Shown here: piece by piece, positions 1-64,000 of the stretch
How the letters are laid out: each line of letters opens with the position of its first letter
Numbering within the stretch: position 1 is the first letter of the stretch
DNA from: Candidatus Woesearchaeota archaeon
GTDB lineage: Archaea; Nanobdellota; Nanobdellia; SCGC-AAA011-G17; JACPNG01
DNA length: 64,000 bases
NCBI GenBank assembly: GCA_016185605.1
Contig: JACPNG010000015.1
Location: 7,103-71,102 of the forward strand
Direction: 5' to 3'
Translations under genes and position numbers: made by a program
The notes under the pieces: generated by a model
Database searches by the model: none
Seen by the model: the letters and a program-made list of their open reading frames with translations, nothing else
What the model was told of the DNA's origin: nothing

Positions 1-1111
1 TTAATGTTCTGACTTTCATAGCTTTTAGATAATAAGCATCCCTGTAACCAGCCATTCTCGCAAATGTCCCAATCATTATTCTTCTTTTAGCTTCTTTGCC
101 AAAATTATTGCTTCTTACCTTGGCAAAATACTCATTATATGTTTCATTTAATTCCCCATGGATTCCGTATCTCATCCCGCAATATTTAGCCAGGTTTGTG
201 CTTGCTTCAGAAGGAGCTATTAAATAGTAAGTTGGAATCCCATATTCTACTGATATTGGCATAGAGATATATTCATATTTTACCCCTAATTCATCTATTC
301 TAGCTATAATTTTATCTTTAATTTCATCATCAACATTAAATGCTTCTTTTATAATTCCAATTTTTTTAATATCTTTGTATTTATTTAATTCTTTATCTAA
401 AGAAGTGGAATCATTCTCATCATGTCCTTTTATGACATCCAATAATAAATCTACATCTTCTACATTCTTTGCTATTCCGCCAATTTTATCCAAGCTATTT
501 GCATAATCTATTAATCCATATCTAGAAACCAATCCATATGTGGGGCATAATCCGACAACGCCGCAAAAAGATGCTGGATTTACTATGCTTCCCCCAGTAG
601 ATTCTGCTAATGCTAGATGAGCATACTTTGTAATTTTTGTGAAACCAGCTGCTCCTCCTGAACTTCCCCCAGTAACTCTTTCTTTGTCAATCGGATTTCT
701 TGGGATTTTATAGTCTAATCCAACATTTGTGTTAAATCCTCCAAATCCAAATTCATCCTGGGATGTTTTTCCAATTATAATTCCGCCTTCATCTATTACT
801 TTTTGTATTACAGTAGCATTAAACAATGGCTTGTATCCTTTTAGAATTCTGCTTCCAGATGTTGTCTCTATATCTTTTACACAGATGCAATCCTTAACAG
901 AAATTGGAACTCCCAATAATTTTCCTTTATTATCTTTTTTTATTTTTTCTTTTAATTTCTTAGCTTGTTGTAATGCCAATTCCTCGCTTATAACATTAAA
1001 ATAATTGTAATCTTTATTTATTTTCTTGGCTTCTTCTATAATTTTTTGTGTATGTTCTATTATATCTATATTTCCGGATCTTACCTCTTTAGTGAAATCT
1101 TTAACTTTCAT
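1..1111 (-). CDS. gatA: Glu/Asp-tRNA amidotransferase subunit A (GatA, amidase-signature family); C-terminus runs off the window start
   Basis: Absent from the ORF track because the stop lies beyond position 1. Manual minus-strand translation from ATG (1111..1109) gives MKVKDFTKEV...LGVPISVKDCICVKDIETTSGS...GGSSGGAAG..., i.e. amidase-signature/GatA motifs. The ATG overlaps the stop of the upstream ORF (ATGA), and gatC lies nearby. Confidence 0.8.
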   Translation of the reverse strand, partial: MKVKDFTKEVRSGNIDIIEHTQKIIEEAKKINKDYNYFNVISEELALQQAKKLKEKIKKDNKGKLLGVPISVKDCICVKDIETTSGSRILKGYKPLFNATVIQKVIDEGGIIIGKTSQDEFGFGGFNTNVGLDYKIPRNPIDKERVTGGSSGGAAGFTKITKYAHLALAESTGGSIVNPASFCGVVGLCPTYGLVSRYGLIDYANSLDKIGGIAKNVEDVDLLLDVIKGHDENDSTSLDKELNKYKDIKKIGIIKEAFNVDDEIKDKIIARIDELGVKYEYISMPISVEYGIPTYYLIAPSEASTNLAKYCGMRYGIHGELNETYNEYFAKVRSNNFGKEAKRRIMIGTFARMAGYRDAYYLKAMKVRTL

Positions 1112-1482
1112 AGATTAACCTCAAAAAAGTTTAATTTTCCTTTCATTTCAATTGGTTTTTTTAGTCTCTCAGGATTGACTAAAACAAAACCAAATGTTTT
1201 TTTTGGAATAAACCATTTATCAGATACAGCCAAATGTTCATTTTTTAATTTTCTAAAGTTACCTAGTGTATCAAATCTAATTACTTCTTTTAATTCAACA
1301 GTACCGACTAAAGCCCCTTTTGGCAAGTTTTTTGTATTCATCTTAAATCCATCTATTTCATTTTTTGAAGCATGAATTAAAAATCTGCCCCTAAAATTAG
1401 TATTCCATTTTCTAAGTTCTATTTTCTTTTTTCCTTGAAGTATTAATTCTGGAACGGGTTGTTTCATCGATAATGCTTTCAT
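1108..1482 (-). CDS. ASCH-domain (PUA-like) protein, translationally coupled between gatC and gatA
   Basis: 124 aa. N-terminus MKALSMKQPVPELILQGKKKIELRKW is typical of ASCH domains. Start overlaps the gatC stop and stop overlaps the gatA start. Confidence 0.55.
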   Translation of the reverse strand: MKALSMKQPVPELILQGKKKIELRKWNTNFRGRFLIHASKNEIDGFKMNTKNLPKGALVGTVELKEVIRFDTLGNFRKLKNEHLAVSDKWFIPKKTFGFVLVNPERLKKPIEMKGKLNFFEVNL

Positions 1483-1763
1483 ATTATTCTTGGTCCCTTA
1501 AAATAGCCGTCTTTCTTGTGCTTTGTATTCCTCAAGGCTTCCTCTTGAGTCAGGCTTTTTTTTGATATATCATCCCTAAAAACATTATTTAGTTCAATTG
1601 GCTGGAAACTTGGCTTGATATTTTTAGTATCTAAATTATCTAATTTAGAGAAGTTTTCTATAATTTCTTTAAATTGAGGAAGAAATTCATCTAATTCTTT
1701 TTTGCTTAGATTTAATCTAGCATTTTCAGCTACTTTTTTTATTAATTCTTGGTCAACTTTCAC
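1479..1763 (-). CDS. gatC: Glu/Asp-tRNA amidotransferase subunit C (GatC)
   Basis: 94 aa, MKVDQELIKKVAENARLNLSKKELDEFLPQFKEIIENFSKLDNLDT... matches the GatC pattern. Sits in an operon with gatA. Confidence 0.7.
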   Translation of the reverse strand: MKVDQELIKKVAENARLNLSKKELDEFLPQFKEIIENFSKLDNLDTKNIKPSFQPIELNNVFRDDISKKSLTQEEALRNTKHKKDGYFKGPRII

Positions 1764-1995
1764 TTAAAACACTCTCGCTTATCTCATCTAGACAAGATTG
1801 ATGAAAATTAAATCTTTCCACTTTTTTATCCCTATTCAAATCTCCGACAACTAAAGAAACAATTCTCTCTTTTCTGATTTCGCGACATGCCTGGCAACCC
1901 ACTGGATAATTTCCTCCATCTAATTCAAAAGGTTCATGATATATTGGATTAACTTCTTCTTTCACTAAATTCCTAACATTATACCAAAAATTCAT
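1753..1995 (-). CDS. hypothetical small protein with CxxC...HxxC motif (possible zinc binding)
   Basis: 80-aa ORF that overlaps the gatC start. Contains Cys34/Cys37/His65/Cys68. Confidence 0.35.
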   Translation of the reverse strand: MNFWYNVRNLVKEEVNPIYHEPFELDGGNYPVGCQACREIRKERIVSLVVGDLNRDKKVERFNFHQSCLDEISESVLSES

Positions 1996-1996
1996 T

Positions 1997-3010
1997 TTAT
2001 GGAACTAATCTATCTCTACTATTTAAATGATTCCAGACTGTGGTTTTATTTATATTTAATTCTTTCCCTATCTTTTCATAACTTAGACCTTGATTCCTTA
2101 ATTCCATCATTTTATCCTTTAATTTTATCACTTCTCTATGCGGTTTTACCCATAACTTATAACTACTAACAATCTGTTTAAGCCTATCTTTTTTACGAAT
2201 AATTGTAAAGTTTATATATTTATCAAATAACTCAATAGATTTTCTATCTTGTACACTTAAGGTATAACTTGGCAATCTCGGTTTTTTATTCTTCTTAGAA
2301 TGTATTTTTGATTCAATACCAAAACCATTTAAGAGAGCTTTAACATCTTCTAGACCATTATTATTAATGGAAAAAGCCCTTATTCTTTTGCCCACTTCAT
2401 CTACATTGCCTTCAGAATCGAAAAAGCCTTTTATAAACTGAGATTGTATCTCTAAATCAGCTCTTTTTATTCTTTCAGGAACTCTCCACTTTTTAACTCC
2501 AAATTTGCCATAACATAACAGATTTTCACAGGCCTTTATTGAACATAATCTAGTTCTTGATTGATTATTCCAGTTACTGATTTTTGGGATATGAATTTCC
2601 TTGGTTGGATTGAGTCTATAAACTTGTGATAAACTATTTCTAAACTCATTAACAAATTCCTTATCTACAGCCGATAATCCAATCTGATATACTGATTTAT
2701 TAGAGTTATAGATTAAAAAACCATCACCACATAAAACCCCCAAGATATAAGCTTTCTCTAAACTAAGTTTCTTTGAAGAATTCGGAATTTGATTTTCAAA
2801 TATTCTAATTCTTCCACTTTGAACGCCTAACTTTGCAGCCTCTTTCCTCGAACGTCTCTTTATATTTAACTTATTAAGGTGATATATTATTATAGAATGA
2901 GATTTATTTAGTTTGCTTGCTATAGAACGAGTAGATTCTCCTTTCTGATAAAGTTGTTTAAATTGCTCTATTTCTTCTTTAGCGATTGGATGACCATTCA
3001 TTTTTTTCAA
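1997..3010 (-). CDS. free-standing LAGLIDADG homing-endonuclease-like protein with N- and C-terminal HTH domains
   Basis: 337 aa. Two LAGLIDADG-type motifs (LGVLCGDGFL and IKGFFDSEGNV). HTH-like segments at both ends (STRSIASKLNKSHSIIIYHL; LSYEKIGKELNINKTTVWNHL). Confidence 0.65.
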   Translation of the reverse strand: MKKMNGHPIAKEEIEQFKQLYQKGESTRSIASKLNKSHSIIIYHLNKLNIKRRSRKEAAKLGVQSGRIRIFENQIPNSSKKLSLEKAYILGVLCGDGFLIYNSNKSVYQIGLSAVDKEFVNEFRNSLSQVYRLNPTKEIHIPKISNWNNQSRTRLCSIKACENLLCYGKFGVKKWRVPERIKRADLEIQSQFIKGFFDSEGNVDEVGKRIRAFSINNNGLEDVKALLNGFGIESKIHSKKNKKPRLPSYTLSVQDRKSIELFDKYINFTIIRKKDRLKQIVSSYKLWVKPHREVIKLKDKMMELRNQGLSYEKIGKELNINKTTVWNHLNSRDRLVP

Positions 3011-3310
3011 TTATGACTTATTTTTTATTGTATACCATTCTTCCCTAATCTTCTTTAATTCATTTAAACATTTTTTTAGATTATTTTTCTTATTTTCATC
3101 TAAATTTCCTTTAATCAATAATCCTTGCCAAGTTCTTTCCATCTCGTCAAGAAGAATTGGTAACCCTTTACTAACAAATGCCCCTATAACCATTGTTCTG
3201 TTTGATTTTGTTAAATGTGATATTTTATCAATAAAATTTAGAGTAATTTCATCTATATCAAATGATATTTTTCTCTTTCTTTGAAATATTTTATTATATA
3301 AATTTTCCAT
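3011..3310 (-). CDS. hypothetical protein (99 aa) abutting the LAGLIDADG gene
   Basis: ORF directly abuts the 1997..3010 gene. No recognisable motif. Confidence 0.3.
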   Translation of the reverse strand: MENLYNKIFQRKRKISFDIDEITLNFIDKISHLTKSNRTMVIGAFVSKGLPILLDEMERTWQGLLIKGNLDENKKNNLKKCLNELKKIREEWYTIKNKS

Positions 3311-3394
3311 ATAATAATAATATTTATATATTATTTAAATGTTTCGGTTTATAATATATAATTCCTAATTATTTATATAAAAGATAATCAGTAA

Positions 3395-4684
3395 TTAAGG
3401 TATTAAACGGTCCCTATCTCTTGGAAATAATGTCCCTTCTCTTATATTCTCTAATTCCAATAAAGCCATAGTAAACCTCTCTAAACCAATACTCCATCCT
3501 GCATGGTGAGTAGCCCCGTAGCGAAAACTGTTTATATAATGTTTAAAATTATCTGGATTTAATTTCTTGTCTTTTAATTGCTTGATTAAAACATCAACCA
3601 AATGAACTCTTTGTCCTCCTGAACTTATTTCAATTCCCCCATAAATAGCATCAAATCCCCTGCTTATCTTCTCATTTTTATCCAAAGTTTTAGGCACTAT
3701 GTAGAATGGCTTTATCTTCAAAGGCCAGTCATGGACAAAAATTATTGTATCCTTAAATAATTCGCATAATTTCCTCTCTCCTTCTGGAGGGATATCATCC
3801 CCATCCTCTAATTTTAATTTATTTTTCTTCAACAATTTAATAGTCTCATCATATGTAAGATATTTATCCTTTGGAATCTTTAATTTTATGTTTAAGATAT
3901 TTAATTCCCTTTCGCATTTCTCAATTACACTCTTGATAATATACTGAACAGATTTTGACAGTTGCTCCATAACAGTAAACTCATCTGCAAATGCCATCTC
4001 TATATCCATCTGTCTAGACTCATTAAGATGCCTTATTGTATTGTGTTTTTCAGCCCTCCAGACAGGAACTATCATTGTTACTTTTTCCAATGCTGTCACG
4101 CACATTTGTTTATACAATTGTGGGCTTTGTGCTAGATAAGCGTCCTTTTCAAAATATTTTACCTTGAATAATTCTGTTCCGCCTTCAGAGGCAGATGATA
4201 TTACACATGGCGGTTGTATTTCAATAAATCCATTTTCATAAAAATATCTCCTGAAAGAATTTGTAATCTCTGATTCAATCTTAAATATAGACTGCGTCCT
4301 TAAGCTATGCAAATCCAATGATCTATAATCTAATCTTTTAGACAAGGAAGTAGATATATTGCCTTTTTCCACTATTGGAATCGGAAGGGTTTGAGCTTCA
4401 TTTAATATTTTATAATCTTTTATCAGAACCTCTATTCCATTAGGGGCTTGCTTGCTTTTTTTCACTGTTCCTTTAATCTCCACAACAGACTCTCTTGGAA
4501 TTTTTACAATTTCATTAAAGAATTTGTCTCCTTCTTTTGATAATAATTGTATTATTCCGGAAATATCTCTCAAAAGAATAAACTTAATCTTGCTTTGGTC
4601 TCTTATCTCGTGAATCCAGCCATCTAATAAAATCTCTTTTCCATCCATGCTGTCTTTAATCTCATTAATATATGTTCTATTCAT
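3395..4684 (-). CDS. aspS: aspartyl-tRNA synthetase, archaeal type (class II; probably non-discriminating given gatCA nearby)
   Basis: ORF 3395..4729. N-terminal OB-fold region, QSPQLYKQ motif, class II motif-2-like WRAEKHNTIRHLNESRQMDIEMAF and a C-terminal GLERFTM-like stretch. The start is probably Met16 at 4684, which forms an ATGA overlap with the upstream translin-like gene stop. Confidence 0.8.
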   Translation of the reverse strand: MNRTYINEIKDSMDGKEILLDGWIHEIRDQSKIKFILLRDISGIIQLLSKEGDKFFNEIVKIPRESVVEIKGTVKKSKQAPNGIEVLIKDYKILNEAQTLPIPIVEKGNISTSLSKRLDYRSLDLHSLRTQSIFKIESEITNSFRRYFYENGFIEIQPPCVISSASEGGTELFKVKYFEKDAYLAQSPQLYKQMCVTALEKVTMIVPVWRAEKHNTIRHLNESRQMDIEMAFADEFTVMEQLSKSVQYIIKSVIEKCERELNILNIKLKIPKDKYLTYDETIKLLKKNKLKLEDGDDIPPEGERKLCELFKDTIIFVHDWPLKIKPFYIVPKTLDKNEKISRGFDAIYGGIEISSGGQRVHLVDVLIKQLKDKKLNPDNFKHYINSFRYGATHHAGWSIGLERFTMALLELENIREGTLFPRDRDRLIP

Positions 4685-5235
4685 TTTTTTATTGTAAGTA
4701 TCGCCTCGTCTATTCTTCTTAGATTCCATTTTATTGAATCAAATTTTCTTCTTAACTCCCCATTTCTGAAATTAAACATTATAAATTCTCCATATAAGTT
4801 ATCAACCAATTCTCTTATTTCTATAGCTTTATTTAGATTATTGTTTATGATGTCATTTACAGCCTTTCTTTCTAATTCTCCTATTAAGTCGCATAATCCA
4901 CATAGATAATCCTCTGTGTCAACATTTAATTCTTTTCTTGTTGGTATTTTTCCATTTTTTATAAATTCATTATAGCATAAAGCTTCCACATACTCCTGGA
5001 CAGCTGCCTTATTTATATTGGAATCAAAATTCTCTTTAGACAATCCATTAATCTTCTCTTTTGCCTCCAGAATTAATGAATCTACTTTTTCTATATCATC
5101 CCTGTGCAAAGAATAGATAATTAGCTTTGATATCCTTAGAATTTCCCTTGACTTTTGTATTATCTCCTCTCTATTGTTGTCTATATTCTCAAGCTCTTCC
5201 CTTATATTATTAAATTCCTGTTTGTCAATCATCAA
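4681..5235 (-). CDS. translin-family protein (COG2178-like)
   Basis: 184 aa. C-terminal DYLCGLCDLIGELERKA...ELRRKFDSIKWNLRRIDEA resembles the translin signature region. Confidence 0.5.
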   Translation of the reverse strand: MMIDKQEFNNIREELENIDNNREEIIQKSREILRISKLIIYSLHRDDIEKVDSLILEAKEKINGLSKENFDSNINKAAVQEYVEALCYNEFIKNGKIPTRKELNVDTEDYLCGLCDLIGELERKAVNDIINNNLNKAIEIRELVDNLYGEFIMFNFRNGELRRKFDSIKWNLRRIDEAILTIKK

Positions 5236-5425
5236 AAGTACACCATAATTGTTAATATTTAATATTTTCTAATTAAACTAGAAAAGCATAAGGCCATCTA
5301 GTGCCTCTTTCACTTTAAATGATATGAAGAAATTTATAAATTTATCTGATTAGTCAAATAGGCTCTTTTAAAAATATATTTAGTTCCTCACAAAATTATA
5401 TAAATAGAGAATAAACTAAATAAAT

Positions 5426-5629
5426 ATGGCAAATCCAATATCAAGTTTATTCAAGTTAGTTTTAGGTTTGGTTTTAATTGCCTTGCCAATTTATCTTGTA
5501 TTGGAAGTCGGATTCTTTAGATCATGGGGAATTGCTGCTTTAGACCTGATTAAGGGCGGAATTGTGTTATTTGTCATATTTATAGGATTAGTATTTTTGT
5601 TATTGGGATTCAGCGATTTGAAGGGATAA
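5426..5629 (+). CDS. small membrane protein (2 TM), hypothetical
   Basis: 67-aa hydrophobic ORF preceded by an AT-rich promoter-like region. Confidence 0.3.
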   Translation: MANPISSLFKLVLGLVLIALPIYLVLEVGFFRSWGIAALDLIKGGIVLFVIFIGLVFLLLGFSDLKG

Positions 5630-5694
5630 TCTTTTCATTATCTTTGAGTAGTTACAATAGAAAGGTTTATAAATAAGGAATTCTTGAAAATTAT

Positions 5695-6054
5695 ATGAAA
5701 GATTTAGCATATCAATCAAGAAGAGGAAGTAATCTTGGCCTATTTTTAATAGGTCTAGGATTAGGTTCGGTATTAGCTATTGGGTCATCAGCTAATTATA
5801 TAATTCCTAGGGCGCAGAAAATATTGGAAAGTATTACCACAAAAAGAATCGTATGTGAATATTCTTTAAGAAGACCTTCTCCAGGAGATAGTATTAGAAG
5901 GTTTATTAACACAAACAGAGGAAATACTTCAAAAGAGATTCCAACTAGTTCATTAATAGAAAGACTTATAATTGATTATCCTGAGATATCGCAGGTCGGT
6001 GTATTAGCAGGAAGAGAATATAATATACGTACAAATTGCAGATATAGCAGATAA
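5695..6054 (+). CDS. hypothetical protein with N-terminal TM segment
   Basis: 119-aa ORF. Confidence 0.3.
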   Translation: MKDLAYQSRRGSNLGLFLIGLGLGSVLAIGSSANYIIPRAQKILESITTKRIVCEYSLRRPSPGDSIRRFINTNRGNTSKEIPTSSLIERLIIDYPEISQVGVLAGREYNIRTNCRYSR

Positions 6055-6122
6055 ACTTTTCTAAGATACTAAAAATGATTAACGCAGGCGATATATTATT
6101 AGTTCCAATTAATCATCAAAAT

Positions 6123-7316
6123 TCAGAAAAACTCATTAAGCCTTTTTTGCTGCTTTAAATTTTTTAATAAAATGCTTTGGTTTAATATATAATCTGTCTT
6201 GAATTTTAATATCCTAAATATCAATTCTTTTGTTTTTTCTAAAAGAGCTTCTTTATTATCAAATATAACGGGCTCACTTACTAATGATTTTCTCGAAGCT
6301 TGTCTCACCACCCAGACTCCCAGACTAGCCCAGTATTCTGGAGTCTCAAACCTCAAAACTAAAACAGAAGCTTGCTTTCTAATGCTTTTTAGTTTTTCTA
6401 AAATCCCAAGCCTAGCTGCATAATAACCCCCGACAGTATTGGAAGCATATTTTTTTCTTCCAAAGCAATCCTCATAATCTGTTGACATAGCAATCTCATC
6501 GCTTTGGTTCCATGCGCTTTTTGGAAGATACATCTCAAATAATTCATAGCTGAATGTGTCTGGAAACATCATTATAAAATAATAATTTCCGAGATAATTT
6601 CCATAATATAATCTATATTCATCTATTGTGTTGTACTCTAAAATTTCATCTCTAATATTTTTCCCTATTGTGTCGTCTGTTGCTGTGATGCTCCATCTTG
6701 TAGGAACCAATTTTCTGTTTTTCTTTAATCCTAGATTTCCAATAGATAATAATTTCATCAGAAATGATTCGTCAAAATTATTATTATACAAATAATTTAT
6801 AGCTTCATTTGCCTTTAAGTCTGTGTCAGAAACAATTCTTTCAACTTTTGCATGAATCTTTGGATTTTCAGTTATAACTGCATTCTTTAATTCAGCTCTT
6901 GGCCCCATTGGCATGTTTATATTGTCATAATCCATCATCACATTAATCTTCTTTTTCAATTCAATTTCAACATCAACCGGCTTATAGGCCATTGCTATTT
7001 CCTGGGACATCTCAATAAATTTATTGGAATTTCTAACATTATAGATATTGGATTTAAATCTGGAGTTTATTAATCTGGCTCTTAAATTTAATATCTCCTT
7101 AATTGAGAATTCATTTTCAGCCCAGTATTTTTCTGAATCAAACATCCATGAATTATCAATTTTTTCAGGGGGGCTTAATATTCCAACATTTAAGTTAGGA
7201 TAAGTCTTTGAGCCTACAAATATAGAAGGAGGGCTATTTCCGGAAAATTGCCCCATTAAAATATTCTTGAACAAAGAATCATATTTTATTGATTTAGGAT
7301 CAAACTTCTTGTACAT
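6123..7316 (-). CDS. Nre-family (COG1602-like) archaeal DNA-repair-associated protein
   Basis: 397 aa. Motifs LVPTRWSITATDD and GGYYAARLGILE recall the archaeal NreA family. Confidence 0.45.
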   Translation of the reverse strand: MYKKFDPKSIKYDSLFKNILMGQFSGNSPPSIFVGSKTYPNLNVGILSPPEKIDNSWMFDSEKYWAENEFSIKEILNLRARLINSRFKSNIYNVRNSNKFIEMSQEIAMAYKPVDVEIELKKKINVMMDYDNINMPMGPRAELKNAVITENPKIHAKVERIVSDTDLKANEAINYLYNNNFDESFLMKLLSIGNLGLKKNRKLVPTRWSITATDDTIGKNIRDEILEYNTIDEYRLYYGNYLGNYYFIMMFPDTFSYELFEMYLPKSAWNQSDEIAMSTDYEDCFGRKKYASNTVGGYYAARLGILEKLKSIRKQASVLVLRFETPEYWASLGVWVVRQASRKSLVSEPVIFDNKEALLEKTKELIFRILKFKTDYILNQSILLKNLKQQKRLNEFF

Positions 7317-7400
7317 ATTCCATATATAATTTGTGGATTTTTAAAGATAATGTCAAACTTTTATAGAAAATCTTTTAAAGTTATACTATAATATATTATT

Positions 7401-7514
7401 ATGACAAAAAATAAGAAACATATAAAAGTGATGCAGAAAAAATTATTAGAAGAATATAATGACATTGATTTGGATGATTTGGATTTAGAGCATGAATTAT
7501 ATATAGCTTCTTAA
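7401..7514 (+). CDS. possible small acidic protein (37 aa)
   Basis: ATG at 7401, TAA at 7512. Translates to MTKNKKHIKVMQKKLLEEYNDIDLDDLDLEHELYIAS. Lies in an otherwise empty 200-bp gap. Confidence 0.2.
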   Translation: MTKNKKHIKVMQKKLLEEYNDIDLDDLDLEHELYIAS

Positions 7515-7516
7515 AA

Positions 7517-8044
7517 ATGATTTCTTTCATAGAGATTCTAGAGATGATTATAGTGACTCTAGCAATAGGTTACATATTTTCTGGATTCATAAAATTTCCA
7601 TTTATTTCAAATTATGAATCGCTGAGATTATCCGTATATATTGCGGCACCTGCAGTCATATTGCATGAATTGATGCATAAGTTTGTAGCTATATTCTTAG
7701 GATTAAGCGCAACATTTCATGCTTCCTATCCTGGATTAGTTTTGGGTGTTATTCTGAAATTAATGGGTTCTCCCTTGCTAATCTTAGTCCCGGGTTATGT
7801 ATCAATTCCATTTACAAATCCAGTTTATGGTGCCATAGTTGCTTTTGCTGGTCCTTTGATTAATTTAATATTATGGGGATTAGCTGCTTTAGTATTAAAA
7901 TACAATAATAAATTATCGCAGAGAAGCATGACTATACTAGCATTGACAAAAAGAATTAACATAATCTTATTCTTCTTTAATATGATACCGATTGGGCCTT
8001 TTGACGGAGCCAAAGTATTGAATGGAATTATTTCTTTATTCTAA
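7517..8044 (+). CDS. membrane metalloprotease-like protein (HExxH; M50/site-2-protease-like)
   Basis: 175 aa, about 5 TM segments. HELMH motif in a TM helix and a GPFDG motif near the C-terminus. Confidence 0.4.
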   Translation: MISFIEILEMIIVTLAIGYIFSGFIKFPFISNYESLRLSVYIAAPAVILHELMHKFVAIFLGLSATFHASYPGLVLGVILKLMGSPLLILVPGYVSIPFTNPVYGAIVAFAGPLINLILWGLAALVLKYNNKLSQRSMTILALTKRINIILFFFNMIPIGPFDGAKVLNGIISLF

Positions 8045-10268
8045 AAATAATATAATAAGTTAGAAGTATTAATATTGTGATAATTAAGTTAGAGAAAGTA
8101 AATACTGGAAATGATTCTTCTATCAAGCATGATTGCCTGGCTAATGGCCTATATTTAGATTCGCATAATAGATTATTGCCTGTATAGGTGCATTTGTTTA
8201 TATCCCTAGTTCTGTAGCCCTGCTCATTGCATTCTGTCCATAAAGCGTTTGTGCAGTCCCATTCAGCTACGCATGATGATTCTCCTGGAGCGCATCCAAA
8301 CTCATCTACATTATTTATCTCTTCTAATGGGGTATCTGGACATTTATCATTTTCATTCTTGACTCCGTCGCAATCCGAATCGTCTTCTCCACAAGCTATA
8401 ACATTCAAGAGATTAGATGTTTTTGAACTTATTCCAGAAGATGCATTGAAATAGAATTCAGGCTCTCCCTGCAATAATCCATCGTCAACATTTACTATGC
8501 TCCATGAAGATTTAGCTTTTTTATTACTGAATATTTTAGACTGCGGGTCTGGAGATACATAATCATCCTGTCCTGCTAAATCATCTTCATAAACTTTAAA
8601 ATTCACCTGTCTGCCCTCGCAATATTCATCCCCCTCAACACTTAAATCCACTAAAGAGTTGGTTGTTGCTATATTAGTTAGCCAATTGGCTTTTATAATG
8701 CTGCAACATTCTGGGTCATATTTTTTAGCTGATTTATCATTTGTGCATAAGCCATCATTTGGGTTTGGTATGCAAACTCCTTGAATATTACAAACATTTC
8801 CTTTTATACAGCTTCCTTGTAAATTTGTACATTCTCCGCATAAACAATTCTCTCCTGTATCGCATATATTATTATTTTTACAGTTATCGCAAAATCCAGA
8901 AGGCAAATCTTGGGAGCATGTCTTGCATGTCTCTCCTAATTCTAATATGCCATTGCCGCATTTAGCTGATCCTATAGAGCATCCATTGCTGTCTACTGGA
9001 CCTATTTGAGGATTAGGGCATGTAGTTGTGCATTTATCTCTGTTATCTGGAATTTTATCATTATCGCAGTCTATCTGGCATGTTTTTGTTGTTAAGGAAT
9101 CGCATATTAAGTTGCTGCTGCAGAAATCTCTATTGCCGTCACAATCTTTAATTAAGCAGCTTTCCCCTAATTCTGATTCGCATTTATTATTCTGATTATT
9201 TGGTGGATTAGGGCATTCATTTATATCTGAAATGCATTTATTGGTTGTGCCGCACCAAACTTGATTTTGAGGACATCCTTCTCCTTGTATAGAGCATCCA
9301 TTGCTGTCTACTGGACCTATTTGAGGATTAGGGCATGTAGTTGTGCATTTATCTCTGTTATCTGGAATTTTATCATTATCGCAGTCTATCTGGCATGTTT
9401 TTGTTGTTAAGGAATCGCATACTAAACTATCTGAACAAAAGTCCCTATTAGTATCGCAATCTGAGCAAGAGCAGCTTTCTTTGTTTTCTGATTCGCATAT
9501 TCCATCTTTATCGCATACAAAATTAGCTCCGCAATCTGATTTACATGTATTATCCGAGCATAAAGTTTGTCCTTGAGGACAACCCCCATCTTGCGGGGAG
9601 ACACAAGCCCAATCACTGCCAACATTCAAACATATCTGTCCTAAATTACAACCAGCATCATCTGGACATGTAAAGCAATTCTCTCCTTGATCTAGGTTAT
9701 TATCGCCGCATTCTATAATTGATTCAGTAACTTCCAGCATTGGGGGGGATGAAATTATTGATAATAATCCTGTAGATGCTGTAAAATAATATTCTGGATT
9801 TCCAATTCCGTCATTCTGAAACTCAGCTATCCAAGAGCTTTCTGCTTTGTCATTTTTAAAATTAGCATTTTCCGGATTTCTAGCAACATCATCATCAGGA
9901 TTTGGAAATAGATCATCTTCCTTTACAATAAAATTTAATAAAAGGCTATTACAAGCGGATTTTCCTGTAACAGTCAAGGTTACATTATTTCCTTTGCTTA
10001 CTTTATTAGCTGACCATAGAGCAGATACTAAACTGCAGCATTCAATATCATCTTTATCTACCCCTGTATTAGGATTAGTGTCAAACTCATATCCATTATT
10101 CACATTGCAATTGTTGTCTATATTGTCATCGCATATTTCTTTAGCTCCGGGGTATATGTTTGGATTACTATCATCACAATCTATAGGATAATCTGTAATA
10201 TAAGAATAAGAATTTAGCATATTAATTAAAATTAAGCATATTAACAAAAAAATAAACTTTTTAATCAT
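8028..10268 (-). CDS. large Cys-rich secreted surface protein with thrombospondin-type-3-like Asp/Cys repeats and a C-terminal TM anchor
   Basis: 746 aa. N-terminal signal peptide. Repeated CQIDCDNDKIPDNRDKCTTTCPNPQIGPVDSNGCSI modules (Dx[DN]xDxxxDxxDxC). C-terminal PVFTF-TM-RIKK. Confidence 0.7.
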   Translation of the reverse strand: MIKKFIFLLICLILINMLNSYSYITDYPIDCDDSNPNIYPGAKEICDDNIDNNCNVNNGYEFDTNPNTGVDKDDIECCSLVSALWSANKVSKGNNVTLTVTGKSACNSLLLNFIVKEDDLFPNPDDDVARNPENANFKNDKAESSWIAEFQNDGIGNPEYYFTASTGLLSIISSPPMLEVTESIIECGDNNLDQGENCFTCPDDAGCNLGQICLNVGSDWACVSPQDGGCPQGQTLCSDNTCKSDCGANFVCDKDGICESENKESCSCSDCDTNRDFCSDSLVCDSLTTKTCQIDCDNDKIPDNRDKCTTTCPNPQIGPVDSNGCSIQGEGCPQNQVWCGTTNKCISDINECPNPPNNQNNKCESELGESCLIKDCDGNRDFCSSNLICDSLTTKTCQIDCDNDKIPDNRDKCTTTCPNPQIGPVDSNGCSIGSAKCGNGILELGETCKTCSQDLPSGFCDNCKNNNICDTGENCLCGECTNLQGSCIKGNVCNIQGVCIPNPNDGLCTNDKSAKKYDPECCSIIKANWLTNIATTNSLVDLSVEGDEYCEGRQVNFKVYEDDLAGQDDYVSPDPQSKIFSNKKAKSSWSIVNVDDGLLQGEPEFYFNASSGISSKTSNLLNVIACGEDDSDCDGVKNENDKCPDTPLEEINNVDEFGCAPGESSCVAEWDCTNALWTECNEQGYRTRDINKCTYTGNNLLCESKYRPLARQSCLIEESFPVFTFSNLIITILILLTYYIIFRIKK
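8973..9106. repeat. about 134-bp direct repeat, copy 1 of 2 (other copy 9288..9421), inside the 746-aa gene
   Basis: Near-identical nucleotide blocks (gagcatccattgctgtctactggacctatttgaggattagggcatgtagttgtgc...) spaced 315 bp apart. They encode the duplicated TSP3-like module. Confidence 0.8.
9288..9421. repeat. about 134-bp direct repeat, copy 2 of 2
   Basis: See copy 1. Identical over about 130 nt. Confidence 0.8.
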
Positions 10269-12283
10269 TTTATCCCTAAAATATTTCTTATCTGATTGAA
10301 TATATCAACATAATTGGTTATTGTTTTTGGCTGGCATAACTGGGCATTAGCATCTATTACTCCATCTCTGTCCCTGTCGCAAATCTCATTTACTTGGTTA
10401 TTGCAGTTTTCATCAACTAAATTTCCTAAATCGCAGCATTCTGATTTTCCAGGATTTACATTGGCATTATTATCATTGCAGTCATTATCACATTGTGTGT
10501 CATAACCATCATTATCATTGTCTGTTACTAAACTATTAAATTGGTTGCATGAAGCAGAACTGCATGAGCATGAATCTTGGCAGAAAGTATCTGCATTCTG
10601 ATAATCCCTATAAGTTCCAGAATAACAGCCATCTAGGTTATTGCAATTTAATTGCGGACATCCCCCTCGTGTTGGATCGCATGTAGCTCCGCATTTATCC
10701 TTTGTACATGCATAACTAAATGAGCCTTTATTCACGCATCCTGCAGAGCCACTATACTTGGTTCCGCTGCATTCATTACGCCATTCACATCTATTATCAT
10801 TACTGCATACAGAAGATGATGAATAAGAAGAGCATAATGAAGGGATTACATTAACTGTAGTTGTCTTATCTGTTCCTGATTTATATGACTTTGCTGTATC
10901 TACTGAGCATTTTATTGTTTTTGGGTTTCCAGTATATGCTCCTGCATTACAGTTAAATATTGCATTACTGCCCTGCCAGCTGCTAAATCCACAAAGATTA
11001 TTCTCAATAAAAGCACTTATGCTGTTAATATTGTCTATTGAAGAAGCGCAAGTAACTTGTATATTTGTATTTTCAACCGGATTTGAAATTGAGACTTGAA
11101 TGCTATTAACAGCAACTGGACATTGAGAATCTCCATGTTTTCCATCTATGCTGTCATAATCTGTCTCTCCATTGCAATTGTCATCTAAATAATTATTTCT
11201 GCACACTTCATTTACTCCTGGATTTACAGAAGCTGAATTATCATTGCAGTCATTTCCTCCTGATGTGCATATTGATGGAGTCCCTACTCTCTGAATATTA
11301 GAATCACAATAATTATCCTTATCATCATCGCATCCTTCATCTACTTGATTATTGCAATTATTATCTAAATTATCGCAAATTTCTGCTGTTGGAGTTCCCT
11401 GAGTAGCACTACAGCTTCCAGAGCATGTTACAGTTCCAGTCTTTTGGCATGTTCCTGTTCCAACAGTGCAAGAAGTTCCATATCCAACTGGATTAGGAGG
11501 GGTTGGTCCAGAACATTGACCATTGCATTGTATTGTTCCTCCAAATTGTCCGCATGCATTTTGATTACAATTTTGTCCGTAATTAGAGGGAAGAGCAGGA
11601 GTTGGTCCAGAACATTGCCCATTAATTTGTATTGTTCCTCCAAATTGTCCGCATGCATTTTGATTACAATTTTGTCCGTAATTAGGTGATACTCCGCATT
11701 GTCCAGAAATTAATCCATTATCTCTCCAAGAGCATCCATTACATGTTAGATAATTATTTCCACTACAACTATTCTGTCCATCAAAGCAAGAATTTCCAGA
11801 TCTTAAAACGCATTGCCCTGTACAGTCATTTAGATAACCGCAACTTCCTCCGCCGCAACTTGAGAATTTTGGAAATACTTGGGATTGTACATCTGGAATA
11901 CCAGTAATCCAAGGAATAGTCTTAACAAAAACAGTAATGTCTTGGTTTATTCTTGTACTGCAGCATATAACACTGTCTGGGCAGTCATATGTAAGTGTTA
12001 CAGGTTGATTATCTGGCACCTCTGTAAATTTGCCTCCATCATCAGCTGGTATATCTCCAAATGCCTGCACACACTCGAAATTCCCGTCCCTATCTGGCGT
12101 CCAAAAGTATCTTGGATCAGAATATCCTATAACTTGAGGAGGGGTAGCCCAGCATACTATTCTTAATAGTTCTGCTTCCGCATTATAAGGCTTAACTAAT
12201 AAAAATAATAATATAAAAGATAATAAAACAATGATATTTTTCTTATTATTGAAAAATTTAGTTTGCTGTAAACTCTTTCTCAA
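10265..12283 (-). CDS. large Cys-rich secreted protein with MopE-like putative metal-binding repeats
   Basis: 672 aa. Signal peptide. Tandem NYGQNCNQNACGQFGGTIQxNGQCSGPTP repeats. C-terminal CNDNNANVNPGKSECCDxGNxVDENCNNQVNE resembles the MopE-type motif. ATGA overlap with the downstream gene. Confidence 0.7.
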   Translation of the reverse strand: MRKSLQQTKFFNNKKNIIVLLSFILLFLLVKPYNAEAELLRIVCWATPPQVIGYSDPRYFWTPDRDGNFECVQAFGDIPADDGGKFTEVPDNQPVTLTYDCPDSVICCSTRINQDITVFVKTIPWITGIPDVQSQVFPKFSSCGGGSCGYLNDCTGQCVLRSGNSCFDGQNSCSGNNYLTCNGCSWRDNGLISGQCGVSPNYGQNCNQNACGQFGGTIQINGQCSGPTPALPSNYGQNCNQNACGQFGGTIQCNGQCSGPTPPNPVGYGTSCTVGTGTCQKTGTVTCSGSCSATQGTPTAEICDNLDNNCNNQVDEGCDDDKDNYCDSNIQRVGTPSICTSGGNDCNDNSASVNPGVNEVCRNNYLDDNCNGETDYDSIDGKHGDSQCPVAVNSIQVSISNPVENTNIQVTCASSIDNINSISAFIENNLCGFSSWQGSNAIFNCNAGAYTGNPKTIKCSVDTAKSYKSGTDKTTTVNVIPSLCSSYSSSSVCSNDNRCEWRNECSGTKYSGSAGCVNKGSFSYACTKDKCGATCDPTRGGCPQLNCNNLDGCYSGTYRDYQNADTFCQDSCSCSSASCNQFNSLVTDNDNDGYDTQCDNDCNDNNANVNPGKSECCDLGNLVDENCNNQVNEICDRDRDGVIDANAQLCQPKTITNYVDIFNQIRNILGIK
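11501..11690. repeat. tandem about 99-bp repeat (2 copies) inside the 672-aa gene
   Basis: ggtccagaacattg(a/c)ccatt...ttgtattgttcctccaaattgtccgcatgcattttgattacaattttgtccgtaatta occurs twice with a 99-nt period. Track ORFs 11428..11658(-) and 11444..11689(+) are frames of this repeat. Confidence 0.75.
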
Positions 12284-12968
12284 ATTTTATCATCTCCAGC
12301 TTATAGATATTAAATGCCACATCTTTCCAGCAGTTTTCGTCAAATCTTTTTAAGATTGGATAATTTTTCTTTAGTTTTAGACAAAGATTTCCTAAAGCTT
12401 CTTCATAACTCCAGTTATTTGAGAGCATTACAACTGTTGAATAAGTAGCTTCTTTTCTATCCAAGGTTGCTAATCTTATGTAATCTTCTCCTAAATTAAT
12501 CTCTTTTTCCATACTATCTAATGACTTATCCCTTATCAATTGCTTACTTTCCACAATAGAGATATGTACTTTCAGATTTTCTAATTCCTCATTTTGAATT
12601 CCATTTCTTTGTAGTTTTTTATAATCTTTATCTTGAGTAGCCCCAATTGCCGCTGTTATTACATTGTTTATAATATCTCTGCTACTTCCAATATAAGAAC
12701 CAACTCCAGCACTATTATACTCTAAATTTACAAAAACTTCATTATTATAATTTGATAACTTTGAATGTGGTGGTTCAATTAATCTTTTATTTTCATTAAT
12801 GGATACTTTTATTGATCTGTATGCTAAATCTAATAGATATTCTTTGTCTTTGCTACTTAATCTTAATTCTTCAGGATTAGACTTTTGAAATTTAAACATA
12901 AGAATGGACGAGCCGATAACTAAGATTATTATTAAAACAACTAATATTGTAATTCCTCTTCTTTCCAT
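12258..12968 (-). CDS. N-terminally membrane-anchored hypothetical protein, first gene of the Cys-rich-protein operon
   Basis: 236 aa. TM helix at residues 7-27. Its 3' end overlaps the 672-aa gene start. Confidence 0.45.
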   Translation of the reverse strand: MERRGITILVVLIIILVIGSSILMFKFQKSNPEELRLSSKDKEYLLDLAYRSIKVSINENKRLIEPPHSKLSNYNNEVFVNLEYNSAGVGSYIGSSRDIINNVITAAIGATQDKDYKKLQRNGIQNEELENLKVHISIVESKQLIRDKSLDSMEKEINLGEDYIRLATLDRKEATYSTVVMLSNNWSYEEALGNLCLKLKKNYPILKRFDENCWKDVAFNIYKLEMIKFEKEFTAN

Positions 12969-13599
12969 AAAAGAATGATATATTTATATTATTTAAATAT
13001 AACTAATATAGAATATAGGTTGGATTTCTTTAGTATGATATAAATATAATTTTTAAAGAATAACAAATAAAACCAAGCATTATATAACTAAAAGCTCCAA
13101 TCCTTCCTGGAGATTGTATAATTTGTACACTTAAATGAAATAATAACCCTATCAATAAAACAAAGAGTCTTATTTTGCTAATCCACAATCCTTTTTAAGA
13201 TATTCTTCCATTAGATTTATTTATGACTGGCTAGTTGGAATGGCATTTTATTTTTTAGTTTTGATATATCTTAATTAGGAAGTTTACAACTTTATTAGCA
13301 TGCCATTTATCAAATTCCCATAATACATTTTACATTTACTCTATTTCTAAAATATTTTAATTGATCTAAAAATTGAACATCTTTTTCATTAAAGTTGAGT
13401 TTATTATGTAAGAGGTTTTTGCCTTGTATGCAATATCATAATCCAAAACCTCGGCTCTTAGATTTTATATTAGTATCTCTAATTTTATAACATGATTTCT
13501 CAAATATTAGATAAATAGTTCTTGAATTTTGAGGATTTAGCTATATTTATGAAGAATTTAGCTGTGGTTTTTGAAATTAAGTAAATTAGAGATTTACTC

Positions 13600-14679
13600 T
13601 TAGAATTGGACTCCAGGATTCTCCTTTTGATAGAATGATTTTAACATTGGATGTGGAAAAGGCAACATTGCTATAAATGGTTGTTTTGAGGTATATGCTT
13701 CCGCTTTCAGCCATTCTGAATATAAGAATGATCCTGGAAGATGATTATATATCCCCCCTTCATTTGGGTGTTTTTGTGAGACTAATACTCTTAAATAATC
13801 CCTATAATCAATTGGATTTTTTCTCTTAGACAATAATTGTTCTCTTACTATATTATCAACTTCAGCTTCTTTTAATCTTTGATCAAGAGTAGAAAGTGTT
13901 TTCTGAAGATATTCTCCTCTCCAATTTAAAGGCACAATCTCTGTCTTTGTGTCCCAATAAACTGGACGACCACCATCAACGCCGAGTTTAAATGGGTCAA
14001 AACCAGGGGGGATTGACTTCTTATCTTTGACTTGATAAATCTGAAAATGAAGTTGCTCTGGTTGTAGTTCTGTATTAATATATCCACTATTCCCAGATAA
14101 TGCAATGACATCGCTTAAATTGATAGATAGATCTTTCTTCTTAATTATTCTTTTAGATAAATGGACATATGAACTTCTATATGTGCCATCACCATACTCA
14201 TCTTCGTGTGACAACCTTATTTTTTTTCCCCCCTGATAACTTTCATGAACACTTCTTATAAATCCTCTATTTGTTGGGACAACTGGTGTCCCTGTCGGAA
14301 CTTCATAATCCACAGCTCCAAATCCTTTATTCCATGATCCTGATGCATGCTCATTAAAATCTATGTAACGACCCCTCCAGTAAAGGAGTGAAGGTCCCCT
14401 AATTAAGTCTTGAGTCATTAAATAAGATTCCCAATGTCTATCTGCTATATAATTTAAACTATCTTTTCCCCCACATCCATTAAGCCATAAAAATGTCCAT
14501 CCCGCTAAACCAGCGGCATATTTTAGAAATCTTCTTCTTTCAGTGGAAAATATAGGAAGGTTATTTTTAAATTTACTTAGCTCCGCAATGCCTCCTTCGA
14601 CCAATCTTGAGTCTCTAACTCTATTTTCAATTTCACCAGATACCCCAACTTGTTTTTTCATCTTTCTGAGAAGTCGCAT
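13600..14679 (-). CDS. M23-family (LytM/lysostaphin-like) metallopeptidase with Tat signal and lipobox
   Basis: 359 aa. ERRRFLKYAAGLAGW twin-arginine motif followed by WLNGCGG lipobox. M23 core: GAVDYEVPTGTPVVPTNRGFI...SSYVHLS...IALSGNSGYINTELQPEQLHFQI. Confidence 0.7.
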   Translation of the reverse strand: MRLLRKMKKQVGVSGEIENRVRDSRLVEGGIAELSKFKNNLPIFSTERRRFLKYAAGLAGWTFLWLNGCGGKDSLNYIADRHWESYLMTQDLIRGPSLLYWRGRYIDFNEHASGSWNKGFGAVDYEVPTGTPVVPTNRGFIRSVHESYQGGKKIRLSHEDEYGDGTYRSSYVHLSKRIIKKKDLSINLSDVIALSGNSGYINTELQPEQLHFQIYQVKDKKSIPPGFDPFKLGVDGGRPVYWDTKTEIVPLNWRGEYLQKTLSTLDQRLKEAEVDNIVREQLLSKRKNPIDYRDYLRVLVSQKHPNEGGIYNHLPGSFLYSEWLKAEAYTSKQPFIAMLPFPHPMLKSFYQKENPGVQF

Positions 14680-14720
14680 TGCCTTATAAATCTTTCTTAC
14701 TTAAAAGAGACAACGTTTTA

Positions 14721-14996
14721 TTATTCACCAGAATCCGCCCCATCATCACTACCATCGTCATCGTCGTCATCTCCGGGACCAGGACCACCATCATCTCCAC
14801 CACCAGGATTATAATAAGGATCAGAACTACTCTGAGAATTATATGTAACTGTTATTAGTTTATTTTTAAAAGTGACAATTAAATTAGAGCTTTGTGCTAT
14901 AATATTTTTTATATTGAATATAACTAATAATAAGATAAGAATAACAACAGCTATTATTACATAACTAAGCTTTAGATTCTTAAACCTCTTTTTCAT
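14721..14996 (-). CDS. small TM protein with Gly/Asp-rich C-terminal tail
   Basis: 91 aa, N-terminal TM, then GGGDDGGPGPGDDDDDDGSDDGADSGE. Confidence 0.35.
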   Translation of the reverse strand: MKKRFKNLKLSYVIIAVVILILLLVIFNIKNIIAQSSNLIVTFKNKLITVTYNSQSSSDPYYNPGGGDDGGPGPGDDDDDDGSDDGADSGE

Positions 14997-15088
14997 ATAA
15001 AATAATAAAATATTGATTTATATAAAGTTAATCATTAGTTTTTCAGTATAAACAAAACCTTTTTATAAAATTAGTAAAATAAGAGACT

Positions 15089-16204
15089 ATGAAATATAAA
15101 AAATCCTTAATTTTATTTATTTTAATATTAGTACTAATAATTCTATTCTTCAAAATCAACTTCTCAATAAATGACATAAGAAATATAGAAAAAGAAGAAT
15201 TAGAAAACAGGTTAAACTTAGCAGGAGAATGGTTATTAAGAATGCAGATGTCTAACGGGAATATGGAATATGAGTATTTTCCATTAACAGATGAATACTC
15301 AAAAGAAAGAAATATGATAAGGCATACTGCCAGCCTATGGGGTTTTGGTTTATTGTATCAGAATACAAAGGATCAAAAATATTCTAATGCATTAGAAAAG
15401 GGAATTAATCTTGTATTAAATGAATATTATACAGAAGAGGATGATTTTGCATATATAAAATTCAATAATGAAGTAAACATAGGAACTTCTGGATTTATTA
15501 TTCTAGCTATGCTGAGCTCAGAAAATCCCAATAAATATAAAAATGAAATAGAAAAGCTAAAGAATTTTATAATAAGACAACAAAGGGAGGATGGAAGCTT
15601 TAAGACTTATTATCTAGAAGAAAAAGAAGACTCTGAATATTATCCTGGAGAGGCTTTATTAGCATTAATTAATCTATATGAGTATGATAAAAATGAAGAA
15701 TATCTAGATGTGTTAAATAAGGCGCTTCCTTATTATATGAATTATTTTGATGAAAATCCAAATGTAGCTATGGTGACATGGCATTCCCAGGCTTATTCTA
15801 AAGCTTTCCTAATAACAAAAAATCCAGAATATGCCAAATATGTATTTATATTAAATGACTGGGTAACTAAAAGACAGAACTTTGGGGGGGATAAACTTAT
15901 TTTGGGGGGATATGGCTCAAATCCGGGAATTTCAACTTCTGTTTACAATGAAGGAGTGAATGATGCTTTTCTAGTGGCTAAAGAATTAAATAATGAAGAT
16001 AAAATAAAAAGATACAAATTATCAATTAAACTGGCTAATCAATTTCTACTAAAATTGCAGTCAATGGACAAAAACAATAAAAATTCATTTGGAGGATTTG
16101 GAACTAATTTAAATAATCCCAACCAGAGAATAGATCATACCCAGCATTCAATAAACTCATTGAGAAAAACAATAGAAAATTATGAATTGATATATGAGAA
16201 TTAA
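15089..16204 (+). CDS. membrane-anchored alpha/alpha-toroid-like protein (prenyltransferase/squalene-oxidase-repeat-like)
   Basis: 371 aa. N-terminal TM. QREDGSF-type repeat motif and a periodic aromatic/Gly pattern. Function unknown. Confidence 0.4.
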   Translation: MKYKKSLILFILILVLIILFFKINFSINDIRNIEKEELENRLNLAGEWLLRMQMSNGNMEYEYFPLTDEYSKERNMIRHTASLWGFGLLYQNTKDQKYSNALEKGINLVLNEYYTEEDDFAYIKFNNEVNIGTSGFIILAMLSSENPNKYKNEIEKLKNFIIRQQREDGSFKTYYLEEKEDSEYYPGEALLALINLYEYDKNEEYLDVLNKALPYYMNYFDENPNVAMVTWHSQAYSKAFLITKNPEYAKYVFILNDWVTKRQNFGGDKLILGGYGSNPGISTSVYNEGVNDAFLVAKELNNEDKIKRYKLSIKLANQFLLKLQSMDKNNKNSFGGFGTNLNNPNQRIDHTQHSINSLRKTIENYELIYEN

Positions 16205-16719
16205 GATTTAACCTTAATCTCTTTCTCAATAATGTCTATTTCTTTCTTTATTGCCCTTAAAATCCTCTCTTTATCCTCTTGTATCAATAACTCCCCGCAC
16301 TCAGGGCATCTAAAGTCATTGTCCATAGCTTCATCATATCTCATCCTTACATGCTTGTCCTTGCATAAGAAATAATTAACTTCTTTTTCCCTAGCCAATA
16401 GCTCATTTAGCTCATCTAACTTCTTCTGCTTATGGGAGATTATTAAATTCTTAGCTTCTTTGTCATTAAATGTCCAGTAATAGACATACCATCCCTTTTT
16501 CTTGTCTTTTTTTCTGGTAAATGACACCAAGCTTCTTTCTTGTAACTTATAGAACATATTTCTGACTTGGTTTATTGTTAATTTTAACTTTTCAGCTATC
16601 TTGAACTCATTTATGTTTTTCTTGCCCTTAAAGAGCTTAATTAAAGGTAATATTTCCTTCCCATAAAGCTCTTTCATCAGCTCTTCTGTCTGCCTGTCTG
16701 TCAATTTCATTATTATCAT
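16201..16719 (-). CDS. tfe: transcription factor E (TFE, TFIIE-alpha homologue)
   Basis: 172 aa. N-terminal winged helix plus C-terminal zinc ribbon (CKDKH...FRCPECGE). Confidence 0.7.
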   Translation of the reverse strand: MIIMKLTDRQTEELMKELYGKEILPLIKLFKGKKNINEFKIAEKLKLTINQVRNMFYKLQERSLVSFTRKKDKKKGWYVYYWTFNDKEAKNLIISHKQKKLDELNELLAREKEVNYFLCKDKHVRMRYDEAMDNDFRCPECGELLIQEDKERILRAIKKEIDIIEKEIKVKS

Positions 16720-16879
16720 ATCTTAGTACAAAATTTAAATAACTTTGCTTTTGGCATATAATCTTACTTATGTTAAAAATATATTAATTTTTCTGAAAAC
16801 ATCTATCTTATTATAAAGATAATATAAAGATATGAATAATAGCAGTTAACTATTTAAATAAAAAAATACATTAATCAGC

Positions 16880-17074
16880 ATGGCTATTGAAACACAAAAA
16901 TATATGGATGATTTGGATTTATTTCAGAGAAAAATAGGAATAATAGTTGGAGCCAAAACAAAAAATAGAGACAAAATAGCTAATTCTATTAAAATGCAGG
17001 ACTCTATAAGGTTAAAGATTAAACATTGGGCTGGTTCCAAAGAGATTAAAAAATGGAGACAAAAGAGGAACTGA
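16880..17074 (+). CDS. putative antitoxin (VapB-like) upstream of the PIN toxin
   Basis: 64-aa ORF overlapping the start of the PIN gene by 22 nt. Confidence 0.4.
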   Translation: MAIETQKYMDDLDLFQRKIGIIVGAKTKNRDKIANSIKMQDSIRLKIKHWAGSKEIKKWRQKRN

Positions 17075-17490
17075 ACAAATATTATGTTTTAGACAGTTCA
17101 GTTGTCATAAAGTGGTTTTCTAATGAAGAACACACAGATATTGCCCTTAAGTTAAGAGATATGTTTGTCATGGGTGATATTGAAATAGTTGTTCCGGATT
17201 TACAGATATATGAGATAGCAAACGCCCTAAGATACAATAAACAAATAGAAAGAACAGATGTTGATAATGCAGTTAAAAGCCTAATAGAAATTGGAATAAA
17301 GGTTATATCTCCTAAAAGAGAAATTATGAAAAAGGCCATAGATTTCTCATATGATTATGACTTAACAATTTATGATTCATGCTTTATTGCCCTAGCCAAA
17401 GAACTAAATTTTGTATTTGTAACTGCTGATGAAAAGCTCTATAAGAAGATTAAGAGTTTAAATTTTGTAAAGCTTTTAAAAGATGTATAA
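17053..17490 (+). CDS. vapC: PIN-domain ribonuclease (VapC-type toxin)
   Basis: 145 aa. YVLDSSVVIKWF N-terminus, conserved acidic residues (D14, E..., D98, TAD near the C-terminus). Confidence 0.7.
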   Translation: METKEELNKYYVLDSSVVIKWFSNEEHTDIALKLRDMFVMGDIEIVVPDLQIYEIANALRYNKQIERTDVDNAVKSLIEIGIKVISPKREIMKKAIDFSYDYDLTIYDSCFIALAKELNFVFVTADEKLYKKIKSLNFVKLLKDV

Positions 17491-17593
17491 TTAACAAGAT
17501 TACAAAAGGTAATTTTTTCACGCATAACATAAGATTACCATTTTAAAATGATACAAAAAGTTTTAATAAGCTTTTAAACTCAACATAAACATA

Positions 17594-18010
17594 ATGGGAT
17601 TCTTCACAAAGAAAAAAGAGATGAAAAAGGAGCTTCCTCCATTAAAATTTCCAGAATTTCCAAAGTATGAATCTGAGATAAATGACGACTTCTCCCAGAT
17701 AAAAGATGCTGTTTCAACTCCTATGACTTCTAGACAGTCTTATAATATTCCAGACATGATTGACATGCCGAGGGAAGAGCCCGAAATTCACAGGACAGAA
17801 AAGACATTATTCATAAAGGTAGATAAGTATAAATTAGTAATGAAGAGTCTGGATGGAATAAAAGACAAGTTAGAAGAGCTGGAAAAAGTAATCAATAAGC
17901 TTGATGAATTAAAAAAGCAAGAAGATGACGAATTAGCAAAGTGGCATTCTGATTTAGAATATCTAAAAGAAAGGCTAAATAATATAGACAAGACATTATT
18001 TGAAAGCTAA
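17594..18010 (+). CDS. hypothetical coiled-coil protein
   Basis: 138 aa. 3' end overlaps the next ORF. Confidence 0.35.
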   Translation: MGFFTKKKEMKKELPPLKFPEFPKYESEINDDFSQIKDAVSTPMTSRQSYNIPDMIDMPREEPEIHRTEKTLFIKVDKYKLVMKSLDGIKDKLEELEKVINKLDELKKQEDDELAKWHSDLEYLKERLNNIDKTLFES

Positions 18011-18368
18011 AATGAATGATAAAATAATGCATGTAATGGTTTCTAGGCCAAATGAAAGCAGAAAAGGCTTACTGCAAAGCAGCATAGATATTGTGAGATT
18101 TCTAAAGGGGATTGAAAAATTAAAATTAATAAGAAAAGAAAAAATATTGTACCAAAATTATTTTAAGAAAGAATCAAAGGAATTAGGAATATTAATGAAG
18201 GATCTGTTTAACATACTTCCGGAGGTTAAGATTGAGGAAAAGGAAAAAAGAATGGACAGATTAGAGAAGAAAGAAAAGCAGATAATTGAGAAGCCTTCTA
18301 AGAACTTTGAACTAGAAAGATTGGAATCTGACATAAGAAAATTGCAGGATAAAATAAACTCATTATAA
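18000..18368 (+). CDS. hypothetical coiled-coil protein
   Basis: 122 aa, K/E-rich. Confidence 0.35.
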   Translation: MKAKMNDKIMHVMVSRPNESRKGLLQSSIDIVRFLKGIEKLKLIRKEKILYQNYFKKESKELGILMKDLFNILPEVKIEEKEKRMDRLEKKEKQIIEKPSKNFELERLESDIRKLQDKINSL

Positions 18369-18402
18369 CAAAATTTTTAAATATAATTACCAAGAAATTT
18401 CT

Positions 18403-20172
18403 ATGAAAGCTACTGAGTTAAAGCAGAAATATCTAAATTTCTTCAAATCCAAAGGCCATAGCATAGTCCCTTCTGCATCATTAATTCCAGAGAATGACCC
18501 GACAATATTGTTTACAACAGCTGGAATGCATCCATTGGTTCCATATTTATTAGGACAAAAGCATCCATTGGGAAAAAGAATAGTAAATGTCCAGAAATGC
18601 ATCAGGACAGGGGACATTGATGAAGTGGGGGACAGTTTACATCTAACATTTTTTGAGATGCTTGGAAACTGGAGTTTAGGGGATTATTTCAAGGATGAGG
18701 CTATTGAATGGAGCTTCGAATTTTTAACAGATAAAAAATATCTTAATTTGGATGCAGATAGATTGGCAATATCTGTCTTCAAGGGGGATAAAGACGCTAA
18801 AAAAGATGAATTTTCATATAAAAAATGGCTGTCTTTGGGAATTCCAAAAGAGAGAATAGCATTTCTTCCAAAAAATGACAATTGGTGGGGTCCTGCCGGA
18901 TTAACTGGACCTTGCGGTCCTGATACAGAGATGTTCTACTGGGCATCTAATGAGAAAGCCCCTAAAAAATTCAATCCAAAAGATGTTAAATGGTTTGAAA
19001 TCTGGAATGATGTTTTCATGGAGTATAATAAAACCAAAGAAGGAAAATATGAATTGCTAAAGCAAAAGAATGTTGACACTGGAATGGGTGTTGAAAGAAC
19101 TTCTGCTGTATTGCAGAATAAAAAATCAGTATATGATATAGAAATATTCTCTCCAATAATTGAAAAAATAAAAGAAATTTCGGATATAAAAAAAATAGAT
19201 GAAAATAAGCTTAAGTCAATTAGGATAATAGCTGATCATCTAAGGGCAGCCACATTTATACTGGGAGACGAAAAAAGGATAACCCCCAGCAATGTTGAGC
19301 GGGGATATGTACTAAGAAGATTGATAAGAAAATCCATAAGACATGGAAAATTAATTGGAATAGAAAATAATTTCACATTTGAGGTAGCCAAGTCAATAGT
19401 AAACATCTACAAGGATGAATATAATGAGATTGAAAAATATAAAAAATTCATCTTCGAGGAATTAGACAAGGAAGAGGAGAAATTTAGAAATACCCTGGAT
19501 AAGGGAACAAAAAGATTTAATGAGATAATAAAATCATTAAAAACAAAAACTATTCCAGGAATAGACGCATTTCACCTGTATGACACCTATGGATTTCCAA
19601 TTGAATTGACAAAGGAATTAGCCATTGAGAAAGGATTTAAAATAGATGAAAATAAGTTCAATCTTGAGTTTAAAAAACACCAGGAAAAATCCAGATTGAG
19701 TACAGAAAAGAAATTCACTTCAGGATTGGCTGACCATGGTGCAAATACTACAAGATTGCATACAGCAACTCATTTATTGCACCAAGCATTAAGAAATATT
19801 CTGGGAAATCATGTCCAGCAAAAAGGCTCTAATATAACTCATGAGCGTTTAAGATTTGACTTTTCCCATGATAATAAGATGACAGATGAGCAGATTAAGA
19901 AAGTTGAAAATATAGTAAATGAGCAGATTAAGAAATCATTGGAGGTTAAAAGAGATGAAATGTCGCCTTCTGAAGCCAAATCAAAGGGTGCTTTGGGATT
20001 TTTTGAATCTAAGTATGGAAACAAAGTAAGCGTCTATTCTGTTGGAAATTTTTCAAAGGAAATCTGCACAGGGCCCCACGTTAATAACACAAAAGATATC
20101 GGAAAATTTAAGATTACAAAAGAAGAGGCTGTTGCTGCTGGAATAAGAAGAATAAGAGCTATTGTAGAATAA
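18403..20172 (+). CDS. alaS: alanyl-tRNA synthetase, bacterial-type, compact (catalytic + tRNA-recognition + editing core; no C-Ala domain)
   Basis: 589 aa. PENDPTILFTTAGMHPLVPYL (TNAGM-like), FFEMLGNWSLGDYFK, WWGPAGLTGPCGPDTEMFY, editing-domain HTATHLLHQAL and C-terminal CTGPHV. Confidence 0.8.
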   Translation: MKATELKQKYLNFFKSKGHSIVPSASLIPENDPTILFTTAGMHPLVPYLLGQKHPLGKRIVNVQKCIRTGDIDEVGDSLHLTFFEMLGNWSLGDYFKDEAIEWSFEFLTDKKYLNLDADRLAISVFKGDKDAKKDEFSYKKWLSLGIPKERIAFLPKNDNWWGPAGLTGPCGPDTEMFYWASNEKAPKKFNPKDVKWFEIWNDVFMEYNKTKEGKYELLKQKNVDTGMGVERTSAVLQNKKSVYDIEIFSPIIEKIKEISDIKKIDENKLKSIRIIADHLRAATFILGDEKRITPSNVERGYVLRRLIRKSIRHGKLIGIENNFTFEVAKSIVNIYKDEYNEIEKYKKFIFEELDKEEEKFRNTLDKGTKRFNEIIKSLKTKTIPGIDAFHLYDTYGFPIELTKELAIEKGFKIDENKFNLEFKKHQEKSRLSTEKKFTSGLADHGANTTRLHTATHLLHQALRNILGNHVQQKGSNITHERLRFDFSHDNKMTDEQIKKVENIVNEQIKKSLEVKRDEMSPSEAKSKGALGFFESKYGNKVSVYSVGNFSKEICTGPHVNNTKDIGKFKITKEEAVAAGIRRIRAIVE

Positions 20173-20173
20173 T

Positions 20174-20458
20174 TTACTTAAATTTATCCAGGCAATTATT
20201 AAATTCTTTGTTTTCTGTCCACTGGCATTTGTTTTTGACACATCCGCAGCCTGTTAATTTATAGCATCCATACTCTTCCTTGTATTCACAAGTTGTGATT
20301 ATATTCTGGGCATTTTCTTTTTGCAAACATAACTGTCCAGAGCATCCTCCAGCAGAACAATCACTATCTATATTACATTCAATATCGTTTATAGGAACAT
20401 TATTAGCATTACTACATCCAATAAGAAATAATAAAAATAAAATAATTAATTTTTTCAT
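20174..20458 (-). CDS. Cys-rich putative lipoprotein (signal + LIGC lipobox)
   Basis: 94 aa with 10 Cys after a lipobox-like LFLIGCS. Confidence 0.4.
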   Translation of the reverse strand: MKKLIILFLLFLIGCSNANNVPINDIECNIDSDCSAGGCSGQLCLQKENAQNIITTCEYKEEYGCYKLTGCGCVKNKCQWTENKEFNNCLDKFK

Positions 20459-20880
20459 TTCAAAATTACTTTATCTCCCAAGTTAATATTATTTTCTATT
20501 GCAAAATTATTATTTACCTCCAACACATATTTGGCTTTATCTTTTGGTTTATAGCTTATACATTCATCATCGCATGGAACAGCGTGTTTTATGTCCACAA
20601 TCTTTAAATTCTTAGAGATAAAAATCATATCCAATGGAATTAATGTATTCTTCATCCAGAAACTATGATAATCCTCATCTTCAAAAACAAACAGCATCCC
20701 GGAATTTTTATCTAGGCTTTCTCTGAACATTAATCCTTGTGTTCTTTCTGAGTCAGAATCTGCAATTTCAATATTAACTTTTATCTCATTATCTTCATTA
20801 TTAATTATCAGATAATCCTTATTAGCACAACCATTCATAAGTATTAATGGAACTAAAGCTATCAATAATAACATTTTCAT
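20455..20880 (-). CDS. DUF192 (COG1430-like) secreted protein
   Basis: 141 aa. ERTQGLMFRESL...MLFVFEDE...FWMKNTLIPLDMIF matches the DUF192 pattern. Stop overlaps the leuS start region (operon). Confidence 0.55.
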   Translation of the reverse strand: MKMLLLIALVPLILMNGCANKDYLIINNEDNEIKVNIEIADSDSERTQGLMFRESLDKNSGMLFVFEDEDYHSFWMKNTLIPLDMIFISKNLKIVDIKHAVPCDDECISYKPKDKAKYVLEVNNNFAIENNINLGDKVILK

Positions 20881-23800
20881 TCTAAAAATATTGCTGGTTT
20901 TCCAGGCTTGGCTTTTTTTGATTTATTTTCTGGATCATATTTATTCTTGTCAGAAACTGAATAAACAATAACATCCTTGTTTACTTTAATGCTCAATTCT
21001 TTAGAATTATAGTTATTAACTTCATTAGGCAGTGAATAAACATAAACCTTGCTGAATTCTTTTCCTTGTTTTTCTTTCATCACATTAATTACATTTGTTA
21101 TATCTGAAACCAAATTATTAAATGATTTTTCAGCCTGTTCAAATTTTATATCTATCTTAGATTCATCATATTCTGGCCATTTTTCCAGGCTCAGGAATTT
21201 TTTATTTCCAATTTTTTCCCATAACTCTTCTGTAATATGAGGACAAAATGGATGTATTAACTTAAGGAATTTCTCCAAATCTTTCTTGCTTATTTCATTT
21301 TCCAAGGAATCAAATAAATCCCTAATCTTAATAATTGCCAAGTTATACTTGAATTCTTCTATATCTTGAGTAACATCTTTTATTGTTTTGTTTAATTTAC
21401 TTTCAACCTTTCTGGATGTTTTTCCCATCTTCACATTTGAAACATAATCTATTAGCCTTCTGACAAATCTTAGGCTTCCATCTATGCCTTTAGAACTCCA
21501 TTCCATATCTTTGTCAGGAGCAGCCCCTGATATCAAGAATAATCTTGCTGTGTCTATCCCATATTCTTTTGATACAGCTTCTGGCAAGACAACATTGCCT
21601 CTGGATTTTGACATTACAAATCCGTCTTCCCCGTGCAACATTCCTTGGTTGAATAACTTGATGAAAGGCTCATCAATATTTACATATCCCATATTCCTAA
21701 GGGCTTTAGTAAAAAATCTTGCATAAATTAAATGCATACAGGCATGCTCTGCCCCCCCAATATACTGGTCAACAGGCATCCAATAGTTTGTTTTCATAGT
21801 ATCAAATGGTTTCTTATTATTTTTATTATCGCAATATCTTAAGAAGTACCAAGAAGAATCAAAGAAAGTGTCCATTGTATCTGTTTCTCTTTTAGCATTC
21901 TTTTTGCATCTAGGGCATTTTACATTTAAAAATTTTTTATTTGTTGTTAATGGGTTTCCTTTTCCAAATTTAACCTTGTCTGGAAGTTTTACAGGAAGAT
22001 CTTTTTCTTGAACTGGAATAATTCCGCAAGAATCACAATAAATTATTGGAATCGGAGTCCCCCAATATCTTTGTCTTGAGATTAGCCAGTCCCTTAATTT
22101 GTAATTAACAGTTAACTTTCCTATTTTTTTATTTTCTAATTCTTTGGTTATCTTTATCTTGGCTTCTTCTGAATTTAGTCCATTGAACTTTTCAGAATTA
22201 GTTAGAATACCTTCATCAACATATGCCTCTTGTGTACAATTCAACATTCTCAGAGCATGTTTATGAGTAGTTGGTGTCAAAAATTTCTCAAGCTCCTTTA
22301 AGTTAAGCCATTTTATTTCATGGATCTCCTTTTCAGCTTCTGAAATATTTTTTTGCTTGCTATTTTGCAATTCAAAATAAAGAACGTGTGCATGAGCAAA
22401 TCTATTTATCTTTTTAGGCACATGATAAAATCTTCCATGCACTCTGCCAAAATCTTTAATTAATTTAGGATTTAAATATCCAGTTTCTTCTTCAATTTCT
22501 ATCTTGGCTGCTTCTTCTGGAGTTTGGTTTTTTTCTATTCCACCAGTAATGAAAGTTCCCCAAACAACTTTTTTCCATTTTAATCCTATATATTTTTCTT
22601 CAGACCAGTGTTTTACAATAGCAATAATTGCATCTCTATGATCAAATGGTAAACCATCAACAATCTTACCTGGTTCTGTATCTTGACTATAAACTGGCTC
22701 TATTACATTCACTATTTTAAGATTGTACTTCTTTGCAAACTCAAAATCTCTTTGGTCATGAGCTGGAACTGCCATTACCATCCCAGAGCCATATTCAGCA
22801 ATGACAAAATTTCCTGCATAAACTGGAATTTTTTGATTTGTTAATGGATGTAATGCATAACTCCCTGTAAACACCCCTTCTTTATCCAACTTTTCTATAT
22901 CTTCTTTTTTTGTTGATTTTATTTTTCTTAAGAAATTATCAACCTCTTTCTTCTGTTCTTTTGTTACAATCTCATGAAGCCTTGGATGCTGGGCGGAAAT
23001 AACCATAAAAGTTACCCCAAATAAAGTATCTGGACGAGTAGTAAATATTTTCCATTTTCTAAATAATAAATTTAAGACTTCCTCTTCCTTTTCTCCATTA
23101 TAATGTGTCTTATTTCCCATTGCAGTGATAATTTGTGCTTCTAATTTATTAGCTATTTCCATGGGTTGATTAATAGGAACAATATGATCATTTTTATCTA
23201 CAAGAATAAATATTTGTCTAACATTCTCCTTAATTTTATTAAAATCAAACTTCCAATCACAATAATTTGATAGGGCAGGTCTAGGTTTGTTATCAATGAA
23301 AGCTTTGCCGGAGATAATTCTTTCTTTTGTTGGAAGTGGAGGAGCAACCATTATTAATTTGCCTATCTTTATTCTCCCAGATGAGAGTAATTTCATCATC
23401 AAAATATTTCCAAGAGAATGTCCTATTACTATGCTGTTCTCATTAAAATTATAATTATTTAAAACAAACTCTGATTGTTCTTTATACTGCGGATTATTTG
23501 TATTTGGCAAATCAGGAGAAAATGATACTCTTCCACCCTTATTTTCAATTTCTTTTCTTAACCACAACCAAAAAGCATCTTTAGAACTATCTCCATATGC
23601 ATGAAGAAAAACAAACTCTTTATCTTTTACATCTTCAAATATTTCAAATTCAATCTCAGTTCCATAGCTTTTTCCAATCCAGTTCTCCTGCATTATTTTT
23701 ATTCTTTCAGACCATTGTAATTTTTCTATATCTTTCAAAAGCTCATCTGCATATTTTGTTGTCTTGATGAACCATTGTTCTAATTGTTTTGTCTCAACAT

Positions 23801-24347
23801 CTGTATCTTTATGACGCCAGCATTTTCCGTTATGGACTTGCTCATTTGCCAATACAGTATCGCATTTAGAGCACCAGTTAACACTTGCTTTTGATTTATA
23901 CACTAATCCATTCTCCAAGAATTTCAAAAAGAAATACTGGTTCCATTTATAGTATTCTGGAGTATGAGTCATTAATAACCTATCCCAGTCATAACTTAAT
24001 CCAAGCTCTTTTTGCTGCCTTATAAAATTTTTAATGGAATTCTCTGTGAATTTCTTTGGATGCTCTTTGGCTAGAATAGCTGCATTCTCTGCTGGAAGTC
24101 CAAATGAATCATATCCCATTGGATATAATACATTAAATCCCATCATCCTTTTAAATCTTGAATAAATATCTCCAATAGTATAGTTAAATGCATGACCCAT
24201 ATGCAGTCCAGAGCCAGAAGGATATGGAAACATCTCAAGAACATAGAATTTTTTCTTATTATTCTCTTTAACTTTGAATACTTTTTTCTGTTCCCATCTC
24301 TTCTGCCATTTCTTTTCTATTTTGCTGAAATCAACCATTATATTCAT
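20877..24347 (-). CDS. leuS: leucyl-tRNA synthetase (archaeal type) with two extra hydrolase-like domains inserted around the CP1 editing domain
   Basis: 1156 aa. HMGH (HIGH) and VMSKS (KMSKS) motifs, NWIGKSYG, TTRPDT and AVPAHDQRDFEFA editing motifs. About 195 extra aa with a GHSLG nucleophile elbow between WIGKS and TTRPDT (approx. nt 23058..23642). About 145 extra aa with a Nudix-box-like GGIEKNQTPEEAAKIEIEEETG after the editing core (approx. nt 22233..22670). Confidence 0.85.
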   Translation of the reverse strand: MNIMVDFSKIEKKWQKRWEQKKVFKVKENNKKKFYVLEMFPYPSGSGLHMGHAFNYTIGDIYSRFKRMMGFNVLYPMGYDSFGLPAENAAILAKEHPKKFTENSIKNFIRQQKELGLSYDWDRLLMTHTPEYYKWNQYFFLKFLENGLVYKSKASVNWCSKCDTVLANEQVHNGKCWRHKDTDVETKQLEQWFIKTTKYADELLKDIEKLQWSERIKIMQENWIGKSYGTEIEFEIFEDVKDKEFVFLHAYGDSSKDAFWLWLRKEIENKGGRVSFSPDLPNTNNPQYKEQSEFVLNNYNFNENSIVIGHSLGNILMMKLLSSGRIKIGKLIMVAPPLPTKERIISGKAFIDNKPRPALSNYCDWKFDFNKIKENVRQIFILVDKNDHIVPINQPMEIANKLEAQIITAMGNKTHYNGEKEEEVLNLLFRKWKIFTTRPDTLFGVTFMVISAQHPRLHEIVTKEQKKEVDNFLRKIKSTKKEDIEKLDKEGVFTGSYALHPLTNQKIPVYAGNFVIAEYGSGMVMAVPAHDQRDFEFAKKYNLKIVNVIEPVYSQDTEPGKIVDGLPFDHRDAIIAIVKHWSEEKYIGLKWKKVVWGTFITGGIEKNQTPEEAAKIEIEEETGYLNPKLIKDFGRVHGRFYHVPKKINRFAHAHVLYFELQNSKQKNISEAEKEIHEIKWLNLKELEKFLTPTTHKHALRMLNCTQEAYVDEGILTNSEKFNGLNSEEAKIKITKELENKKIGKLTVNYKLRDWLISRQRYWGTPIPIIYCDSCGIIPVQEKDLPVKLPDKVKFGKGNPLTTNKKFLNVKCPRCKKNAKRETDTMDTFFDSSWYFLRYCDNKNNKKPFDTMKTNYWMPVDQYIGGAEHACMHLIYARFFTKALRNMGYVNIDEPFIKLFNQGMLHGEDGFVMSKSRGNVVLPEAVSKEYGIDTARLFLISGAAPDKDMEWSSKGIDGSLRFVRRLIDYVSNVKMGKTSRKVESKLNKTIKDVTQDIEEFKYNLAIIKIRDLFDSLENEISKKDLEKFLKLIHPFCPHITEELWEKIGNKKFLSLEKWPEYDESKIDIKFEQAEKSFNNLVSDITNVINVMKEKQGKEFSKVYVYSLPNEVNNYNSKELSIKVNKDVIVYSVSDKNKYDPENKSKKAKPGKPAIFLE

Positions 24348-24379
24348 CTCAATAAATGTTTATATAAACTTTTTGAAAA

Positions 24380-24392
24380 GCTTTAAAAACAA
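24380..24392 (+). promoter_or_regulatory. candidate archaeal TATA/BRE element for tRNA-Arg
   Basis: tttaaaaa centred about 27 nt upstream of the mature tRNA 5' end. Confidence 0.3.
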
Positions 24393-24414
24393 AATACAGC
24401 TTTATTTTGATATT

Positions 24415-24501
24415 GGGCCTGTAACTCAGTTTGGATAGAGTGTCAGCCTTCTAAACAATGAAGTGAGCTGAAAGTCCGGGGTTCAAATCCTCGCAGGCCC
24501 G
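24415..24501 (+). tRNA. tRNA-Arg (anticodon UCU) with a short (about 12-nt) intron adjacent to the anticodon loop
   Basis: Acceptor GGGCCTG/CAGGCCC. D-arm ACTC-AGTTTGGATA-GAGT. Anticodon stem TCAGC/GCTGA with loop CTTCTAA plus inserted acaatgaagtga (CTTC/GAAG pairing suggests a relaxed BHB). T-arm CGGGG-TTCAAAT-CCTCG. No encoded CCA. Confidence 0.75.
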
Positions 24502-24550
24502 CTCTTAGAATACAAAAGATATAAAAATCAGAAGAATTCTTTCAATCCAT

Positions 24551-24657
24551 GCGCAGGTGCCCAAGCGGTCTAAGGGGACCGATCATCTTATGATGAGTCC
24601 AAGCTGCAAAATATTGTAGACCCCGGTTTATCGCAGGTTCGAATCCTGCCCTGCGCT
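24551..24657 (+). tRNA. tRNA gene with about 35-nt insertion, isotype unresolved (class-II-like D-arm)
   Basis: Perfect 7-bp acceptor GCGCAGG/CCTGCGC. T-arm GCAGG-TTCGAAT-CCTGC. D-arm CCC-AAGCGGTCTAAG-GGG (Leu/Ser-like). The region between the D- and T-arms is about 60 nt and contains the hairpin TCATC-TTAT-GATGA. The anticodon could not be fixed by eye. Confidence 0.6.
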
Positions 24658-24675
24658 TTATAATTTATAGAAATA

Positions 24676-24957
24676 TTATGCGACTGCTTGATGAGTATGA
24701 TAGGTTCTATAATGCTTTTTCACTAATTTTTGAATATAATCATAAGCTATTTTATATCCTACTTCTGTAGATGTGCCACTCTTTACTAAACGATCACATT
24801 CACTAGAAATTCTTAACCTAAGTAAATGATCTAAACTCTTTGGCAAGTCTTTTTTTAATTTATTAAAAAAGAAATCAGAATTTATTCCATCTTTTGCACT
24901 ACAAAAACTCCAATAAATAAAATTTAGTACTTCATCTCTGCTTGCTATTTCTGACAT
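24676..24957 (-). CDS. hypothetical protein (93 aa)
   Basis: ORF only. Confidence 0.3.
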   Translation of the reverse strand: MSEIASRDEVLNFIYWSFCSAKDGINSDFFFNKLKKDLPKSLDHLLRLRISSECDRLVKSGTSTEVGYKIAYDYIQKLVKKHYRTYHTHQAVA

Positions 24958-24982
24958 ATTAAAAATAAAAAATAAAGGTTAA

Positions 24983-26923
24983 TTAAGGTTTCTTAGGCAA
25001 AAATACTAGCTTTAGCACATATAATACAATTAAGATGGCAACCACATCTGCCACTATCCAGAATGCTGTATTTCCGCCAAGATTGCTTAAATCTATTCCT
25101 ATTCCTTTAGATTCCTCTCCTAATTCAAACACAACAGTTTCAGTAGCTACAACCTCATTATTATGTTTAAGCTCTAATAATGCTGTTTTCCTTCCTGTTT
25201 CTCCTTCCCTAGCTTCCAACAATAAAAATATTGTGCTTGATTGTCCAGAATCCAACGTCAAAGTCTTAGAGTCAACTGGATTTGCCCAGCTGGCATCTAA
25301 GTCTAGTACAAGGCTTAATATATTATTAGCATTGTTTGTTATCTTTACTGGAATGCTGAATGAGTTTTCCTTGGCTACTATTTCATCTTCGTTAACACTT
25401 AACCCAACATCGGGCAATGAAACTACTTGTCCTTTGCATTGAACAACTATATTTCCAAATATCCCTTTCTTCTCATCTCCGTCATCAAAATATACAATAG
25501 CTTCCAAGTCATGTGTCTTATCCTCTGCATCACTAGGAATATTAAATACAAAATTCTTTGTTAAATCATCTCCCTTGTCCAAGTCAAAGCTGTTTGATCT
25601 TTGATCTATTTTTAATGCAGTGCTCTTTAAGTCTATGTAAACTCCATCTTCATCCCTGTTTCCTATGTTTACAACACTAATATCAACACTTACGCTTTCT
25701 CCACAGCTTACTGTAGAAGGATTGACTAAAATCTCATCTATTACAACATCGTGGTCATTTTTCTCTATATCTATTTCTATACTTTCCTCATTACAGTTTT
25801 GGTCTTCATCTCCGTCTTCATATGCTTTAATAAATATAGTATAGTCATGATCCTCATCTAAGTCAGGATCTTGTGGTATTTTTAATTCCAATGTAAAGTC
25901 TTCCTCATCATCATCATTTATATTTATGCTGTCGCTTTCTACTGTTGTAATTTCATCATTATCATCCAAATCATATAAAAATGCCTCTACAACAACATCC
26001 ATATCTTTGTCATCTTCATTATTTACAGTTACATCAATATCTACTGTGTCTCCCAAATTATATTCATCTCCGTCATCTGGGTCATTTACGTCTATTTGCA
26101 GTAATGCCTGGCTTCTTGAGCTAGGATCTCCATCTTTTACTATTCCATCCTTACATACCTCTGGCTGTATTCTGACTTCTAGATTAAATGTGTCTGTTTT
26201 AGTATTATCATTAGGATTTTTTACAGTTATTAATCCAGTATAAGTATCCAAGTCAATTCCGTCTTCTATTACAGCTGTTAATGTTATTGTGTCTGTCTCT
26301 CCTGGATTGACTGCATTAAAATCTTTGAATGTCAATGCTACTGTGTCATTATCATCATCTGAAAAGTCGCTTTGGGTATATGTTATTAATGAGTTTGTTA
26401 GTGTAAATGCATTGCTTCCTGTGTTTTTTACATCAAATGTTACTGTTTTTGTCTCATCTTCCTGGCTTGTTATAGTTAAAGGATTAGATGAATTGTCATA
26501 TGTCTGGACATCCAAAGCATGAATGCTTTGAACAGTTACAGAATATGGAAATGTATGATTATTAGCTGCTTCATTTCCAGATTCATTGGCATATATTGAT
26601 CCTGAATAAGTTCCAGCTAAAATAGTTGGAATTACAACATTAAATGATGTTATTTGTGGAGTCGCATTAGCTAAATTTGTTATACTTGGTATGGAAGGTG
26701 GTGTAATAGTATTTGAACCTGATATTAAATTAGAACTTTGTAATATTATTGTTAGTATGGGTCCAGCAACTACTGCGTTTTCAACAGTTGCATTAATCTG
26801 TACTGTGTCTCCTGGGTTCCCGCTTGGGCTTGTAACAGCTGCTATATTAACTTGACCAATAGCACTAACTAAACCAACTAAAAAAATTATGAAAAATATG
26901 TTTAAACCGATAAATTTATTCAT
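24983..26923 (-). CDS. acidic cell-surface protein with signal peptide, CARDB/Ig-like beta-rich repeats and a C-terminal TM anchor
   Basis: 646 aa. N-terminal signal. T/S/D-rich beta-strand-type sequence. C-terminal FWIVADVVAILIVLYVLKLVFLPKKP. Confidence 0.6.
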   Translation of the reverse strand: MNKFIGLNIFFIIFLVGLVSAIGQVNIAAVTSPSGNPGDTVQINATVENAVVAGPILTIILQSSNLISGSNTITPPSIPSITNLANATPQITSFNVVIPTILAGTYSGSIYANESGNEAANNHTFPYSVTVQSIHALDVQTYDNSSNPLTITSQEDETKTVTFDVKNTGSNAFTLTNSLITYTQSDFSDDDNDTVALTFKDFNAVNPGETDTITLTAVIEDGIDLDTYTGLITVKNPNDNTKTDTFNLEVRIQPEVCKDGIVKDGDPSSRSQALLQIDVNDPDDGDEYNLGDTVDIDVTVNNEDDKDMDVVVEAFLYDLDDNDEITTVESDSININDDDEEDFTLELKIPQDPDLDEDHDYTIFIKAYEDGDEDQNCNEESIEIDIEKNDHDVVIDEILVNPSTVSCGESVSVDISVVNIGNRDEDGVYIDLKSTALKIDQRSNSFDLDKGDDLTKNFVFNIPSDAEDKTHDLEAIVYFDDGDEKKGIFGNIVVQCKGQVVSLPDVGLSVNEDEIVAKENSFSIPVKITNNANNILSLVLDLDASWANPVDSKTLTLDSGQSSTIFLLLEAREGETGRKTALLELKHNNEVVATETVVFELGEESKGIGIDLSNLGGNTAFWIVADVVAILIVLYVLKLVFLPKKP

Positions 26924-27159
26924 TTATGACCCCCCTCTATGATTATAATGTAATGTTACTATTTTTAAATTACGATGGATATATAAAACTTTCTATGATG
27001 TTTTTCCTATATTTAGACATATATTTTTAGAACTATAAAGCAGTTTTTATCACTATTGGTTTAATACACTTAAAAAGATTTATTTATGAAAAAAAGCATA
27101 TCTTATAACCTATATTTTATTTGATAAGTATATATAAATGACATCGCATTTAATATTAG

Positions 27160-27270
27160 ATGGACAGGATACAATGCAAGGACTGCAATGCGTGGCACGA
27201 TGAAAATGAAGTCTGTCCATACTGCCAGAACCAAAAGCAAGAAGGGCTTTCTAAATTCATAAAATTCTGA
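27160..27270 (+). CDS. possible small zinc-ribbon protein (36 aa)
   Basis: MDRIQCKDCNAWHDENEVCPYCQNQKQEGLSKFIKF, i.e. CxxC-x9-CxxC. Not in the track (under 60 aa). Confidence 0.3.
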   Translation: MDRIQCKDCNAWHDENEVCPYCQNQKQEGLSKFIKF

Positions 27271-27817
27271 ATTTCTTGTTTAAGTATATAATAATCCATA
27301 TAGTCATATGCCCTAATAATACTCCTGCTATCAAATCGCTCAGATAATGAAATCCAGTATATGCTCTATTGATTGTTATTATGAAAGCAAATACTAACCA
27401 GTAATACTTTATTTTCTTATCTAGAAATGGATATATTGCAAATAAGGCAGCAGTATGCCAGCTTAGAAATGAGGTATTCCAGGAAGCAAAGCTATAGTCT
27501 ATATTTGATATTTTGTCTAGATTTAAAGCTATAAAAGGTCTTATCCTGTTTGTAATTAATTTTATTATCAAGCTTAATAATCCAGAGGAAAAGAAAGCTA
27601 TCCACACCAATATTATCTCCTTTTTTTTATTGATGAAATATAAAATTAATGTCATTAATGCTAATATCATTATTGTATTGACATAGCTTATTATAACAGA
27701 TAGAAAATCAAATGCATTATTTCTTATGCTGCTAAAGAACAAAGAAATATAACTATCAAATAATAAGCTTATTGCTAAAAGAATAAATCCAATAAAATAA
27801 AAAGTATTTTTTTTCAC
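27257..27817 (-). CDS. PAP2-family (type 2 phosphatidic acid / undecaprenyl-PP) phosphatase
   Basis: 186 aa, 6 TM segments. KLITNRIRPF (KX6RP), SWHT, and NRAYTGFHYLSDLIAG (SRX5HX3D) motifs. Confidence 0.65.
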   Translation of the reverse strand: MKKNTFYFIGFILLAISLLFDSYISLFFSSIRNNAFDFLSVIISYVNTIMILALMTLILYFINKKKEIILVWIAFFSSGLLSLIIKLITNRIRPFIALNLDKISNIDYSFASWNTSFLSWHTAALFAIYPFLDKKIKYYWLVFAFIITINRAYTGFHYLSDLIAGVLLGHMTIWIIIYLNKKFRIL

Positions 27818-27858
27818 AATATTCTAATTTTTACAAGGTATAAAAAAGTTTCTAGAAT

Positions 27859-28143
27859 TTACTCTTCTATTTCTACTCCTTTCCAGAATGCAAAACGCCC
27901 TTTGATGCTTTTTGCTGCTTCTGTTGGCTCAGGATACATCCAAGCTGCATCTTTATTTACATCCCCATCTACCTCAATATTATAGTAATCGCATACTCCC
28001 TTCCAAGCGCAAGTATACTTATTGCCGCTTTTCTTCAATAATCTCATATTAACAGATTTTGAAGGAAAGTAATGATTATTTTCCACAATTACAGTTTTAT
28101 TGCTCTCTGCAATTACTTTTCCTTTCCAGATTGCCTTTGTCAT
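27859..28143 (-). CDS. DUF427-family protein
   Basis: 94 aa. VIVENNHYFPSKSV...YTCAWKGVCDYYNIEV...AAWMYPEPT pattern. Confidence 0.5.
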   Translation of the reverse strand: MTKAIWKGKVIAESNKTVIVENNHYFPSKSVNMRLLKKSGNKYTCAWKGVCDYYNIEVDGDVNKDAAWMYPEPTEAAKSIKGRFAFWKGVEIEE

Positions 28144-28193
28144 ATTAAACCTATAATATAGTATGTATAAAAATCTTTGTTTTAATAATAAAA

Positions 28194-28625
28194 TTATCCT
28201 TCAAATGGGGTTCCTTTTCCTGTTTCCAGATACAATTTTAAGCTATTAATGAAATGGTTCCATCCATCAATACATACTTTGTAACATTCTGTCTCTTCCT
28301 TAAAATTTTCATGTAAAAAATTCAATTCTGTTTTACCATCATCTTTTTTAATTTCAAATTTTATATTTGTATCAACCCAATCTCCTGTACCCATCATTTT
28401 TGAATCTATTATTTTCCATTCAACTAAATCAGGATTTAATTTTTTGATTTGAACAATAACATAATCTCCATATGGATTGAACTCAAATCTTGCCTCTCCA
28501 CCTTCTTTTGAATCAATGCTGCAGTCTTTAGTCCACCATTTCTCAATATGATCTTTTTTTGTTAATGCTTCATAAACCCTTTCAGGTGAAACATTTATTA
28601 TAGCATCTACTCTAATATCTGCCAT
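28194..28625 (-). CDS. SRPBCC / AHSA1-like (Bet v1 fold) protein
   Basis: 143 aa. PERVYEALTKKDHIEKWW is typical of the AHSA1-like family. Confidence 0.55.
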   Translation of the reverse strand: MADIRVDAIINVSPERVYEALTKKDHIEKWWTKDCSIDSKEGGEARFEFNPYGDYVIVQIKKLNPDLVEWKIIDSKMMGTGDWVDTNIKFEIKKDDGKTELNFLHENFKEETECYKVCIDGWNHFINSLKLYLETGKGTPFEG

Positions 28626-29042
28626 TTAAATCCAAACTGATAATATCATCCCCATAATCAAGAGACTAATTAGCCAGTATAAAATATTCAATATATAAAG
28701 TTTGATTGGTTTTCCCTCCCATAAAACTGTTCCAAGCATTATTGTTGCTACAAACCCCAACCAGATTAAAAAGCTGATAATCACTCCACCAATCACTCCA
28801 CTTAAAATTCCTGAAGTATTTAGACCTTCAACAAATAACCCAAGCACATAAGCCATGATAAGGGATGATATAAATCCAAATATCATGGGAGTAGTCATTC
28901 CTTTATTTTTCATATCTTTCATCTTTTTAGCATCAAAACCCATGAGTCTAATCCACTGCTTTCCAAACAAAGGACCATACCAAAGAAAACCTATAACCAT
29001 ATTTAGTATAGCAACAACTATAACAGCTAAATAATTAACCAT
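28626..29042 (-). CDS. DUF1761-family membrane protein
   Basis: 138 aa, 4 TM segments. LWYGPLFGKQW motif. Confidence 0.5.
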   Translation of the reverse strand: MVNYLAVIVVAILNMVIGFLWYGPLFGKQWIRLMGFDAKKMKDMKNKGMTTPMIFGFISSLIMAYVLGLFVEGLNTSGILSGVIGGVIISFLIWLGFVATIMLGTVLWEGKPIKLYILNILYWLISLLIMGMILSVWI

Positions 29043-29138
29043 ATAACGCCTCCCATTTAATAGTAATATGGGCTAAAAGAACATTATAAATATTTCTCTT
29101 AAGAAAACAAATATAAAAGCTGTAAATACTATAAAATA

Positions 29139-29672
29139 ATGAATTATCAGAAAAGCCTTGTTATAAGGATAATCACAGCATTAATGATTTTTATAATTCC
29201 TTATGAGATTATTAACTTTATATTATTAAAAATGACATTATATGGCTCTTATCCCTTATTGCTCCTGAATTACAATCCTTTAATGATAAATAATGGATTT
29301 GTTATAAATAACTCAATATTAAAGATAATATCTGCCTGTGTAGCCACATCAGCTTATTACTTGTTATTCATACTGATAATATCAACAAAGGACATTAAAT
29401 TAAAAGATTCAGTAAACTTGTTTTTGATTGGATCATTTTTAATTTTATTGGCCAATATTATAAGGATTGACATCTTGATTTATATTTTCCTGGAATTTGG
29501 AAAAAATTTGTTTGAAAAAATTCATATTATATTATGGCAGTTCTTGTCAAGCATCTATGTGGCATTAGTCTGGATATTTTTAACCAGAAAATTCAAGATA
29601 AAAAATATTCCAATCTATAGTGATATTAACCATTTATTAAAAATAATAAAGAAATCAAAAAAGAGAAAATAA
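29139..29672 (+). CDS. archaeosortase/exosortase-like membrane protein (short form)
   Basis: 177 aa polytopic protein. A conserved-looking Cys (IISACVATSAYY) and ANIIRIDI (N..R) are arranged as in exosortase/archaeosortase active sites. Confidence 0.4.
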   Translation: MNYQKSLVIRIITALMIFIIPYEIINFILLKMTLYGSYPLLLLNYNPLMINNGFVINNSILKIISACVATSAYYLLFILIISTKDIKLKDSVNLFLIGSFLILLANIIRIDILIYIFLEFGKNLFEKIHIILWQFLSSIYVALVWIFLTRKFKIKNIPIYSDINHLLKIIKKSKKRK

Positions 29673-30107
29673 TCCAAGAGTTGTTATTAATACAATCAAG
29701 CCAGCCAAGATAATTCCAAATGTTATTGATAAGTAAGCCATCTTTCTGTTCATCCCAAAAAACCAAGCCAGTATGCTTCCAGAGTATGCTCCTGTAAGAG
29801 GAAATGGTATTCCCACAAATATGAGCAAAGCCATAAATTCTGCTTTTGTTCCAATCTTATTTTCTAATTTATTCCTATTTTTTTTAATGTAATAGCTAAA
29901 AATATTATTGTAGAGTTTCATTTTTGTAAAATAATCATGCAGATAATCCAGGAAAAAAAATGTCAACGGAATGGCTAAAAAATTTGAGATTACAGCTACG
30001 AAAAAAACCAACAAAGGATTAAACCCCTGAGCTATTCCCACTGGAATTCCGCCCCTTAATTCAGAGATTGGAAATACACTTAGTCCTATAACATTTAATA
30101 AACTCAT
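29655..30107 (-). CDS. small multidrug-export-like membrane protein (Sm_multidrug_ex family)
   Basis: 150 aa. PISELRGGIPVGIA motif. Confidence 0.5.
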   Translation of the reverse strand: MSLLNVIGLSVFPISELRGGIPVGIAQGFNPLLVFFVAVISNFLAIPLTFFFLDYLHDYFTKMKLYNNIFSYYIKKNRNKLENKIGTKAEFMALLIFVGIPFPLTGAYSGSILAWFFGMNRKMAYLSITFGIILAGLIVLITTLGLFSLF

Positions 30108-30964
30108 TTTTCCTCTTGAAAGACAATCAAGTCTTCTGTAGTTAATTTCTTCTTGGACTTTAATTTTTCCTCTACAATGCTTTTCTGCCTTTCATATATT
30201 TTTACTTTTTCCTCTTTTCTGTCATCATCAAGTTTATTCTGAATCACATTAAGTTCAAGAATCTTTTCTTTTATGATATTATTCATGGTTGAAAATTCTT
30301 TCTTGAAGTTTATAAAATTCTCAAACGCCTCTTCCTGCTCTCTTTTAAGATTAGAGATTTTTTTCGATAATTCCATGAATGAATTGAATGTTTCTTTATT
30401 GCCTTTCAATGAATCAATGAATTTTTCATGTATATCCTGGGCTTTTTTTCTTGTATCTTCTATCTCTTCTGATATTCCATCTATTTTATCCAGTAATTCG
30501 GTTGCCTGAGAGCTTTCCTGATAGATTTTCTTTAAGCCTTTTATTTTCTTCATTATTTCTTTTTCCTTGTCAAAAGAAAATGCCTCTATCTCTATGCTTT
30601 CCTCTAATCTGTCTATATCTTTTTTAATTTTTACCGGATCTTTTACATTAAGCTTGCTGAAGATTTCTTTCTTCTCCCCATTTAGCTTTTTTATCTCTTT
30701 TACTAATTGTCTTACTTTGTCATTGTAATTGTCCCTTTCTTTTCTGTAGTCATTTATCCCTTTTGTTGTTGTGTCGCTGATATTTTTTATATTCTTAATC
30801 TGCTTTACAAGCTCTTTTATCTCATCTTTTAGATTTTCTTTCTTTGAGAACCATTTTTCCTTTTCTTTATTCGATTCATTAAGCTTATTTTTCAGAATGG
30901 AAATCTCAGTCCTTAGATCTTTTATTTTCCAAATTAATTCTTCTCTCTCTTGTTTTTCCAGCAT
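30104..30964 (-). CDS. hypothetical K/E-rich coiled-coil protein
   Basis: 286 aa, heptad-rich and low complexity. Start overlaps the upstream gene. Confidence 0.4.
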   Translation of the reverse strand: MLEKQEREELIWKIKDLRTEISILKNKLNESNKEKEKWFSKKENLKDEIKELVKQIKNIKNISDTTTKGINDYRKERDNYNDKVRQLVKEIKKLNGEKKEIFSKLNVKDPVKIKKDIDRLEESIEIEAFSFDKEKEIMKKIKGLKKIYQESSQATELLDKIDGISEEIEDTRKKAQDIHEKFIDSLKGNKETFNSFMELSKKISNLKREQEEAFENFINFKKEFSTMNNIIKEKILELNVIQNKLDDDRKEEKVKIYERQKSIVEEKLKSKKKLTTEDLIVFQEEK

Positions 30965-31021
30965 AAATCTCCCTAATAATTAAGATTTAAAAGTATATCT
31001 ATAAAAATAAAAAAGAAAAAG

Positions 31022-31321
31022 CTAACCGAAAAGCGAGCCTAATCCGGCAGATGCTTCTTCTGCTTTTTTCTCTTCGTCTTCAGCTTTCTTTTCTTCTTTC
31101 TTTTCAGCTTTTTCTGGATGCTGTGCTGCTACTGCTATTTGCTGGACAGCTGCTTCCTTTATTGCTTGGTCTATATTAACGCCGTCTAATGCAGATACTA
31201 AAGCTTTTACTCTTGCTTCTTCAAATTTTATGCCTGCTGACTCTAATATTTTTTTTATATTAGCCTCGTTAATCTCTTTTCCAGCCTTATGCAGCAACAT
31301 TGCACTGTAAATATATTCCAT
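31022..31321 (-). CDS. rpl12: 50S ribosomal stalk protein L12 (P1)
   Basis: 99 aa. [19 protein letters not shown]...[27 protein letters not shown]. Confidence 0.85.
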
Positions 31322-31337
31322 TTTACCTCCATGAATA

Positions 31338-32438
31338 TTATTTCTTTTTTTTGATAGCTTGATCAGTTAGTTCTCTTAACTTGTCTTCTGCCATTTTGAT
31401 TGCTTCTTTTTCTTTTCTCTCTTTTTGAAGATTTTCTCTATACTCTTTTGTCTCTTCTTCTACTTGCTCCAAAATCTCCTCTGTTGTCGGCTTTTTTGGC
31501 TCCTTTAAGGGCTTAAAATCATCATACTTTTTCATTTTATCCTCTTTTATATAATCTAATTTAGGCTCTTCTGCTGAAGATTCTTCAATTTTAATGTCTG
31601 GCTCGTTTTTTAAAACTTGTGATTCTTCAGATTGAACAATTTCTTTTATCTCCTCATTTATTGTTATGTTTTTTGATTCTGCTAGATTTTTTGAATCTTT
31701 AAACGCTTTTTTTATTAAATAAAATATAGTGTCTTTGCTTGTGTATCCCAGATGAATTGCTAGATTAAATGAATCCATAGCCAATTGCTTGATATTATTT
31801 ATGTAAGATTCTTCGTCAATTACTAAAACATCCTTGCCATATACTATTCCGTTTTCATAAGCAGCTATTAAATTAAGTCCAATCTGCATTGGCTCTATTC
31901 CTAGTTTTGATAATAAGTCAGCTGCTTTTTGTGATATTATATCGCCTTGCTTTACTAAAAGCTTGTCTTCTTTAATTGCTATTTTTCCTTCTTTCACTTC
32001 AGTCTTTATTCCCAGCTGTCCTAATTCCCCTATTACTGGACCAGGAGTAAAACTTGTCGGACCTGCAGGAATTATTAAGTCATTTGGAGCTTCTTGTCCC
32101 GGCTTGGCAGGAGCAGATGATTTTTGCTTCTCCAGCATTTTTGCCAGTTTAAATGGATTATCATTTGTAAAAATTAAAGCTATTTCCCCTTTTAATTTTT
32201 CATTAATGTTCAACAGATTTTCCCTGTCTTTTGATTGCTCTATTGCTATTTTTATTATTCTTCTTTTAGACATCCTCATCAATAATATATCTCTTAATCC
32301 ATGCCTCATCCTTTGCAATTGCAAGCTAGGAAGATTAGTCATATCTACAATTCCGAGAACATTATATTTTTTTATTAGTCTCTTTATCTCTTCCACTTCA
32401 CTTAATTTGCTTTCTTGAATTTTTCTTTGTTTTTTCAT
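31338..32438 (-). CDS. rpl10: 50S ribosomal protein L10 (P0) with long Lys/Glu-rich C-terminal extension
   Basis: 366 aa. Conserved L10/P0 N-terminal domain. C-terminus ends AIKKKK rather than the usual stalk tail. Confidence 0.8.
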
Positions 32439-33082
32439 TCTAACCTTATTGGATTGCCCATTGTTAATTTTATTAATACACTCTGAATATTATTCTTTTC
32501 CTGTGGCAAAGCAGATAATAAACTATTGTATGCAGCCATTATATTGTCTGCTATCTCATTATCGTCCATTGCCTCTTTTCCAACCATTGCTTTTATTATG
32601 GCTTCATTTTTTGTCTGTATCCTTATTGTCTTTTCAAGCCTTTCTTTCATCGGCTTTAAAGAAGTTCCTATTGGGGCGACACAGCCTGCTTTTGGATTTG
32701 GCATTTTTCCTTTTGGTCCAAGGGTTTTTCCGAAAAACTTAGCCACATCATTCATTATGTTGGCTTGTGCTATAAAGAAATCAAATTCTTGGGCTATTTT
32801 TTTTATCTGCTTAATGTTTAAGCTTTGGAATTCTTCCCTTGTTATTGTATGGTCTAGATTATCTTTTGACTCTTTTACCAATTCCTTGTCAACTAATCCG
32901 CATATCTTTACTTTTTTTCCTTTTCCGTTTGGAATTTGTATGAATAAGTCTATTTTATTTTCCTGCTTTTTAATATCCAACTGCTTTAGATTTATTATCA
33001 AGTCAATAGACTGAGAAAACTTTCTTTTCTTTGATTTTTCCTTTAGTTCCTTTAATTTTGCTAATACTAAATTTTTGTCCAT
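32435..33082 (-). CDS. rpl1: 50S ribosomal protein L1
   Basis: 215 aa. Sits in the canonical L1-L10-L12 order. Confidence 0.9.
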   Translation of the reverse strand: MDKNLVLAKLKELKEKSKKRKFSQSIDLIINLKQLDIKKQENKIDLFIQIPNGKGKKVKICGLVDKELVKESKDNLDHTITREEFQSLNIKQIKKIAQEFDFFIAQANIMNDVAKFFGKTLGPKGKMPNPKAGCVAPIGTSLKPMKERLEKTIRIQTKNEAIIKAMVGKEAMDDNEIADNIMAAYNSLLSALPQEKNNIQSVLIKLTMGNPIRLE

Positions 33083-33087
33083 TAATT

Positions 33088-33093
33088 CCCTCC
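33088..33093 (-). promoter_or_regulatory. Shine-Dalgarno-like GGAGG upstream of rpl1
   Basis: Plus-strand ccctcc (GGAGGG on the coding strand) 5 nt upstream of the rpl1 ATG. Confidence 0.4.
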
Positions 33094-33234
33094 TACTTAA
33101 TGTAGTATAACGGGTTTAGATTTCTCTGAAATATTCATTTATAAATCTATTGGTGGTTATTGAGATAACATAACTTTTGGATTATTTAATATAAATTATA
33201 TAAATGATTATAAAACAAAAATCAACTCAATTCT

Positions 33235-33690
33235 ATGGAGATTTTAATTTTATCAGTTCTAGACATATTCCTTCTTTTTCTGGTCATATTATTATTACTC
33301 TTTATTAAACTACCAAATTTATTGCCTTTTTTAAGTTATAGAATAGAAATAATTAGGGATTTTATCAAGGAGAATGAGGGATTCTTTAGTATCTTCTTTA
33401 TATTTTTATTTGCGACTGAACAAGTAATTCTTATAATCCTCATTTCAAAATTTGGTTATAACCTCAATTTTTTAAGAGTATTAATAAGCATCTTTGCTTT
33501 AGTTGTTGTAACTACGGCTTCTTTACAAAAATTTATATTAGAAACAAAGAGAAGATATGATAATCAAGAAAGAGTAGAAGCTAAAGAATATTTAGAATCA
33601 AGAGAGAATAGAAATGTAAGATTTGCTAAGAGAATGTTGGAAGAAATTGATAAATTAACAAGAAGAATAAAAGATTTAAAGCAAAAATAA
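33235..33690 (+). CDS. membrane protein, hypothetical
   Basis: 151 aa, 3-4 TM segments, charged C-terminal tail. Confidence 0.4.
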   Translation: MEILILSVLDIFLLFLVILLLLFIKLPNLLPFLSYRIEIIRDFIKENEGFFSIFFIFLFATEQVILIILISKFGYNLNFLRVLISIFALVVVTTASLQKFILETKRRYDNQERVEAKEYLESRENRNVRFAKRMLEEIDKLTRRIKDLKQK

Positions 33691-33953
33691 AGTCTTAATC
33701 TTCCTTTTTGCTTCTTCTGAAGAATTAATTATCTCCTTTGCTTCTTTTTTGATATCTTCAATCACATTATTTAATTCTGATTTTTTCGTTTTCTTATCAG
33801 CCATTATATTTATTACTATTAATTATTTAATAAAGATTATTGTAAACTAAAGAATAGTAAATATAATATTACTTTTTACAATTTACTATTATTATACAAA
33901 ACTCCTTATTATTGTGCAGAACGCCTGTTTTTACCATTTATTATACAAAGCTT

Positions 33954-34250
33954 CTATATCTTACCTGACTTAATCTTTCTTAGAATTGATTTAAATTCTG
34001 CTGTTTCTACAATTTCTTCAAGAGGAAGTCCAAAGATATGATCGGGTAAAATATGATAACCTAAATATTTTCCATCTCTGTAATAAGAAATCCCACTACC
34101 TAATGCTCCCACTTCCACATTTCCAAGAGGAGAGGGTAACGCAGTTGATGATTTCTGAAACTCATATTGTCCAACACCGATCTTTCTATCTTTATCTTCG
34201 GGCTTGGATGTAATTCTTAGTCCATTATATGATTCCATTTTATCTTCCAA
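33954..34250 (-). CDS. hypothetical protein (98 aa)
   Basis: ORF only. Confidence 0.3.
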   Translation of the reverse strand: MEDKMESYNGLRITSKPEDKDRKIGVGQYEFQKSSTALPSPLGNVEVGALGSGISYYRDGKYLGYHILPDHIFGLPLEEIVETAEFKSILRKIKSGKI

Positions 34251-34352
34251 TCAACTCTCTTTAGAACTCTTTTTGAATTATTTATTAATCATTATTTATA
34301 AGCCTTTCTAAATAATTTTAGTTATTCTTCAATTTAAAATATATTAAAAAAT

Positions 34353-34526
34353 TTATTTATTCTTTTGTGCAAATTCCTTGGAAACTACTCTCCAGCATTC
34401 ATGGGGTCCTGCAAGAGATTTGGTAACTGCAAATTTCCTTCCGCCTTTGTCAACTATTTTATAATTCTCAGTTTCAAACTTTTTCTTGGTTTTCACATCA
34501 TAAAAACTTATTTTTTCTTTTGCCAT
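34353..34526 (-). CDS. possible small basic protein (57 aa), SH3-like nucleic-acid-binding candidate
   Basis: Manual translation MAKEKISFYDVKTKKKFETENYKIVDKGGRKFAVTKSLAGPHECWRVVSKEFAQKNK. Track ORF 34365..34565(+) is its antisense frame. Confidence 0.35.
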   Translation of the reverse strand: MAKEKISFYDVKTKKKFETENYKIVDKGGRKFAVTKSLAGPHECWRVVSKEFAQKNK

Positions 34527-34594
34527 TTTCATCCCTCCAGTAAAAATTATCTAAATTTAGCCTAATTTAACCATTCTTAAAGTTTTTTGTTTGG

Positions 34595-35539
34595 GGCTCT
34601 GGTGCAATCCCAATATTTAAGTAGTATAGAGGCATTAGCCCCCTTAATTTTATAAGGTTATTAACAAAAAGGAAGGTGATGCCCCTATGGCTAATGAAGA
34701 GTATGAAGACTACTTAAAGTTTATTGATTGTGCATTGGAGATTTCTAATAATATTCCCAGATACTTTTCCAAGTATTCCAATAAGATTTATTGCAATCAT
34801 CAGAAACTAGCAATATATATACTGATGCAGAAGATGAGAAGGACCTACAGGGGGATTATATCATGGTTAAAATCCAATAATGATGCATGCCTATATCTGG
34901 GAATATGCAAAATTCCAGTACATACAACCATAGTAAGGTTTGCCAAGAGAATCAGCAAATATCTTCATTTAATATTAGACATAAGAAAAGCGGATAGTGT
35001 TGCTGTTGATTCCACTGGATTTGAATTAGAATCAAAAAGCTATTACTACAGAAAAATGCAGTATTCTAAGGATAAACAGAGAGCAAAGAGGTTTATGAAG
35101 CTGAGTATAGTTGCTGATATAGATAAACAGCTTATACTTGATTATAGGATTAGAAGGGATTACAAGAGATGCAACACAGAGTTTAGAAGCATGATTAAGG
35201 ATATGGACATTAATTATGTCATAGCTGACAAGGGATATGACTCTTATGACAACAGGAATTTTGTGATAAGGAAGCTAAAAGCAATTCCTATTATCCCAGT
35301 AAGAAATTATACAAATTACTATGGCTATCTAAAGGGCAGAAGGATTAAAGGGGATAAATATCATCAGAGAAGCAAAATAGAAAGCATATTCTCCTCTATT
35401 AAGAGAAAATACGGCTCTGTAATTAGATCAAGAAGTTTTATATCACAAAAGACAGAGCTTATAGCTAAGCTCATAGCATACAATATAGACAGGAAGATTA
35501 GCTATTTACTATTTATTATCAGAGGGTTGCACCAGAACC
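34595..35539 (+). mobile_element. insertion sequence (IS4/IS5-type DDE transposase) with imperfect 16-17-bp terminal inverted repeats and 8-bp target-site duplication
   Basis: IRL GGCTCTGGTGCAATCCC (34595..34611). IRR GGGTTGCACCAGAACC (35524..35539), 15/17 identical with one indel. Flanking direct repeat TTGTTTGG at 34587..34594 and 35540..35547. Confidence 0.7.
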
Positions 35540-35559
35540 TTGTTTGGATATTTTCGTAA
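34687..35559 (+). CDS. DDE transposase (IS4/IS5 family)
   Basis: 290 aa. AVDSTGFE...VIADKGYDS...KIESIF DDE triad pattern. The ORF reads 20 nt past the IS right end. Confidence 0.75.
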   Translation: MANEEYEDYLKFIDCALEISNNIPRYFSKYSNKIYCNHQKLAIYILMQKMRRTYRGIISWLKSNNDACLYLGICKIPVHTTIVRFAKRISKYLHLILDIRKADSVAVDSTGFELESKSYYYRKMQYSKDKQRAKRFMKLSIVADIDKQLILDYRIRRDYKRCNTEFRSMIKDMDINYVIADKGYDSYDNRNFVIRKLKAIPIIPVRNYTNYYGYLKGRRIKGDKYHQRSKIESIFSSIKRKYGSVIRSRSFISQKTELIAKLIAYNIDRKISYLLFIIRGLHQNLVWIFS

Positions 35560-35585
35560 AAAACTATTAATTTGTGCATTAAGCT

Positions 35586-36197
35586 TTAAATTTTCCCTCC
35601 ATTATTATCTCTTTTAACAGCTTTCTTCCATTGGGAAATTCTCTTTGTTGCAGATTTTCTGGATTGTTGCAGATTTTCTGGAAGGTTTTCTTTAGCTCCT
35701 TTCTTTCCTATTGCAACCATAATCTCAATTTCATAATCATCTGGAATTTCCAGAACTTTTCTGGCTTTATCAACATCAAAACCGCCCATTGGATGTGCCA
35801 TTAATCCTTTATTAGTTGCTTCCAAAGCAAGATTCTCCCATGCAGCTCCTGTATCAAAGCTGTGATTCCTTGAAAATAAATTATCTTGCTCAAAGTTTTT
35901 TCTTGATATTATAACAATCAAAACAGGAGCATTTTTGCACCATAATTTATTTGAATCTGTTAAAAAATTAAAGAATTTATTCCAGTGTTCTGTATTCTTC
36001 TTGGCATAGATAAAACGCCAGGGCTGGCCATTTCTGGATGAAGGAGCCCACTTAGCAGCCTCAAATAAAGACATTAATTCATCATCAGATATACTTTCAT
36101 CTTTAATTGATCTTGGAGACCACCTGCTTAATATTAATGGATTTATTACATATTCTGGCTTTCTATATTCCTTGATTTCTTTTGATAGTTTTTCCAT
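35586..36197 (-). CDS. nitroreductase-family NAD(P)H oxidoreductase
   Basis: 203 aa. LILSRWSPRSI...APSSRNGQPWRF motifs. Confidence 0.7.
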   Translation of the reverse strand: MEKLSKEIKEYRKPEYVINPLILSRWSPRSIKDESISDDELMSLFEAAKWAPSSRNGQPWRFIYAKKNTEHWNKFFNFLTDSNKLWCKNAPVLIVIISRKNFEQDNLFSRNHSFDTGAAWENLALEATNKGLMAHPMGGFDVDKARKVLEIPDDYEIEIMVAIGKKGAKENLPENLQQSRKSATKRISQWKKAVKRDNNGGKI

Positions 36198-36210
36198 AAA
36201 TTTCCTAAAC

Positions 36211-36729
36211 TCACATTAACTTTAGTTTTAAAACCTTTAGTTTCTCAAAAAACAATGGTTTTTCTTCTAATACTTCAAATTTATAGCCATATTTTCTTAT
36301 TATAGATTCTACATCTCCTGTTAATGTGCTGAATACAATAATTATAATTCCATCATGATTAAGATAATTTCTTGAATCCATCAAAAATCTTTCTATTATT
36401 TCATATCCTTTTACTCCTCCTTTTGTTATCAAACTTGTCTCATAATCCTCGTCTGGATCATAAGGAAGATATGGCGGATTAAAAACAATTAAGTCAAATT
36501 TCCCTTTTATATTCTCAAATAAATCGCTCTTTATTGCATTTATTCCTTTTTTCCTGCAATATTCCACAGCCTCTTGGTTTATATCAACAGCTAATACATC
36601 TTTTGTATTCTCCAATGCTGCTTTAGCTAATATTCCAGAGCCAGTTCCTACATCAAGGACTTTGCCTTTGGCATATTTCTTAACATATTTTGTTAATAAG
36701 AAGCTGTCCTCATTTGGCTGATAAATCAT
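36211..36729 (-). CDS. small NPPY-motif methyltransferase (Mtq2/HemK-like protein glutamine N5-methyltransferase)
   Basis: 172 aa. VLDVGTGSGILA SAM motif and FNPPYLP. Confidence 0.65.
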   Translation of the reverse strand: MIYQPNEDSFLLTKYVKKYAKGKVLDVGTGSGILAKAALENTKDVLAVDINQEAVEYCRKKGINAIKSDLFENIKGKFDLIVFNPPYLPYDPDEDYETSLITKGGVKGYEIIERFLMDSRNYLNHDGIIIIVFSTLTGDVESIIRKYGYKFEVLEEKPLFFEKLKVLKLKLM

Positions 36730-36759
36730 AAATAAGAAATAAAGAACAAAAATTTAAAT

Positions 36760-36993
36760 CTATTCAAAGACATTTTCGTCAATTTCTAAATCCAAATTTT
36801 CCAGTTCATCTAGTTCCAAATCCTTGCTTTCCTCTGCCTCGCTTAGATCCTTGCTTATATCCAAGGTGTTATTTGTTTCTTTTACTTGTGTTGAGGTTGT
36901 GGTGTCTTCTATTAATTTAGTTTCAGGAGTTCCTTTTGTGCATCCCACTATAACTACAAGCAATAATATCATCAAGGCTATTATTTTTCTCAT
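36760..36993 (-). CDS. small acidic putative lipoprotein
   Basis: 77 aa. Signal + VGCT lipobox-like, E/D-rich tail. Confidence 0.35.
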   Translation of the reverse strand: MRKIIALMILLLVVIVGCTKGTPETKLIEDTTTSTQVKETNNTLDISKDLSEAEESKDLELDELENLDLEIDENVFE

Positions 36994-36995
36994 TT

Positions 36996-38201
36996 TTATT
37001 CCTCCTCGTCCTCATCTTCGTCTTCTACTTCGTCTTCATCCTCTACTTCATCATCGTCATCCTCGTCATCATCTTCCAATTCATCCTCTCCATCTTCTTC
37101 TTTTATCTGTTTTACAATCTCTTTTAATATTTCATTTGCCTCTTTTAACAATTCCTTGGCATCTTTTACTAATTCTCTTGATTTTTCAACACTAAACTCT
37201 GTCTCTGTATTTAATGTGTCTTTTGCTTCCTCGAATTTTTTCTTTGCCTCATCTAATTTTGCATTAAACTCAGCTATTAAACTATCAATTTCGGTTGTAT
37301 CAATCCCTTGTTCTGTTAATTTATTTACAGCATTCTCTAATCTTGTCTCTAATTTCTTGCTCTTTAGTATAACCCCCCCAATCCTTGAATTGTCTAATCT
37401 GTCTGAGATGTTTTTTATTCTTATCTTTGTGGTCTTCCAGGCTGCATTAATCTTTCTTGAAGCCATAGCAACCTCTTTTCCAGTCTTTGCTGCCTGTAAT
37501 TCTAATTTGGCTTGTTCAATCTCTTTTATTTTTGTATCAACAGCTTCTATTAGTTTATTTGACTCTTCTTCTGACAATCCCTCATTTCCTTCTATCTTTT
37601 CCTTTACCTTGTTTAGATGGGCTATTATGGCGTCAGCTGATTTTCCTAAATGCTCCTTTGCTGCATTAATTAATTCTTCTTTTGCTTGCTCGCAATCATC
37701 TATACATTCTTCTTTTGCTTTCCTGGCTTTTTCGAATTTTTCCTTATTTTCCAGATGAAGCTTCTTTGCTTCCTCAAATTTTTCTCTGGCTTCCAAGAAA
37801 TTTTCTTTTGCTTTTTCTAATCTTATTTTATTTAATGCCCTTGCTTTAAATTCAAACTCTTCTTTAAACTCCTTGAATTTATCTTCTCTCTTTATCTTAT
37901 CAAGCTCTTCTAATTTTTCTAATCTTCTCTTTACAACTAATTCAAGCCTTTCCTTTGCTTTTTCAGGAAGATTTTCTTTTCTCTGGTCAAATTCCTGTAA
38001 AATCCTTTCTTTACGGTCTTTAATTTCTGTTTTTATTGTTGTTCTTGTATCATCATTTTTTACTTCTGTTCTTTCTTCTGTTTTTGCTTCTGAATCTCCT
38101 TCATTAGAATCAGAACCCTCATCAGCTATTGCTAATGGAACACTAAATAATAATAACATTACAAAAAATAAGCTTATTATCTTCCTCATTTTTACCTCCA
38201 A
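36996..38201 (-). CDS. secreted coiled-coil protein with poly-acidic C-terminus
   Basis: 401 aa. Signal peptide, K/E coiled coil, C-terminal DDDEDDDDEVEDEDEVEDEDEDEEE. Confidence 0.5.
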   Translation of the reverse strand: MEVKMRKIISLFFVMLLLFSVPLAIADEGSDSNEGDSEAKTEERTEVKNDDTRTTIKTEIKDRKERILQEFDQRKENLPEKAKERLELVVKRRLEKLEELDKIKREDKFKEFKEEFEFKARALNKIRLEKAKENFLEAREKFEEAKKLHLENKEKFEKARKAKEECIDDCEQAKEELINAAKEHLGKSADAIIAHLNKVKEKIEGNEGLSEEESNKLIEAVDTKIKEIEQAKLELQAAKTGKEVAMASRKINAAWKTTKIRIKNISDRLDNSRIGGVILKSKKLETRLENAVNKLTEQGIDTTEIDSLIAEFNAKLDEAKKKFEEAKDTLNTETEFSVEKSRELVKDAKELLKEANEILKEIVKQIKEEDGEDELEDDDEDDDDEVEDEDEVEDEDEDEEE

Positions 38202-38248
38202 ATGATTGAATATAGTTTATTTGAAAGATTATTTGTTTATAAACATAA

Positions 38249-38701
38249 TTATTTTACAGCATTGAAATATTCTTTGACTCTTTCCAATATGGAAGATATA
38301 TAAAACTTCTCTATCCTCTTTTCAAATATTATGCTTATATCTTCAAACTCATTAATCCTGTAGTTATTATTAATCTTCTCAACTAAAAATATGTCTCTTA
38401 GCCTTTTAAGCTGTCTTCTAATGTTTGAAGATGCTATCCCTTTTAAAGGCAGTTTTTCCTTCTTCCTTAATCTAATAGCTTCTTCTTCTATGAATTTCGA
38501 GTCCAATTCCTTTTTTTTCTTCCTGGCTTCCAAGAGAACCATTAGAACATCAACTATTATATCTCTTGAGTCTCCTGGCTGCAGTAAGCCAATGCTCAGG
38601 CATAATTTTTTCACTAATTCCCTGCCTTCCAGCTCATAGGGCTTTTCATATCTTCTTAATGTTATTTCATTAAGGGGGTTGTCTTTTGCTACAGTAGCCA
38701 T
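38249..38701 (-). CDS. hypothetical protein (150 aa)
   Basis: ORF only. Confidence 0.35.
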   Translation of the reverse strand: MATVAKDNPLNEITLRRYEKPYELEGRELVKKLCLSIGLLQPGDSRDIIVDVLMVLLEARKKKKELDSKFIEEEAIRLRKKEKLPLKGIASSNIRRQLKRLRDIFLVEKINNNYRINEFEDISIIFEKRIEKFYISSILERVKEYFNAVK

Positions 38702-38735
38702 TATAATTAAAAAGTTGGTTGTCTTAAATATTTTG

Positions 38736-39509
38736 TTATTCTATAAATCCAGATATTAGTATTGGAATCTCTTTTACAAGCTTGATTCCCAATGTCTCTG
38801 GATGGATTTTTATTTTATCATCTGAGAAGCTGTCAATTAAGAATTTAGTATTGGTTTTGGCCAGATTTGCCGAATGAATTAACAGTAAAAAACTCCTGAA
38901 ATTATCATCGTTCTCGAATATTACAGCCATGTCCTTATTTTTCTTGATTTCATTTTTTAATGTTAAGACTTCTTTCTTATCAACTCCTTTAGACGGCAAA
39001 TATTGCTCATAATAATAATTTAATGATTCATCTTGTCTTATAATTGTTAATGCCTCTTTTCCATTTAATGGAAGATTATTATTATTTTTAACGAATTCTT
39101 CATCTTTTATTTGAGATTCTTCAATTATTTTCGAATCAATTATAAATAACTTATAATTATCGCCTTTGATAAGATTAAGGTTTTTGTGATAATTATTATT
39201 TAATTCTTTTAGCTCATTGCTTTTAATCATTACATTATTTTTTCCCAAATCCTGAAAATCCAATCCGTTTAATGTTAATCCCCCGATAATTTTATCATCA
39301 AGAACAAATACTAATTTATTCTCCCTTGTTGGAAGATTGTTTATTAACTCTTTAAAATCATTATATATTATAAATCCAAATATCCCCAATAATACAATTA
39401 TTATCAGAAATCCGAAGAAAATTGTCTTTAGTAGATGTCTAGTGGACATAAACAGGATAAGAAACACTAATATAATAACAACAATTAATACTGTTAAAAA
39501 CAAGGCCAT
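38736..39509 (-). CDS. membrane protein, hypothetical (2 N-terminal TM)
   Basis: 257 aa. Confidence 0.4.
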   Translation of the reverse strand: MALFLTVLIVVIILVFLILFMSTRHLLKTIFFGFLIIIVLLGIFGFIIYNDFKELINNLPTRENKLVFVLDDKIIGGLTLNGLDFQDLGKNNVMIKSNELKELNNNYHKNLNLIKGDNYKLFIIDSKIIEESQIKDEEFVKNNNNLPLNGKEALTIIRQDESLNYYYEQYLPSKGVDKKEVLTLKNEIKKNKDMAVIFENDDNFRSFLLLIHSANLAKTNTKFLIDSFSDDKIKIHPETLGIKLVKEIPILISGFIE

Positions 39510-39595
39510 TAGTATTTAGCATTAAATATAATTTAAATAGATTTTTATCAGTGAAAAAACAATAGTTTTATAAATTATTATTTCATTTTTGGTTT

Positions 39596-39949
39596 ATGAC
39601 AGATTTAATAGCCTGCTTGTCAACTGGAAAAGGAACATGGGGTCATGTCTCCAGATTAATCCAGGACAGTGAATGGGACAATATATATTTAATAACAAAC
39701 GAGTTTGGAAAAGAAAATTTTTCAGCTGAAAAAAAAGCTGAATTTATGGTCATAGACTCATTAAAGCCCATCAAAGAATTAGTAATAGATATAGAGTCAA
39801 GATTAAAAGATAAGTTAAACGGAGAGGTTGCTCTAAATATGATTTCTGGAACTGGAAAAGAGCATATGGCTATTTTATCAGCTTTGTTAAAACTTGGGGT
39901 AGGAATAAGATTAATGGGATTAACAAAAGACGGTGTTGAAGAAATCTAG
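39596..39949 (+). CDS. hypothetical protein (117 aa)
   Basis: ORF only. Its stop is 3 nt before the ZPR1-like gene. Confidence 0.35.
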   Translation: MTDLIACLSTGKGTWGHVSRLIQDSEWDNIYLITNEFGKENFSAEKKAEFMVIDSLKPIKELVIDIESRLKDKLNGEVALNMISGTGKEHMAILSALLKLGVGIRLMGLTKDGVEEI

Positions 39950-39952
39950 AAG

Positions 39953-40477
39953 ATGGAAAAGATAGAAAAAGAGCTATGTCCTTTTTGCAACAATAAGACA
40001 CTAACATTAATAGAAGATCAAATTGATATCCCTTATTTTGGCAAATGCTATCTGTTTTCTATGAGCTGTTCAAGCTGCAATTACAATAAATCCGATGTTG
40101 AAGCAGAAGAAAGAAAAGAACCCACAAGATACACTTTTGAGGTTAAAACTAAAAAAGACCTAAGCGTTAGGGTAATTAAATCCTCAGAAGCCACCATAAA
40201 GGTTCCTGAATTGAAGATGTCTGTCACCCCAGGACCTGCATCAGAAGGCTATATTTCCAATGTAGAAGGAGTTTTGGAAAGATTCAAGAAGATAATAGAA
40301 TCAGAAAGGGATATTGCAGAAGATGACGAAACAAGGATAAAAGCGAAGAATTTGCTGAAAAAACTATGGAAGGTAATGCTTGGAGAGGTTTCTGTAAAAA
40401 TAATAATCGAAGACCCAAGCGGAAATTCTGCTATTATTTCTAAAGACGCTAAAGTTGAGAAATTAAAAATTAAATAA
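39953..40477 (+). CDS. ZPR1-type zinc-finger protein (COG1779-like)
   Basis: 174 aa. CPFCNNKTL...IPYFGKCYLFSMSCSSCNY ZPR1 zinc-finger pattern. Confidence 0.65.
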   Translation: MEKIEKELCPFCNNKTLTLIEDQIDIPYFGKCYLFSMSCSSCNYNKSDVEAEERKEPTRYTFEVKTKKDLSVRVIKSSEATIKVPELKMSVTPGPASEGYISNVEGVLERFKKIIESERDIAEDDETRIKAKNLLKKLWKVMLGEVSVKIIIEDPSGNSAIISKDAKVEKLKIK

Positions 40478-40480
40478 ATA

Positions 40481-41488
40481 TTACTTAACTCCATAAGGTG
40501 CTATTATTATATTATTCTTGTCTCTATCAAATTTCAATTCATCTAAAGCTATTAATAATTCAGTATAAGTAATTACTGGCTTTTCAAATCTATCAATGTC
40601 TTCAATAGATATCCTCGGACATGATGTATTGACAAAGATTTCAATGTTGTAAAAATTTATCAGTTGGTCATTAGTAACATTATTCATAGTCAATATATAT
40701 GCTTCCCTTCCATTTTTGAGCAATTTATTCTTAATATTCTCAGCAACAGAGAAATTTTGCTGTCCAGACTTCATCCCAACAATAATCCCAAATATATTAG
40801 CTTCTCTTGCTTTTTCAATTAATTTTAATCTTCTAAGCGTTATTTTCTTCTTGTCAGAATCTAAATCGTGAATTTCTTCGTTTATTGGATCTATGACAAT
40901 AACTTTTTTATCAACGCTTAAAGCCAATCCCATGGAATGAAACTTATTGCCTAAAACTAAAAAACAATCCACATTTTTTTCCATTAGTTTGCTCCCAGAA
41001 TATTCGCATCCTAAAATATGCCCTTTATAGAAAGCCCTTCCCTTTGCCTCTGGAATTATTACTTTCTTATTATTATTCTCAAGAATAATTTTTACATTAT
41101 CAAGCTGGTGAATATGCTGGACAGAAGAAACTAATCCAATATTATCAAAATTCTTTAGATATTCTAATGAGGACTCAGCCAATTTTGTAATATCTGTCTT
41201 ATACTTTGTCTCAATATATAATGCTGGAAAATTAGGATTAAAAAATGGAGCATGACCAAAATGAACTATTAAGTCTGCTTTAATTTTTTTAGCTTCTTCT
41301 AAAGGCAGGTCACAGCCTCCCCAGCAGGATTCTCCAGAAATAAATAATTTAGCATTAGTGTTTTTCTCTATATATCCAACTAATCTATTAGCTTCTTTTT
41401 TCAGTCCTTCTGGCAACTGAATTAATATTCTTTTAGCTTTTATTTTCTTAATTTCTTCAACTATTTTTTGTTCTTCTAAGTCATACAT
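40481..41488 (-). CDS. dph2: diphthamide biosynthesis protein Dph2 (2-(3-amino-3-carboxypropyl)histidine synthase)
   Basis: 335 aa. ILIQLPEGLK, conserved Cys in three pseudo-repeat domains. Confidence 0.7.
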   Translation of the reverse strand: MYDLEEQKIVEEIKKIKAKRILIQLPEGLKKEANRLVGYIEKNTNAKLFISGESCWGGCDLPLEEAKKIKADLIVHFGHAPFFNPNFPALYIETKYKTDITKLAESSLEYLKNFDNIGLVSSVQHIHQLDNVKIILENNNKKVIIPEAKGRAFYKGHILGCEYSGSKLMEKNVDCFLVLGNKFHSMGLALSVDKKVIVIDPINEEIHDLDSDKKKITLRRLKLIEKAREANIFGIIVGMKSGQQNFSVAENIKNKLLKNGREAYILTMNNVTNDQLINFYNIEIFVNTSCPRISIEDIDRFEKPVITYTELLIALDELKFDRDKNNIIIAPYGVK

Positions 41489-41561
41489 CCTATCTATTTG
41501 CTAATAAGCATTTTTAAGTCTTACCAATAAAATTATAAATATCGAATCATGAATAATAAAA

Positions 41562-43073
41562 ATGGATAATGATTTTACAAAGGATTTTATCAGCTTTGTT
41601 GTGGAAAAAGGGTTTATCTGGGGTCCTGAGCCGGAAATCTACGGCGGATTATCTGGATTTTACACTTATGGGCCATTGGGTAAATTGCTAAAAAACAAAA
41701 TAGAAAATTCTGTAAGAGCCACTTTTAAATCAAATGACATCTGGGAGATAGAAGGCCCGACAATAATGCCTGATATAGTATGGAAAGCCTCTGGACATCT
41801 TGATACTTTCAAAGATCCTGTAATAGAATGCAGCAAATGCAAGGCAAAGTTCAGAGCTGATAAGTTGATTGAGGAGAATGATAAGGATATAATATTGTCA
41901 GTTGAAAAGATTTTGGATTTAATAGACAAAAAGAAAATCAGCTGTCCAAGCTGCGGGGGCAATTTCAAGAATGAGCTAAAAGATGAATCTTTAATGATGA
42001 AGACAAAGGTAGCAGGAAATGACGCTTCATTAAGGCCAGAAACAGCTACTGTAACTTACCTTCCATATAAAAGAAATTATTTATTCTTTAGGAAAAAAAT
42101 TCCTTTTGGTGTCTTTCAGATAGGCAAGGCATATAGAAATGAGATTTCCCCAAGGCAGCATGTTATTAGGGGGAGGGAATTCACCCAGGCAGAAGCCCAG
42201 ATATTTATTGACCCAAAAGAAAAAGACAATTGGCTAGAATACAATAAAATAAAAAGTCTAAAGCTTCCTCTATGGGATTATAGATTACAGGAAAAAAACA
42301 AACCATATAATTTAAGCACTTTAGACTCTTTAATCAAAAATAAATTGATTAAAACAAAAGCTTATGCATACTGCTTATGGCTCGCTTATCAGCAATTCAT
42401 AAACATGGGAATTCCCAAAGCTAATATAAGAATAAGACAGCATAATCCAAAGGAAAAGGCATTTTACGCAGATGACGCCTGGGATATTGAGATTAAATTA
42501 AGAAGCTTTGGATGGACTGAAGTCTGCGGAGTTCATGACAGGACAGATTATGACTTAAACAAGCATTCAGAATTTTCAAAGGAAAAACTAGAGGCAATAA
42601 GAGAAGACGGCTCAAAATTTGTTCCGCATATCTTGGAGATTGCTTTCGGGACAGATCGGCCATTATTTGCTTTATTAGATACATTCTATGAAAAAAAGCA
42701 GAAAGAAGAGGGAAAAACAATGTTTAAGCTGCCATATAACCTAGCTCCAATAGATTTGATGGTATTTCCATTGGTAAAAGACAAAAATTTAGTCAAAATT
42801 GCAAAGGAAATAAAGAAAGAACTAGAGAATAATTTTGTTATTATATATGATGAGGTAGCTTCAATTGGCAAGAGATATTTAAGGGCAGCTGAAGTTGGAA
42901 CTCCATATTGCATTACAGTAGATTTTGACTCAATAAAGAAAAAGGATGTTACTATCAGGAATAGAGACTCAGAAAAACAAATAAGAGTAAAAATAAAAGA
43001 GTTAAAAGATGTATTAAACAAATTATTTAATAATGATATTAAATTTGAGAAAGCTGGAAAATCAGTAAAATAA
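41562..43073 (+). CDS. glyS: glycyl-tRNA synthetase (archaeal/eukaryal alpha2 type, class II)
   Basis: 503 aa. FQIGKAYRNEISPRQHVIRGREFTQAEAQIF (motif 2 region) and C-terminal anticodon-binding domain. Confidence 0.75.
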   Translation: MDNDFTKDFISFVVEKGFIWGPEPEIYGGLSGFYTYGPLGKLLKNKIENSVRATFKSNDIWEIEGPTIMPDIVWKASGHLDTFKDPVIECSKCKAKFRADKLIEENDKDIILSVEKILDLIDKKKISCPSCGGNFKNELKDESLMMKTKVAGNDASLRPETATVTYLPYKRNYLFFRKKIPFGVFQIGKAYRNEISPRQHVIRGREFTQAEAQIFIDPKEKDNWLEYNKIKSLKLPLWDYRLQEKNKPYNLSTLDSLIKNKLIKTKAYAYCLWLAYQQFINMGIPKANIRIRQHNPKEKAFYADDAWDIEIKLRSFGWTEVCGVHDRTDYDLNKHSEFSKEKLEAIREDGSKFVPHILEIAFGTDRPLFALLDTFYEKKQKEEGKTMFKLPYNLAPIDLMVFPLVKDKNLVKIAKEIKKELENNFVIIYDEVASIGKRYLRAAEVGTPYCITVDFDSIKKKDVTIRNRDSEKQIRVKIKELKDVLNKLFNNDIKFEKAGKSVK

Positions 43074-43352
43074 TCATCTGCAATCTTTTGATTTAGCTTC
43101 TAAATCTTTGATTCTATCTTCTAATTGCTCTATGAACTTCTGTTGTACTTCATAACTTTTCCTTTCTTTCCTTAACAAATCAACTTCTATATATTTGCTT
43201 TTTTTAAATTGGTACAGAAATATTATTTCATGTTTATAAACATCGCAAAATATTTTCTTATTATCCAACGATGATTCTGACATTGAAGGATAAGACGATA
43301 AAAGTGCTAATGTTAAGTATATGCTGTTAATTCTTCTCATAATCTGGCTCAA
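43074..43352 (-). CDS. hypothetical protein (92 aa)
   Basis: ORF only. Confidence 0.3.
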   Translation of the reverse strand: MSQIMRRINSIYLTLALLSSYPSMSESSLDNKKIFCDVYKHEIIFLYQFKKSKYIEVDLLRKERKSYEVQQKFIEQLEDRIKDLEAKSKDCR

Positions 43353-43370
43353 TTATAAAAATATATAAAC
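43353..43370 (+). promoter_or_regulatory. candidate TATA box for tRNA-Ala
   Basis: ataaaaatatataaa about 25-40 nt upstream of the tRNA 5' end. Confidence 0.3.
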
Positions 43371-43393
43371 CTTAACATAGCAAAATTTATTAT

Positions 43394-43465
43394 GGGCCGG
43401 TAGATTAACGGCAAATCGCGCCCTTGGCTAGGGTGAAATTCCGGGTTCAAATCCCGGTCGGTCCA
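43394..43465 (+). tRNA. tRNA-Ala (anticodon GGC)
   Basis: Acceptor GGGCCGG/TCGGTCC including the G3:U70 Ala identity pair. D-arm GATT-AACGGCA-AATC. Anticodon arm CGCCC-TTGGCTA-GGGTG. T-arm CCGGG-TTCAAAT-CCCGG. Confidence 0.85.
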
Positions 43466-43501
43466 GACAAAGTTTTTAAAATAAGATATAATGAAAATAT
43501 C

Positions 43502-43915
43502 ATGAAAGATTGTTTATTTTGCAAAATCATAAGAAAGGAAATCCCGGCAGACATAGTCTATGAAGACAAATCAATTATAGCATTCTTTGATATTAATCCT
43601 GCAAATAAAGGCCATACTCTAGTAATGCCGAAAAATCATTCCAATAATTTATTGGAGGATAACGAAGATGATCTGAAAAATATTAGCCTAGCAGTTAAAA
43701 AGATAGGCAATGCTATTATGAAAGCTACAAACGCAGAAGGTCTAAATATAATTTCCAATATAAACAGTGTGGCTGGTCAGGTTGTTTTTCATACCCACGT
43801 TCATATAATTCCCAGATTCAAAGACGATGGAATAAATTTTAAGGTTCAACGCAGATATTATGATGAAGGAGAATCAAAAAAATTAGCCTCTAAAATCAAA
43901 ACTCTTTTAAAATAA
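43502..43915 (+). CDS. HIT-family (histidine triad) nucleotide hydrolase
   Basis: Track ORF 43424..43915 begins inside tRNA-Ala. The true start is probably MKDCLFCKI at 43502. Histidine triad HTHVHIIPR. Confidence 0.7.
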   Translation: MKDCLFCKIIRKEIPADIVYEDKSIIAFFDINPANKGHTLVMPKNHSNNLLEDNEDDLKNISLAVKKIGNAIMKATNAEGLNIISNINSVAGQVVFHTHVHIIPRFKDDGINFKVQRRYYDEGESKKLASKIKTLLK

Positions 43916-43935
43916 ACTCATTCTTTTATTTTTGA

Positions 43936-44007
43936 GCCTCTGTAGTTTAGTGGTAGAACGCGAGTCTCATGAGCTCGATATCGGCGGTTCAAATCCGCCC
44001 AGAGGCA
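43936..44007 (+). tRNA. tRNA-Met or Ile2 (anticodon CAU)
   Basis: Acceptor GCCTCTG/CAGAGGC. D-arm GTTT-AGTGGTA-GAAC. Anticodon arm CGAGT-CTCATGA-GCTCG. T-arm GGCGG-TTCAAAT-CCGCC. Confidence 0.8.
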
Positions 44008-44099
44008 TTAATTGATTATTTTATCTAAATAATAAATAAAAGAATATTCTTCTAACTATAATAAAAAAAAGAAAAATAAATACTTAAGTTAAATTAAGA

Positions 44100-44213
44100 T
44101 TAGAATTTTCTCTTATTTCTGTAACATTCCCTGCAATAAACAGGCTTGCCTTCTGTTGGTTTAAAAGGAACTTCACATTCCTGACCACATTCAGAACAAG
44201 TTGCTTTATGCAT
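44100..44213 (-). CDS. small zinc-ribbon protein (37 aa), possibly a frameshifted longer gene
   Basis: MHKATCSECGQECEVPFKPTEGKPVYCRECYRNKRKF. An upstream ATG at 44268 encodes MNDFKQGGFRRNDFGPT* in the +1 frame relative to it, consistent with a 1-nt frameshift. Confidence 0.35.
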   Translation of the reverse strand: MHKATCSECGQECEVPFKPTEGKPVYCRECYRNKRKF

Positions 44214-44308
44214 TTCACGTGGTCCAAAATCATTTCTTCTGAATCCACCTTGCTTGAAATCGTTCATTTTTTCTCCTTCAAAGACAACTTATGTCATCTT
44301 TTATTTTA

Positions 44309-44599
44309 TTATTTTTTTCCTAGTGTTATCTCAATGCTGCTTACTCTTACTTTTCTCCCTTCCTTGTTTTCAAATTCTTCACTGTCTACTTTTATGTCCC
44401 TTATTACAACATTGCCCTCTAAAAATCTCTTTGCTGCCACTTCAGCTACATCCACTGCTCTGCTGATGAATTTTCCCCTGGATTTAATTACTACTTCATT
44501 AGCTCCTTGGGTAGTAAACTGCATCACTACTCCAGTTACATAATTCATAAACGGCTTACTGCCAATAAAAACAGTGTGGTCATCGTTTCTGTCTGCCAT
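44309..44599 (-). CDS. albA: Alba DNA/RNA-binding protein
   Basis: 96 aa. [21 protein letters not shown]...[12 protein letters not shown]. Confidence 0.85.
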
Positions 44600-44612
44600 T
44601 TTCAGTCCTTTA

Positions 44613-44804
44613 TTAAGCTGCTTCTCTCCTCATTAACTTAGTTATGTATCCAGCTACAATATTTTTAAGCTTCTTGGATTCAACTTCTAAAACCTCCAAT
44701 ACTGCTTTCTTGTTATTGTCAAAGTTATCACTAAATCTAGATTCATAATCCTTGATTAGCTTGTTGACTGTTCTTTTTATCAACTTTGTCTTTATCCTAC
44801 CCAT
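44613..44804 (-). CDS. rps17e: 30S ribosomal protein S17e
   Basis: 63 aa. [20 protein letters not shown]...[13 protein letters not shown]. Confidence 0.8.
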
Positions 44805-44838
44805 AAACCTATCTTAAATGCCTGATTTATAAACCTTT

Positions 44839-45714
44839 TCATATGCTGTTGAATATTATGCTTTCTTTTTCTTTTTCCAGGAATTCCTTTGCTTTTTTTG
44901 TCAATTCTCCATTGCTTAAGAAAAGAACTTGTCTGCCTTTAGCTTCATTAATTGCCAAGCTCAAATCTCCATCATTAATTGATTTTTTTATTTTTAGTTT
45001 GCAGAAGAAAGAAACCTTTCCAATAGAACTTTCTAATCTTAGATTATAATTGATTTCCTTGCTTTTTTTAATTATATTCTCATTTATCAATTCAATATTA
45101 TTTTTATTGAAATAATTATTAATTTTATCCAATAAATCTATATCGCTTTTAGCTGATTTTTTTATTCTTGGTTTGCGCTTTGGCTTTTCCAGTTTTAATG
45201 GGGTTTCTAGTATTTCTTCTTCTGGTAAAACTTTTTCCTGGAGTTTCTCCTGTGTTTCATTTCTTAATTCTATTATTTCTGGTTTCTTAATGGATTCTTC
45301 CAATATTTTTTTGGCATTTTCCTCATCTAATAAGTACCATCTCCAGAATATTTCATTGTTGAAATTAAATGGTGCAGCAAAATCCCTAATCTCCCTTAAT
45401 GCAACCCTTTGATACGGCTCGCAGTCAGAATCTTTTACTATATTTTTTTCTTTTAATAAGCTATAGGCTATCTTATGAACATCTCCAAGATAATTATACA
45501 ACATCTGGAGTTTTTCTTCTTGTCCTTTAACATAATATACTGGACTACCGCCTATTTTGGCTTTTGACAATAATAATTGATTCCTGCTTATTAACTCAGA
45601 AAGTATTGCAGAGGTAAATAATATATTTTGGTTTATTAGTTTTGATATGGTTACAGGCAGTATCGGACCACCTTGATGAACAATGCCCAAAACCTTGGCC
45701 CTTATATCTTCCAT
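44839..45714 (-). CDS. hypothetical protein with N-terminal winged-helix-like domain
   Basis: 291 aa. N-terminal about 90 aa look like a wHTH. K/E-rich linker. Confidence 0.4.
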   Translation of the reverse strand: MEDIRAKVLGIVHQGGPILPVTISKLINQNILFTSAILSELISRNQLLLSKAKIGGSPVYYVKGQEEKLQMLYNYLGDVHKIAYSLLKEKNIVKDSDCEPYQRVALREIRDFAAPFNFNNEIFWRWYLLDEENAKKILEESIKKPEIIELRNETQEKLQEKVLPEEEILETPLKLEKPKRKPRIKKSAKSDIDLLDKINNYFNKNNIELINENIIKKSKEINYNLRLESSIGKVSFFCKLKIKKSINDGDLSLAINEAKGRQVLFLSNGELTKKAKEFLEKEKESIIFNSI

Positions 45715-45772
45715 AATATCTTTAAGAAATAGTCATTATAAATAGTTTATCAATGTTGAATATATAATAAGG

Positions 45773-46633
45773 TTAATCTTTTGATATTATAAATATACTA
45801 ATAATTATTAGTAATACCCCTATGAATTCTTTTAATGAAGGTATTTCATTTAGAAAAACTAAAGCAAAAAGACTAGCGCTTATTGGTTGAAATAGATATA
45901 AGATTCCTGCTTTTGATATTTCTATATTCCTTAAAGCATAAAGATATAATCTATGGGCTGTTGCTGTATGTAAAATCCCCTCTAATAAGAATATTCCAAT
46001 AGCAATAAATATAGAAGTTGTCCAACTAATATTAATTAAGTAAAAAGGTAATAAGATTATTGTAGCTATTAAAGTTGTCCAGAATATAGTTCTTATCTCA
46101 TCTGTATTTTTTAATTTCTTGCCAATATAATGATAACTTGTAAAAACTAATGCAGAAGCTAAAGCAGATAAGTCTCCTTTGTTTAAGTTAAAATTAATTA
46201 GACTAAAATTAGTTATTAAAACAATTGCGATTATAGCTAAGATTAAAGCAAATATTCTATTCAATGTTAATCTCTCCTTAAATATAATAACTCCTACAAT
46301 CATTATAAATATAGAAGATGTAAAATTTAGAAATGCAGCATTTGAAATTTTAGTGTACAAAAAGGCAAAATTTACAGTAAAAATAGCCAAAGATAAGATA
46401 ACTCCCAACATTATAAAATATTTAAATTCATTTTTCTTGATATTTAGAATATTATTATCTTTCGAAAATTTAGAAGATAGGTATAATGCAACTGTTCCAG
46501 CTAACATTATATAAAAATTAAATGTATAAAAGTTTAGACCTATATTATTCAAAACCCTTACTAAAACCCCGCCGGAGCCCCAGATAAAAGCAGCTAATAA
46601 TATTGCAAGAATGCCTTTGTTTTTTAGGTTCAT
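45773..46633 (-). CDS. EamA-like (DMT superfamily) transporter
   Basis: 286 aa, 10 TM segments. GILAILLAAFIWGSGGVLVRVL. Confidence 0.6.
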   Translation of the reverse strand: MNLKNKGILAILLAAFIWGSGGVLVRVLNNIGLNFYTFNFYIMLAGTVALYLSSKFSKDNNILNIKKNEFKYFIMLGVILSLAIFTVNFAFLYTKISNAAFLNFTSSIFIMIVGVIIFKERLTLNRIFALILAIIAIVLITNFSLINFNLNKGDLSALASALVFTSYHYIGKKLKNTDEIRTIFWTTLIATIILLPFYLINISWTTSIFIAIGIFLLEGILHTATAHRLYLYALRNIEISKAGILYLFQPISASLFALVFLNEIPSLKEFIGVLLIIISIFIISKD

Positions 46634-46763
46634 TATTTATTAAGAGGCAGATAATTTATAAGCTATTTATATTATATAAAATATATATTATACTATCCTT
46701 GTAGCGGACACAGCGGACAACCACCTGCGTGAGGTATATAAATTAAATTTCCCTATTAGTTAT

Positions 46764-47861
46764 ATGAAATCGTGGCATATCTGGGATTTTCCGGATAATA
46801 TTTATATCTCTCTAAAAAGACAGGCTCATAAAGAATTTTTCAGAGAAATGTTTATAGAGTATGGGGGAAAAAGAGCGTATGCTAGATTCTTAGGTTTATC
46901 ACAAACCGCTGTAAAACAGCATTGGAGAGGTTACAGCAAAAAAGGCGGAAGATTATACACACAGTGTATACCTCTCTGGGTTCTAAAAAAATCTTGTAAA
47001 ACAAATAGACTTAAAAGAAAAATCGAGAATAATATAAATCTAATAAAAGGGTCAAATAAATCAAATCCAATAACAAACCCAAAATTGCCAATAGAAGAGA
47101 ATCCAGAATTGTATAGAATAACTGCACATATGATAGCAGATGGTAGTGCGCCTAGAAATAAGGTTCCTTATTATTCAAATACTTCAAAAGTTTTAAGGGA
47201 ACAATTTAAGAAGGATTTAAAGATATTTGGAAAGATGAGAGTTTATGACTCTAAATTAACAATTCCTATTGTTTACTTTCCAAAAATATTAACTGATATA
47301 TTGTCCCATATACTTAATGTGAGATTTTCTTTCCCAAATAGACTACCAAGTGAAACTTTCAAAGCTACAGAAGAATGTAAAAGAGCATTTTTACAGGCTT
47401 TATTTGATGACGAAGGTTATATATCAACCGGTCTATGCATAAGTATGTCTAATTTAAAGGTAATAAAACAGATAAAAAAATTATTAAAAGCTATAGAAGT
47501 AGAAACCAATAAAATAGGGATAAAAAGGCAAAAATATAGGAAGAATAATTTTATCATAAATGTGAAAAAAAAGCACTATAAAAGATTTGATGAAAAAGTT
47601 GGATTTTCCCATCCAGAGAAATCTAGAAATTTAAAATTTGCATTAAAGACTCTTAATAGAAAAATAAGAACAAGAGACCCATATATAATTAAAGAAGAAA
47701 TTTTAAAATATTTAAGAAGAAAACCTATGAAAACTTTAGAATTAGCTAATAACATACAACTTAGTTTAGGACATTGTTTAAGACACTTAAAAAGCATTGA
47801 AAAGATGGGTGATATAGAAAGAACTGGATTTAAAAATAAGATAATTTGGTATCTTCCCTAA
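46764..47861 (+). CDS. free-standing LAGLIDADG homing-endonuclease-like protein with flanking HTH domains (second copy of this architecture)
   Basis: 365 aa. LAGLIDADG-type motifs ITAHMIADGSA and LQALFDDEGYIS. C-terminal wHTH-like region. Confidence 0.65.
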   Translation: MKSWHIWDFPDNIYISLKRQAHKEFFREMFIEYGGKRAYARFLGLSQTAVKQHWRGYSKKGGRLYTQCIPLWVLKKSCKTNRLKRKIENNINLIKGSNKSNPITNPKLPIEENPELYRITAHMIADGSAPRNKVPYYSNTSKVLREQFKKDLKIFGKMRVYDSKLTIPIVYFPKILTDILSHILNVRFSFPNRLPSETFKATEECKRAFLQALFDDEGYISTGLCISMSNLKVIKQIKKLLKAIEVETNKIGIKRQKYRKNNFIINVKKKHYKRFDEKVGFSHPEKSRNLKFALKTLNRKIRTRDPYIIKEEILKYLRRKPMKTLELANNIQLSLGHCLRHLKSIEKMGDIERTGFKNKIIWYLP

Positions 47862-48421
47862 GGTCTTACCCATTCCACATTGTAATAAGTAACATCATTC
47901 TCATCATCAACAATGCCTATTAATAATCTCTTTCTTGTGCTATGAGCAACTCTATTCTTAGCTGAGAATTCATACCAAGTGGACACACTAGCTTCATGGA
48001 CAGGATATAAAATCCATTTCGCATGATCATCTCCAGGCTTGACTCCCCTGTCATAAACCCTGAAATCAGCCCCAAATTTTAGAGCAGTTTTTACTATATA
48101 GCCCCTATTTCTCATATCCCTAAATACAACATACCTTATCCAGAAATTTGGCTCTACTTCTCGAGCCTTTTTAATAAAATCATCGGCATTAATCTTCTTA
48201 TTTTTATTATCTAGAATATCCATTCTCTTTTTTTCTAATAAATATAAGGCTTCTACCAAAGAATAATAGAATTTTCCCTCCTGCAATTCGCCAAACTTGC
48301 TTTGGTTATGGAGTTCCCTAGATTCATTATTCTCTTCGGCCACAACTTTTTCATTAGAGAATATAGCGCTTATTTTATTTGTTATTTCCTTGGGTTTTTC
48401 CTTTTTCTCTGCCATAGCCAA
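47858..48421 (-). CDS. endA: tRNA-splicing endonuclease (EndA)
   Basis: 187 aa. GYIVKTALKFGADFRVY...HAKWILYP...VAHSTRKRLLIG catalytic-domain motifs. Confidence 0.75.
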   Translation of the reverse strand: MAMAEKKEKPKEITNKISAIFSNEKVVAEENNESRELHNQSKFGELQEGKFYYSLVEALYLLEKKRMDILDNKNKKINADDFIKKAREVEPNFWIRYVVFRDMRNRGYIVKTALKFGADFRVYDRGVKPGDDHAKWILYPVHEASVSTWYEFSAKNRVAHSTRKRLLIGIVDDENDVTYYNVEWVRP

Positions 48422-48463
48422 TTTAATAAAAAACTATTTAAAAAGCTTGTCATTAAATATGAG

Positions 48464-49354
48464 ATGGAACTGATATTTTTAGGAACTAGCTCAATGATAC
48501 CGACTGAGGACAGAAATCACTTTTCTAATTTATTATTGTACAAAGATGAGGGAATATTGGTTGACTGCGGGGAAAATACTCAAAGACAATTAAGGATAGC
48601 AAAAATCCCAGTCACAAAAATTACAAAAATACTAATAACTCACTGGCATGGCGACCATGTTCTGGGATTGCCCGGAGTATTGCAAAGTTTGGAAAAGCAC
48701 CAGTATAATAAAAGTCTAGAAATATACGGGCCAAAAGGATCTAAAAAATATTTTAGCCATATGTTCAGGGGATTTGATTATAGAATAAAAATAAAATACA
48801 AGTTAGTTGAAGTTAATAAAAGAATCTTCTTCAAAAATAATGATTTTAGTCTAGAGGCGTTAAAACTAGACCATAGCATTCCTTGCTTGGGATATTCATT
48901 TATAGAAAATGATAGAAGAAAGATTAATATGGAATATCTGAAAAAATTTAGTCTAAAATCCCATCCAATTATAAAAAAATTACAGCAAGGCAAAGATATA
49001 ATCTGGAAGGGCAAAAAAATTAAAGCTAAATTATCCACAAGCTTAAAAGAAGGCAAGAAAATAGCATTCATAACAGACACAAGAGTATGCGATAATATAC
49101 TGAAATTGACAAAAAACTCAGATATTATTGTTTCTGAAGCCACATTTAGGGAGGATTTCGAGGAGAAAGCTAAATTATATAAACACTTAACCACAAAACA
49201 GGCGGCATTAATAGCAAAAAAATCAACTGCAAAAAGATTAATCTTAACTCATTTCAGCCAGAGATATAAAGATTTAGAAGAATTGAAGAAAGAGGCTTCT
49301 AAAATATTTTATAATGTTTATATAGCAGAGGATTTTATGAGGATATCACTTTAA
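48464..49354 (+). CDS. rnz: ribonuclease Z (tRNA 3' endonuclease, metallo-beta-lactamase fold)
   Basis: Track ORF starts at 48302 with an implausible hydrophobic leader. The real start is probably MELIFLGTSS at 48464. ITHWHGDH motif. Confidence 0.8.
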   Translation: MELIFLGTSSMIPTEDRNHFSNLLLYKDEGILVDCGENTQRQLRIAKIPVTKITKILITHWHGDHVLGLPGVLQSLEKHQYNKSLEIYGPKGSKKYFSHMFRGFDYRIKIKYKLVEVNKRIFFKNNDFSLEALKLDHSIPCLGYSFIENDRRKINMEYLKKFSLKSHPIIKKLQQGKDIIWKGKKIKAKLSTSLKEGKKIAFITDTRVCDNILKLTKNSDIIVSEATFREDFEEKAKLYKHLTTKQAALIAKKSTAKRLILTHFSQRYKDLEELKKEASKIFYNVYIAEDFMRISL

Positions 49355-50155
49355 CTTATACATATAGAATAAGAACAAGTTGCTCCAGACTCCATATATA
49401 AGACTTATAGCATATCTGATTATTATTAATATTATCATCAAGGTGGCTCCATAAGCTATGTTCAATGAAAAATCAAGCAATAATATAATCAATCCAAATA
49501 AAAATATTATAAACCAAGTCATAAATACATGCTTAAAATTCTTTAATAATAGTAAATAGAGGGATTTAATTATTTCAATTGGATTTTTTCTGTCAATCAG
49601 CAAAGCAGGATACCTAAACAATAATAATAAACTCAGGAAAAATAATGTTATCAGAAATAAGAGCAATATTATATTGAAAAATATCTGGCTGTAAAATGTG
49701 TTTAGCGCATTTAATATTATCAATATGCCAAAAAATAATAAAACCATCAAAGAGATGATGAATACAGTCAATCTCATCAGTACAATATCCCAGAAATATT
49801 TTGATCCATAGCCTATCATTTTCTTAAATTCTAGTTTTTTCTTTTCTATAATATCCCTCATCATCCCGAATTTCATGGCATTTATCCCAGATCCCAAAAT
49901 AAATCCAGTAATGAAGAATAATATAAGATAAATTACAAATACCAATATATTATCTTGTATAAAATCAGACAATAACGGAATAAGCATGTCCAAAGAGTCG
50001 ATTAAATTATTATTGGCATTGAAGAATTCAGTTATTCCGCTGTATTTTACAAAAGACAATCCCAATAAAAATGATATTATCAGCATTGCTAAATCAGGAA
50101 CAAACAATAGAAATTTTAGACTCTTGAAACTCTCAATTAATCTCTCTTTGTACAT
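49346..50155 (-). CDS. polytopic membrane protein, hypothetical
   Basis: 269 aa, about 6 TM segments. Confidence 0.4.
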   Translation of the reverse strand: MYKERLIESFKSLKFLLFVPDLAMLIISFLLGLSFVKYSGITEFFNANNNLIDSLDMLIPLLSDFIQDNILVFVIYLILFFITGFILGSGINAMKFGMMRDIIEKKKLEFKKMIGYGSKYFWDIVLMRLTVFIISLMVLLFFGILIILNALNTFYSQIFFNIILLLFLITLFFLSLLLLFRYPALLIDRKNPIEIIKSLYLLLLKNFKHVFMTWFIIFLFGLIILLLDFSLNIAYGATLMIILIIIRYAISLIYGVWSNLFLFYMYKLK

Positions 50156-50186
50156 TTAAATAAGAAAATAAATATTGTTTAAAAAG

Positions 50187-51098
50187 TTACTCTTTCTTTT
50201 TCACTTGGTCTTTTAATTTTAGTTTTTTTATTAATTCCTTATATCTGTTTCTTATTGTAACTTCTGTAACTCCGGCTACATCAGCAACTTCTCTTTGGGT
50301 TTTTTTCTCCCCATTTATCAATGCAGCTACATATAATGAGGCAGCTGCAATTCCAGTTGGACCTCTTCCAGATGTTAATTCTGAATTCTGGGCTTTTTCT
50401 AGGATTTCAACAGCCTTGCTTTGGGTGTCTGGATTTAATCTTAAAGCAGAAGCGAATCTAGGAATATAATCTACTGGATTGCTTGGAAGTATTCTAATTC
50501 CTAATTCCCTTGTAACAAATCTGTATGTTCTTCCAATTTCTTTTTTATCTATCCCAGAAGCTTCACTTAATTCATCTAGAGTTCTTGGAACTTCATGTCT
50601 TCTGCAAGCAGCATATAATGCCCCTGCAACAACAGACTCCATACTTCTTCCTCTTACTAATCCTCTTTGAACAGCTAATGTGTATACTCTGGCTGCTTCT
50701 TCCTCAACTGATTTTGGAAGTTTTAAATAAGAAGCTACTCTTTTTAATTCTGCTAAGGCTAATTTAAGATTTCTTTCTATTGCTGTAGAAACTCTGTACT
50801 GCCATTTTCTTAGTCTAAAGAATTTATTTCTTCCTTTGCTTTCTAATTTATAGATGTCCCCTTTCTGGCCAATATCTGTCCCTAATCCACGGTCAAATTT
50901 TGTCCATGTCGAGGGAGCTCCTGTTCTTCTTACCCTTTCAGCCTGTTCTGAATCAAATTCCCTCCATTCCTGCTCAAAATCAACCATCTTTTCTTCTAGA
51001 ACTAATCCGCAGTCCCTGCATATAATCTCGCCTTTTTCTTTAGAATGATTTAGATTTATACTGCCGCATTCAGGGCATTTCTTAATATAGTTAGGCAT
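50187..51098 (-). CDS. tfb: transcription initiation factor IIB (TFB)
   Basis: 303 aa. N-terminal zinc ribbon CPECGS...CRDCG, B-finger, two cyclin folds. Confidence 0.9.
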   Translation of the reverse strand: MPNYIKKCPECGSINLNHSKEKGEIICRDCGLVLEEKMVDFEQEWREFDSEQAERVRRTGAPSTWTKFDRGLGTDIGQKGDIYKLESKGRNKFFRLRKWQYRVSTAIERNLKLALAELKRVASYLKLPKSVEEEAARVYTLAVQRGLVRGRSMESVVAGALYAACRRHEVPRTLDELSEASGIDKKEIGRTYRFVTRELGIRILPSNPVDYIPRFASALRLNPDTQSKAVEILEKAQNSELTSGRGPTGIAAASLYVAALINGEKKTQREVADVAGVTEVTIRNRYKELIKKLKLKDQVKKKE

Positions 51099-51250
51099 TT
51101 TCCCCCCAGTAAATATAATAACCTTTAAAAAATAGATAAATAGGTTATTTATAAAGTTTTCGTTTTCTTTTTAAATATTTTTATTTTTTATGTTATTTTA
51201 GAGTAGTAACTAATAGAAAGATTTATATATTGACTATTTAATACAAATTT

Positions 51251-51649
51251 ATGTCACTAGTCAAAAAAGTTGAAGAAAATAAGTATGGACTAGACGATTT
51301 AGTTGCAACTGGTGCATTTGGAGCTTCTATTCCCGTTGCTCTTTATAATTCTAATTATATAGCTTCTACTTCAAAAGCAGCTTATTTTAACCATATAGCT
51401 CCTGGTATAAAGGGTATTGCTTGCGGTTTATATGACACATTAATAGGAATTCATAATTATTATTATGGATTTTCACAAGCTATCTATCAAACATTTAGTA
51501 ATGCATTTGCTGGGGCTACAGGAGCAGTATTAGGCGGATTAGCTGGTGTAACAACCTATGCTGGTTTATTATATGGAACTTATAAAACATTGAAATTTGT
51601 TGGAAGCAGAGCATATAAAAAAATTAAAGAGATGATTAAGAAATCTTGA
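51251..51649 (+). CDS. hypothetical Gly/Ala/Tyr-rich protein
   Basis: 132-aa ORF. Confidence 0.3.
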   Translation: MSLVKKVEENKYGLDDLVATGAFGASIPVALYNSNYIASTSKAAYFNHIAPGIKGIACGLYDTLIGIHNYYYGFSQAIYQTFSNAFAGATGAVLGGLAGVTTYAGLLYGTYKTLKFVGSRAYKKIKEMIKKS

Positions 51650-51655
51650 ATAAAT

Positions 51656-52039
51656 TTATTTTTCCATTAAGACAGCATTGATTATATTATCCTGTCCTGG
51701 ACGATTAGTAATTTTTGCTTTTCCCTTTTCAGTTTCTATTATTGTTCCTTTGGTCATGATATTTCTTCTTACAAAATGCCTATTTGCAGGACTTTCTACA
51801 ATTGTGTTTATCTTTAATTTTATATATTTCTTTGATTTGGGATCATAAACATTGGCAATATTATCACTTAGAACTCTGAATTTTTTATATCCACCCATAG
51901 TTCTTTCTGTAGATGTCCTTCTATCTCCTAATTTTGTGTGCGTTGGCGGATTTCCGCTTTCATATTTTCTCTTCTTTCTATAATCAATATATTTTCCGCC
52001 GGTTTTCTTTCTTTTTGGTCTTGACTGGATGATTGTCAT
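51656..52039 (-). CDS. rps8e: 30S ribosomal protein S8e
   Basis: 127 aa. KRKKTGGKYIDYRKKRKYESG. Confidence 0.85.
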   Translation of the reverse strand: MTIIQSRPKRKKTGGKYIDYRKKRKYESGNPPTHTKLGDRRTSTERTMGGYKKFRVLSDNIANVYDPKSKKYIKLKINTIVESPANRHFVRRNIMTKGTIIETEKGKAKITNRPGQDNIINAVLMEK

Positions 52040-52111
52040 GATATAAATTTAAAATAATCGTTTATAAAGTTTATTAGAAAGTTTTAAAAAGACATTAAAT
52101 AGGTTGTTTTA

Positions 52112-52339
52112 ATGGATTCAGAAAGGCCATTAGATGCATTGAACAGTTCAAGAGGCAAAAGAGTATTATTGGAATTGAAAAATCAAAAGCAGATAAGAGG
52201 TAAATTAAGGGCTTTTGATATTCATATTAATATGGTTCTGGAAGATGCTGAAGAATATGAAAATAATGAATTAAAAAGAAAATTGGGATTAACATTTGTT
52301 AGAGGCGACACAATAATATTAATTTCTCCTTCTGAGTAA
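52112..52339 (+). CDS. Sm-like (LSm) archaeal protein
   Basis: 75 aa. PLDALNSSRGKRVLLELKNQKQIRGKLRAFDIHINMVLEDAEE = Sm1/Sm2 motifs. Conserved LSm-L37e synteny. Confidence 0.8.
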   Translation: MDSERPLDALNSSRGKRVLLELKNQKQIRGKLRAFDIHINMVLEDAEEYENNELKRKLGLTFVRGDTIILISPSE

Positions 52340-52341
52340 AA

Positions 52342-52527
52342 ATGACTAAAGGCACTCCGTCAATGGGCAGGAAATCCGGCCAGAAGAATTTCATCAGATG
52401 CAGAAGATGCGGAAGGGCAACCTATCATATAAGAAAGAAGAAATGTAGCTCTTGTGGATTTGGCAATTCCTCTAAACTTAGAAAATACTCCTGGCAGAAG
52501 CAGAGAACCAAGAGAAAAAGAATATAA
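52342..52527 (+). CDS. rpl37e: 50S ribosomal protein L37e
   Basis: 61 aa. C4 zinc ribbon CRRCGR...CSSCG. Confidence 0.85.
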   Translation: MTKGTPSMGRKSGQKNFIRCRRCGRATYHIRKKKCSSCGFGNSSKLRKYSWQKQRTKRKRI

Positions 52528-52542
52528 TTCTAAAACTAAACT

Positions 52543-52556
52543 TATTTAAATAAAAT
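52543..52556 (+). promoter_or_regulatory. candidate TATA box for tRNA-Leu
   Basis: atttaaataaaa about 20-30 nt upstream of the tRNA 5' end. Confidence 0.25.
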
Positions 52557-52573
52557 TTTACAGTTAATTCTAT

Positions 52574-52694
52574 GCGGGGATGCCGGAGTGGCCAAACGGG
52601 TTGGGCTTAGGACCCAATGGCTTAGTGCCTACACAGGTTCGAATATCAGAATCGAGGTTCCGATACCTCCTGAAAGAAAGTCCTGTTCCCCGCA
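52574..52694 (+). tRNA. tRNA-Leu (anticodon UAG), class II, with a 37-nt insertion (non-canonical intron) in the T-arm
   Basis: Acceptor GCGGGGA/TCCCCGC. D-arm CCG-GAGTGGCCAAA-CGG. Anticodon arm TTGGG-CTTAGGA-CCCAA. Variable arm TGGCTTAGTGCCTAC. T-stem ACAGG + TTCGAAT. Then 52645..52681 inserted (contains its own hairpin GAGGT-TCCGAT-ACCTC). Then CCTGT. Confidence 0.75.
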
Positions 52695-52739
52695 CATTCT
52701 ATAGAAAACATTTATATATAAAATTAAATTTAATATAAT

Positions 52740-53561
52740 ATGCCAAAAAGATACTATAAAAACAGTGTAAGTTCTGCTGTAGATAAGGCAATTGAAAAAT
52801 ATGGAAAGGGTAGTGAAGAAAAATTATTTCAAAAACTAGATTATGATAAAATTAATAATCGAATAAAAAGATTAGTTCTACAAGGAAAAGATGAAGATGA
52901 TATAAGAAGAGATATATTACAAAATATCAATCAATATGCAACTAAATCAAAATCAAGAAGGTATCCAATAGCAATAGCGCAGTTCCTATTAAAAGAGAGA
53001 GATTTAAGTCCAAAGGGATATATTAGAACTCCCTTTAGAGCATTAAGAGAAGCGTTTGGTGTACAAAAAGAATACCCTTTAGAAGAACATTCAAAATCAT
53101 ATTCAGATATAGCCAGAGAGTTGAATAAACTGCCCGGTGGAGAAGAAGCAAAAGAAGCTAGTGAATATTTATCTAGGTCTGGTCTATTCATGAAAGTATT
53201 AAAACAAATGCGTGGAGATAAATTAGTAAGTGATAGTACATTTCATAAAGTAGATCGTAAGATTGAAAAAGGGGCTAAAAGAAAAGCAAAAGAATTGTCA
53301 GATATAATTGAAGAAGTAGCAGCTGTTATATTATTAGCAATCGCAACATTCTCATTAGTAAACTCAATAGTTGATAATCCTTCTGTAACAGGATATTCTA
53401 TATTGGGAATATCACAAGCTACAACCTCAACATTAATATTAAATTTATTAGCATTCATATTTGTTCTATTATTAGTCTATCCTTCTGGAGATATAATGTT
53501 TCCATTAAAAGCTGCAGAAGTAAAAAATTCAAGAAAAACTATTAGAAAAAAGCGTAAATAA
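52740..53561 (+). CDS. hypothetical protein with C-terminal TM segments
   Basis: 273 aa. Confidence 0.4.
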   Translation: MPKRYYKNSVSSAVDKAIEKYGKGSEEKLFQKLDYDKINNRIKRLVLQGKDEDDIRRDILQNINQYATKSKSRRYPIAIAQFLLKERDLSPKGYIRTPFRALREAFGVQKEYPLEEHSKSYSDIARELNKLPGGEEAKEASEYLSRSGLFMKVLKQMRGDKLVSDSTFHKVDRKIEKGAKRKAKELSDIIEEVAAVILLAIATFSLVNSIVDNPSVTGYSILGISQATTSTLILNLLAFIFVLLLVYPSGDIMFPLKAAEVKNSRKTIRKKRK

Positions 53562-54353
53562 AATTCTATAATAGCTTAAGATTACCAATAATATTATTGT
53601 AATTAATATATTGATGAATGAAAATGCATTGAAATTTCCTATGTAAAAGACAAAATTATTCATAAAAGCTACCATAAACAAGATGAAAATAACCAAATAT
53701 CCCAAGTATAAAGGAAATAGATAATGTATTTTTTTTATTGCTATGCTTATCCCTTTCCTTAATGTTCTTAATAAGCTATTATTATTTAATAAAGAATAAA
53801 ATATTAATAAGAAGTAGAATAAGATTATGGGAATTAGTATAATTAAATATAATTGAGTATTAAATTCAAATTGTCCGCCGTAATAAGGGACTATATTAGT
53901 AAACATGGATAAAAACTGAAACGCTATTAATGTTAATATGACAAAGAATGGCAGACTTATAACCAAAAATTTAATGAAGAATTTGTAATCCAATATATTT
54001 TTCATTTTGTCTTCAAAGATTATTTTATAGTTTAACCCCTGTAATAATGCCCATAAGATAAATATTACAAAAGGGATTATAAAATATCCAAATATTAGTG
54101 ATTCTCTTACTATTGAGTTTATACTATTTAAAACTAAAGTAGTTTGGTCTAGATTAGCTACATCAGTTGATTGCTGCAGTAAGCTTTGCATTTCATTTAA
54201 CTTTGGAATATACTGCTGGATTAACTGAAGATAATTTTGAACCTTGTTTCTTGAGTAGTTCAAAAATAAGAATAATAAAATAAAAAACAATCCATCTATC
54301 AAAATAAAGTAATAAAACTTTTTCTTGAATAGATTAAATGATTTCTTCAGCAT
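53529..54353 (-). CDS. polytopic membrane protein, hypothetical
   Basis: 274 aa, 6 TM segments. Confidence 0.4.
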   Translation of the reverse strand: MLKKSFNLFKKKFYYFILIDGLFFILLFLFLNYSRNKVQNYLQLIQQYIPKLNEMQSLLQQSTDVANLDQTTLVLNSINSIVRESLIFGYFIIPFVIFILWALLQGLNYKIIFEDKMKNILDYKFFIKFLVISLPFFVILTLIAFQFLSMFTNIVPYYGGQFEFNTQLYLIILIPIILFYFLLIFYSLLNNNSLLRTLRKGISIAIKKIHYLFPLYLGYLVIFILFMVAFMNNFVFYIGNFNAFSFINILITIILLVILSYYRILFTLFSNSFS

Positions 54354-54391
54354 TTTGATAATCTAAATATTTATCATGACAAAATTTTCTA

Positions 54392-54805
54392 TTAAACTTC
54401 TATTTCTAAAGTCATTTTGTCATAACTGACTTCTGGAACCAGTTTTTTTCTGACTTCCCTTACATTAGTCACTTCAACGAATCCTAATTCCTTTAGAAAT
54501 TTTATATCTGTATTCACATTTTCCGGGGTTCTGCCGACTAATTTAGCAAGTTCGTACATAGATCTTGGTTTCTTATGCTTGATAATCCTAAGCAGCTCTA
54601 ATCTTTTTGGCGTTAAAAACTTCCTAAGCTGGTCTAAAGACTGAAAACTAATGGTATCTTCTTTAAATCTTTTAGATCTTCCCATATCTATCTCTTTCAA
54701 CTCAGACTTTATCTTTTTCTTAAATTCTTCCATATCCTCAATATATAACTTTAATTCTTTCGCTTTAATCATTTTCTCCTCCATTTGATTTTTCAAATTC
54801 TTCAA
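54392..54805 (-). CDS. winged-HTH transcriptional regulator
   Basis: 137 aa. LELLRIIKHKKPRSMYELAKLVGRTPENVNTDIKFLKELGFV is a typical wHTH. Confidence 0.5.
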   Translation of the reverse strand: MKNLKNQMEEKMIKAKELKLYIEDMEEFKKKIKSELKEIDMGRSKRFKEDTISFQSLDQLRKFLTPKRLELLRIIKHKKPRSMYELAKLVGRTPENVNTDIKFLKELGFVEVTNVREVRKKLVPEVSYDKMTLEIEV

Positions 54806-55064
54806 CTAATTTAAAAAACTGAACTGCTGTCTTCTCCAGACTTTCAAATTTATATTGCTCCTTTTTATTCTGATGATGCTTATGATGCCCTTCATTGTTA
54901 AAATTGTCAAATGCAATTGTTCTTTTGTTCTTATGCACAAATGTAAATGAGTATTTTACCCCTTCCTGATAAAATTTTGATTTTGGGGTTTTCCAGGCCA
55001 CTATTTCAATAAGGTTGTTCTTTTCGGTGATTATCCTCTTTTTCGGGATTACAGCTTTTGCCAT
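54765..55064 (-). CDS. small hypothetical protein co-transcribed with the wHTH regulator
   Basis: 99-aa ORF. Overlaps the regulator gene by 41 nt. Confidence 0.35.
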   Translation of the reverse strand: MAKAVIPKKRIITEKNNLIEIVAWKTPKSKFYQEGVKYSFTFVHKNKRTIAFDNFNNEGHHKHHQNKKEQYKFESLEKTAVQFFKLVEEFEKSNGGEND

Positions 55065-55323
55065 AATATCTCTTTTATAAATAAATATATTTAATTAAAT
55101 TAAATATATAAACTTTTCTATATTCTTTTGTTAAACTAATTCTCAACTATCATATTATCTCTTGCAATAACTGATTAAATACCTCATTTTTGTATTAGTA
55201 AAAGTATATTTTGGGTTTAGTGCCCATTTAGTTTCTTCTTTTATCGACTTTTTCTTAAAAAAAGTTCAATTTCATAATATAACAAAGTAATAAACCTCTT
55301 TTTGAATAAATTTAATGATTTTT

Positions 55324-58300
55324 TTAAGTAATTTTTATCTCTAATTTTTCATTTATTTTATCTACATATTTATTTGATACTGGAATATTTTTACTTCTTA
55401 AATCATCTAATGCTGTAGGACCCATATTATAAGCTATCAAAGCTAATCTTAAATCATTCCTATATCTATTTTTAAGATAATATAGATAACATGTGCCTGC
55501 ATTTATATTCTGTTGAGGATCTTTGTATACATCATTAAATTCTAGATCCCCACAATGTTTAGAACTAGCTTTAGTTTTCATATCAGTTATTGTGATTGGT
55601 CTCAGTTGCATTAACCCACAATCCTCTCCATTACAAACCTCTGGTTTCCAACTAGATTCTTCAGTTATTATTGCTATTATTAAACTCTTATCAATTCCAT
55701 ATGTATTACTAGCTTGTTCAATTATTGGAAGATATTTTTCAATCTTCGAACGATAAGATACAAGTACTGATTCTTTTACCCCCTCTATTGTTGTTAATTT
55801 TTCATCTGGCTTTTCTGAAGATATTAGATTAGATGTTTGACTAAGTTTTATTATATCTCCCCTACTTAAAGATAGACAAGAATTAGGAATTGAGACTGGA
55901 TTGGTTGGAATATAACATTTTTTATCTTCATTATAATTATAAACCCCTTCATTAATTGTTTGTAAAGGTACATCCAAAGCAACATATGCCTTAGTTCTAG
56001 CTATTATTGGTTGTTTTTTATAAAAGATGGGTAACCATTTATTCTCTAAGTCTCTTAAATAATTATTTCCAATATCAATTATGGTTGTTATTTCTATCTC
56101 TTTAGTTTCTATATTACATCTAGCATATCCAAGATTACATATGGGTATAAGTTTTATTAATTCCTTTAACTCCATGCCTTCAAAGTCTTTAGTAAAACAT
56201 CTTTTTCTTACATCATCCCAATCACATCTATTAAAACCACATCTATCTAATGGTTCTAATAAATCTAATTGTCTTTCTTCATAATCACCAAGACAAGCTA
56301 ATTTTCTATTTTCATCACCTTGAACCTTATTATAATCTTCACACGATTTTATATCATCACACGAATTACATAAATTACTAATTAAACCACCAAATCCATA
56401 ATAATAACATTTTTGATTATTACCATCTATCTTCTTACATTCATTATAATTACAATATTTAAAATCGTAATATGTACCACCACATTGATTACATTGTAAT
56501 TGAGTTTGTTGTAGTGTAGTAGTTTCAGATGATGATTTTGTAGATGTTACATCTTTCCGTTTTTCTTGTTGTATATCATCTACATAATTTGGAGGTCTAT
56601 AATCTTCAACAGTAGAAGTTTCATCTATTTTTGTCGGTTCTTTCAATATTTTAGAAAATTCATCTTGTTTTATTTCTATCCATTCTCCCTGGCTGTATTT
56701 ATAATATCTTAATTCATCATATTCAGTAGTAAGTATAGAAGTTGCAATTATATTTTCTGTATTAATGGAGTTCTGTAAAATTTTTATATTTTCATTTAAT
56801 CCTGTTACATCTGTAGTTAAAGTTTCTCCTTCTTTACCACATATCTCGCCTTTAGAAACATCTTTATAAGTCAATCCACAAAAACAAGATTTTTCACAAG
56901 TTTCCGGGCATTTAACTTGATTAGTATCATAAACTCCTTCCCCATAATCATAAGCAAATAATCCAGGACAACTTTCTGTACTAGTTTTTGTTTGGCCTCC
57001 AGTCTGTGTTACTAATCCAGATTTCCTCCTAAACTTACCCCATTCTTCATATGTTTCTCCTAATCTAAAAGTGGCCTTGGCTGCTATATTTGGAATTAGA
57101 GTATTGCTTGCTTTTTTGTACATCTCAACAAGGCTTCTAAATCCCTCTTCAGTTGGATTATTTAGCACATCATCCAATAAATAGCCAGCATCAGTCAATA
57201 TTCCATCAGCCTCCTGCTGCGATAATATATTAAGATTTATTATTCCTTCTTCAGCTAATTTAGTCTGTAGATTCTTTAATTCTACTTGAGTTGTATTTCT
57301 AAGCTCTACATCCTTTATCAGCTTGCTTAGGGCTGGCCTGTATAGCCAGCAGGTTCCTAAATCTCTTCCCTTATCATCTATTCCGCAGCTTCCTACTTCT
57401 ACCCATGTCTGTGTATTTACCCCGATTCCAGGATTAAATCCAGAGCATCTCCTTATTATTCCAGTTTCCACTAATCCAGTTGAGAAGCTTCCTACACCAG
57501 CTACCAGAGGATTAATACTCCCTCCAAATTTTCCGCCACCAGTATAATCTAATGTAGATAATCTTCCTGTCTGTGGAACACATTCCTCAGCTGATTTAAT
57601 CTGTTTTTTCGCTTCGCTGGCTGTATAAATATCGCTTAATTTATTCAATCCAAAATCAGTTGTTACTTTGCCAAATCCGCATTCATTTATTCTAGTTGTT
57701 TTTCCTTTTATCTCAACACATACCTCATTATAGCCAGCTAACTGGACAAAATCATCATTCTGCTGGTTAAATCTTCCAGCATCCAATCTTTTATTCCTTA
57801 TAATAAAGAAGAACGGCAAGTAGCTTTGTCCTAGTTCATTAACTCCCTTTAGATAAACACTATAAGTTACTGGCTCATTAGCCCCTGCATAAATATGATG
57901 AAATACACTATATTGGTTTTCTTTGGCCCTTCCTACCTCTGAATAAGGCAATGTATCAAAAAATGCTATAAACTGAGGAGGGCTTACTGGCCTTGTTATC
58001 TGGTCAAAGAATCCCTCTCCAGGCAGTTTTCCTCCAATAAAAGACTTGCAAATTTCCGTTCCAATCTCATCTAAACTCCCTCCAGAATAAGCTGCAAACA
58101 CATTCTTTGCATAATCCTGGGTAAAGAATTTTAATGAATTTATCGAAGTGTCTATTGAATTTTTAAAGTTTGCATATTCTCCCCCGCCTTTCCCAGTATC
58201 AAATACTTTCTCGCTTAAAAAGTCAAATATTCCTCCTTTAATATTAAATATTGCTACCCCCTCTCTCCATAAAATATCACAAACATAAAGGTTTCTTACT

Positions 58301-61300
58301 CTATCACATATCCCAACAGATTCTCCCTTGACTTTTTGGACATTCAGACATTCACTATATCCCTGCAGCATTGATTTTATATTTTGAAGTCCAGCTAATA
58401 ATCCTGTAATGCATACTGGCACAGCAACTTCTCCTCCAGCTAGAACAGAATTTGGAGCGCATAATGCTAGACTTCCTATAATTCCAGTCTGGGCAACATT
58501 AGCAACCTGCCATTTTCCATTTAAATTGCATCTTGAGCTTGGACACATTACTGGATCACAAGCATTAAACAATAATCTACAGTCTTCTGGAGACATAAAA
58601 TCAACGCAGCTTTTTCCTATTTCTGTTACTTGAACATTTTCCTTAGAATAACCGCACTTTAGACGAGCTCCTGTCTCAAGATTACTTCTGCTTAATTCTT
58701 TGTTGCAGGTGTTAACTTTTCCCATCAAATTACCCAGTTCTTTGCAATCTTGTTCACTAACAACATCCTGTCTTTTGAATACATCCCCTCTATAATTACA
58801 GATTTGTCTGACAGAATTTAAATCCCCCATGCTTACTCCAGTTCCTAAAGGTCCATTTGGTAATGTTCTCTTAAATATAGTTACATCTTTAGCAGCTCCT
58901 GAGGCTGTATATTCTAATTGCGCATATAACAAAGAGCTAATAGTAATAGAATCAACTTTTCCCTTGTTTCTTCCCTCATTTAATATTGATAATTTATTAA
59001 TGGGCTTGACTTGCTGTGTTCTTTGATCTCCAAATACAACCGGGTCACAGCCTGTTGGTCTTTTAACAAAATATTTTGCTGTTTTTGATTTATCATCGAT
59101 ATTTATATCTGTATTAAGTCTTTGGTTGTCATCGTTACAACTACTATCTTTATATAATATATATGAATTATATCCATCTTGAAGTTTACGTATATCTGTA
59201 GTTGGATCTTTTACAACTGAATATTTACTTAAGATAGTTGGACCAAATCCAATAGACTTAACAAATTGTGTATTCCTAATATAATCAAAAGCATTATCTA
59301 TACATTTCTTAACTTGATTGCATTTCCGCCCTATTTCATTTCTTAATCCTTCATTTATAGTTATATCTCCAGAGAATTCTCTATTTTTGTCTCCATAGAA
59401 ATATTCGGCCAGTTGTTGTCCTTTTAATCTATTATTATATGTAGATAAGATTTGGGCTTGATTTGCCGAATATTCTGTTTCATCTTTAACTATAATTCCT
59501 ACTTTATTTAAATCATCCCTAATTTCGCTGAACTTTTTTTTAGAGATATCTCTTGTTTTATCATCTATATAAGCTAATCTTATGTTTTTTTCAGAATCTA
59601 GATATTTATCATAATACCTATTTGGATCATAGCCATACATTCCTTTAGTAAAGCAGTAATCCTTAATAGTATCCTTACTCTTGTCAGATGTAAATTGAAT
59701 ATTTATTGGTAGATCACACGTGGCTCCACCTTGTATAGAATCAACTATATTTTGTGCAGCCTCTATATCATTGCCATACCTGTCAGAATTTTTAATTACA
59801 AAATTATCGAATGTCCCTACATTTTCTCCTCTCGCCTTTGCCTCTCTATATTCATCTACCCATTTATCCCTTATTTTTTCTCTGGCTATTCCCTCATTGC
59901 TGAACACTCCTTGTATTAAATTCTTTGACCATAATGCTCCAAAAGTAACATAGCAGAAATTAATCCAGAATTTGTGGATTTTTTCCATATTTTTTATTAA
60001 TGAATCAACTTTGTCTATTAATTTCTTTGTTTTGTTTATTTCATCATCTAGATTGCTGCTGAATATAGATGGCCTTATTGCCCTTTTTTCAATGTCTATA
60101 TGCAGATTAAAATTAGATTCGCTGAATGCATTTTCTGAGTCAGGAATTATAGATATATAGACTTCTTTTTTTGCTTCTACGCTTTTGACTCTAACTTTAA
60201 TGAACTTATCCTTGTCTTTTCCAGTTGAAACTGATCTCAAATTATTTGTTAATGTTATTCTTTCAAACGTTGTTGCTCTTTGCTGGGAAGTTGATAAAGG
60301 ATTTTCATAATCTCTTCTGATAACAACAGAATTTCTGCTTATTGATTCTACCCTCCATAAATATCCTGGATCATAAATATCATAAAGTGCTTCTCCTGTT
60401 GTTAGCCTTTTATCTATCCCGTTTATTTCTAATACTGCTTTTGGCTTGTCTTGATCAGAAGCTTTGTTAATCTCCAATAGTTGAACTCTTATTATCTCTC
60501 CATTATCCTCTAAATCCTGGGCTTTAGACTTAAAGTTTAATGATGATCTTATATTATTGATTCTATTTTCTATGTCTTGTTTTTCTTTGGAAGAAAATCT
60601 AGGATCATTCAGCAACTCCTCATAACTTCTTAGTGCATTTTCATCATTCCCCAAAAAATAATTAATTAATGCTATTCTTTCCTTGGCTTTGACAGCAAAA
60701 ACTTGGTTATCATCATCCCTCTCATCTGGATAATTCCTTATCAATTCAGTATAAGTCTGTGTTGCTAAATTGAATAAATCAGCATAACCTTGCGGTTCTG
60801 TTTTAGATTCTTTTGTTGAATATCTTGCTGCAGAATCAGTATTAATAAAATCAACAATCTCTGTCATTACAGCATTAATCTCCCTGCTTTTTTCAGGATT
60901 TGAATATGATTGTTCTCTACTTAATCTTTCTAAATCGGAAAATATTCTTTTCTGTAAAAAGTTAGTTGCTTCTTGTTTAGTAGACTCTCCTACATTACTT
61001 TGTATAATTAATCCTTTTAATTGTGCAACCATATCTTTTATAGATTCCAGATATAATGCGGTTTCTGGACTATTTTTGTCTAATCCTTCATATTTCAATT
61101 TTATTGCTTCAAAATTTATTTCTTCAGGTCTTGATGGAATGCAGCATATTTGATTATTCAATTCTAATTCAGTAGCTCCTTCAAATGTGCTACATCCAAC
61201 ACTTTCTCCTTCACCAATTTCCTTCTTACCAGAAGGGCATATTAGTGAGTCTTCACAAGTTCCACCAGCATTTTTACAAGCATCTTGTCCTGTTAAAATC

Positions 61301-62556
61301 CTAGTCTTACAACTATTTTCTTTATATTCACATAACTTATCAGAATTGCATTCACTTTTATCTTTTATTATCTCACATGTTTTTCTTGATTGACACTTAT
61401 CACCTACTTGGAAACAACTATTTTCCTTAGAGCATTGTGCTGTAGTAAGGCTTTCACAATCTACTTTAGTTATTGGAAATTTTACAGTCTTTCCATTTAA
61501 TCTGTTTCTTAATACTAATTCCCTGTCCTTGTCATTATTGCTGAAAGTTATATCTCTAACAATCCAGTTTGAGCCTGGATATAATGTGCTTCCTTTGGTT
61601 AATATTTTTTTAGAAAATTCATTTCCCCTATACACTTCAACTTTAGCTTTGTCGCTTAAATCTCTTATGCTGTTTACTCTTATTCTAAAGCTGTCAAATA
61701 AATTTCCAAATCTAGAATAGCCTCCTCTTAAAGTAAATCCCCTTGTTGCTCCTTGTCTTATTTCTATTGGCGCACTTAATGGATTTAGATTATCATCATA
61801 GACAACAAACACAGCGCTATTATCTTTTATTTCTTGTGCTCTTATATAACCGCCAAAGAAATTATGCTGCTCTTTTTCCTCCAGCCATTTTAATTCATCT
61901 TGTTCTATTAAAATATCCTCGCTAGGCCCATATCCTAATCCTTGAGAAACATCAAAATTAATCCTTGTTTCTATTTCAATGTCAATCTCACTAGGAACAT
62001 CAGCTTCCTTGGGAATCCTTCTTATTGGAATAACTAAATATCCTAGATTATTGTAGGTTGGATCAATCCTATATTGAGAGGATCCATATGCCCCTGGCTT
62101 TAATATCCCCCCAGAAGGTGGAAAATATCTTATGGCTCCAATATTTACTTTTTTTCCATCTGGCTTTGTTGTAACATTCAATATTCTAGGAGAGGTAATT
62201 CCTCTTATCCTTGGTATTGTAATTGAGGGATTAGAAGGGAGTCCAACTAATAATGCCTTTATATTAACATCATTTTGCTCTAATAAAGCAGATCTAACTT
62301 GTCTAGGCTCATAATAATCTGCGCTTACTACAATATCCTCCCCAAGATTTCTCTCCTCTCCAGCCCCTAAGGTTATTCTTTCTCCAGATAAGTCATATCC
62401 TAATCTTAATCTGGGATCTCCTAGATTTCTGTCATATCTTGGATCTAGATAATCACTTAATGTTCTTGGATTTAATGTCTGGGCATTTACCAAAGTAAAT
62501 GAAATATTGCTGAATATCAATAATGCTATAATAAATACAGCTAATTGCTTTTTCAT
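55324..62556 (-). CDS. giant secreted protein (2410 aa) with Cys-rich central regions and a C-terminal lytic transglycosylase (SLT, lysozyme-like) domain
   Basis: Signal peptide MKKQLAVFIIALLIFSNISFTLVNAQT. C-terminal SLIIAIITEESSWKPEVCNGEDCGLMQL...AGTCYLYYL...ALIAYNMGP is the SLT family-1 motif set. 4-nt overlap with the upstream gene. Confidence 0.8.
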   Translation of the reverse strand: MKKQLAVFIIALLIFSNISFTLVNAQTLNPRTLSDYLDPRYDRNLGDPRLRLGYDLSGERITLGAGEERNLGEDIVVSADYYEPRQVRSALLEQNDVNIKALLVGLPSNPSITIPRIRGITSPRILNVTTKPDGKKVNIGAIRYFPPSGGILKPGAYGSSQYRIDPTYNNLGYLVIPIRRIPKEADVPSEIDIEIETRINFDVSQGLGYGPSEDILIEQDELKWLEEKEQHNFFGGYIRAQEIKDNSAVFVVYDDNLNPLSAPIEIRQGATRGFTLRGGYSRFGNLFDSFRIRVNSIRDLSDKAKVEVYRGNEFSKKILTKGSTLYPGSNWIVRDITFSNNDKDRELVLRNRLNGKTVKFPITKVDCESLTTAQCSKENSCFQVGDKCQSRKTCEIIKDKSECNSDKLCEYKENSCKTRILTGQDACKNAGGTCEDSLICPSGKKEIGEGESVGCSTFEGATELELNNQICCIPSRPEEINFEAIKLKYEGLDKNSPETALYLESIKDMVAQLKGLIIQSNVGESTKQEATNFLQKRIFSDLERLSREQSYSNPEKSREINAVMTEIVDFINTDSAARYSTKESKTEPQGYADLFNLATQTYTELIRNYPDERDDDNQVFAVKAKERIALINYFLGNDENALRSYEELLNDPRFSSKEKQDIENRINNIRSSLNFKSKAQDLEDNGEIIRVQLLEINKASDQDKPKAVLEINGIDKRLTTGEALYDIYDPGYLWRVESISRNSVVIRRDYENPLSTSQQRATTFERITLTNNLRSVSTGKDKDKFIKVRVKSVEAKKEVYISIIPDSENAFSESNFNLHIDIEKRAIRPSIFSSNLDDEINKTKKLIDKVDSLIKNMEKIHKFWINFCYVTFGALWSKNLIQGVFSNEGIAREKIRDKWVDEYREAKARGENVGTFDNFVIKNSDRYGNDIEAAQNIVDSIQGGATCDLPINIQFTSDKSKDTIKDYCFTKGMYGYDPNRYYDKYLDSEKNIRLAYIDDKTRDISKKKFSEIRDDLNKVGIIVKDETEYSANQAQILSTYNNRLKGQQLAEYFYGDKNREFSGDITINEGLRNEIGRKCNQVKKCIDNAFDYIRNTQFVKSIGFGPTILSKYSVVKDPTTDIRKLQDGYNSYILYKDSSCNDDNQRLNTDINIDDKSKTAKYFVKRPTGCDPVVFGDQRTQQVKPINKLSILNEGRNKGKVDSITISSLLYAQLEYTASGAAKDVTIFKRTLPNGPLGTGVSMGDLNSVRQICNYRGDVFKRQDVVSEQDCKELGNLMGKVNTCNKELSRSNLETGARLKCGYSKENVQVTEIGKSCVDFMSPEDCRLLFNACDPVMCPSSRCNLNGKWQVANVAQTGIIGSLALCAPNSVLAGGEVAVPVCITGLLAGLQNIKSMLQGYSECLNVQKVKGESVGICDRVRNLYVCDILWREGVAIFNIKGGIFDFLSEKVFDTGKGGGEYANFKNSIDTSINSLKFFTQDYAKNVFAAYSGGSLDEIGTEICKSFIGGKLPGEGFFDQITRPVSPPQFIAFFDTLPYSEVGRAKENQYSVFHHIYAGANEPVTYSVYLKGVNELGQSYLPFFFIIRNKRLDAGRFNQQNDDFVQLAGYNEVCVEIKGKTTRINECGFGKVTTDFGLNKLSDIYTASEAKKQIKSAEECVPQTGRLSTLDYTGGGKFGGSINPLVAGVGSFSTGLVETGIIRRCSGFNPGIGVNTQTWVEVGSCGIDDKGRDLGTCWLYRPALSKLIKDVELRNTTQVELKNLQTKLAEEGIINLNILSQQEADGILTDAGYLLDDVLNNPTEEGFRSLVEMYKKASNTLIPNIAAKATFRLGETYEEWGKFRRKSGLVTQTGGQTKTSTESCPGLFAYDYGEGVYDTNQVKCPETCEKSCFCGLTYKDVSKGEICGKEGETLTTDVTGLNENIKILQNSINTENIIATSILTTEYDELRYYKYSQGEWIEIKQDEFSKILKEPTKIDETSTVEDYRPPNYVDDIQQEKRKDVTSTKSSSETTTLQQTQLQCNQCGGTYYDFKYCNYNECKKIDGNNQKCYYYGFGGLISNLCNSCDDIKSCEDYNKVQGDENRKLACLGDYEERQLDLLEPLDRCGFNRCDWDDVRKRCFTKDFEGMELKELIKLIPICNLGYARCNIETKEIEITTIIDIGNNYLRDLENKWLPIFYKKQPIIARTKAYVALDVPLQTINEGVYNYNEDKKCYIPTNPVSIPNSCLSLSRGDIIKLSQTSNLISSEKPDEKLTTIEGVKESVLVSYRSKIEKYLPIIEQASNTYGIDKSLIIAIITEESSWKPEVCNGEDCGLMQLRPITITDMKTKASSKHCGDLEFNDVYKDPQQNINAGTCYLYYLKNRYRNDLRLALIAYNMGPTALDDLRSKNIPVSNKYVDKINEKLEIKIT

Positions 62557-64000
62557 TTTACAAACTCCGGCTCCTTTACACTAGTAGTTTCAATCCTTGT
62601 TAAAACATTATTTAGCTCGTCAACATTGGTTGGAATCCCAAATCCATTTAAGTAAAATATAATATTATTTGCATCAGCTAAATCTACCCTGTTAACATTC
62701 CAGCTAAATTTAGCCCCCCCGGTAAACACTTGAGTAATATCAATTCCCTCTATTGTAGTTTTTTCGCATTTCTTTTCTGTCAATCCAATTATTCCCAATA
62801 CTCCTTCTCTAGGAGCATCAATGCATGTTTCCAGTTCTTTTCCGTTTATTCTTATTGGATTTTTTGAATTAAATATTATATTTGCATCAATATCATAGCT
62901 TCCGTCTATTAGCTTAACCTTATTATTGTCTGGATAAGCAATAGTCTCATAATAATTTGACTGCTCATTTCTAAAGTTTATTATAATCTGTTCATTCTCA
63001 AATAATATTCTATCAATATTATTTTCTGTTATTTTAACCTCAAATGTTTTTTCATATACTGGCTCCATTATCACAGAAACAACGCTTTCCTGATTAGTTG
63101 ATAGTTCCACTTCAGCTGTATCAAATCCCTCTTTTTCAACTATTAATTGTCCATTAATGCACTGTGGGAATTTATTTTCTAAAAATACCTCTCCATTAAG
63201 ATTATTAGTCTCCCCAATATCACATATTGTATTGGAGCATTTATATGATATTTTTGCGTCTTTTATCTGGCCTAATGAATTATCCGGCTTAATTCCTAAT
63301 GCATAAACCTTAATTTTAGTCAATGGATTCTCGCATATAATTGGATTAGTATCATAACTCTGATCGATTTCTATTTTATTTTCTCTCGGCTGGTTATTTT
63401 CTATTATGACTTGAGTGGCAAACTGAAATGTTGAATCATCTTTTGATAAAGAGACTAAAACAGGATATCTTAAATCATAAATAAAATGATAGCTGTTCAG
63501 GCAGAAGAACTGCGTCAAAGATCTTCCAATAACTCCCTTGTTAAATGAATCCCCTTGTAGTATGTTATCTCCAGGAGTAATATCTATTAATAACGGCCAA
63601 TTAGGGGAATATTCAAAATTTACATTAATGTCCTTGGCATCTTCCAATAAGTTTAATATCCTGTATTTATCATCAACATCAGAATCCTTTGTATCCTTAA
63701 CTCTGTATGAATTTATATTGACATCCAATATCTGTTTCAGATTACCAATAACCTCATCTTTTTTCCATCTTTTAGGAGTACATTCAAAATCCACCTCAGT
63801 AGAAGGAATCTCTTCATAAACATTAATGAAATCCAATGTTTTTTCCTCCAAGAAAAATTCATTATTCTCTTTATTTATTATTTTTATGGCTGATTCATAC
63901 AATTCGCCTAAAGAAGATTTGACATTCTGCTGAAAGTTTATTAGCTTAAAATTTTTTCCTTTGAGATTTATTTCCAGAGGATACTCTACATCTATATTAA
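62553..64000 (-). CDS. hypothetical protein, N-terminus outside the window, co-transcribed with the giant SLT protein
   Basis: Track gives 62553..63902 from a TTG codon. The frame stays open to the window end (NIDVEYPLEINLKGKNFKLINFQQNVKSSLGELYES...), so the gene probably starts beyond 64000. Confidence 0.55.
   Translation of the reverse strand, partial: NIDVEYPLEINLKGKNFKLINFQQNVKSSLGELYESAIKIINKENNEFFLEEKTLDFINVYEEIPSTEVDFECTPKRWKKDEVIGNLKQILDVNINSYRVKDTKDSDVDDKYRILNLLEDAKDINVNFEYSPNWPLLIDITPGDNILQGDSFNKGVIGRSLTQFFCLNSYHFIYDLRYPVLVSLSKDDSTFQFATQVIIENNQPRENKIEIDQSYDTNPIICENPLTKIKVYALGIKPDNSLGQIKDAKISYKCSNTICDIGETNNLNGEVFLENKFPQCINGQLIVEKEGFDTAEVELSTNQESVVSVIMEPVYEKTFEVKITENNIDRILFENEQIIINFRNEQSNYYETIAYPDNNKVKLIDGSYDIDANIIFNSKNPIRINGKELETCIDAPREGVLGIIGLTEKKCEKTTIEGIDITQVFTGGAKFSWNVNRVDLADANNIIFYLNGFGIPTNVDELNNVLTRIETTSVKEPEFVK

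Follow-up and report, generated by a model that had tools for sequence, protein, structure and literature searches.

A predicted operon for Cys-rich modular proteins in a Woesearchaeota archaeon, with repeats that point to module insertion and gene conversion

Described relatives and setting of the locus

Concerted evolution and module shuffling are known in repeat-containing bacterial surface proteins, and module insertion combined with gene conversion is a familiar mode of evolution for surface proteins. The locus described here also shares motifs or a fold with two better characterized protein families. In MopE of Methylococcus, the high-affinity Cu(I) site is formed by His132, His203 and a tryptophan-derived kynurenine, and the N-terminal 46 residues of MopE*, which hold the motif matched below, are invisible in the crystal (PMC3423442). 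In the AMMECR1 family, the cysteine of the RGChG motif is absolutely or nearly absolutely conserved, as is the DxRa motif, and together they make up the predicted active site (PMC2034487).

The window, by which we mean the whole 64,000-nucleotide stretch of DNA that was analysed, belongs to a Candidatus Woesearchaeota MAG: the three proteins considered here, A746 (identical to NCBI MBI2667748.1 / HYX17_03165), B672 and C236, are each 100% identical to proteins of such a MAG. The lineage is a small Woesearchaeota (DPANN) archaeon from groundwater.

12258..12968, minus strand: C236, first gene of the operon, 236 aa
10265..12283, minus strand: B672, TTG start, 672 aa
8028..10268, minus strand: A746, 746 aa
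12969..13010, minus strand: AT-rich putative archaeal promoter with a TATA-like box, TTTAAATA, read from the sequence

The three minus-strand genes run in the order C236, B672, A746 with overlapping ends, in agreement with a reading made from the sequence alone, which had proposed a three-gene operon with overlapping stop and start codons. C236 and B672 share 26 nt (12258-12283), and B672 and A746 share the 4-nt ATGA (10265-10268), with the A746 start codon lying over the B672 stop. The TTG start of B672 sits 9 nt downstream of a GGAG, within the end of C236. The C-B-A order recurs in three related genomes (L004, L084 and L087/L088); L004 keeps the TTG start of the B gene as well as the 26-nt C/B overlap, and L084 is fully syntenic (M23 ... 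C-B-A-M50-Nre). In the window, an archaeal Nre gene is found close to the operon. Because the genes overlap and their arrangement recurs in these relatives, we take them to form an operon-like unit. The TATA-like box lies about 24 nt before the C236 ATG, and the AT-rich stretch that is the putative operon promoter borders a 630-bp non-coding gap, with no ORF of at least 60 aa in 12969-13599.

Architecture of the three proteins

Hydropathy gives A746 a signal peptide and a C-terminal transmembrane anchor, B672 a signal peptide with no anchor, and C236 an N-terminal transmembrane anchor at residues about 5-25, bearing out the sequence-only reading of one secreted and two membrane-anchored products. 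That reading had further cast all three as Cys-rich surface proteins built from repeat modules, a description that suits A746 (9.2% Cys) and B672 (8.9%), whose mature forms have even Cys counts of 68 and 60, and fails for C236, which holds only two Cys (0.8%; residues 196 and 213) and has an AMMECR1 fold instead.

10098..10184, minus strand: single MopE-like motif, A746 residues 29-57 (weak phmmer match, regex)
9723..10049, minus strand: predicted Ig-like beta-sandwich domain 1, A746 residues 74-182 (alignment, domain profile)
8388..8720, minus strand: predicted Ig-like beta-sandwich domain 2, A746 residues 517-627 (paralogous copy of domain 1)
8292..8381, minus strand: TSP3/OmpA-linker-like unit DSDCDGVKNENDKCPDTPLEEINNVDEFGC, A746 residues 630-659 (invariant columns, regex)
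8031..8120, minus strand: C-terminal tripartite tail, A746 residues 717-746 (FPVFT motif, hydrophobic helix, RIKK)

By structure modelling, A746 carries two Ig-like beta-sandwich domains: domain 1 reaches a pLDDT of about 70-82 in the full-length AF2 model, and a confident model together with a fold match was obtained for its paralogue, domain 2. The family to which these domains belong counts 1418 representatives (E<=1e-3), the longest of the proteins that carry it having 5231 aa, and bears the signature C..W...EDD...W...PEYYF. In the eight members scanned, the beta-sandwich domain has no Pfam coverage and co-occurs with DUF4215, MopE and Laminin_G_3. A regex for the CGNGxxExGExCD units of the DUF4215 / Myxococcus cysteine-rich repeat (PF13948) finds CGDNNLDQGENC at A746 residue 187 and CGNGILELGETC at residue 437, with no Pfam match in A746; other members of the beta-sandwich family do match DUF4215. 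The MopE-like motif at residues 29-57 is a weak match to MopE 2VOV (phmmer, E=0.27); a Pfam scan of A746 itself gave no match, PF11617 included, and its orthologues carry a precomputed PF11617 match.

The TSP3-like modules proposed earlier hold up in part. Pfam TSP_3 (PF02412) matches neither A746 nor B672 even at E<=10, and what stands is the Asp/Cys motif and a match of A746 to NCBIfam PA1041-anchor (NF053612) at E=9e-4 and 19 bits, far under its cut-off. Both motifs that had been quoted do occur: Dx[DN]xDxxxDxxDxC as DCDNDKIPDNRDKC at A746 residues 295 and 400 and CNDxDxxVNPG as CNDN..VNPG at B672 residues 346 and 602 (regex). The strict TSP3 Asp ladder, DxDxDGxxDxxDxC, has no regex match, whereas relaxed versions match A746 at residues 295, 400 and 630, and the TSP3/OmpA-linker-like unit is conserved in all orthologues. 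AlphaFold gives the Cys-rich parts a poor fold (pLDDT below 50), so the putative disulfides and Ca2+ sites were assigned from motifs. The role of archaeosortase substrate was rejected for A746, since the tripartite shape of its tail is present yet no curated CTERM model (PGF-CTERM, PEF-CTERM, PACE-CTERM and similar) matches it, two relatives giving only a sub-threshold Heimdall-CTERM match. Elsewhere, the window encodes a separate, true PACE-CTERM protein, the tail of which differs from that of A746.

11159..11386, minus strand: MopE-type (PF11617) Cys/Asp motif units, B672 residues about 300-375 (Pfam, alignment, regex)
10490..11197 (approximate), minus strand: block of about 235 aa, B672 residues about 363-598 (alignments)
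10349..10498, minus strand: C-terminal MopE-type unit (CNDNNANVNPG...), B672 residues about 596-645 (Pfam, regex)

For B672, the MopE-like modules foreseen from the sequence were recovered by Pfam PF11617 (Cu-binding_MopE) at 46 bits over three stretches, against a gathering threshold of 27, and NCBI names the protein 'putative metal-binding motif-containing protein'. The unit at residues about 303-362 is absent from the closest relative, L087. The block of about 235 aa, in which no Pfam match was found, combines a predicted beta-rich segment (Ig-like by eye) with a following Cys-rich segment; the window and the SRR22388032 relative have it, L004 and L084 do not. The C-terminal tail of B672 is conserved (..IRxxLGIK).

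C236 combines its N-terminal anchor with an AMMECR1 fold from which the cysteine conserved in that family is missing. It scores 38.3 bits against Pfam AMMECR1 (PF01871; cut-off 25) and 45 bits against NCBIfam TIGR00296, under the cut-off of 91, and a profile of its family aligns with PH0010 (1VAJ) at E=1.1e-3, across about 130 residues that take in the C-terminal CW..Y..F motif. The RGChG position reads GSYIG, GSYLG or KSYIS in the C236 family, none of five members has a Cys before residue ~196, and the DPRF that represents DxRa in PH0010 aligns to residues that are not conserved or are deleted. Flank charges favour an N-in/C-out orientation in three of four homologues; those of the window protein itself (+2/+2) leave its orientation ambiguous. 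In all four genomes C236 neighbours an M23 peptidase and Cys-rich proteins, and in none of the four do adjacent genes for a Memo-like dioxygenase and a radical-SAM activase make up an AmmeMemoRadiSam system. Outside the operon, a radical-SAM gene occurs 4.7 kb off in L004 and 4.7-5.6 kb off in L084. A word-indexed search of 5.8 billion proteins returned only three homologues of C236 besides the window's own.

Origin of the repeats

8962..9600, minus strand: two-module insertion specific to this lineage, A746 residues about 223-436, with 30 Cys (orthologue alignment, nucleotide breakpoints)
9288..9421, minus strand: exact repeat copy 1, T half of module 1, A746 residues about 283-327: CDSLTTKTCQIDCDNDKIPDNRDKCTTTCPNPQIGPVDSNGCSI (self-comparison)
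8973..9106, minus strand: exact repeat copy 2, T half of module 2, A746 residues about 388-432 (self-comparison)
11490..11685, minus strand: 99-bp (33-aa) tandem duplication, NYGQNCNQNACGQFGGTIQxNGQCSGPTP x2, B672 residues about 200-265 (self-comparison)

Two blocks of about 134 bp in A746 had been described as nucleotide-identical, and self-comparison confirms this exactly: 8973-9106 equals 9288-9421 (134 bp, 100% identity), with the first mismatch at 9107 and a start-to-start spacing of 315 bp, or 105 codons, in frame. The 78 nt past the tract are about 63% identical (derived from 86.3% over 212 nt), and against such a background the probability that 134 nt match by chance is negligible (about 0.63^134). 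The copies lie in a block of about 640 bp encoding two 105-aa modules, each of which opens with a variable Cys-rich half ('a' or 'b') and closes with a TSP3-like one ('T'); the modules contribute 16 and 14 Cys. Five A746 orthologues (518-542 aa) are without residues about 224-434, and relative to the closest relative, L088 (79-81% nt identity), it is exactly 8962-9600 that is absent. Because these ~540-aa orthologues lack 8962-9600, we read the two-module block as a lineage-specific insertion into A746. Its sole other home is a non-orthologous protein, P0007, which carries both module types in the order seen in A746, is only 66% identical to the A746 insert, and probably comes from the same MAG, judging only by neighbouring NCBI accession numbers.

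How identity is distributed among the module halves bears directly on their history. The 'b' halves of A746 and P0007 are 92% identical, whereas A746 has 55% identity between its own 'a' and 'b'; at the protein level, T-half identity is 98% inside A746, 86% inside P0007 and 71-76% from one gene to the other, a pattern of concerted evolution. In the 13 codons just before the tract there are seven codon differences, synonymous only, followed by 44 identical codons. With only 55% identity between the module halves beyond the tract, the module duplication is old, and we read the 134-bp identity as a gene-conversion tract.

The tandem 99-bp repeat reported for the B672 gene is likewise present, at 11490-11685, in 1.9 copies of 92-94% identity with a 63-bp exact core. 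Comparison of copy number across related assemblies, as had been proposed, places this duplication in the window lineage only, the unit being single-copy in alignments with L004, L084 and L087. The copy number of both repeats comes from one short-read MAG assembly. An independent Logan assembly of SRR12113424 (L089) is 100% identical to window 11656-17141 and breaks off at 11656, the very point at which the 63-bp exact core starts, as a real repeat makes a de Bruijn assembly do.

The sequence-only reading had traced the nucleotide identity to very recent duplication, or to ongoing recombination and phase variation. Whole modules duplicated very recently and still varying in copy number or phase would fit 134-bp copies that are 100% identical and spaced 315 bp apart in frame, as well as the doubling of the 99-bp unit in the window lineage only, and RadA-type recombination between the 134-bp copies would be expected to delete exactly one module in frame. 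A fresh 315-bp duplication, however, would be identical throughout, and the abrupt drop to ~63% nt and 55% aa identity outside the tract, the synonymous differences running up to its edge and the retention of both diverged module types in P0007 make this account quite unlikely. Nothing points to phase variation either: both repeats are long and preserve the reading frame, and the sequence showed no simple-sequence tracts, invertible segments or frame-shifting repeats. In naming recombination the reading was nonetheless on the right track: both repeats are genuine, and the longer pair would reflect a conversion tract within an insertion.

Short-read assembly might have collapsed, expanded or wrongly joined sequence and so produced the repeats or the whole insert, a concern raised by a 134-bp repeat close to read length, by the break of the Logan assembly at the 99-bp repeat and by neither repeat being spanned by a second assembly. 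Yet both repeats are in frame and keep the Cys count even, the 134-bp copies have differing unique flanks ordered as in the independent P0007, and an insert just 66% identical to P0007 does not form a chimera with that gene; the Logan contig is, moreover, 100% identical up to the repeat, as for a true repeat. We consider an artefact of this kind very improbable. Template and variable repeats (TR/VR) of diversity-generating retroelements have lengths similar to the about 100-134 bp seen here, and the type of organism and the surface-protein target would suit such an element, these being common in DPANN and CPR surface proteins. Against it, both 134-bp copies encode protein and do not differ from each other, the mismatches of the 99-bp pair are not confined to adenine, and Pfam or NCBIfam scans of 27 window ORFs, besides which there are about 35 more of at least 100 aa, turned up no reverse transcriptase; we consider a retroelement origin extremely unlikely.

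Function and comparison with known systems

With moderate confidence, we propose that the operon, conserved in this lineage, exports extracellular, disulfide-rich and probably Ca2+-stabilised modular proteins to the cell surface, and that the repeats are footprints of module shuffling and not a switch. A ~640-bp block with two already-diverged 105-aa modules would have entered the A gene in this lineage as a copy from an array such as P0007 retains, after which intragenic gene conversion would have equalised the TSP3-like halves, leaving the 134-bp tract; in B672 a 33-aa unit would have been tandemly duplicated, and further modules are present or absent among close relatives. C236 would face outward and, without catalysis of its own, serve A746 and B672 as partner, dock or chaperone, and the complex may serve attachment to a host cell or surface, a role suggested by the domain types because it is usual for proteins that combine Ig-like domains with Ca-binding repeats. 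The repeats would thus be traces of recombination-driven module shuffling in fast-evolving surface proteins.

Two other functions were weighed. A746 and B672 could be structural envelope components, S-layer-associated or wall-stabilising, with no role in attachment to other cells. Such proteins are usually conserved in architecture, whereas modules here are gained and lost between genomes at about 80% nt identity, a behaviour more typical of interaction or recognition proteins; the point is not decisive, and we regard the structural role as unlikely. That the two are instead copper-scavenging or metal-binding proteins like MopE, and not adhesins, draws on the Cu-binding_MopE match and NCBI name of B672 and on the weak match of A746 residues 29-57 to MopE chain 2VOV. 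What is common, though, is a motif of ~30 aa alone, without the MopE fold, and with no His in A746 and one in B672 the two-His Cu(I) site of MopE is not matched, on which ground a MopE/CorA copper-binding surface protein was rejected; metal binding, as earlier predicted for the modules, is here a Pfam label, and we hold this alternative to be very unlikely.

The closest known systems for the A746 beta-sandwich are bacterial Ig-like (BIg/MG-type) adhesin domains: those of intimin/invasin, the MG domains of alpha-2-macroglobulin and complement, and the N-terminal domain of BtaeB. The A746 domain differs from them in an identity of only 3-16%, in a signature of its own and in having no Pfam model. 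With thrombospondin type 3 repeats and the OmpA-family TSP3-like linker (NF053612, PA1041 family), A746 shares the pattern D-x-D-x-D-(G)-x-x-D/N-x-x-D-x-C-P...G-x-x-V-D-x-x-G-C at residues 295, 400 and 630, and a back-translated DND[KN]IPDNRD pattern matched a generic bacterial TSP3-array protein. In contrast to these, the repeated copies have Lys in place of Gly6, Pfam TSP_3 does not match, and the units sit within Cys-rich modules and not in long acidic arrays.

The relatives found by similarity are mostly proteins of Myxococcota, Woesearchaeota, Pacearchaeota and Patescibacteria. With the secreted multi-repeat MopE-motif (PF11617) proteins of Myxococcota, CPR and DPANN, the proteins described here have in common CxDxDxxxxPG...CDxxDxDC units, a very high Cys and Asp/Asn content, secretion and a variable number of units. 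Here, however, such units make up the smaller part of the protein and occur alongside Ig-like sandwiches and a C-terminal anchor; the genes share a fixed operon with that of an AMMECR1-fold protein, and nothing links the units to the MopE copper site. C236 in turn resembles the AMMECR1 family (PH0010 of Pyrococcus horikoshii, PDB 1VAJ) in passing the Pfam threshold and aligning to PH0010, and departs from it in its N-terminal membrane anchor and in having neither the RGChG cysteine nor DxRa; unlike in AmmeMemoRadiSam systems, it is coupled to secreted Cys-rich proteins, without a Memo or radical-SAM neighbour. With the concerted evolution of bacterial surface proteins, finally, the locus shares long in-frame repeats, sharp-edged identity tracts, copy numbers that differ among close relatives and paralogue exchange, the case of A746 and B672 differing in that it comes from a DPANN archaeon.

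The operon and its chromosomal setting

Three overlapping minus-strand genes, which we name by the length of their products in amino acids, appear in the ORF listing as follows:

12258-12968 (-): C236, the first gene
10265-12283 (-): B672, with a TTG start
8028-10268 (-): A746

C236 and B672 overlap by 26 nt and B672 and A746 by ATGA, with GGAG 9 nt upstream of the B672 TTG and AGGGA directly before the A746 ATG. A TATA-like element (TTTAAATA), ~24 nt 5' of the C236 ATG and on the margin of a 630-bp gap (12969-13599) in which an ORF scan returned no ORF of at least 60 aa, is a putative promoter for the operon, and at its 3' end A746 shares 17 nt with a convergent M50-peptidase gene. The gap, the convergent gene and the overlaps thus delimit a unit that is bounded on both sides and has no internal gaps. 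A scan for sigma-70 promoters and intrinsic terminators gave no excess, the model being bacterial and not meaningful for an archaeal host. Three related genomes have the same C-B-A cluster, and the operon linkage proposed by the sequence-only reading therefore stands.

Related genomes that carry the C-B-A cluster
L004: C229, B461, A542; TTG start and 26-nt overlap as in the window
L084 (GCA_016185615.1): M23 ... C229-B438-A542-M50-Nre; full synteny with the window
L087 and L088: two contigs of a single run (SRR22388032); closest relative, 79-81% nucleotide identity

Marine relatives (L001-L003) retain the M50-Nre anchor with a different Cys-rich gene set beside it (MopE378, A538, an unrelated 167-aa TM protein and a B-like 408-aa protein) and a further 518-aa A paralog ~4.6 kb off, so that this appears to be a conserved site at which the surface-protein genes vary. 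Each of the three proteins has a 100% identical counterpart in a Candidatus Woesearchaeota MAG (A746, MBI2667748.1, locus tag HYX17_03165; B672, MBI2667749.1; C236, 'AMMECR1 domain-containing protein'), the window has a GC content of ~30%, and the operon region has an archaeal Nre gene as a neighbor. GC content rises slightly at 8-12 kb (36% versus about 30%); this is accounted for by Cys/Gly/Asp-rich coding sequence, and we do not accept it as evidence of horizontal transfer.

The operon neighborhood is also extracytoplasmic, with a small secreted Gly/Asp-rich protein as well as an M23 peptidase whose RRRFLKY signal is twin-arginine-like. We further observed the following features:

1997-3010 (-) and 46764-47861 (+): two free-standing LAGLIDADG+HTH proteins (domain scan), which, like the transposase below, we count as mobile or selfish elements of this reduced genome
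7517-8044 (+): small M50/site-2-protease-like membrane protein (175 aa), next to the Cys-rich genes in all relatives, even in the marine ones, whose gene order differs
13030-13188 (-): 52-aa hydrophobic TTG ORF, the longest candidate in the gap between the M23 gene and the operon, which holds no convincing ORF although the genome is otherwise tightly packed; in L084 this position is taken by the small Gly/Asp-rich gene
13600-14679 (-): the M23 peptidase, directly beside the operon
14721-14996 (-): secreted 91-aa protein with a conserved N-terminal half (..IIAQSSNLIVTFKNK..) and a Gly/Asp/Ser low-complexity tail that varies in length and composition per relative (119 aa in L084, 135 aa in L087)
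24415-24501 (+): third tRNA, 87 nt, 55.6 bits, found by Rfam only and absent from ARAGORN output; its length suggests an intron-containing archaeal tRNA
34687-35559 (+): DDE transposase (PF01609, 69 bits; domain scan)
36996-38201 (-): secreted 401-aa protein with a long C-terminal Asp/Glu run (..DDDEDDDDEVEDEDEVEDEDEDEEE) and no Pfam match
55324-62556 (-): giant secreted protein, 2410 aa, with a C-terminal SLT lytic transglycosylase domain (77 bits)

In L084, an SLT+LysM protein (13603-14514) adjoins Nre. The presence of several murein-type hydrolases in an archaeon suggests interaction with peptidoglycan-bearing (bacterial) cells.

Two Cys-rich proteins and an AMMECR1-fold companion

A746 contains 69 Cys (9.2%) and B672 contains 60 (8.9%), and no other ORF in the window is Cys-rich. 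Hydropathy shows an N-terminal signal only in B672, and in A746 an N-terminal signal plus a C-terminal helix (residues 718-746); the Cys counts of the mature proteins are even (68 and 60, respectively), as fits full disulfide pairing. The MopE-type repeats first noticed by eye were borne out for B672, which matches the Pfam MopE motif over three stretches (46 bits versus a cut-off of 27). A746 matched no Pfam family even at E<=10, and TSP_3 was thus not detected, leaving the TSP3 resemblance at the level of motifs. Its recognizable units are:

residues 29-57: MopE-like unit, weakly similar to MopE 2VOV (E=0.27)
residues 74-182 (9723-10049): Ig-like sandwich domain 1
residues 517-627 (8388-8720): Ig-like sandwich domain 2
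two CG[DN]..E..C units, from motif search
two DCDNDKIPDNRDKC units, inside identical 134-bp blocks
one DSDCDGVKNENDKCP...VDEFGC unit, invariant in orthologs and weakly matching the TSP3-like linker of PA1041-type OmpA anchors

AlphaFold2 modeling of full-length A746 with six sequences was poor (mean pLDDT 48.8) and usable for the two sandwich domains only, and a single sandwich domain was accordingly re-modeled. These domains belong to a family with conserved C..W, EDD, W and PEYYF motifs (P0160-P0304 among its members). At E<=1e-3 the family has 1418 representatives; individual proteins, the longest of 5231 aa, carry 1-6 copies of the domain. Pfam-A leaves the sandwich uncovered both in A746 and in all eight family members that were scanned, and PDB sequence searches with A746, B672 and C236, each as a single sequence, returned nothing significant.

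None of the known C-terminal sorting models (PGF, PEF, PACE and others) matches the A746 tail. A Px[FY][GSTEN] motif is present in the C-terminal 60 aa of 38 out of 150 members of the Ig-like family, as against 6 of 144 MopE-hit controls. Many Ig-like-family proteins (P0010, P0167-P0303) share a tripartite tail in which CPAQ[IV]xLPFFG is combined with a hydrophobic helix and a long run of Lys/Arg (compare 8031-8120); it is recognized by no curated CTERM model and may be an undescribed sorting signal. The window also encodes a pair annotated by NCBIfam, a sorting enzyme with its presumed substrate:

29139-29672 (+): pacearchaeosortase (NF033505, 114.6 bits versus a cut-off of 80)
24983-26923 (-): PACE-CTERM putative S-layer protein, 646 aa (NF033506, 239.8 bits versus 110), ~2 kb from the pacearchaeosortase

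The tail of this S-layer protein (..GGNTAFWIVADVV..LPKKP) is unlike the FPVFT tail of A746.

C236 had been grouped with the Cys-rich module proteins, a view we abandon: it has only two Cys and a single, very hydrophobic N-terminal segment, and it matches Pfam AMMECR1 (38.3 bits versus 25). A profile of its family aligns with PH0010/1VAJ (E=1.1e-3). According to Balaji and Aravind (PMC2034487), the likely AMMECR1 active site comprises a DxRa motif and an RGChG motif whose cysteine is 'absolutely conserved'. None of the five C236 family members has a Cys before residue ~196, and the DPRF position of PH0010 aligns to deleted or unconserved residues. Flanking charges favor an N-in/C-out orientation in three of four homologs and are ambiguous for C236 itself; a word-indexed search of 5.8 billion proteins found three homologs besides the window's own protein. 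We infer that C236 is a non-catalytic AMMECR1-fold protein that probably faces outward.

Module insertion, gene conversion and tandem duplication

The repeats are real: 8973-9106 is an exact 134-bp match to 9288-9421, with a 315-bp period and a first mismatch at 9107, and a 99-bp tandem repeat (1.9 copies, 92-94% identity, exact core of 63 bp) lies at 11490-11685 in B672. Because the 78 nt beside the 134-bp tract are only ~63% identical (derived from 86.3% over 212 nt), chance is excluded as its source. Five A746 orthologs (518-542 aa, 55-73% identity) can be aligned with A746 over their whole length but lack residues ~224-434, and the closest relative (L088) aligns at the nucleotide level to 11020-9601 and 8961-6109, so that the extra sequence of the window is exactly 8962-9600 (639 bp). 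This insert consists of two 105-aa modules, each a variable Cys-rich half ('a' or 'b') followed by a TSP3-like half (T). Besides A746, the block was found in one protein only, P0007 (MBI2667310.1, 1065 aa), which is of otherwise unrelated architecture and, lying 438 accession numbers from A746, is probably a paralog on another contig of the same MAG. A genome-contig scan with P0007 across species representatives, the window's MAG not among them, gave distant MopE proteins only, and a metagenome-contig scan with back-translated DND[KN]IPDNRD gave no further module copies, its sole match being a generic bacterial TSP3-array protein.

Identity between module halves
a versus b within A746: 55%
first 19 residues of a: 95%
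b of A746 versus b of P0007: 92%
T1 versus T2 within A746: 98% protein; 100% nucleotide over 134 bp
T1 versus T2 within P0007: 86%
T of A746 versus T of P0007: 71-76%

The variable halves cluster by position and the T halves by gene, the pattern of concerted evolution. Among the 13 codons directly ahead of the tract, seven carry synonymous-only differences, and 44 identical codons follow, a pattern that a fresh 315-bp duplication would not give; we therefore read the duplication as old and the tract as recent intragenic gene conversion. The P0007 array (residues ~286-498, versus 229-434 of A746) is a circular permutation of the A746 array, both comprising two periods of ~101-105 aa, with breakpoints after ..SDCG on both sides in P0007 and before GCPQ.. 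and CGNG in A746. This hints that both may have been excised from a longer tandem array, none of which was found in any database searched. An origin of the insert as a chimera with P0007 was rejected, identity being only 66%.

B672 changes in a similar manner. Its 33-aa unit is single-copy in L004, L084 and L087, a block of ~235 aa (residues ~363-598) is common to B672 and the SRR22388032 relative and missing from L004 and L084, and a MopE unit (residues ~303-362) is absent in that closest relative. Thus, the A and B genes change by whole modules between genomes that are ~75-80% identical at the nucleotide level.

The very recent duplication or ongoing phase variation suggested by the sequence-only reading, to which the exact 134-bp identity gave rise, is contradicted by the mere 55% identity of a to b and the synonymous differences at the tract edge, and the repeats show no switch-like feature. 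We consider an assembly artefact unlikely. Copy number does rest on a single MAG, neither repeat being spanned by a second, independent assembly; however, the insert is in frame, Cys-balanced and mirrored in P0007, and a Logan contig (L089, run SRR12113424) that is 100% identical to 11656-17141 stops exactly at the start of the exact core of the 99-bp repeat, as expected of a real repeat. We reject a diversity-generating retroelement, since no reverse transcriptase was found among the window ORFs scanned and the repeat mismatches are not adenine-specific. MopE-like copper binding is unsupported: the Cu(I) site of MopE is formed by His132, His203 and a kynurenine, the matched motif sits in its disordered N-terminus (PMC3423442), and A746 has no His and B672 a single one.

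A candidate surface assembly and its relation to known systems

The operon is conserved, its products are secreted or anchored, Cys-rich and modular with Ig-like sandwiches, and it evolves by insertion, conversion and duplication. We suggest that the three products would form a disulfide-bonded, Ca2+-stabilized surface assembly used for attachment, in which A would be the membrane-anchored component, B a soluble partner that its conserved C-terminal tail (..IRxxLGIK) may dock, and C a non-enzymatic dock or chaperone. The proteins could also serve a purely structural role in the envelope. A bolder proposal, to which we give little credence, is a DPANN host-attachment complex in which an outward-facing, catalytically dead AMMECR1-fold membrane dock or chaperone serves B and A, and in which Cys-rich cassettes moved between paralogous surface-protein genes by gene conversion re-tool binding specificity; this would be cassette-based surface variation in an archaeal episymbiont and the first extracytoplasmic role of an AMMECR1 fold.

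DPANN archaea live attached to other cells, and to our knowledge the machinery of this attachment is almost unknown. Our literature search on MopE, cysteine-rich or surface proteins of DPANN and Woesearchaeota found nothing on such proteins. The locus offers a concrete, conserved candidate in the form of three genes that are co-transcribed and keep the same chromosomal position. In a small, clean example, it also shows how cassette insertion, gene conversion and tandem duplication diversify such proteins of a reduced genome. For annotators, it yields as by-products an Ig-like domain family of >1400 cluster representatives outside Pfam and an AMMECR1-fold protein that is anchored in the membrane and no longer has the cysteine conserved in its family. 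Repeat-driven surface-protein evolution is well known, and our results, from which we infer function, do not overturn current views; only the coupling to a degenerate, membrane-anchored AMMECR1 fold and the unannotated Ig-like family are mildly new. Among known systems, B672 is by HMM a member of the MopE-motif repeat proteins, the relation to TSP3/OmpA-linker motifs is one of resemblance only, and that to Ig-like adhesin domains is a likeness at the level of fold. C236 is likewise an AMMECR1 member by HMM, but one without the defining active-site motifs and in a new context.

Follow-up and report, generated by a model that had tools for sequence, protein, structure and literature searches.

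Gene content of the locus

The DNA stretch analysed here (64 kb, further referred to as the window) belongs to a tiny symbiotic archaeon of the Woesearchaeota and carries on its minus strand an open reading frame which a preliminary description, made from the sequence, took for an exported M23 peptidase. The frame proved to be real, with the identical protein deposited at NCBI as MBI2667751.1 (353 aa). The archaeal setting assumed for it is confirmed by the presence of genes for TFE-alpha, Nre, ribosomal P0 with insertion domain, S8e, TFB, diphthamide synthase, ZPR1 and tRNA-splicing endonuclease. The features essential for further consideration are as follows.

13600..14679, minus strand: open reading frame of the M23 family, 359 aa counted from the first ATG
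13600..14661, minus strand: probable coding sequence of the M23 gene, 353 aa, with a predicted start
14684..14690, minus strand: TTTATAA, a TATA-box-like element read directly from the sequence
14721..14996, minus strand: partner gene, 91 aa, whose homologs adjoin the M23 gene in loci L001, L002, L005/L006, L016 and L017
12969..13599, no strand assigned: non-coding AT-rich spacer downstream of the M23 gene, 631 nt, GC 0.23 (from stop codons and searches)
55324..62556: SLT lytic transglycosylase, 2410 aa (Pfam SLT, E=1e-21)

Since the identical NCBI protein is 353 aa long, the N-termini of homologs align to Met7 and TTTATAA is situated upstream, the ATG at 14661 (Met7) is the probable true start of the frame. 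The centre of TTTATAA lies ~26 nt upstream of this ATG and is preceded by a purine-rich stretch, and its position suggests that the M23 gene may possess its own promoter and give a leaderless transcript. As to annotation, the NCBI record of this protein already bears the right family name.

Catalytic and C-terminal domains

The M23 domain expected for this protein was found by Pfam (PF01551 Peptidase_M23, E=2.5e-10, 40.8 bits against a cut-off of 28.7, residues 122-218), and the protein has the LytM/lysostaphin beta fold. Its domains and the residues which might form the active site are positioned as follows.

13975..14394, minus strand: M23B-type catalytic beta domain, residues 96-235 (Pfam, model and family alignment)
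14347-14349, minus strand: putative zinc ligand H111 (residue conservation)
14308-14310, minus strand: putative zinc ligand D124 (residue conservation)
14161-14163, minus strand: predicted catalytic His H173 (residue conservation)
14053-14055, minus strand: Q209, at the place of the canonical first His of HxH (family alignment)
14047-14049, minus strand: putative zinc ligand H211 (residue conservation)
13603..13974, minus strand: family-exclusive C-terminal alpha-helical domain, residues 236-359 (structure model and sequence search)

Two motif assignments of the preliminary description had to be abandoned. The segment GAVDY, considered as HxxxD-like, does contain D124, with Phe120 standing four positions earlier in a column devoid of His in all 37 family members; HFQI, read as HxH, corresponds to Q209-L-H211, with Gln in place of the first His and the zinc-ligand His retained. 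Intact HxH is characteristic of 27 of the 37 members. The central Y-x-H-L motif is present as Y171-V-H173-L, its histidine column being His in 36 of 37 sequences, and the column of D124 is Asp in the same proportion (36/37), while position 211 is occupied by His in 32 members and by Asp in 3. H111, whose column is His in 35 of 36 members, appears as a candidate replacement for the missing histidine of HxxxD, and its role as a ligand is suggested by this conservation. The H-x12-D spacing between H111 and D124 is maintained in 27 of 35 members; the same spacing separates H23 and D36 of LasA, as seen on the 3it5 sequence, and His22/Asp36 serve as zinc ligands in beta-lytic protease (PMC8715609). 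Alignment of the family profile with LasA by hhalign covered residues 152-235 alone with 45% probability and did not set H111 opposite to LasA H23, and M23A members (LasA and beta-lytic protease) are not the closest to the window protein in sequence and fold.

The C-terminal part is modelled with pLDDT mostly of 94-98. Among 1.84 billion representatives it matched 46 sequences, always residing at the C-terminus in full-length hits, and no Pfam family, solved fold or viral fold corresponded to it. PF01551 is the sole Pfam detection in the window protein, and a recognised cell-wall-binding domain is absent. The helical domain probably either fills the place of this absent module or controls entry to the groove.

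Likely substrate and the glycine-rich neighbour

The window encodes a second enzyme potentially acting on murein, the SLT lytic transglycosylase, whose gene is separated from the M23 gene by 41 kb; at locus L002, a gene combining SLT and LysM is found 6 kb from the M23 gene. Large lytic murein transglycosylases of Woesearchaeota were reportedly noted by Castelle in 2015 (AR20). Their presence in this group is documented by Vigneron (2022; PMC9723730) in a work with no mention of M23 peptidases (0 occurrences). M23 peptidoglycan hydrolases have been described in four Nanoarchaeia genomes, with patchy distribution and fast turnover, and the archaeal Tat-signal M23 protein Woldo was demonstrated to kill a bacterium experimentally (PMC12352652).

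With evenly balanced confidence, we favour the reading that the gene product is an exported zinc endopeptidase with M23 (LytM/lysostaphin) fold from a DPANN-restricted family, which would most likely be tethered to the surface and directed against bacterial murein. The murein target is assumed from the biology of the M23 family, whose enzymes bacteria and phages employ against bacterial walls, from the published archaeal precedent and from the SLT enzyme of this window. After export, the enzyme would cleave short peptide bridges rich in glycine or containing D-amino acids, the likeliest substrate being murein cross-links of bacteria touched by the episymbiotic archaeon, where it might operate jointly with the 2410-aa SLT enzyme.

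The gene adjacent to the M23 frame offers another possible target. Its 91-aa product has an N-terminal membrane anchor or signal, a conserved LIVTFKNKLITVTYN core and a Gly/Asp-rich acidic tail that includes NPGGGDDGGPGPGDD, and is the most Gly-dense of 74 ORFs of the window. A secreted poly-glycine protein adjoins the family gene in 8 of 10 non-redundant loci, several of which come from related genomes so that the counts are not independent, and none is found beside it in L009 and L013. At L001, L002, L005, L007 and L014, the sole ORF of the locus with at least 9 Gly per 20 aa is located 40-85 bp from the M23 gene. The small gene with the Gly/Asp tail remains adjacent across three different arrangements, preceding the M23 gene in the window and L001 and following it in L002, L005/6, L016 and L017. 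In L007/8 and L014, the same position is taken by an unrelated poly-Gly neighbour composed of a signal peptide, Cys/Gly-rich stretch and Hint-like domain, the Hint assignments being below Pfam cut-offs. Sequence search with the 91-aa protein itself returned two near-identical sequences alone, both on short contigs, and its distribution was judged from neighbourhoods of the family loci.

Thus, the poly-glycine segment of the neighbour might itself be the native substrate or regulator, implying that the M23 enzyme matures or trims an archaeal surface protein or that the tail acts as a substrate mimic keeping it latent. We regard this as unlikely. Recurrence of a poly-Gly ORF beside the M23 gene despite changed gene order, and the filling of the same place by a second unrelated type, speak for it; so does the lack of a murein-binding domain in the window protein taken together with the ability of lysostaphin-type M23 enzymes to cut Gly-Gly bonds (PMC8715609). 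This support is weakened by the small and non-independent set of ten loci, by the two of them that have no such neighbour and by the sub-threshold Hint assignments. M23 enzymes processing a dedicated protein partner are, to our knowledge, without precedent. In its extended form, also improbable in our estimation, the M23 family and its secreted poly-Gly neighbour would constitute a two-gene surface module, where the Gly-Gly-type endopeptidase would either mature its partner or be kept latent by that protein until freed on contact with a host or prey cell.

Integrity of the active site

Departure from the canonical set of residues raises the question whether the enzyme is active at all. According to the favoured reading, H111, D124 and H211 would build the metal site, H111 as a candidate ligand, and H173 would be catalytic. 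The protein might instead be a catalytically attenuated or dead LytM-type module, like those of EnvC, NlpD and DipM, that binds a peptide or wall ligand or activates another hydrolase, for example, the SLT enzyme. Indeed, one canonical ligand position is lost; nevertheless, the Asp and the last His remain and a conserved His is available as a replacement, whereas classical degenerate LytM domains are generally described as lacking the ligands themselves. Near invariance of three plausible ligands and the central His at 35-45% identity is difficult to account for without a metal site, and no amidase partner is seen in the 64-kb window. The His-to-Gln change at position 209 arose at least three times (in the window protein with P0002, in P0015 with P0025 and in P0028 with P0030) while all other catalytic residues stay conserved, which suggests that Gln is tolerated and further argues against a dead module. 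Gln209 may weaken or alter catalysis in the window copy. The reading as an attenuated or dead module looks rather unlikely.

Predicted export and possible attachment to the membrane

The N-terminal part of the protein can be subdivided into three segments.

14542..14661, minus strand: conserved region of ~40 aa before the RR motif, residues 7-46 (homolog alignment)
14521..14541, minus strand: twin-arginine motif E47-R-R-R-F-L-K53 (family conservation)
14473..14520, minus strand: h-region Y54-W65 followed by lipobox-like L66-N-G-C69 (sequence and family comparison)

The first of them follows the family pattern G-x-IEEVV-x-D-x-RLVD-x-G ... NAPSF-x-P with E18, L26, L34 and P42 invariant or nearly so in the family alignment, and helices are predicted in the structure model at residues 3-21 and 24-35. 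Conservation ahead of the RR motif is unusual for the n-region of a signal peptide.

The twin-arginine sequence ERRRFLKY noticed in the preliminary description occupies residues 47-54 and represents the sole combination of a Tat-like motif with a hydrophobic stretch among 244 window ORFs of at least 40 aa. It reproduces the Tat consensus (S/T)-R-R-x-F-L-K as E-R-R-R-F-L-K and is accompanied by a short weakly hydrophobic h-region, the uncharged stretch after the motif being ~12-15 residues long with mean Kyte-Doolittle values of 0.3-1.4. In the family, RRxF[LMF][KRQN] is found in 35 of 51 full-length members and persists across relatives with mere 35-45% identity. TIGR01409, the top NCBIfam model by member count, matched 25 of 37 members (best E=2.5e-4), the score of the window protein being 11.9 bits, below the cut-off of 16.7.

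The WLNGCGG sequence, also pointed out at the outset as lipobox-like, does follow the short hydrophobic stretch and places its Cys at residue 69. The archaeal lipobox is defined as [L/V/I][A/S/T/V/I][G/A/S]C ending the signal peptide, and lipobox proteins together with AliA (arCOG02177) are prevalent among DPANN archaea (PMC12462473). In L-N-G-C positions -3, -1 and +1 fit the lipobox, whereas Asn at -2 does not and is off the bacterial consensus as well. The hydrophobic stretch is followed by Cys in about two thirds of the family. Cys preceded by G, A or S is present in 30 of 44 RR-bearing members; a relaxed form of the motif fits 30 of the 44, and the strict one 8. Nothing in the window points to AliA. 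The closest relatives, P0002-P0006, have no Cys and contain AxA-type sites instead.

Taken together, these features are compatible with the following sequence of events. The M23 protein would fold in the cytoplasm, possibly acquiring zinc there, and the conserved RRxFLK signal with its short weak h-region would direct it into the Tat pathway. In the window copy Cys69 of LNGC is probably lipid-modified, which would leave the enzyme tethered on the outer face of the archaeal membrane, and the closest relatives with AxA-type sites are probably released.

TatA and TatC were searched for by Pfam and motif scans, and neither was found among ORFs of the 64-kb window, which is part of the genome; no statement on Tat in Woesearchaeota was found in the literature. 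Among 141 ORFs of related loci, Tat-like motifs are essentially limited to M23 proteins, which is uninformative as to the machinery. Alternatively, RR might not function as a Tat signal and the protein might be a type II membrane protein, with the N-region as a small cytoplasmic domain, the hydrophobic stretch as a Sec/YidC anchor and the arginines obeying the positive-inside rule. The segment before RR is unusually long (~41 aa from Met7) and conserved, the window protein scores under the TIGR01409 cut-off, the window has no Tat genes, and Sec is the main route in non-halophilic archaea. An additional RRDFVK motif is located upstream of the conserved region in P0032 and downstream of it in P0029, so that topology may vary within the family. 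All this is in line with a membrane anchor, but most members keep the near-consensus RRxFLK rather than merely basic residues, a weakly hydrophobic stretch of 12-15 residues has the character of a Tat h-region and lacks the length needed for a stable membrane helix, and a Cys or AxA site comes after it. On balance, a non-Tat topology appears rather improbable.

Family distribution and origin of the gene

The family is small (~50 clusters) and is seen solely in Woesearchaeota and Aenigmatarchaeota, according to a genome scan with 20 closer sequences and two peptide patterns, from which divergent members may escape. Among 5.8 billion proteins, 37 matches were obtained at E<=1e-3, with the same full-length architecture throughout and every named one belonging to DPANN. 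No close bacterial, phage or plasmid relative was encountered, the best plasmid and phage matches showing 28-33% identity over at most 45% of the protein. These two circumstances, the absence of such relatives and the confinement of the family to DPANN, make recent bacterial origin unlikely. As a possible bacterial host, "Rhodospirillales" (L015) was considered and rejected, its copy being a truncated pseudogene in the low-GC tail of a high-GC contig.

In several Woesearchaeota genomes, family genes occupy a shared locus linked with TFE and AlaRS. The locus of the window is rearranged relative to related genomes. The window protein is 46% identical to the copy from the same locus in L002, flanking orthologs being 58-87% identical, and 53% identical to an Aenigmatarchaeota copy. 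Rearrangement, the lowered identity relative to flanking orthologs and the closer Aenigmatarchaeota copy fit with paralog replacement or exchange among DPANN archaea. Tandem M23 paralogs (three in L001 and two in L007), considered together with the same difference in identity, give evolution of the family an arms-race-like appearance.

Horizontal acquisition was initially proposed from the raised GC content of the gene and from the neighbouring gap, assumed to be possibly decayed. GC content is indeed elevated (0.356 against a mean of 0.3075, sd 0.031, for 54 ORFs; rank 4, z=+1.5), but as a foreign signature this does not hold: GC3 is 0.233 against a mean of 0.262 (z=-0.47), and the excess is confined to codon positions 1 and 2, where it reflects amino-acid content. 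Thus, there is no compositional sign of recent transfer. The gap is gene-free as claimed, since 12969..13599 contains stops in all six frames, no tRNA and no Rfam match at E<=1, but signs of decay are not seen: it shows no resemblance to the M23 family, the small partner gene or the neighbours found in related loci. Tblastn with all family and all L002 proteins gave nothing inside the gap, Smith-Waterman scores of the gap against partner proteins were at or below the shuffled null, and no convincing flanking repeats were found at the gap, only AT-rich chance repeats. Conservation within the spacer is limited to 22 nt that match exactly the sequence immediately preceding the orthologous 229-aa gene in L002, which is probably the promoter of that gene; the spacer end nearest to 12969 likely carries the promoter of the 236-aa gene.

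With GC3 not deviant and the gap free of decay, horizontal acquisition is unsupported in its initial form and survives in a weaker one, as exchange among DPANN archaea. Recent gain of a bacterial M23 gene marked by raised GC and a decayed neighbourhood is very improbable. In its favour are the fourth rank of the gene in GC among 54 ORFs, the rearranged locus with the adjoining 631-bp non-coding stretch and the mainly bacterial occurrence of M23 peptidases, which makes an ancient origin of the domain in bacteria likely. Against it, GC3 falls slightly under the average of the window, named matches are DPANN-only with a C-terminal domain exclusive to the family, plasmid and phage matches are distant, the TFE/AlaRS-linked locus is common to several Woesearchaeota genomes, the gap holds no gene remnants and the sole bacterial-labelled copy is a truncated pseudogene.

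Comparison with known systems and implications

In comparison with M23B peptidases such as lysostaphin, LytM, LytU, zoocin A, ShyA/MepM, Pgp3 and Csd1-3, the window family is devoid of the HxxxD histidine and has the candidate H111 separated from Asp by 12 residues; the window copy contains QxH rather than HxH, family-exclusive helical C-domain and N-terminal cap helices instead of SH3b, LysM or PG_binding, and its host is an archaeon. With M23A enzymes (LasA/staphylolysin, beta-lytic protease, and pseudoalterin) the family shares the His-x12/13-Asp arrangement in which the first two zinc ligands of those enzymes occur. Degenerate LytM factors (EnvC, NlpD, DipM, and SpoIIQ) are generally described as devoid of their metal ligands and, in cells that have murein, as scaffolds or activators of amidases, whereas the window family keeps three candidate ligands and the catalytic His in an organism with neither murein nor a known amidase partner. 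Lytic murein transglycosylases of Woesearchaeota (PMC9723730) belong to the same organisms and have the same inferred purpose, attack on bacterial murein, but are different proteins cutting the glycosidic bond, while M23 enzymes cut the peptide bond.

A close parallel is provided by Woldo from Halogranum salarium and archaeal modular peptidoglycan hydrolases (PGHs) (Strock et al., 2025; PMC12352652), which also combine an archaeal M23 domain with a twin-arginine signal and for which use against bacterial walls is likewise proposed. Woldo, however, has two PG_binding_1 domains and branches with M23 of Bacillota, whereas the window family has neither a recognised binding domain nor a close bacterial relative; it further differs by its non-canonical active site, lipobox-like Cys and poly-Gly partner gene. 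Modular archaeal PGHs are defined by the coexistence of catalytic and wall-binding domains (Strock et al., 2025), and the window protein lacks the second. The family stayed outside the 2025 archaeal wall-hydrolase survey because it has no known binding domain, and such hydrolases may be under-counted in archaea. The existence of archaeal Tat-signal M23 wall hydrolases has thus been known since their publication in 2025, and the basic picture is unchanged; distinctive here are the small archaeon-only family, its unusual active site, private extra domain and glycine-rich secreted partner gene.

For enzymologists, the apparently rebuilt metal site of M23, with the histidine moved 9 residues upstream, and the repeated presence of Gln in place of a supposedly essential histidine constitute a natural experiment. 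In the recurrent poly-Gly partner, the M23 enzyme has a candidate substrate or regulator that can be tested, and the two-gene module, if true, would be an undescribed archaeal system for surface-protein processing or control of weapon latency, with an enzyme building its metal site in the M23B fold by means of a relocated histidine ligand. DPANN archaea are ultrasmall, mostly uncultured and live attached to other cells. If the favoured reading is correct, a tethered murein endopeptidase and a giant transglycosylase would give Woesearchaeota both bond-cutting activities for opening the bacterial wall, which would support the view of some of them as parasites or predators of bacteria rather than of other archaea.

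Gene, start and setting

13600..14679, minus strand: M23 family ORF, 359 aa
14721..14996, minus strand: glycine-rich partner ORF, 91 aa, 41 nt upstream of the M23 ORF

The M23 peptidase identity put forward in the preliminary description is borne out by Pfam PF01551, which exceeds its threshold on residues 122-218 (E=2.5e-10; residues are counted from the first ATG), while NCBIfam gives nothing more than partial sub-threshold matches to Pgp3, ShyA and MepM. Among solved structures, the sequences closest to it are those of LytU, zoocin A, Pgp3, ShyA and lysostaphin (the family profile reaching E-values as low as 1e-12). We read the product as an exported, probably Tat-routed zinc endopeptidase, probably lipid-tethered in this copy and most likely acting on bacterial murein, and hold this reading with about even confidence. 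The NCBI entry MBI2667751.1, recorded on a 97-kb contig and already bearing the correct family name, is identical to the ORF product counted from Met7. Since the N-termini of homologs coincide with Met7 in the alignment and a TTTATAA element (14684-14690) is centred about 26 nt upstream of its ATG, the usual distance between an archaeal TATA box and the start of a leaderless transcript, the true start is probably Met7 (ATG at 14661).

The archaeal context claimed for the gene is evident across the entire window, with TFE-alpha, TFB, Nre, S8e, L1, ribosomal P0 with its insertion domain, diphthamide synthase, ZPR1 and tRNA-splicing endonuclease (47858..48421). The same window has an 87-nt tRNA (24415..24501, plus; Rfam match of 55.6 bits, missed by ARAGORN), which may contain an intron. 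Leucyl-tRNA synthetase (20877..24347, minus; 1156 aa) carries synthetase, editing and anticodon-binding domains together with additional Pfam matches to NUDIX (residues 578-696, E=3e-14) and Ser_hydrolase (248-418, E=2e-6) that look like unusual insertions or fusions. Two LAGLIDADG_3 plus HTH proteins, free-standing and homing-endonuclease-like, and one DDE_Tnp_1 transposase (1997..3010, minus; 46764..47861, plus; 34687..35559, plus) mark the genome as having mobile elements, none of them adjoining the M23 gene. Downstream of the M23 locus lie two large, probably secreted Cys-rich proteins of 746 and 672 aa (8028..12283, minus), the latter with MopE-type putative metal-binding repeats. On the other side, a 371-aa protein (15089..16204, plus) starts with a membrane anchor and shows weak similarity, below threshold, to (alpha/alpha)6 glycoside hydrolases (GH88, pectate-lyase and GH127-type); in related genomes its slot is taken by toxin-antitoxin pairs and the M23 gene.

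The glycine-rich neighbour

The partner starts with a signal or membrane anchor, continues with a conserved LIVTFKNKLITVTYN core (LIVTFKNKxITVTYN across loci) and ends in a Gly/Asp-rich acidic tail, and has the highest glycine density among 74 window ORFs; it gives a weak Pfam match, below threshold, to a YxzE-like putative bacteriocin (E=0.004). Among the fetched loci carrying family genes (L001-L017), partner homologs stand directly beside the family gene, in either order, at the following positions, and one adjoins M23 in every locus of the window's subclade.

L001: 9608-9910
L002: 11132-11491
L005 (L005/6): 11111-11470
L016: 2083-2313
L017: 3902-4309

In the other subclade (L007/8 and L014) the M23 neighbour is a different secreted protein, with a signal peptide, a Cys/Gly-rich stretch (e.g., CSCGGGGGGGGCSGGG) and then a Hint/intein-like domain, whose Pfam matches are all below cut-offs; the L007 and L014 neighbours are mutually homologous (E=1e-11).

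L007 4876-5733, minus strand: Hint-like neighbour
L014 11225-11908, minus strand: Hint-like neighbour

The neighbour is the sole Gly-rich ORF present in five loci, and a poly-Gly secreted protein is paired with the family in 8 of 10 non-redundant loci, a small and not fully independent sample. Because lysostaphin-type M23 enzymes cut Gly-Gly bonds (PMC8715609), the partner could be a substrate or a tethered inhibitor; its presence could also be a coincidence among related genomes. We consider it rather unlikely that the partner, instead of murein, is the true substrate or regulator.

The active site

Active-site columns in all 37 family members (query numbering)
Position 111: no role in HxxxD enzymes; His 35/36
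Position 120: canonical His of HxxxD; F, Y, W, L, M, R, S, N or P, His in no member
Position 124: Asp of HxxxD; Asp 36/37
Position 173: catalytic His (Y-x-H-L); His 36/37
Position 209: first His of HxH; His 27, Gln 6 (the window protein among them), Thr or Asn 3
Position 211: second His of HxH, zinc ligand; His 32, Asp 3

Two motifs proposed initially are not found as described. GAVDY had been taken as HxxxD-like, but the LytU and Pgp3 alignments place the His column at Phe120 or an adjacent non-His residue, and none of the 37 members has His there; what was cited as an HFQI-type HxH reads Q209-L-H211 in the window protein. Exactly 12 residues stand between His111 and Asp124 in 27 of 35 members, the same spacing as that of H23 and D36, the first two zinc ligands of the M23A enzyme LasA (verified on the 3it5 sequence); another M23A enzyme, beta-lytic protease, has His22 and Asp36 in these roles (PMC8715609). 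From this conservation and the analogy with M23A ligand spacing we infer a metal site formed by H111, D124 and H211 in an M23B-type fold; profile alignment of the family to LasA did not reach the H111 region. Gln209 appears on the neighbour-joining tree in three separate pairs of alignment members (the window protein with P0002, P0015 with P0025, P0028 with P0030), and since the other catalytic residues are all kept in these pairs, the sequences argue that Gln is tolerated here rather than a step towards decay. Clearly degenerate members do exist (P0034 and P0037). We consider it improbable that the M23 domain serves as an attenuated module that binds or activates.

Putative export signal and N-terminus

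The claimed twin-arginine motif with a hydrophobic stretch was confirmed: E-R-R-R-F-L-K spans residues 47-53 and is the sole such combination among 244 window ORFs. An RR-type motif occurs at about position 40-51 in 44 of 51 full-length members (RRxF[LMF][KRQN] in 35 of 51), followed by a short, weakly hydrophobic stretch of the sort that Tat signals usually have. TIGR01409, a curated model of the Tat signal, matches 25 of 37 members, the most of any NCBIfam model (best E=2.5e-4), the window protein scoring 11.9 bits, under the 16.7-bit cut-off. No TatA/TatC genes were detected within the 64-kb window, no published statement on Tat in Woesearchaeota was found, and in non-haloarchaeal archaea lipoprotein export proceeds mostly via Sec (PMC12462473). 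Tat routing is thus well supported by motif conservation but unproven, and we give little credence to the RR motif not being a Tat signal, which would fit any of the proposed functions.

As for the lipobox-like WLNGCGG, the hydrophobic stretch does terminate in L-N-G-C69, but Asn at -2 departs from the bacterial consensus, and the closest relatives (P0002-P0006) have an A-E-A site in place of Cys. A Cys after G, A or S is present in 30 of 44 RR-bearing members, but a frequently polar or charged residue at -2 leaves only 8 of the 44 in line with the bacterial lipobox consensus. According to a published report (PMC12462473), DPANN archaea commonly have lipobox proteins as well as AliA, the lipidation enzyme. 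The approximately 40 residues preceding the RR motif are predicted to be helical and are conserved, E18, L26, L34 and P42 being invariant or nearly so. Such conservation is, to our knowledge, not a feature of ordinary signal-peptide n-regions. In P0032 an extra RRDFVK signal with a hydrophobic stretch precedes the conserved N-region and the usual RR is gone, and P0029 has a second motif, RREFFK, inside a downstream insertion; judging from such sequences, N-terminal topology or processing may differ among members.

Distribution and the question of transfer

Among 5.8 billion proteins, only 37 matches were obtained at E<=1e-3, all sharing one full-length architecture; those with a named source come exclusively from Woesearchaeota or Aenigmarchaeota. 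The pattern scan of 185,579 species-representative genomes gave three Woesearchaeota loci and one Aenigmatarchaeota locus, all in groundwater MAGs, plus one truncated copy.

L015 10001-10384: truncated family copy, contig JAYGEH010000054.1, binned as 'Rhodospirillales bacterium' MAG

In this copy a stop codon directly follows GAVDYDVP and Asn replaces His111; it sits at a contig end with 46% GC, against 64% for the contig, and is read as a pseudogene (a dead transferred fragment) or an assembly chimera. The best plasmid and phage matches (28-33% identity) are confined to the M23 domain.

The preliminary description had taken raised GC and a possibly decayed gap to suggest horizontal acquisition. 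GC is indeed locally high (0.356, rank 4 of 54 ORFs), but it is codon positions 1 and 2 that account for the excess, and GC3 is not raised (0.233 vs a mean of 0.262); therefore, composition gives no sign of recent transfer. The 631-bp spacer is AT-rich (GC 0.23), with stops in every frame, no tRNA and no Rfam hit up to E=1, so that it is gene-free as stated; the supposed decay finds no backing, as comparison with family, neighbouring and partner proteins yielded no similarity above the shuffled null, and no convincing repeats were detected. A 22-nt stretch of it is matched exactly in L002, a related-genome locus, immediately before the orthologous gene, and probably marks the promoter of a 236-aa gene. 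Recent transfer from bacteria is accordingly very improbable.

Locus order and rearrangement

In L002, L005/L006 and L017 the family gene is found close to TFE-alpha, followed by the small gene and then an AMMECR1-like gene, with AlaRS upstream in L002 and L005/L006; two MopE-repeat genes follow in L002, syntenic with the Cys-rich pair of the window. Proteins flanking the window gene are 58-87% identical to those of L002, whereas the M23 protein shares 46% with the L002 copy vs 53% with an Aenigmatarchaeota copy. Since, in addition, the M23 gene of the window flanks the small gene on the opposite side and has the spacer after it, while its closest relative P0002 (71% identity) keeps the usual order, the locus has been rearranged, or its M23 gene swapped for another family member. 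Tandem paralogs occur as well:

L001 9973-13262: three family genes, Aenigmatarchaeota contig
L007 5818-7896: two family genes

The second L007 paralog, a shorter M23 protein (296 aa), has an RREFLQ signal of its own, and its catalytic motifs are degenerate.

Proposed function

As an exported endopeptidase, the window enzyme would act outside the cell, most likely on murein cross-links of contacted bacteria, alongside a giant SLT lytic transglycosylase.

55324..62556, minus strand: giant SLT protein, 2410 aa, sole recognised domain C-terminal SLT (PF01464, E=1e-21)

This protein is of the same kind as the large lytic murein transglycosylases reported in Woesearchaeota (PMC9723730); directly upstream of its gene, with a 4-nt overlap, is a 449-aa ORF with no Pfam match. 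Archaeal Tat-signal M23 wall hydrolases, including experimental bacterial killing, were published in 2025 (PMC12352652), but the DPANN-restricted family falls outside that survey's definition because it is without a binding domain. New in the family are the relocated candidate His ligand, the recurrent Gln at a supposedly essential position and a private C-terminal domain, as well as the conserved pre-RR region, the poly-Gly partner gene and the restriction to DPANN. The family's fast divergence, paralogy and local turnover resemble the arms-race pattern that has been reported for wall hydrolases of archaea (PMC12352652).

What the first reader, a model, noticed from the sequence alone, without database searches (positions are those of the whole stretch)
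18403..20172. Compact bacterial-type alanyl-tRNA synthetase without C-Ala domain in an archaeal genome
The N-terminal catalytic motifs (FTTAGMHP = TNAGM-like, FFEMLGNWSLGDYFK, WGPAGLTGPCGPDTEMFY) are those of bacterial or eukaryal AlaRS. They do not match the distinct archaeal AlaRS N-terminus. The protein stops at 589 aa right after the editing-domain CTGPHV motif, so the C-terminal oligomerisation and tRNA-binding domain is absent. This is either a horizontally acquired replacement or a minimalist AlaRS. It is relevant to how reduced genomes retain Ala/Ser/Gly discrimination.
Basis: partly seen in the sequence, partly recalled or inferred. Interest (0 to 1): 0.6.

Follow-up and report, generated by a model that had tools for sequence, protein, structure and literature searches.

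The report
Known short bacterial-type AlaRS in archaeon
This is an intact, selected gene for a short alanyl-tRNA synthetase of bacterial type in a small-genome (DPANN-like) archaeon; it belongs to a large family that is already curated and described ("small-AlaRS"), so it is real but ordinary.

Summary
The ORF at 18403..20172 (+), 589 aa, is real and the quoted motifs are present. The surrounding genes are archaeal: TFIIB, TFIIE, P0, L1, Dph2, Nre and EndA. The protein matches NCBIfam NF002436 (alanine--tRNA ligase, a 595-position equivalog) end to end at 893 bits. It passes the bacterial alaS model and fails the archaeal one.

Compared with canonical bacterial AlaRS it lacks two pieces. The editing core is AlaX-S-like, and its HxxxH and CxxxH zinc ligands are intact.

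It is not a pseudogene. All 80 retrieved relatives end within 16 residues of the same point, dN/dS is 0.06-0.09, and gene order is conserved.

At least 599 GTDB species genomes encode relatives. They include Borreliella, Treponema, Clostridia, Lentisphaeria, Chloroflexi, CPR, DPANN, Asgard and Thermoplasmatota. A 2023 preprint already names this group "small-AlaRS" and infers transfer from bacteria to archaea.

The short form separates from the canonical form at 95% bootstrap. Archaeal members are never monophyletic. The window protein sits in a DPANN (Nanoarchaeota-type) subcluster.

Verdict: observation confirmed, interpretation essentially right, already known. Whether the genome also holds a second alaS or an AlaX could not be tested.

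The parts
18403..20172 (+). alaS gene for a 589-aa short ('small') alanyl-tRNA synthetase, including the stop codon
   Evidence: ORF. Matches NF002436 at 1-589 against 1-593/595, 893 bits, cutoff 529. dN/dS 0.06-0.09 against syntenic orthologues.
18403..19698 (+). Aminoacylation domain plus helical tRNA-recognition (ATL) domain, aa 1-432
   Evidence: Pfam tRNA-synt_2c covers 5-441. phmmer match to Aquifex 1riq over 2-432, 332 bits. Foldseek TM 0.81-0.88 to E. coli, Aquifex and human catalytic fragments. Invariant R68 and D225-T226-G227.
19291..19293 (+). Asn297, equivalent to E. coli N303 (contacts U70 of the G3:U70 pair)
   Evidence: Aligned to PSN in Aquifex and canonical AlaRS. Role taken from PMC10036535.
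19582..19584 (+). Asp394, equivalent to E. coli D400 (contacts the 2-amino group of G3)
   Evidence: YDTYGFP motif. Role taken from PMC10036535. Most other DPANN/CPR members have Q, S, E or T at this position.
19699..19740 (+). Short flexible linker (aa 433-446) standing where canonical AlaRS has the roughly 100-aa beta-barrel with the FYAESGGQ motif
   Evidence: Alignment to six canonical AlaRS. pLDDT below 50 for aa 433-444. The AlaX-M model matches only from position 94 onward.
19741..20169 (+). Editing core, AlaX-S-like (aa 447-589), ending the protein
   Evidence: tRNA_SAD covers 542-584. Foldseek to AlaX-S 1v7o/1wnu gives TMt 0.83, against 0.53 for AlaX-M. All 80 relatives end 0-16 aa after this point.
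19759..19773 (+). HxxxH zinc-binding motif (HTATH, aa 453-457)
   Evidence: Both His are present in 81 of 81 aligned sequences.
20065..20079 (+). CxxxH zinc-binding motif (CTGPH, aa 555-559). CxGPH is a signature of the short family; canonical AlaRS has CGGTH.
43394..43465 (+). tRNA-Ala(GGC), the presumed substrate, with G3:U70 and A73
   Evidence: ARAGORN and Rfam. Acceptor stem GGGCCGG/TCGGTCC read from the sequence.

Best explanation
The gene encodes the working alanyl-tRNA synthetase of a DPANN-type (Woese/Pace/Nanoarchaeota-like) archaeon. It belongs to the 'small-AlaRS' family (NCBIfam NF002436/PRK01584).

Shown:
- The architecture is a bacterial-type aminoacylation domain, a helical tRNA-recognition domain, a linker of about 14 residues, and a minimal AlaX-S-like editing core.
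- The beta-barrel and the coiled coil plus C-Ala are both absent.
- Active-site residues, the G3:U70-reading Asn/Asp pair and the zinc ligands are intact.
- The gene is under strong purifying selection.
- Its lineage is bacterial-type and is shared with CPR and other bacteria.

Inferred:
- It charges tRNA-Ala through the acceptor stem alone (G3:U70 read by N297 and D394), without the elbow contact that C-Ala provides.
- It probably acts as a monomer, because the dimerising coiled coil is gone.
- It hydrolyses Ser-tRNA-Ala at the zinc site.
- Because the Gly-rich beta-barrel is missing, as in AlaX-S, Gly-tRNA-Ala may be edited poorly and left to other factors.
- The gene entered a DPANN ancestor from bacteria long ago and has since been inherited vertically.
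For: - Family fit: full-length equivalog match above cutoff. More than 8000 close homologues, nearly all 579-605 aa. At least 599 GTDB species genomes have relatives, including a complete Borreliella chromosome with a 594-aa orthologue.
- Two clean deletions relative to canonical forms.
- AF2 model with pLDDT 85.6. The catalytic part superposes on bacterial and human AlaRS, and the editing part on AlaX-S.
- Catalytic, tRNA-reading and zinc residues are conserved.
- A tRNA-Ala with G3:U70 lies in the window.
- dN/dS is 0.06-0.09, and the gene order TFIIE - two small genes - alaS - Cys-rich gene - DUF192 - leuS is conserved in independent assemblies.
- Short clade 95/100. Window+P0001+P0004 100/100, then a Nanoarchaeota sequence at 75/100. 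Archaeal monophyly 0/100.
- Literature: the preprint describes the same group and the same transfer. AlaX-S edits Ser- but not Gly-tRNA-Ala (PMC11260482). Natural AlaRS without C-Ala can still charge tRNA through the acceptor stem (PMC10036535).
Against: - No biochemical study of any small-AlaRS turned up in the literature searches. Monomer state, acceptor-stem-only binding and Ser-only editing are inferences by analogy.
- Only 64 kb of the genome is visible, so 'sole AlaRS' is not shown.
- The trees are neighbour-joining, and deep nodes are weak (47% for the DPANN cluster). A catalytic-domain-only tree placed the window next to a CPR sequence.
- No archaeal-type outgroup was included, so the direction of transfer rests on HMM scores and taxon distribution rather than a rooted tree.
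Confidence: 0.85

Rival explanations
1. Truncated pseudogene or assembly artefact of a full-length alaS.
For: It is about 290 aa shorter than canonical AlaRS.
Against: - End-to-end match to a 595-position curated model.
- 80 of 80 relatives from bacteria and archaea stop within 0-16 aa of the same point.
- The next gene is convergent and starts 2 nt after the stop, so there is no room for a C-Ala remnant.
- dN/dS is 0.06-0.09.
- The internal barrel deletion is in frame and shared by the whole family.
Confidence: 0.01
2. Bacterial contamination or a chimeric contig: the gene is not really in an archaeal genome.
For: The protein is bacterial-type and 56-64% identical to CPR, Firmicutes and spirochaete proteins.
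Against: - Archaeal markers lie on both sides within the same contig: TFIIE at 16201-16719, and P0/L1, TFIIB and EndA further along.
- The same neighbourhood, with TFIIE, Nre and translin, recurs in four independent assemblies.
- GC of the gene region is 32.5%, within the window's range of 27.5-36%.
Confidence: 0.01
3. An accessory AlaRS paralogue next to a canonical archaeal AlaRS encoded elsewhere, for example a backup, resistance or specialised copy, rather than the housekeeping enzyme.
For: The rest of the genome is not visible, and aaRS duplicates acquired by HGT are known (PMC5388404).
Against: - Strong purifying selection and intact catalytic, tRNA-reading and editing residues.
- The family is curated as an equivalog of alanine--tRNA ligase.
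- From my own knowledge, not tested here: in Borrelia burgdorferi the 594-aa form is the only annotated AlaRS.
- No AlaX, barrel or C-Ala fragment in the 64 kb.
Confidence: 0.08
4. An ancestral archaeal (or pre-LUCA) minimal form inherited vertically, with bacteria as the recipients.
For: The window protein sits in a cluster made only of archaeal sequences (23 taxa, 47% bootstrap). Many DPANN lineages carry the gene.
Against: - Sequence and fold are much closer to bacterial and eukaryal AlaRS than to archaeal AlaRS.
- The short clade includes coherent spirochaete, Firmicutes, Lentisphaeria and Chloroflexi groups. Asgard and Methanomethylophilaceae members sit apart from DPANN, and archaeal monophyly is 0/100.
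- The preprint reports bacteria-specific insertions.
Confidence: 0.05

Closest known systems
small-AlaRS (Valencia-Sanchez et al., bioRxiv 10.1101/2023.05.29.542759) = NCBIfam NF002436 / PRK01584 short alanine--tRNA ligase
   Same: Same three-domain architecture: catalytic, ATL and editing domains, with no cradle-loop barrel and no C-Ala. Same taxa (DPANN, CPR, Asgard, Thermoplasmatota). Bacterial-type sequence. Full-length HMM match.
   Different: Nothing essential. This lineage keeps Asp at the G3-reading position, where most DPANN and CPR members have Q, S, E or T.
Spirochaete AlaRS (Borreliella 594 aa, Treponema, Sphaerochaeta)
   Same: 57% identity over the full length, with the same end point and the same two deletions.
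   Different: Different host domain. The spirochaete proteins form their own subclade.
Canonical bacterial AlaRS (E. coli, Aquifex; about 875 aa)
   Same: Aminoacylation and tRNA-recognition domains are 38-42% identical, with TM 0.81-0.84. The N303/D400 equivalents and the HxxxH/CxxxH motifs are shared.
   Different: The window protein lacks the beta-barrel (FYAESGGQ motif) and the coiled coil plus C-Ala. It has CxGPH where the canonical form has CGGTH.
AlaX-S (P. horikoshii PH0574; 1v7o, 1wnu)
   Same: The editing core has the same minimal fold without the N-terminal barrel, TMt 0.83.
   Different: AlaX-S is free-standing and acts in trans. Here the core is fused in cis to the synthetase.
Tupanvirus mini-AlaRS and C. 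elegans mitochondrial AlaRS (PMC10036535, PMC8887476)
   Same: Natural AlaRS without a functional C-Ala that still charge tRNA-Ala.
   Different: The Tupanvirus enzyme also lacks the editing domain and the N and D readers, and is of eukaryotic origin. The window protein keeps both.
Canonical archaeal AlaRS (A. fulgidus, P. horikoshii) and the split N. equitans AlaRS
   Same: Same overall enzyme family and the same editing motifs.
   Different: Only 20-23% identity. Fails TIGR03683 (262 bits against 745). Not split.

Membership tests
NCBIfam NF002436 (PRK01584) short alanine--tRNA ligase / 'small-AlaRS' | Whole-protein HMM score above the curated cutoff, with end-to-end coverage | tested here: met
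   893.3 bits against a cutoff of 529; aa 1-589 against model positions 1-593/595.
NCBIfam NF002436 (PRK01584) short alanine--tRNA ligase / 'small-AlaRS' | Catalytic, ATL and editing domains only; no cradle-loop barrel and no C-Ala | tested here: met
   Pfam domains. AlaX-M model matched only at 94-231. Alignment to canonical forms shows both deletions. Fold matches.
NCBIfam NF002436 (PRK01584) short alanine--tRNA ligase / 'small-AlaRS' | Groups phylogenetically with the other short forms, apart from canonical AlaRS | tested here: met
   Short versus canonical bipartition at 95/100 NJ bootstrap.
NCBIfam NF002436 (PRK01584) short alanine--tRNA ligase / 'small-AlaRS' | Alanylation of tRNA-Ala and editing of Ser-tRNA-Ala | not testable with these tools
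   Only residue conservation and a G3:U70 tRNA-Ala in the window.
Bacterial/eukaryal-type AlaRS (TIGR00344) | HMM score above cutoff | tested here: met
   653.3 bits against 457.05. The match covers model positions 1-432 of 847 plus the editing stretch.
Archaeal AlaRS (TIGR03683) | HMM score above cutoff | tested here: not met
   262.3 bits against 744.7.
Editing-competent AlaRS/AlaX superfamily | HxxxH and CxxxH zinc ligands | tested here: met
   HTATH at 453-457 and CTGPH at 555-559, invariant across 81 sequences.
Canonical AlaRS prototype (four-module) | C-Ala (DHHA1-like) domain with a Gly-rich motif and a preceding coiled coil | tested here: not met
   No DHHA1 hit, whereas canonical P0142 has one. 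No C-Ala or barrel ORF anywhere in the window.
Viral mini-AlaRS (Tupanvirus type) | Lacks the editing domain | tested here: not met
   The editing core is present.

The most novel reading that the evidence does not exclude
Small-AlaRS may be a mechanistically distinct AlaRS. It has lost both the C-Ala elbow clamp and the Gly-rich beta-barrel. On that basis it would be a monomer that reads only the acceptor stem, and its cis-editing site would behave like AlaX-S: it would clear Ser-tRNA-Ala but not Gly-tRNA-Ala. Glycine mischarging in DPANN, CPR and spirochaetes would then be tolerated or handled by another factor. In most DPANN and CPR members, though not in this one, the Asp that reads G3 has also been replaced, which hints at an altered G3:U70 readout. 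No biochemistry on this family turned up in the searched literature.
Probability: 0.3. Interest if true: 0.45.

Novelty: already known. Interest (0 to 1): 0.15.

Why it matters
The gene is one more example of bacterial-type translation genes in DPANN archaea; the neighbouring LeuRS is bacterial-type as well. It also shows that AlaRS is not as architecturally invariant as is usually stated. The family is already in curated databases and in a preprint, so this instance adds little. The open question is biochemical: how a natural AlaRS without the barrel and without C-Ala binds tRNA and edits Ser and Gly.

Tried and rejected
- Second alaS, AlaX, barrel or C-Ala fragment in the window. tblastn with the protein and HMMs built from 74 canonical AlaRS for the barrel and C-terminal regions, run against all six-frame ORFs, gave nothing better than E 0.01 and 11 bits. 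Pfam and NCBIfam scans of about 50 window ORFs found no AlaX, DHHA1 or DTD.
- Finding the rest of the source genome. The exact protein is on record only on a 2.5-kb Logan contig, so a genome-wide search for a second copy was not possible.
- Catalytic-domain NJ tree rooted on Aquifex. It put the window next to a CPR sequence. This was not robust, and it changed once close relatives and the full length were used.
- Literature on Borrelia's short AlaRS or on any small-AlaRS biochemistry. Nothing relevant was found.
- Intermediate-length homologues as evolutionary intermediates. Forms with no barrel but with C-Ala (P0194, P0210, P0255), and one with the barrel but no C-Ala (P0167), exist. They branch among canonical AlaRS, not with the short clade (0/100), so they are independent losses.
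- No archaeal-type AlaRS outgroup was fetched. HMM and fold scores were judged sufficient, so the expensive search was not spent.

Full report
**Observation.** The window has an ATG-initiated ORF at 18403..20172 on the + strand, encoding 589 aa. All the quoted motifs are present: FTTAGM (aa 37-42), FFEMLGNWSLGDYFK (83-97), WGPAGLTGPCGPDTEMFY (162-179), HTATH (453-457) and CTGPH (555-559). Pfam finds tRNA-synt_2c over aa 5-441 (E 1e-142) and tRNA_SAD over 542-584, and no DHHA1/C-Ala domain.

**Host.** The contig is archaeal. It carries TFIIB, Dph2, Nre, ribosomal P0 and L1, TFIIE-alpha, the tRNA-splicing endonuclease EndA, ZPR1, a non-discriminating archaeal-type AspRS and a dimeric GlyRS. GC content is about 30% throughout, and the gene region is unremarkable at 32.5%. 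The observation and the "archaeal genome" premise are therefore confirmed.

**What it is.** The protein matches the NCBIfam equivalog NF002436 (PRK01584, alanine--tRNA ligase, 595 positions) from end to end. The score is 893 bits against a cutoff of 529.
- It passes the bacterial/eukaryal alaS model TIGR00344 (653 bits against 457).
- It fails the archaeal model TIGR03683 (262 bits against 745).
- It matches the AlaX-M model only from position 94 onward, that is, without the N-terminal barrel.
- Against PDB sequences, the best matches are the catalytic fragments of Aquifex (332 bits), E. coli (322) and human (284) AlaRS. Archaeal AlaRS score about 165.

**Two deletions.** An alignment with six canonical 850-885-aa AlaRS shows two clean deletions.
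- The roughly 100-aa beta-barrel that carries the FYAESGGQxxDxG motif is replaced by a short linker, ...STEKKFTSGLADHGANTT...
- Everything after the editing domain is gone: the coiled coil plus the globular C-Ala with its GGGGG motif, about 290 aa.
- The protein ends at ...AAGIRRIRAIVE, exactly at the canonical end of the editing domain.

**Structure.** An AlphaFold2 model built on 54 homologues has mean pLDDT 85.6, with the linker (aa 433-444) disordered. Foldseek superposes the N-terminal 430 residues on E. coli, Aquifex and human AlaRS (TM 0.81-0.88, 36-42% identity). It superposes the C-terminal 145 residues on the minimal trans-editing protein AlaX-S (1v7o/1wnu, TM 0.83). AlaX-M is covered only in part (TM 0.53).

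**Intactness.**
- Residues equivalent to E. coli R69 and D235/G237 are invariant.
- The G3:U70 readers N303 and D400, whose roles are given in PMC10036535, are present as N297 and D394.
- Both zinc motifs are conserved in every aligned sequence.
- A tRNA-Ala(GGC) gene at 43394-43465 has G3:U70 and A73.
- Against syntenic orthologues from other assemblies (83% and 79% aa identity), dN/dS is 0.06-0.09.
- The gene order TFIIE - two small ORFs - alaS - small Cys-rich gene (convergent) - DUF192 - leuS is conserved.
- The downstream gene is convergent and begins 2 nt after the stop, so there is no remnant of a lost C-terminus.
- All 80 retrieved relatives end 0-16 residues after the same point.

Together these rule out a pseudogene, a truncation or a chimera.

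**Distribution and history.**
- More than 8000 close homologues were scored. The top 120 are almost all 579-605 aa. The named ones come from Woesearchaeota, Nanoarchaeota, Aenigmatarchaeota and Micrarchaeia, and also from Patescibacteria.
- In GTDB species representatives, at least 599 genomes encode relatives. The best 80 include DPANN lineages, a Promethearchaeota (Asgard), a Bathyarchaeota and a Methanomethylophilaceae. They also include many bacteria: Borreliella (complete chromosome, 594 aa, 57% identity), Treponema, Sphaerochaeta, Lentisphaeria/Victivallis, Clostridia, Chloroflexi, Kiritimatiellae and many CPR groups.
- Among 50%-identity representatives, lengths are bimodal, at 550-650 and 850-950 aa.
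- An NJ tree on 568 columns with 100 bootstraps gives these supports:

| Grouping | Bootstrap |
|---|---|
| Short forms separated from canonical and intermediate forms | 95% |
| Window protein + P0001 + P0004 | 100% |
| The above + a Nanoarchaeota sequence | 75% |
| 23-taxon cluster of DPANN plus one Bathyarchaeota sequence | 47% |
| All archaeal members monophyletic | 0% |

- That cluster is embedded among CPR lineages. The Asgard member groups with Chloroflexi and the Methanomethylophilaceae member with Firmicutes.
- The simplest reading is several transfers from bacteria to archaea. One of them was old, into a DPANN ancestor, and was followed by vertical descent to this organism.
- An earlier catalytic-domain-only tree was poorly resolved.

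**Prior knowledge.** A 2023 preprint (bioRxiv 10.1101/2023.05.29.542759) defines exactly this subgroup as "small-AlaRS". It describes catalytic, ATL and editing domains, with no cradle-loop barrel and no C-Ala. It reports the group in CPR, Thermoplasmatota, DPANN and Asgard, and infers horizontal transfer from bacteria to archaea from bacteria-specific insertions and an ML tree. With the curated NCBIfam model and the spirochaete orthologues, this makes the finding already known. I found no biochemical work on the family.

**Mechanism (inferred).** tRNA-Ala would be recognised through the acceptor stem by N297 and D394, without the elbow contact of C-Ala. This is comparable to natural or engineered C-Ala-less AlaRS that still charge tRNA or minihelices (PMC10036535; PMC8887476). 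Loss of the coiled coil predicts a monomer. The cis-editing core has the AlaX-S architecture. P. horikoshii AlaX-S clears Ser-tRNA-Ala but not Gly-tRNA-Ala, while the barrel-containing AlaX-M clears Gly-tRNA-Ala (PMC11260482). Weak Gly editing is therefore a reasonable but untested prediction.

**Limits.** Only 64 kb is visible. No second alaS, AlaX, barrel or C-Ala fragment occurs in it, but the rest of the genome could not be searched. The exact protein is otherwise on record only on a 2.5-kb contig. The trees are distance-based and lack an archaeal-type outgroup.

**Verdict.** The feature is an ordinary member of a known, curated and widespread family, so interest is low.

Noticed in passing
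window 20877..24347 (-): The neighbouring LeuRS is bacterial-type (TIGR00396, 893 bits) and unusually long at 1156 aa. Two enzyme domains are inserted in it: a Ser_hydrolase (PF06821, aa 248-418) before the CP1 editing domain and a NUDIX domain (PF00293, aa 578-696) after it. The syntenic LeuRS of close relatives is 816 aa (L084, neither insert) and 943 aa (L082, partial first insert, no NUDIX), so the insertions are recent and lineage-specific.
   Followed up: partly
homologues P0123, P0129, P0010, P0043: Some small-AlaRS homologues carry hydrolase domains inserted inside the synthetase: His_Phos_1 (P0123), Ham1/ITPase (P0129) and HAD-like (P0010, P0043). Taken with the LeuRS above, this may point to a recurring habit of inserting small hydrolases into aaRS genes in these small-genome lineages.
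   Followed up: no
window 19582..19584 (D394) and alignment of relatives: The Asp that reads the 2-amino group of G3 (E. coli D400) is replaced by Q, S, E, T or A in most DPANN and many CPR or Lentisphaeria small-AlaRS (motif FQSYGFP). It is nearly invariant in canonical AlaRS. The window protein and its two closest relatives keep D.
   Followed up: partly
homologues P0194, P0210, P0255, P0167: Other domain combinations exist. Some AlaRS lack the barrel but keep C-Ala (773-814 aa), and one has the barrel but lacks C-Ala (692 aa). They branch among canonical AlaRS, so the two modules have been lost independently more than once.
   Followed up: partly
window 24415..24501 (+): An 87-nt tRNA is detected by Rfam (55.6 bits) but missed by ARAGORN. 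By eye the sequence looks like a tRNA-Arg(UCU) with a short intron after position 37. A tRNA-splicing endonuclease (EndA) gene lies at 47858..48421.
   Followed up: no
window 55324..62556 (-): A 2410-aa ORF whose only Pfam hit is a C-terminal SLT lytic transglycosylase domain (aa 2279-2385). A giant murein-cleaving protein in an archaeon is consistent with an episymbiotic or predatory lifestyle on bacteria. A Peptidase_M23 protein lies at 13600..14679.
   Followed up: no
window 1997..3010 (-) and 46764..47861 (+): Two ORFs have weak matches to the intein/homing-endonuclease parts of intein-containing proteins, probably free-standing LAGLIDADG-type endonucleases. An IS5-family transposase lies at 34687..35559.
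   Followed up: no
window 20174..20458 (-): A small Cys-rich lipoprotein-like ORF (94 aa) is convergent with alaS and starts 2 nt after its stop. It is annotated on related contigs as PF27854 Heavy_Cys_CGP and is conserved in synteny together with DUF192.
   Followed up: no
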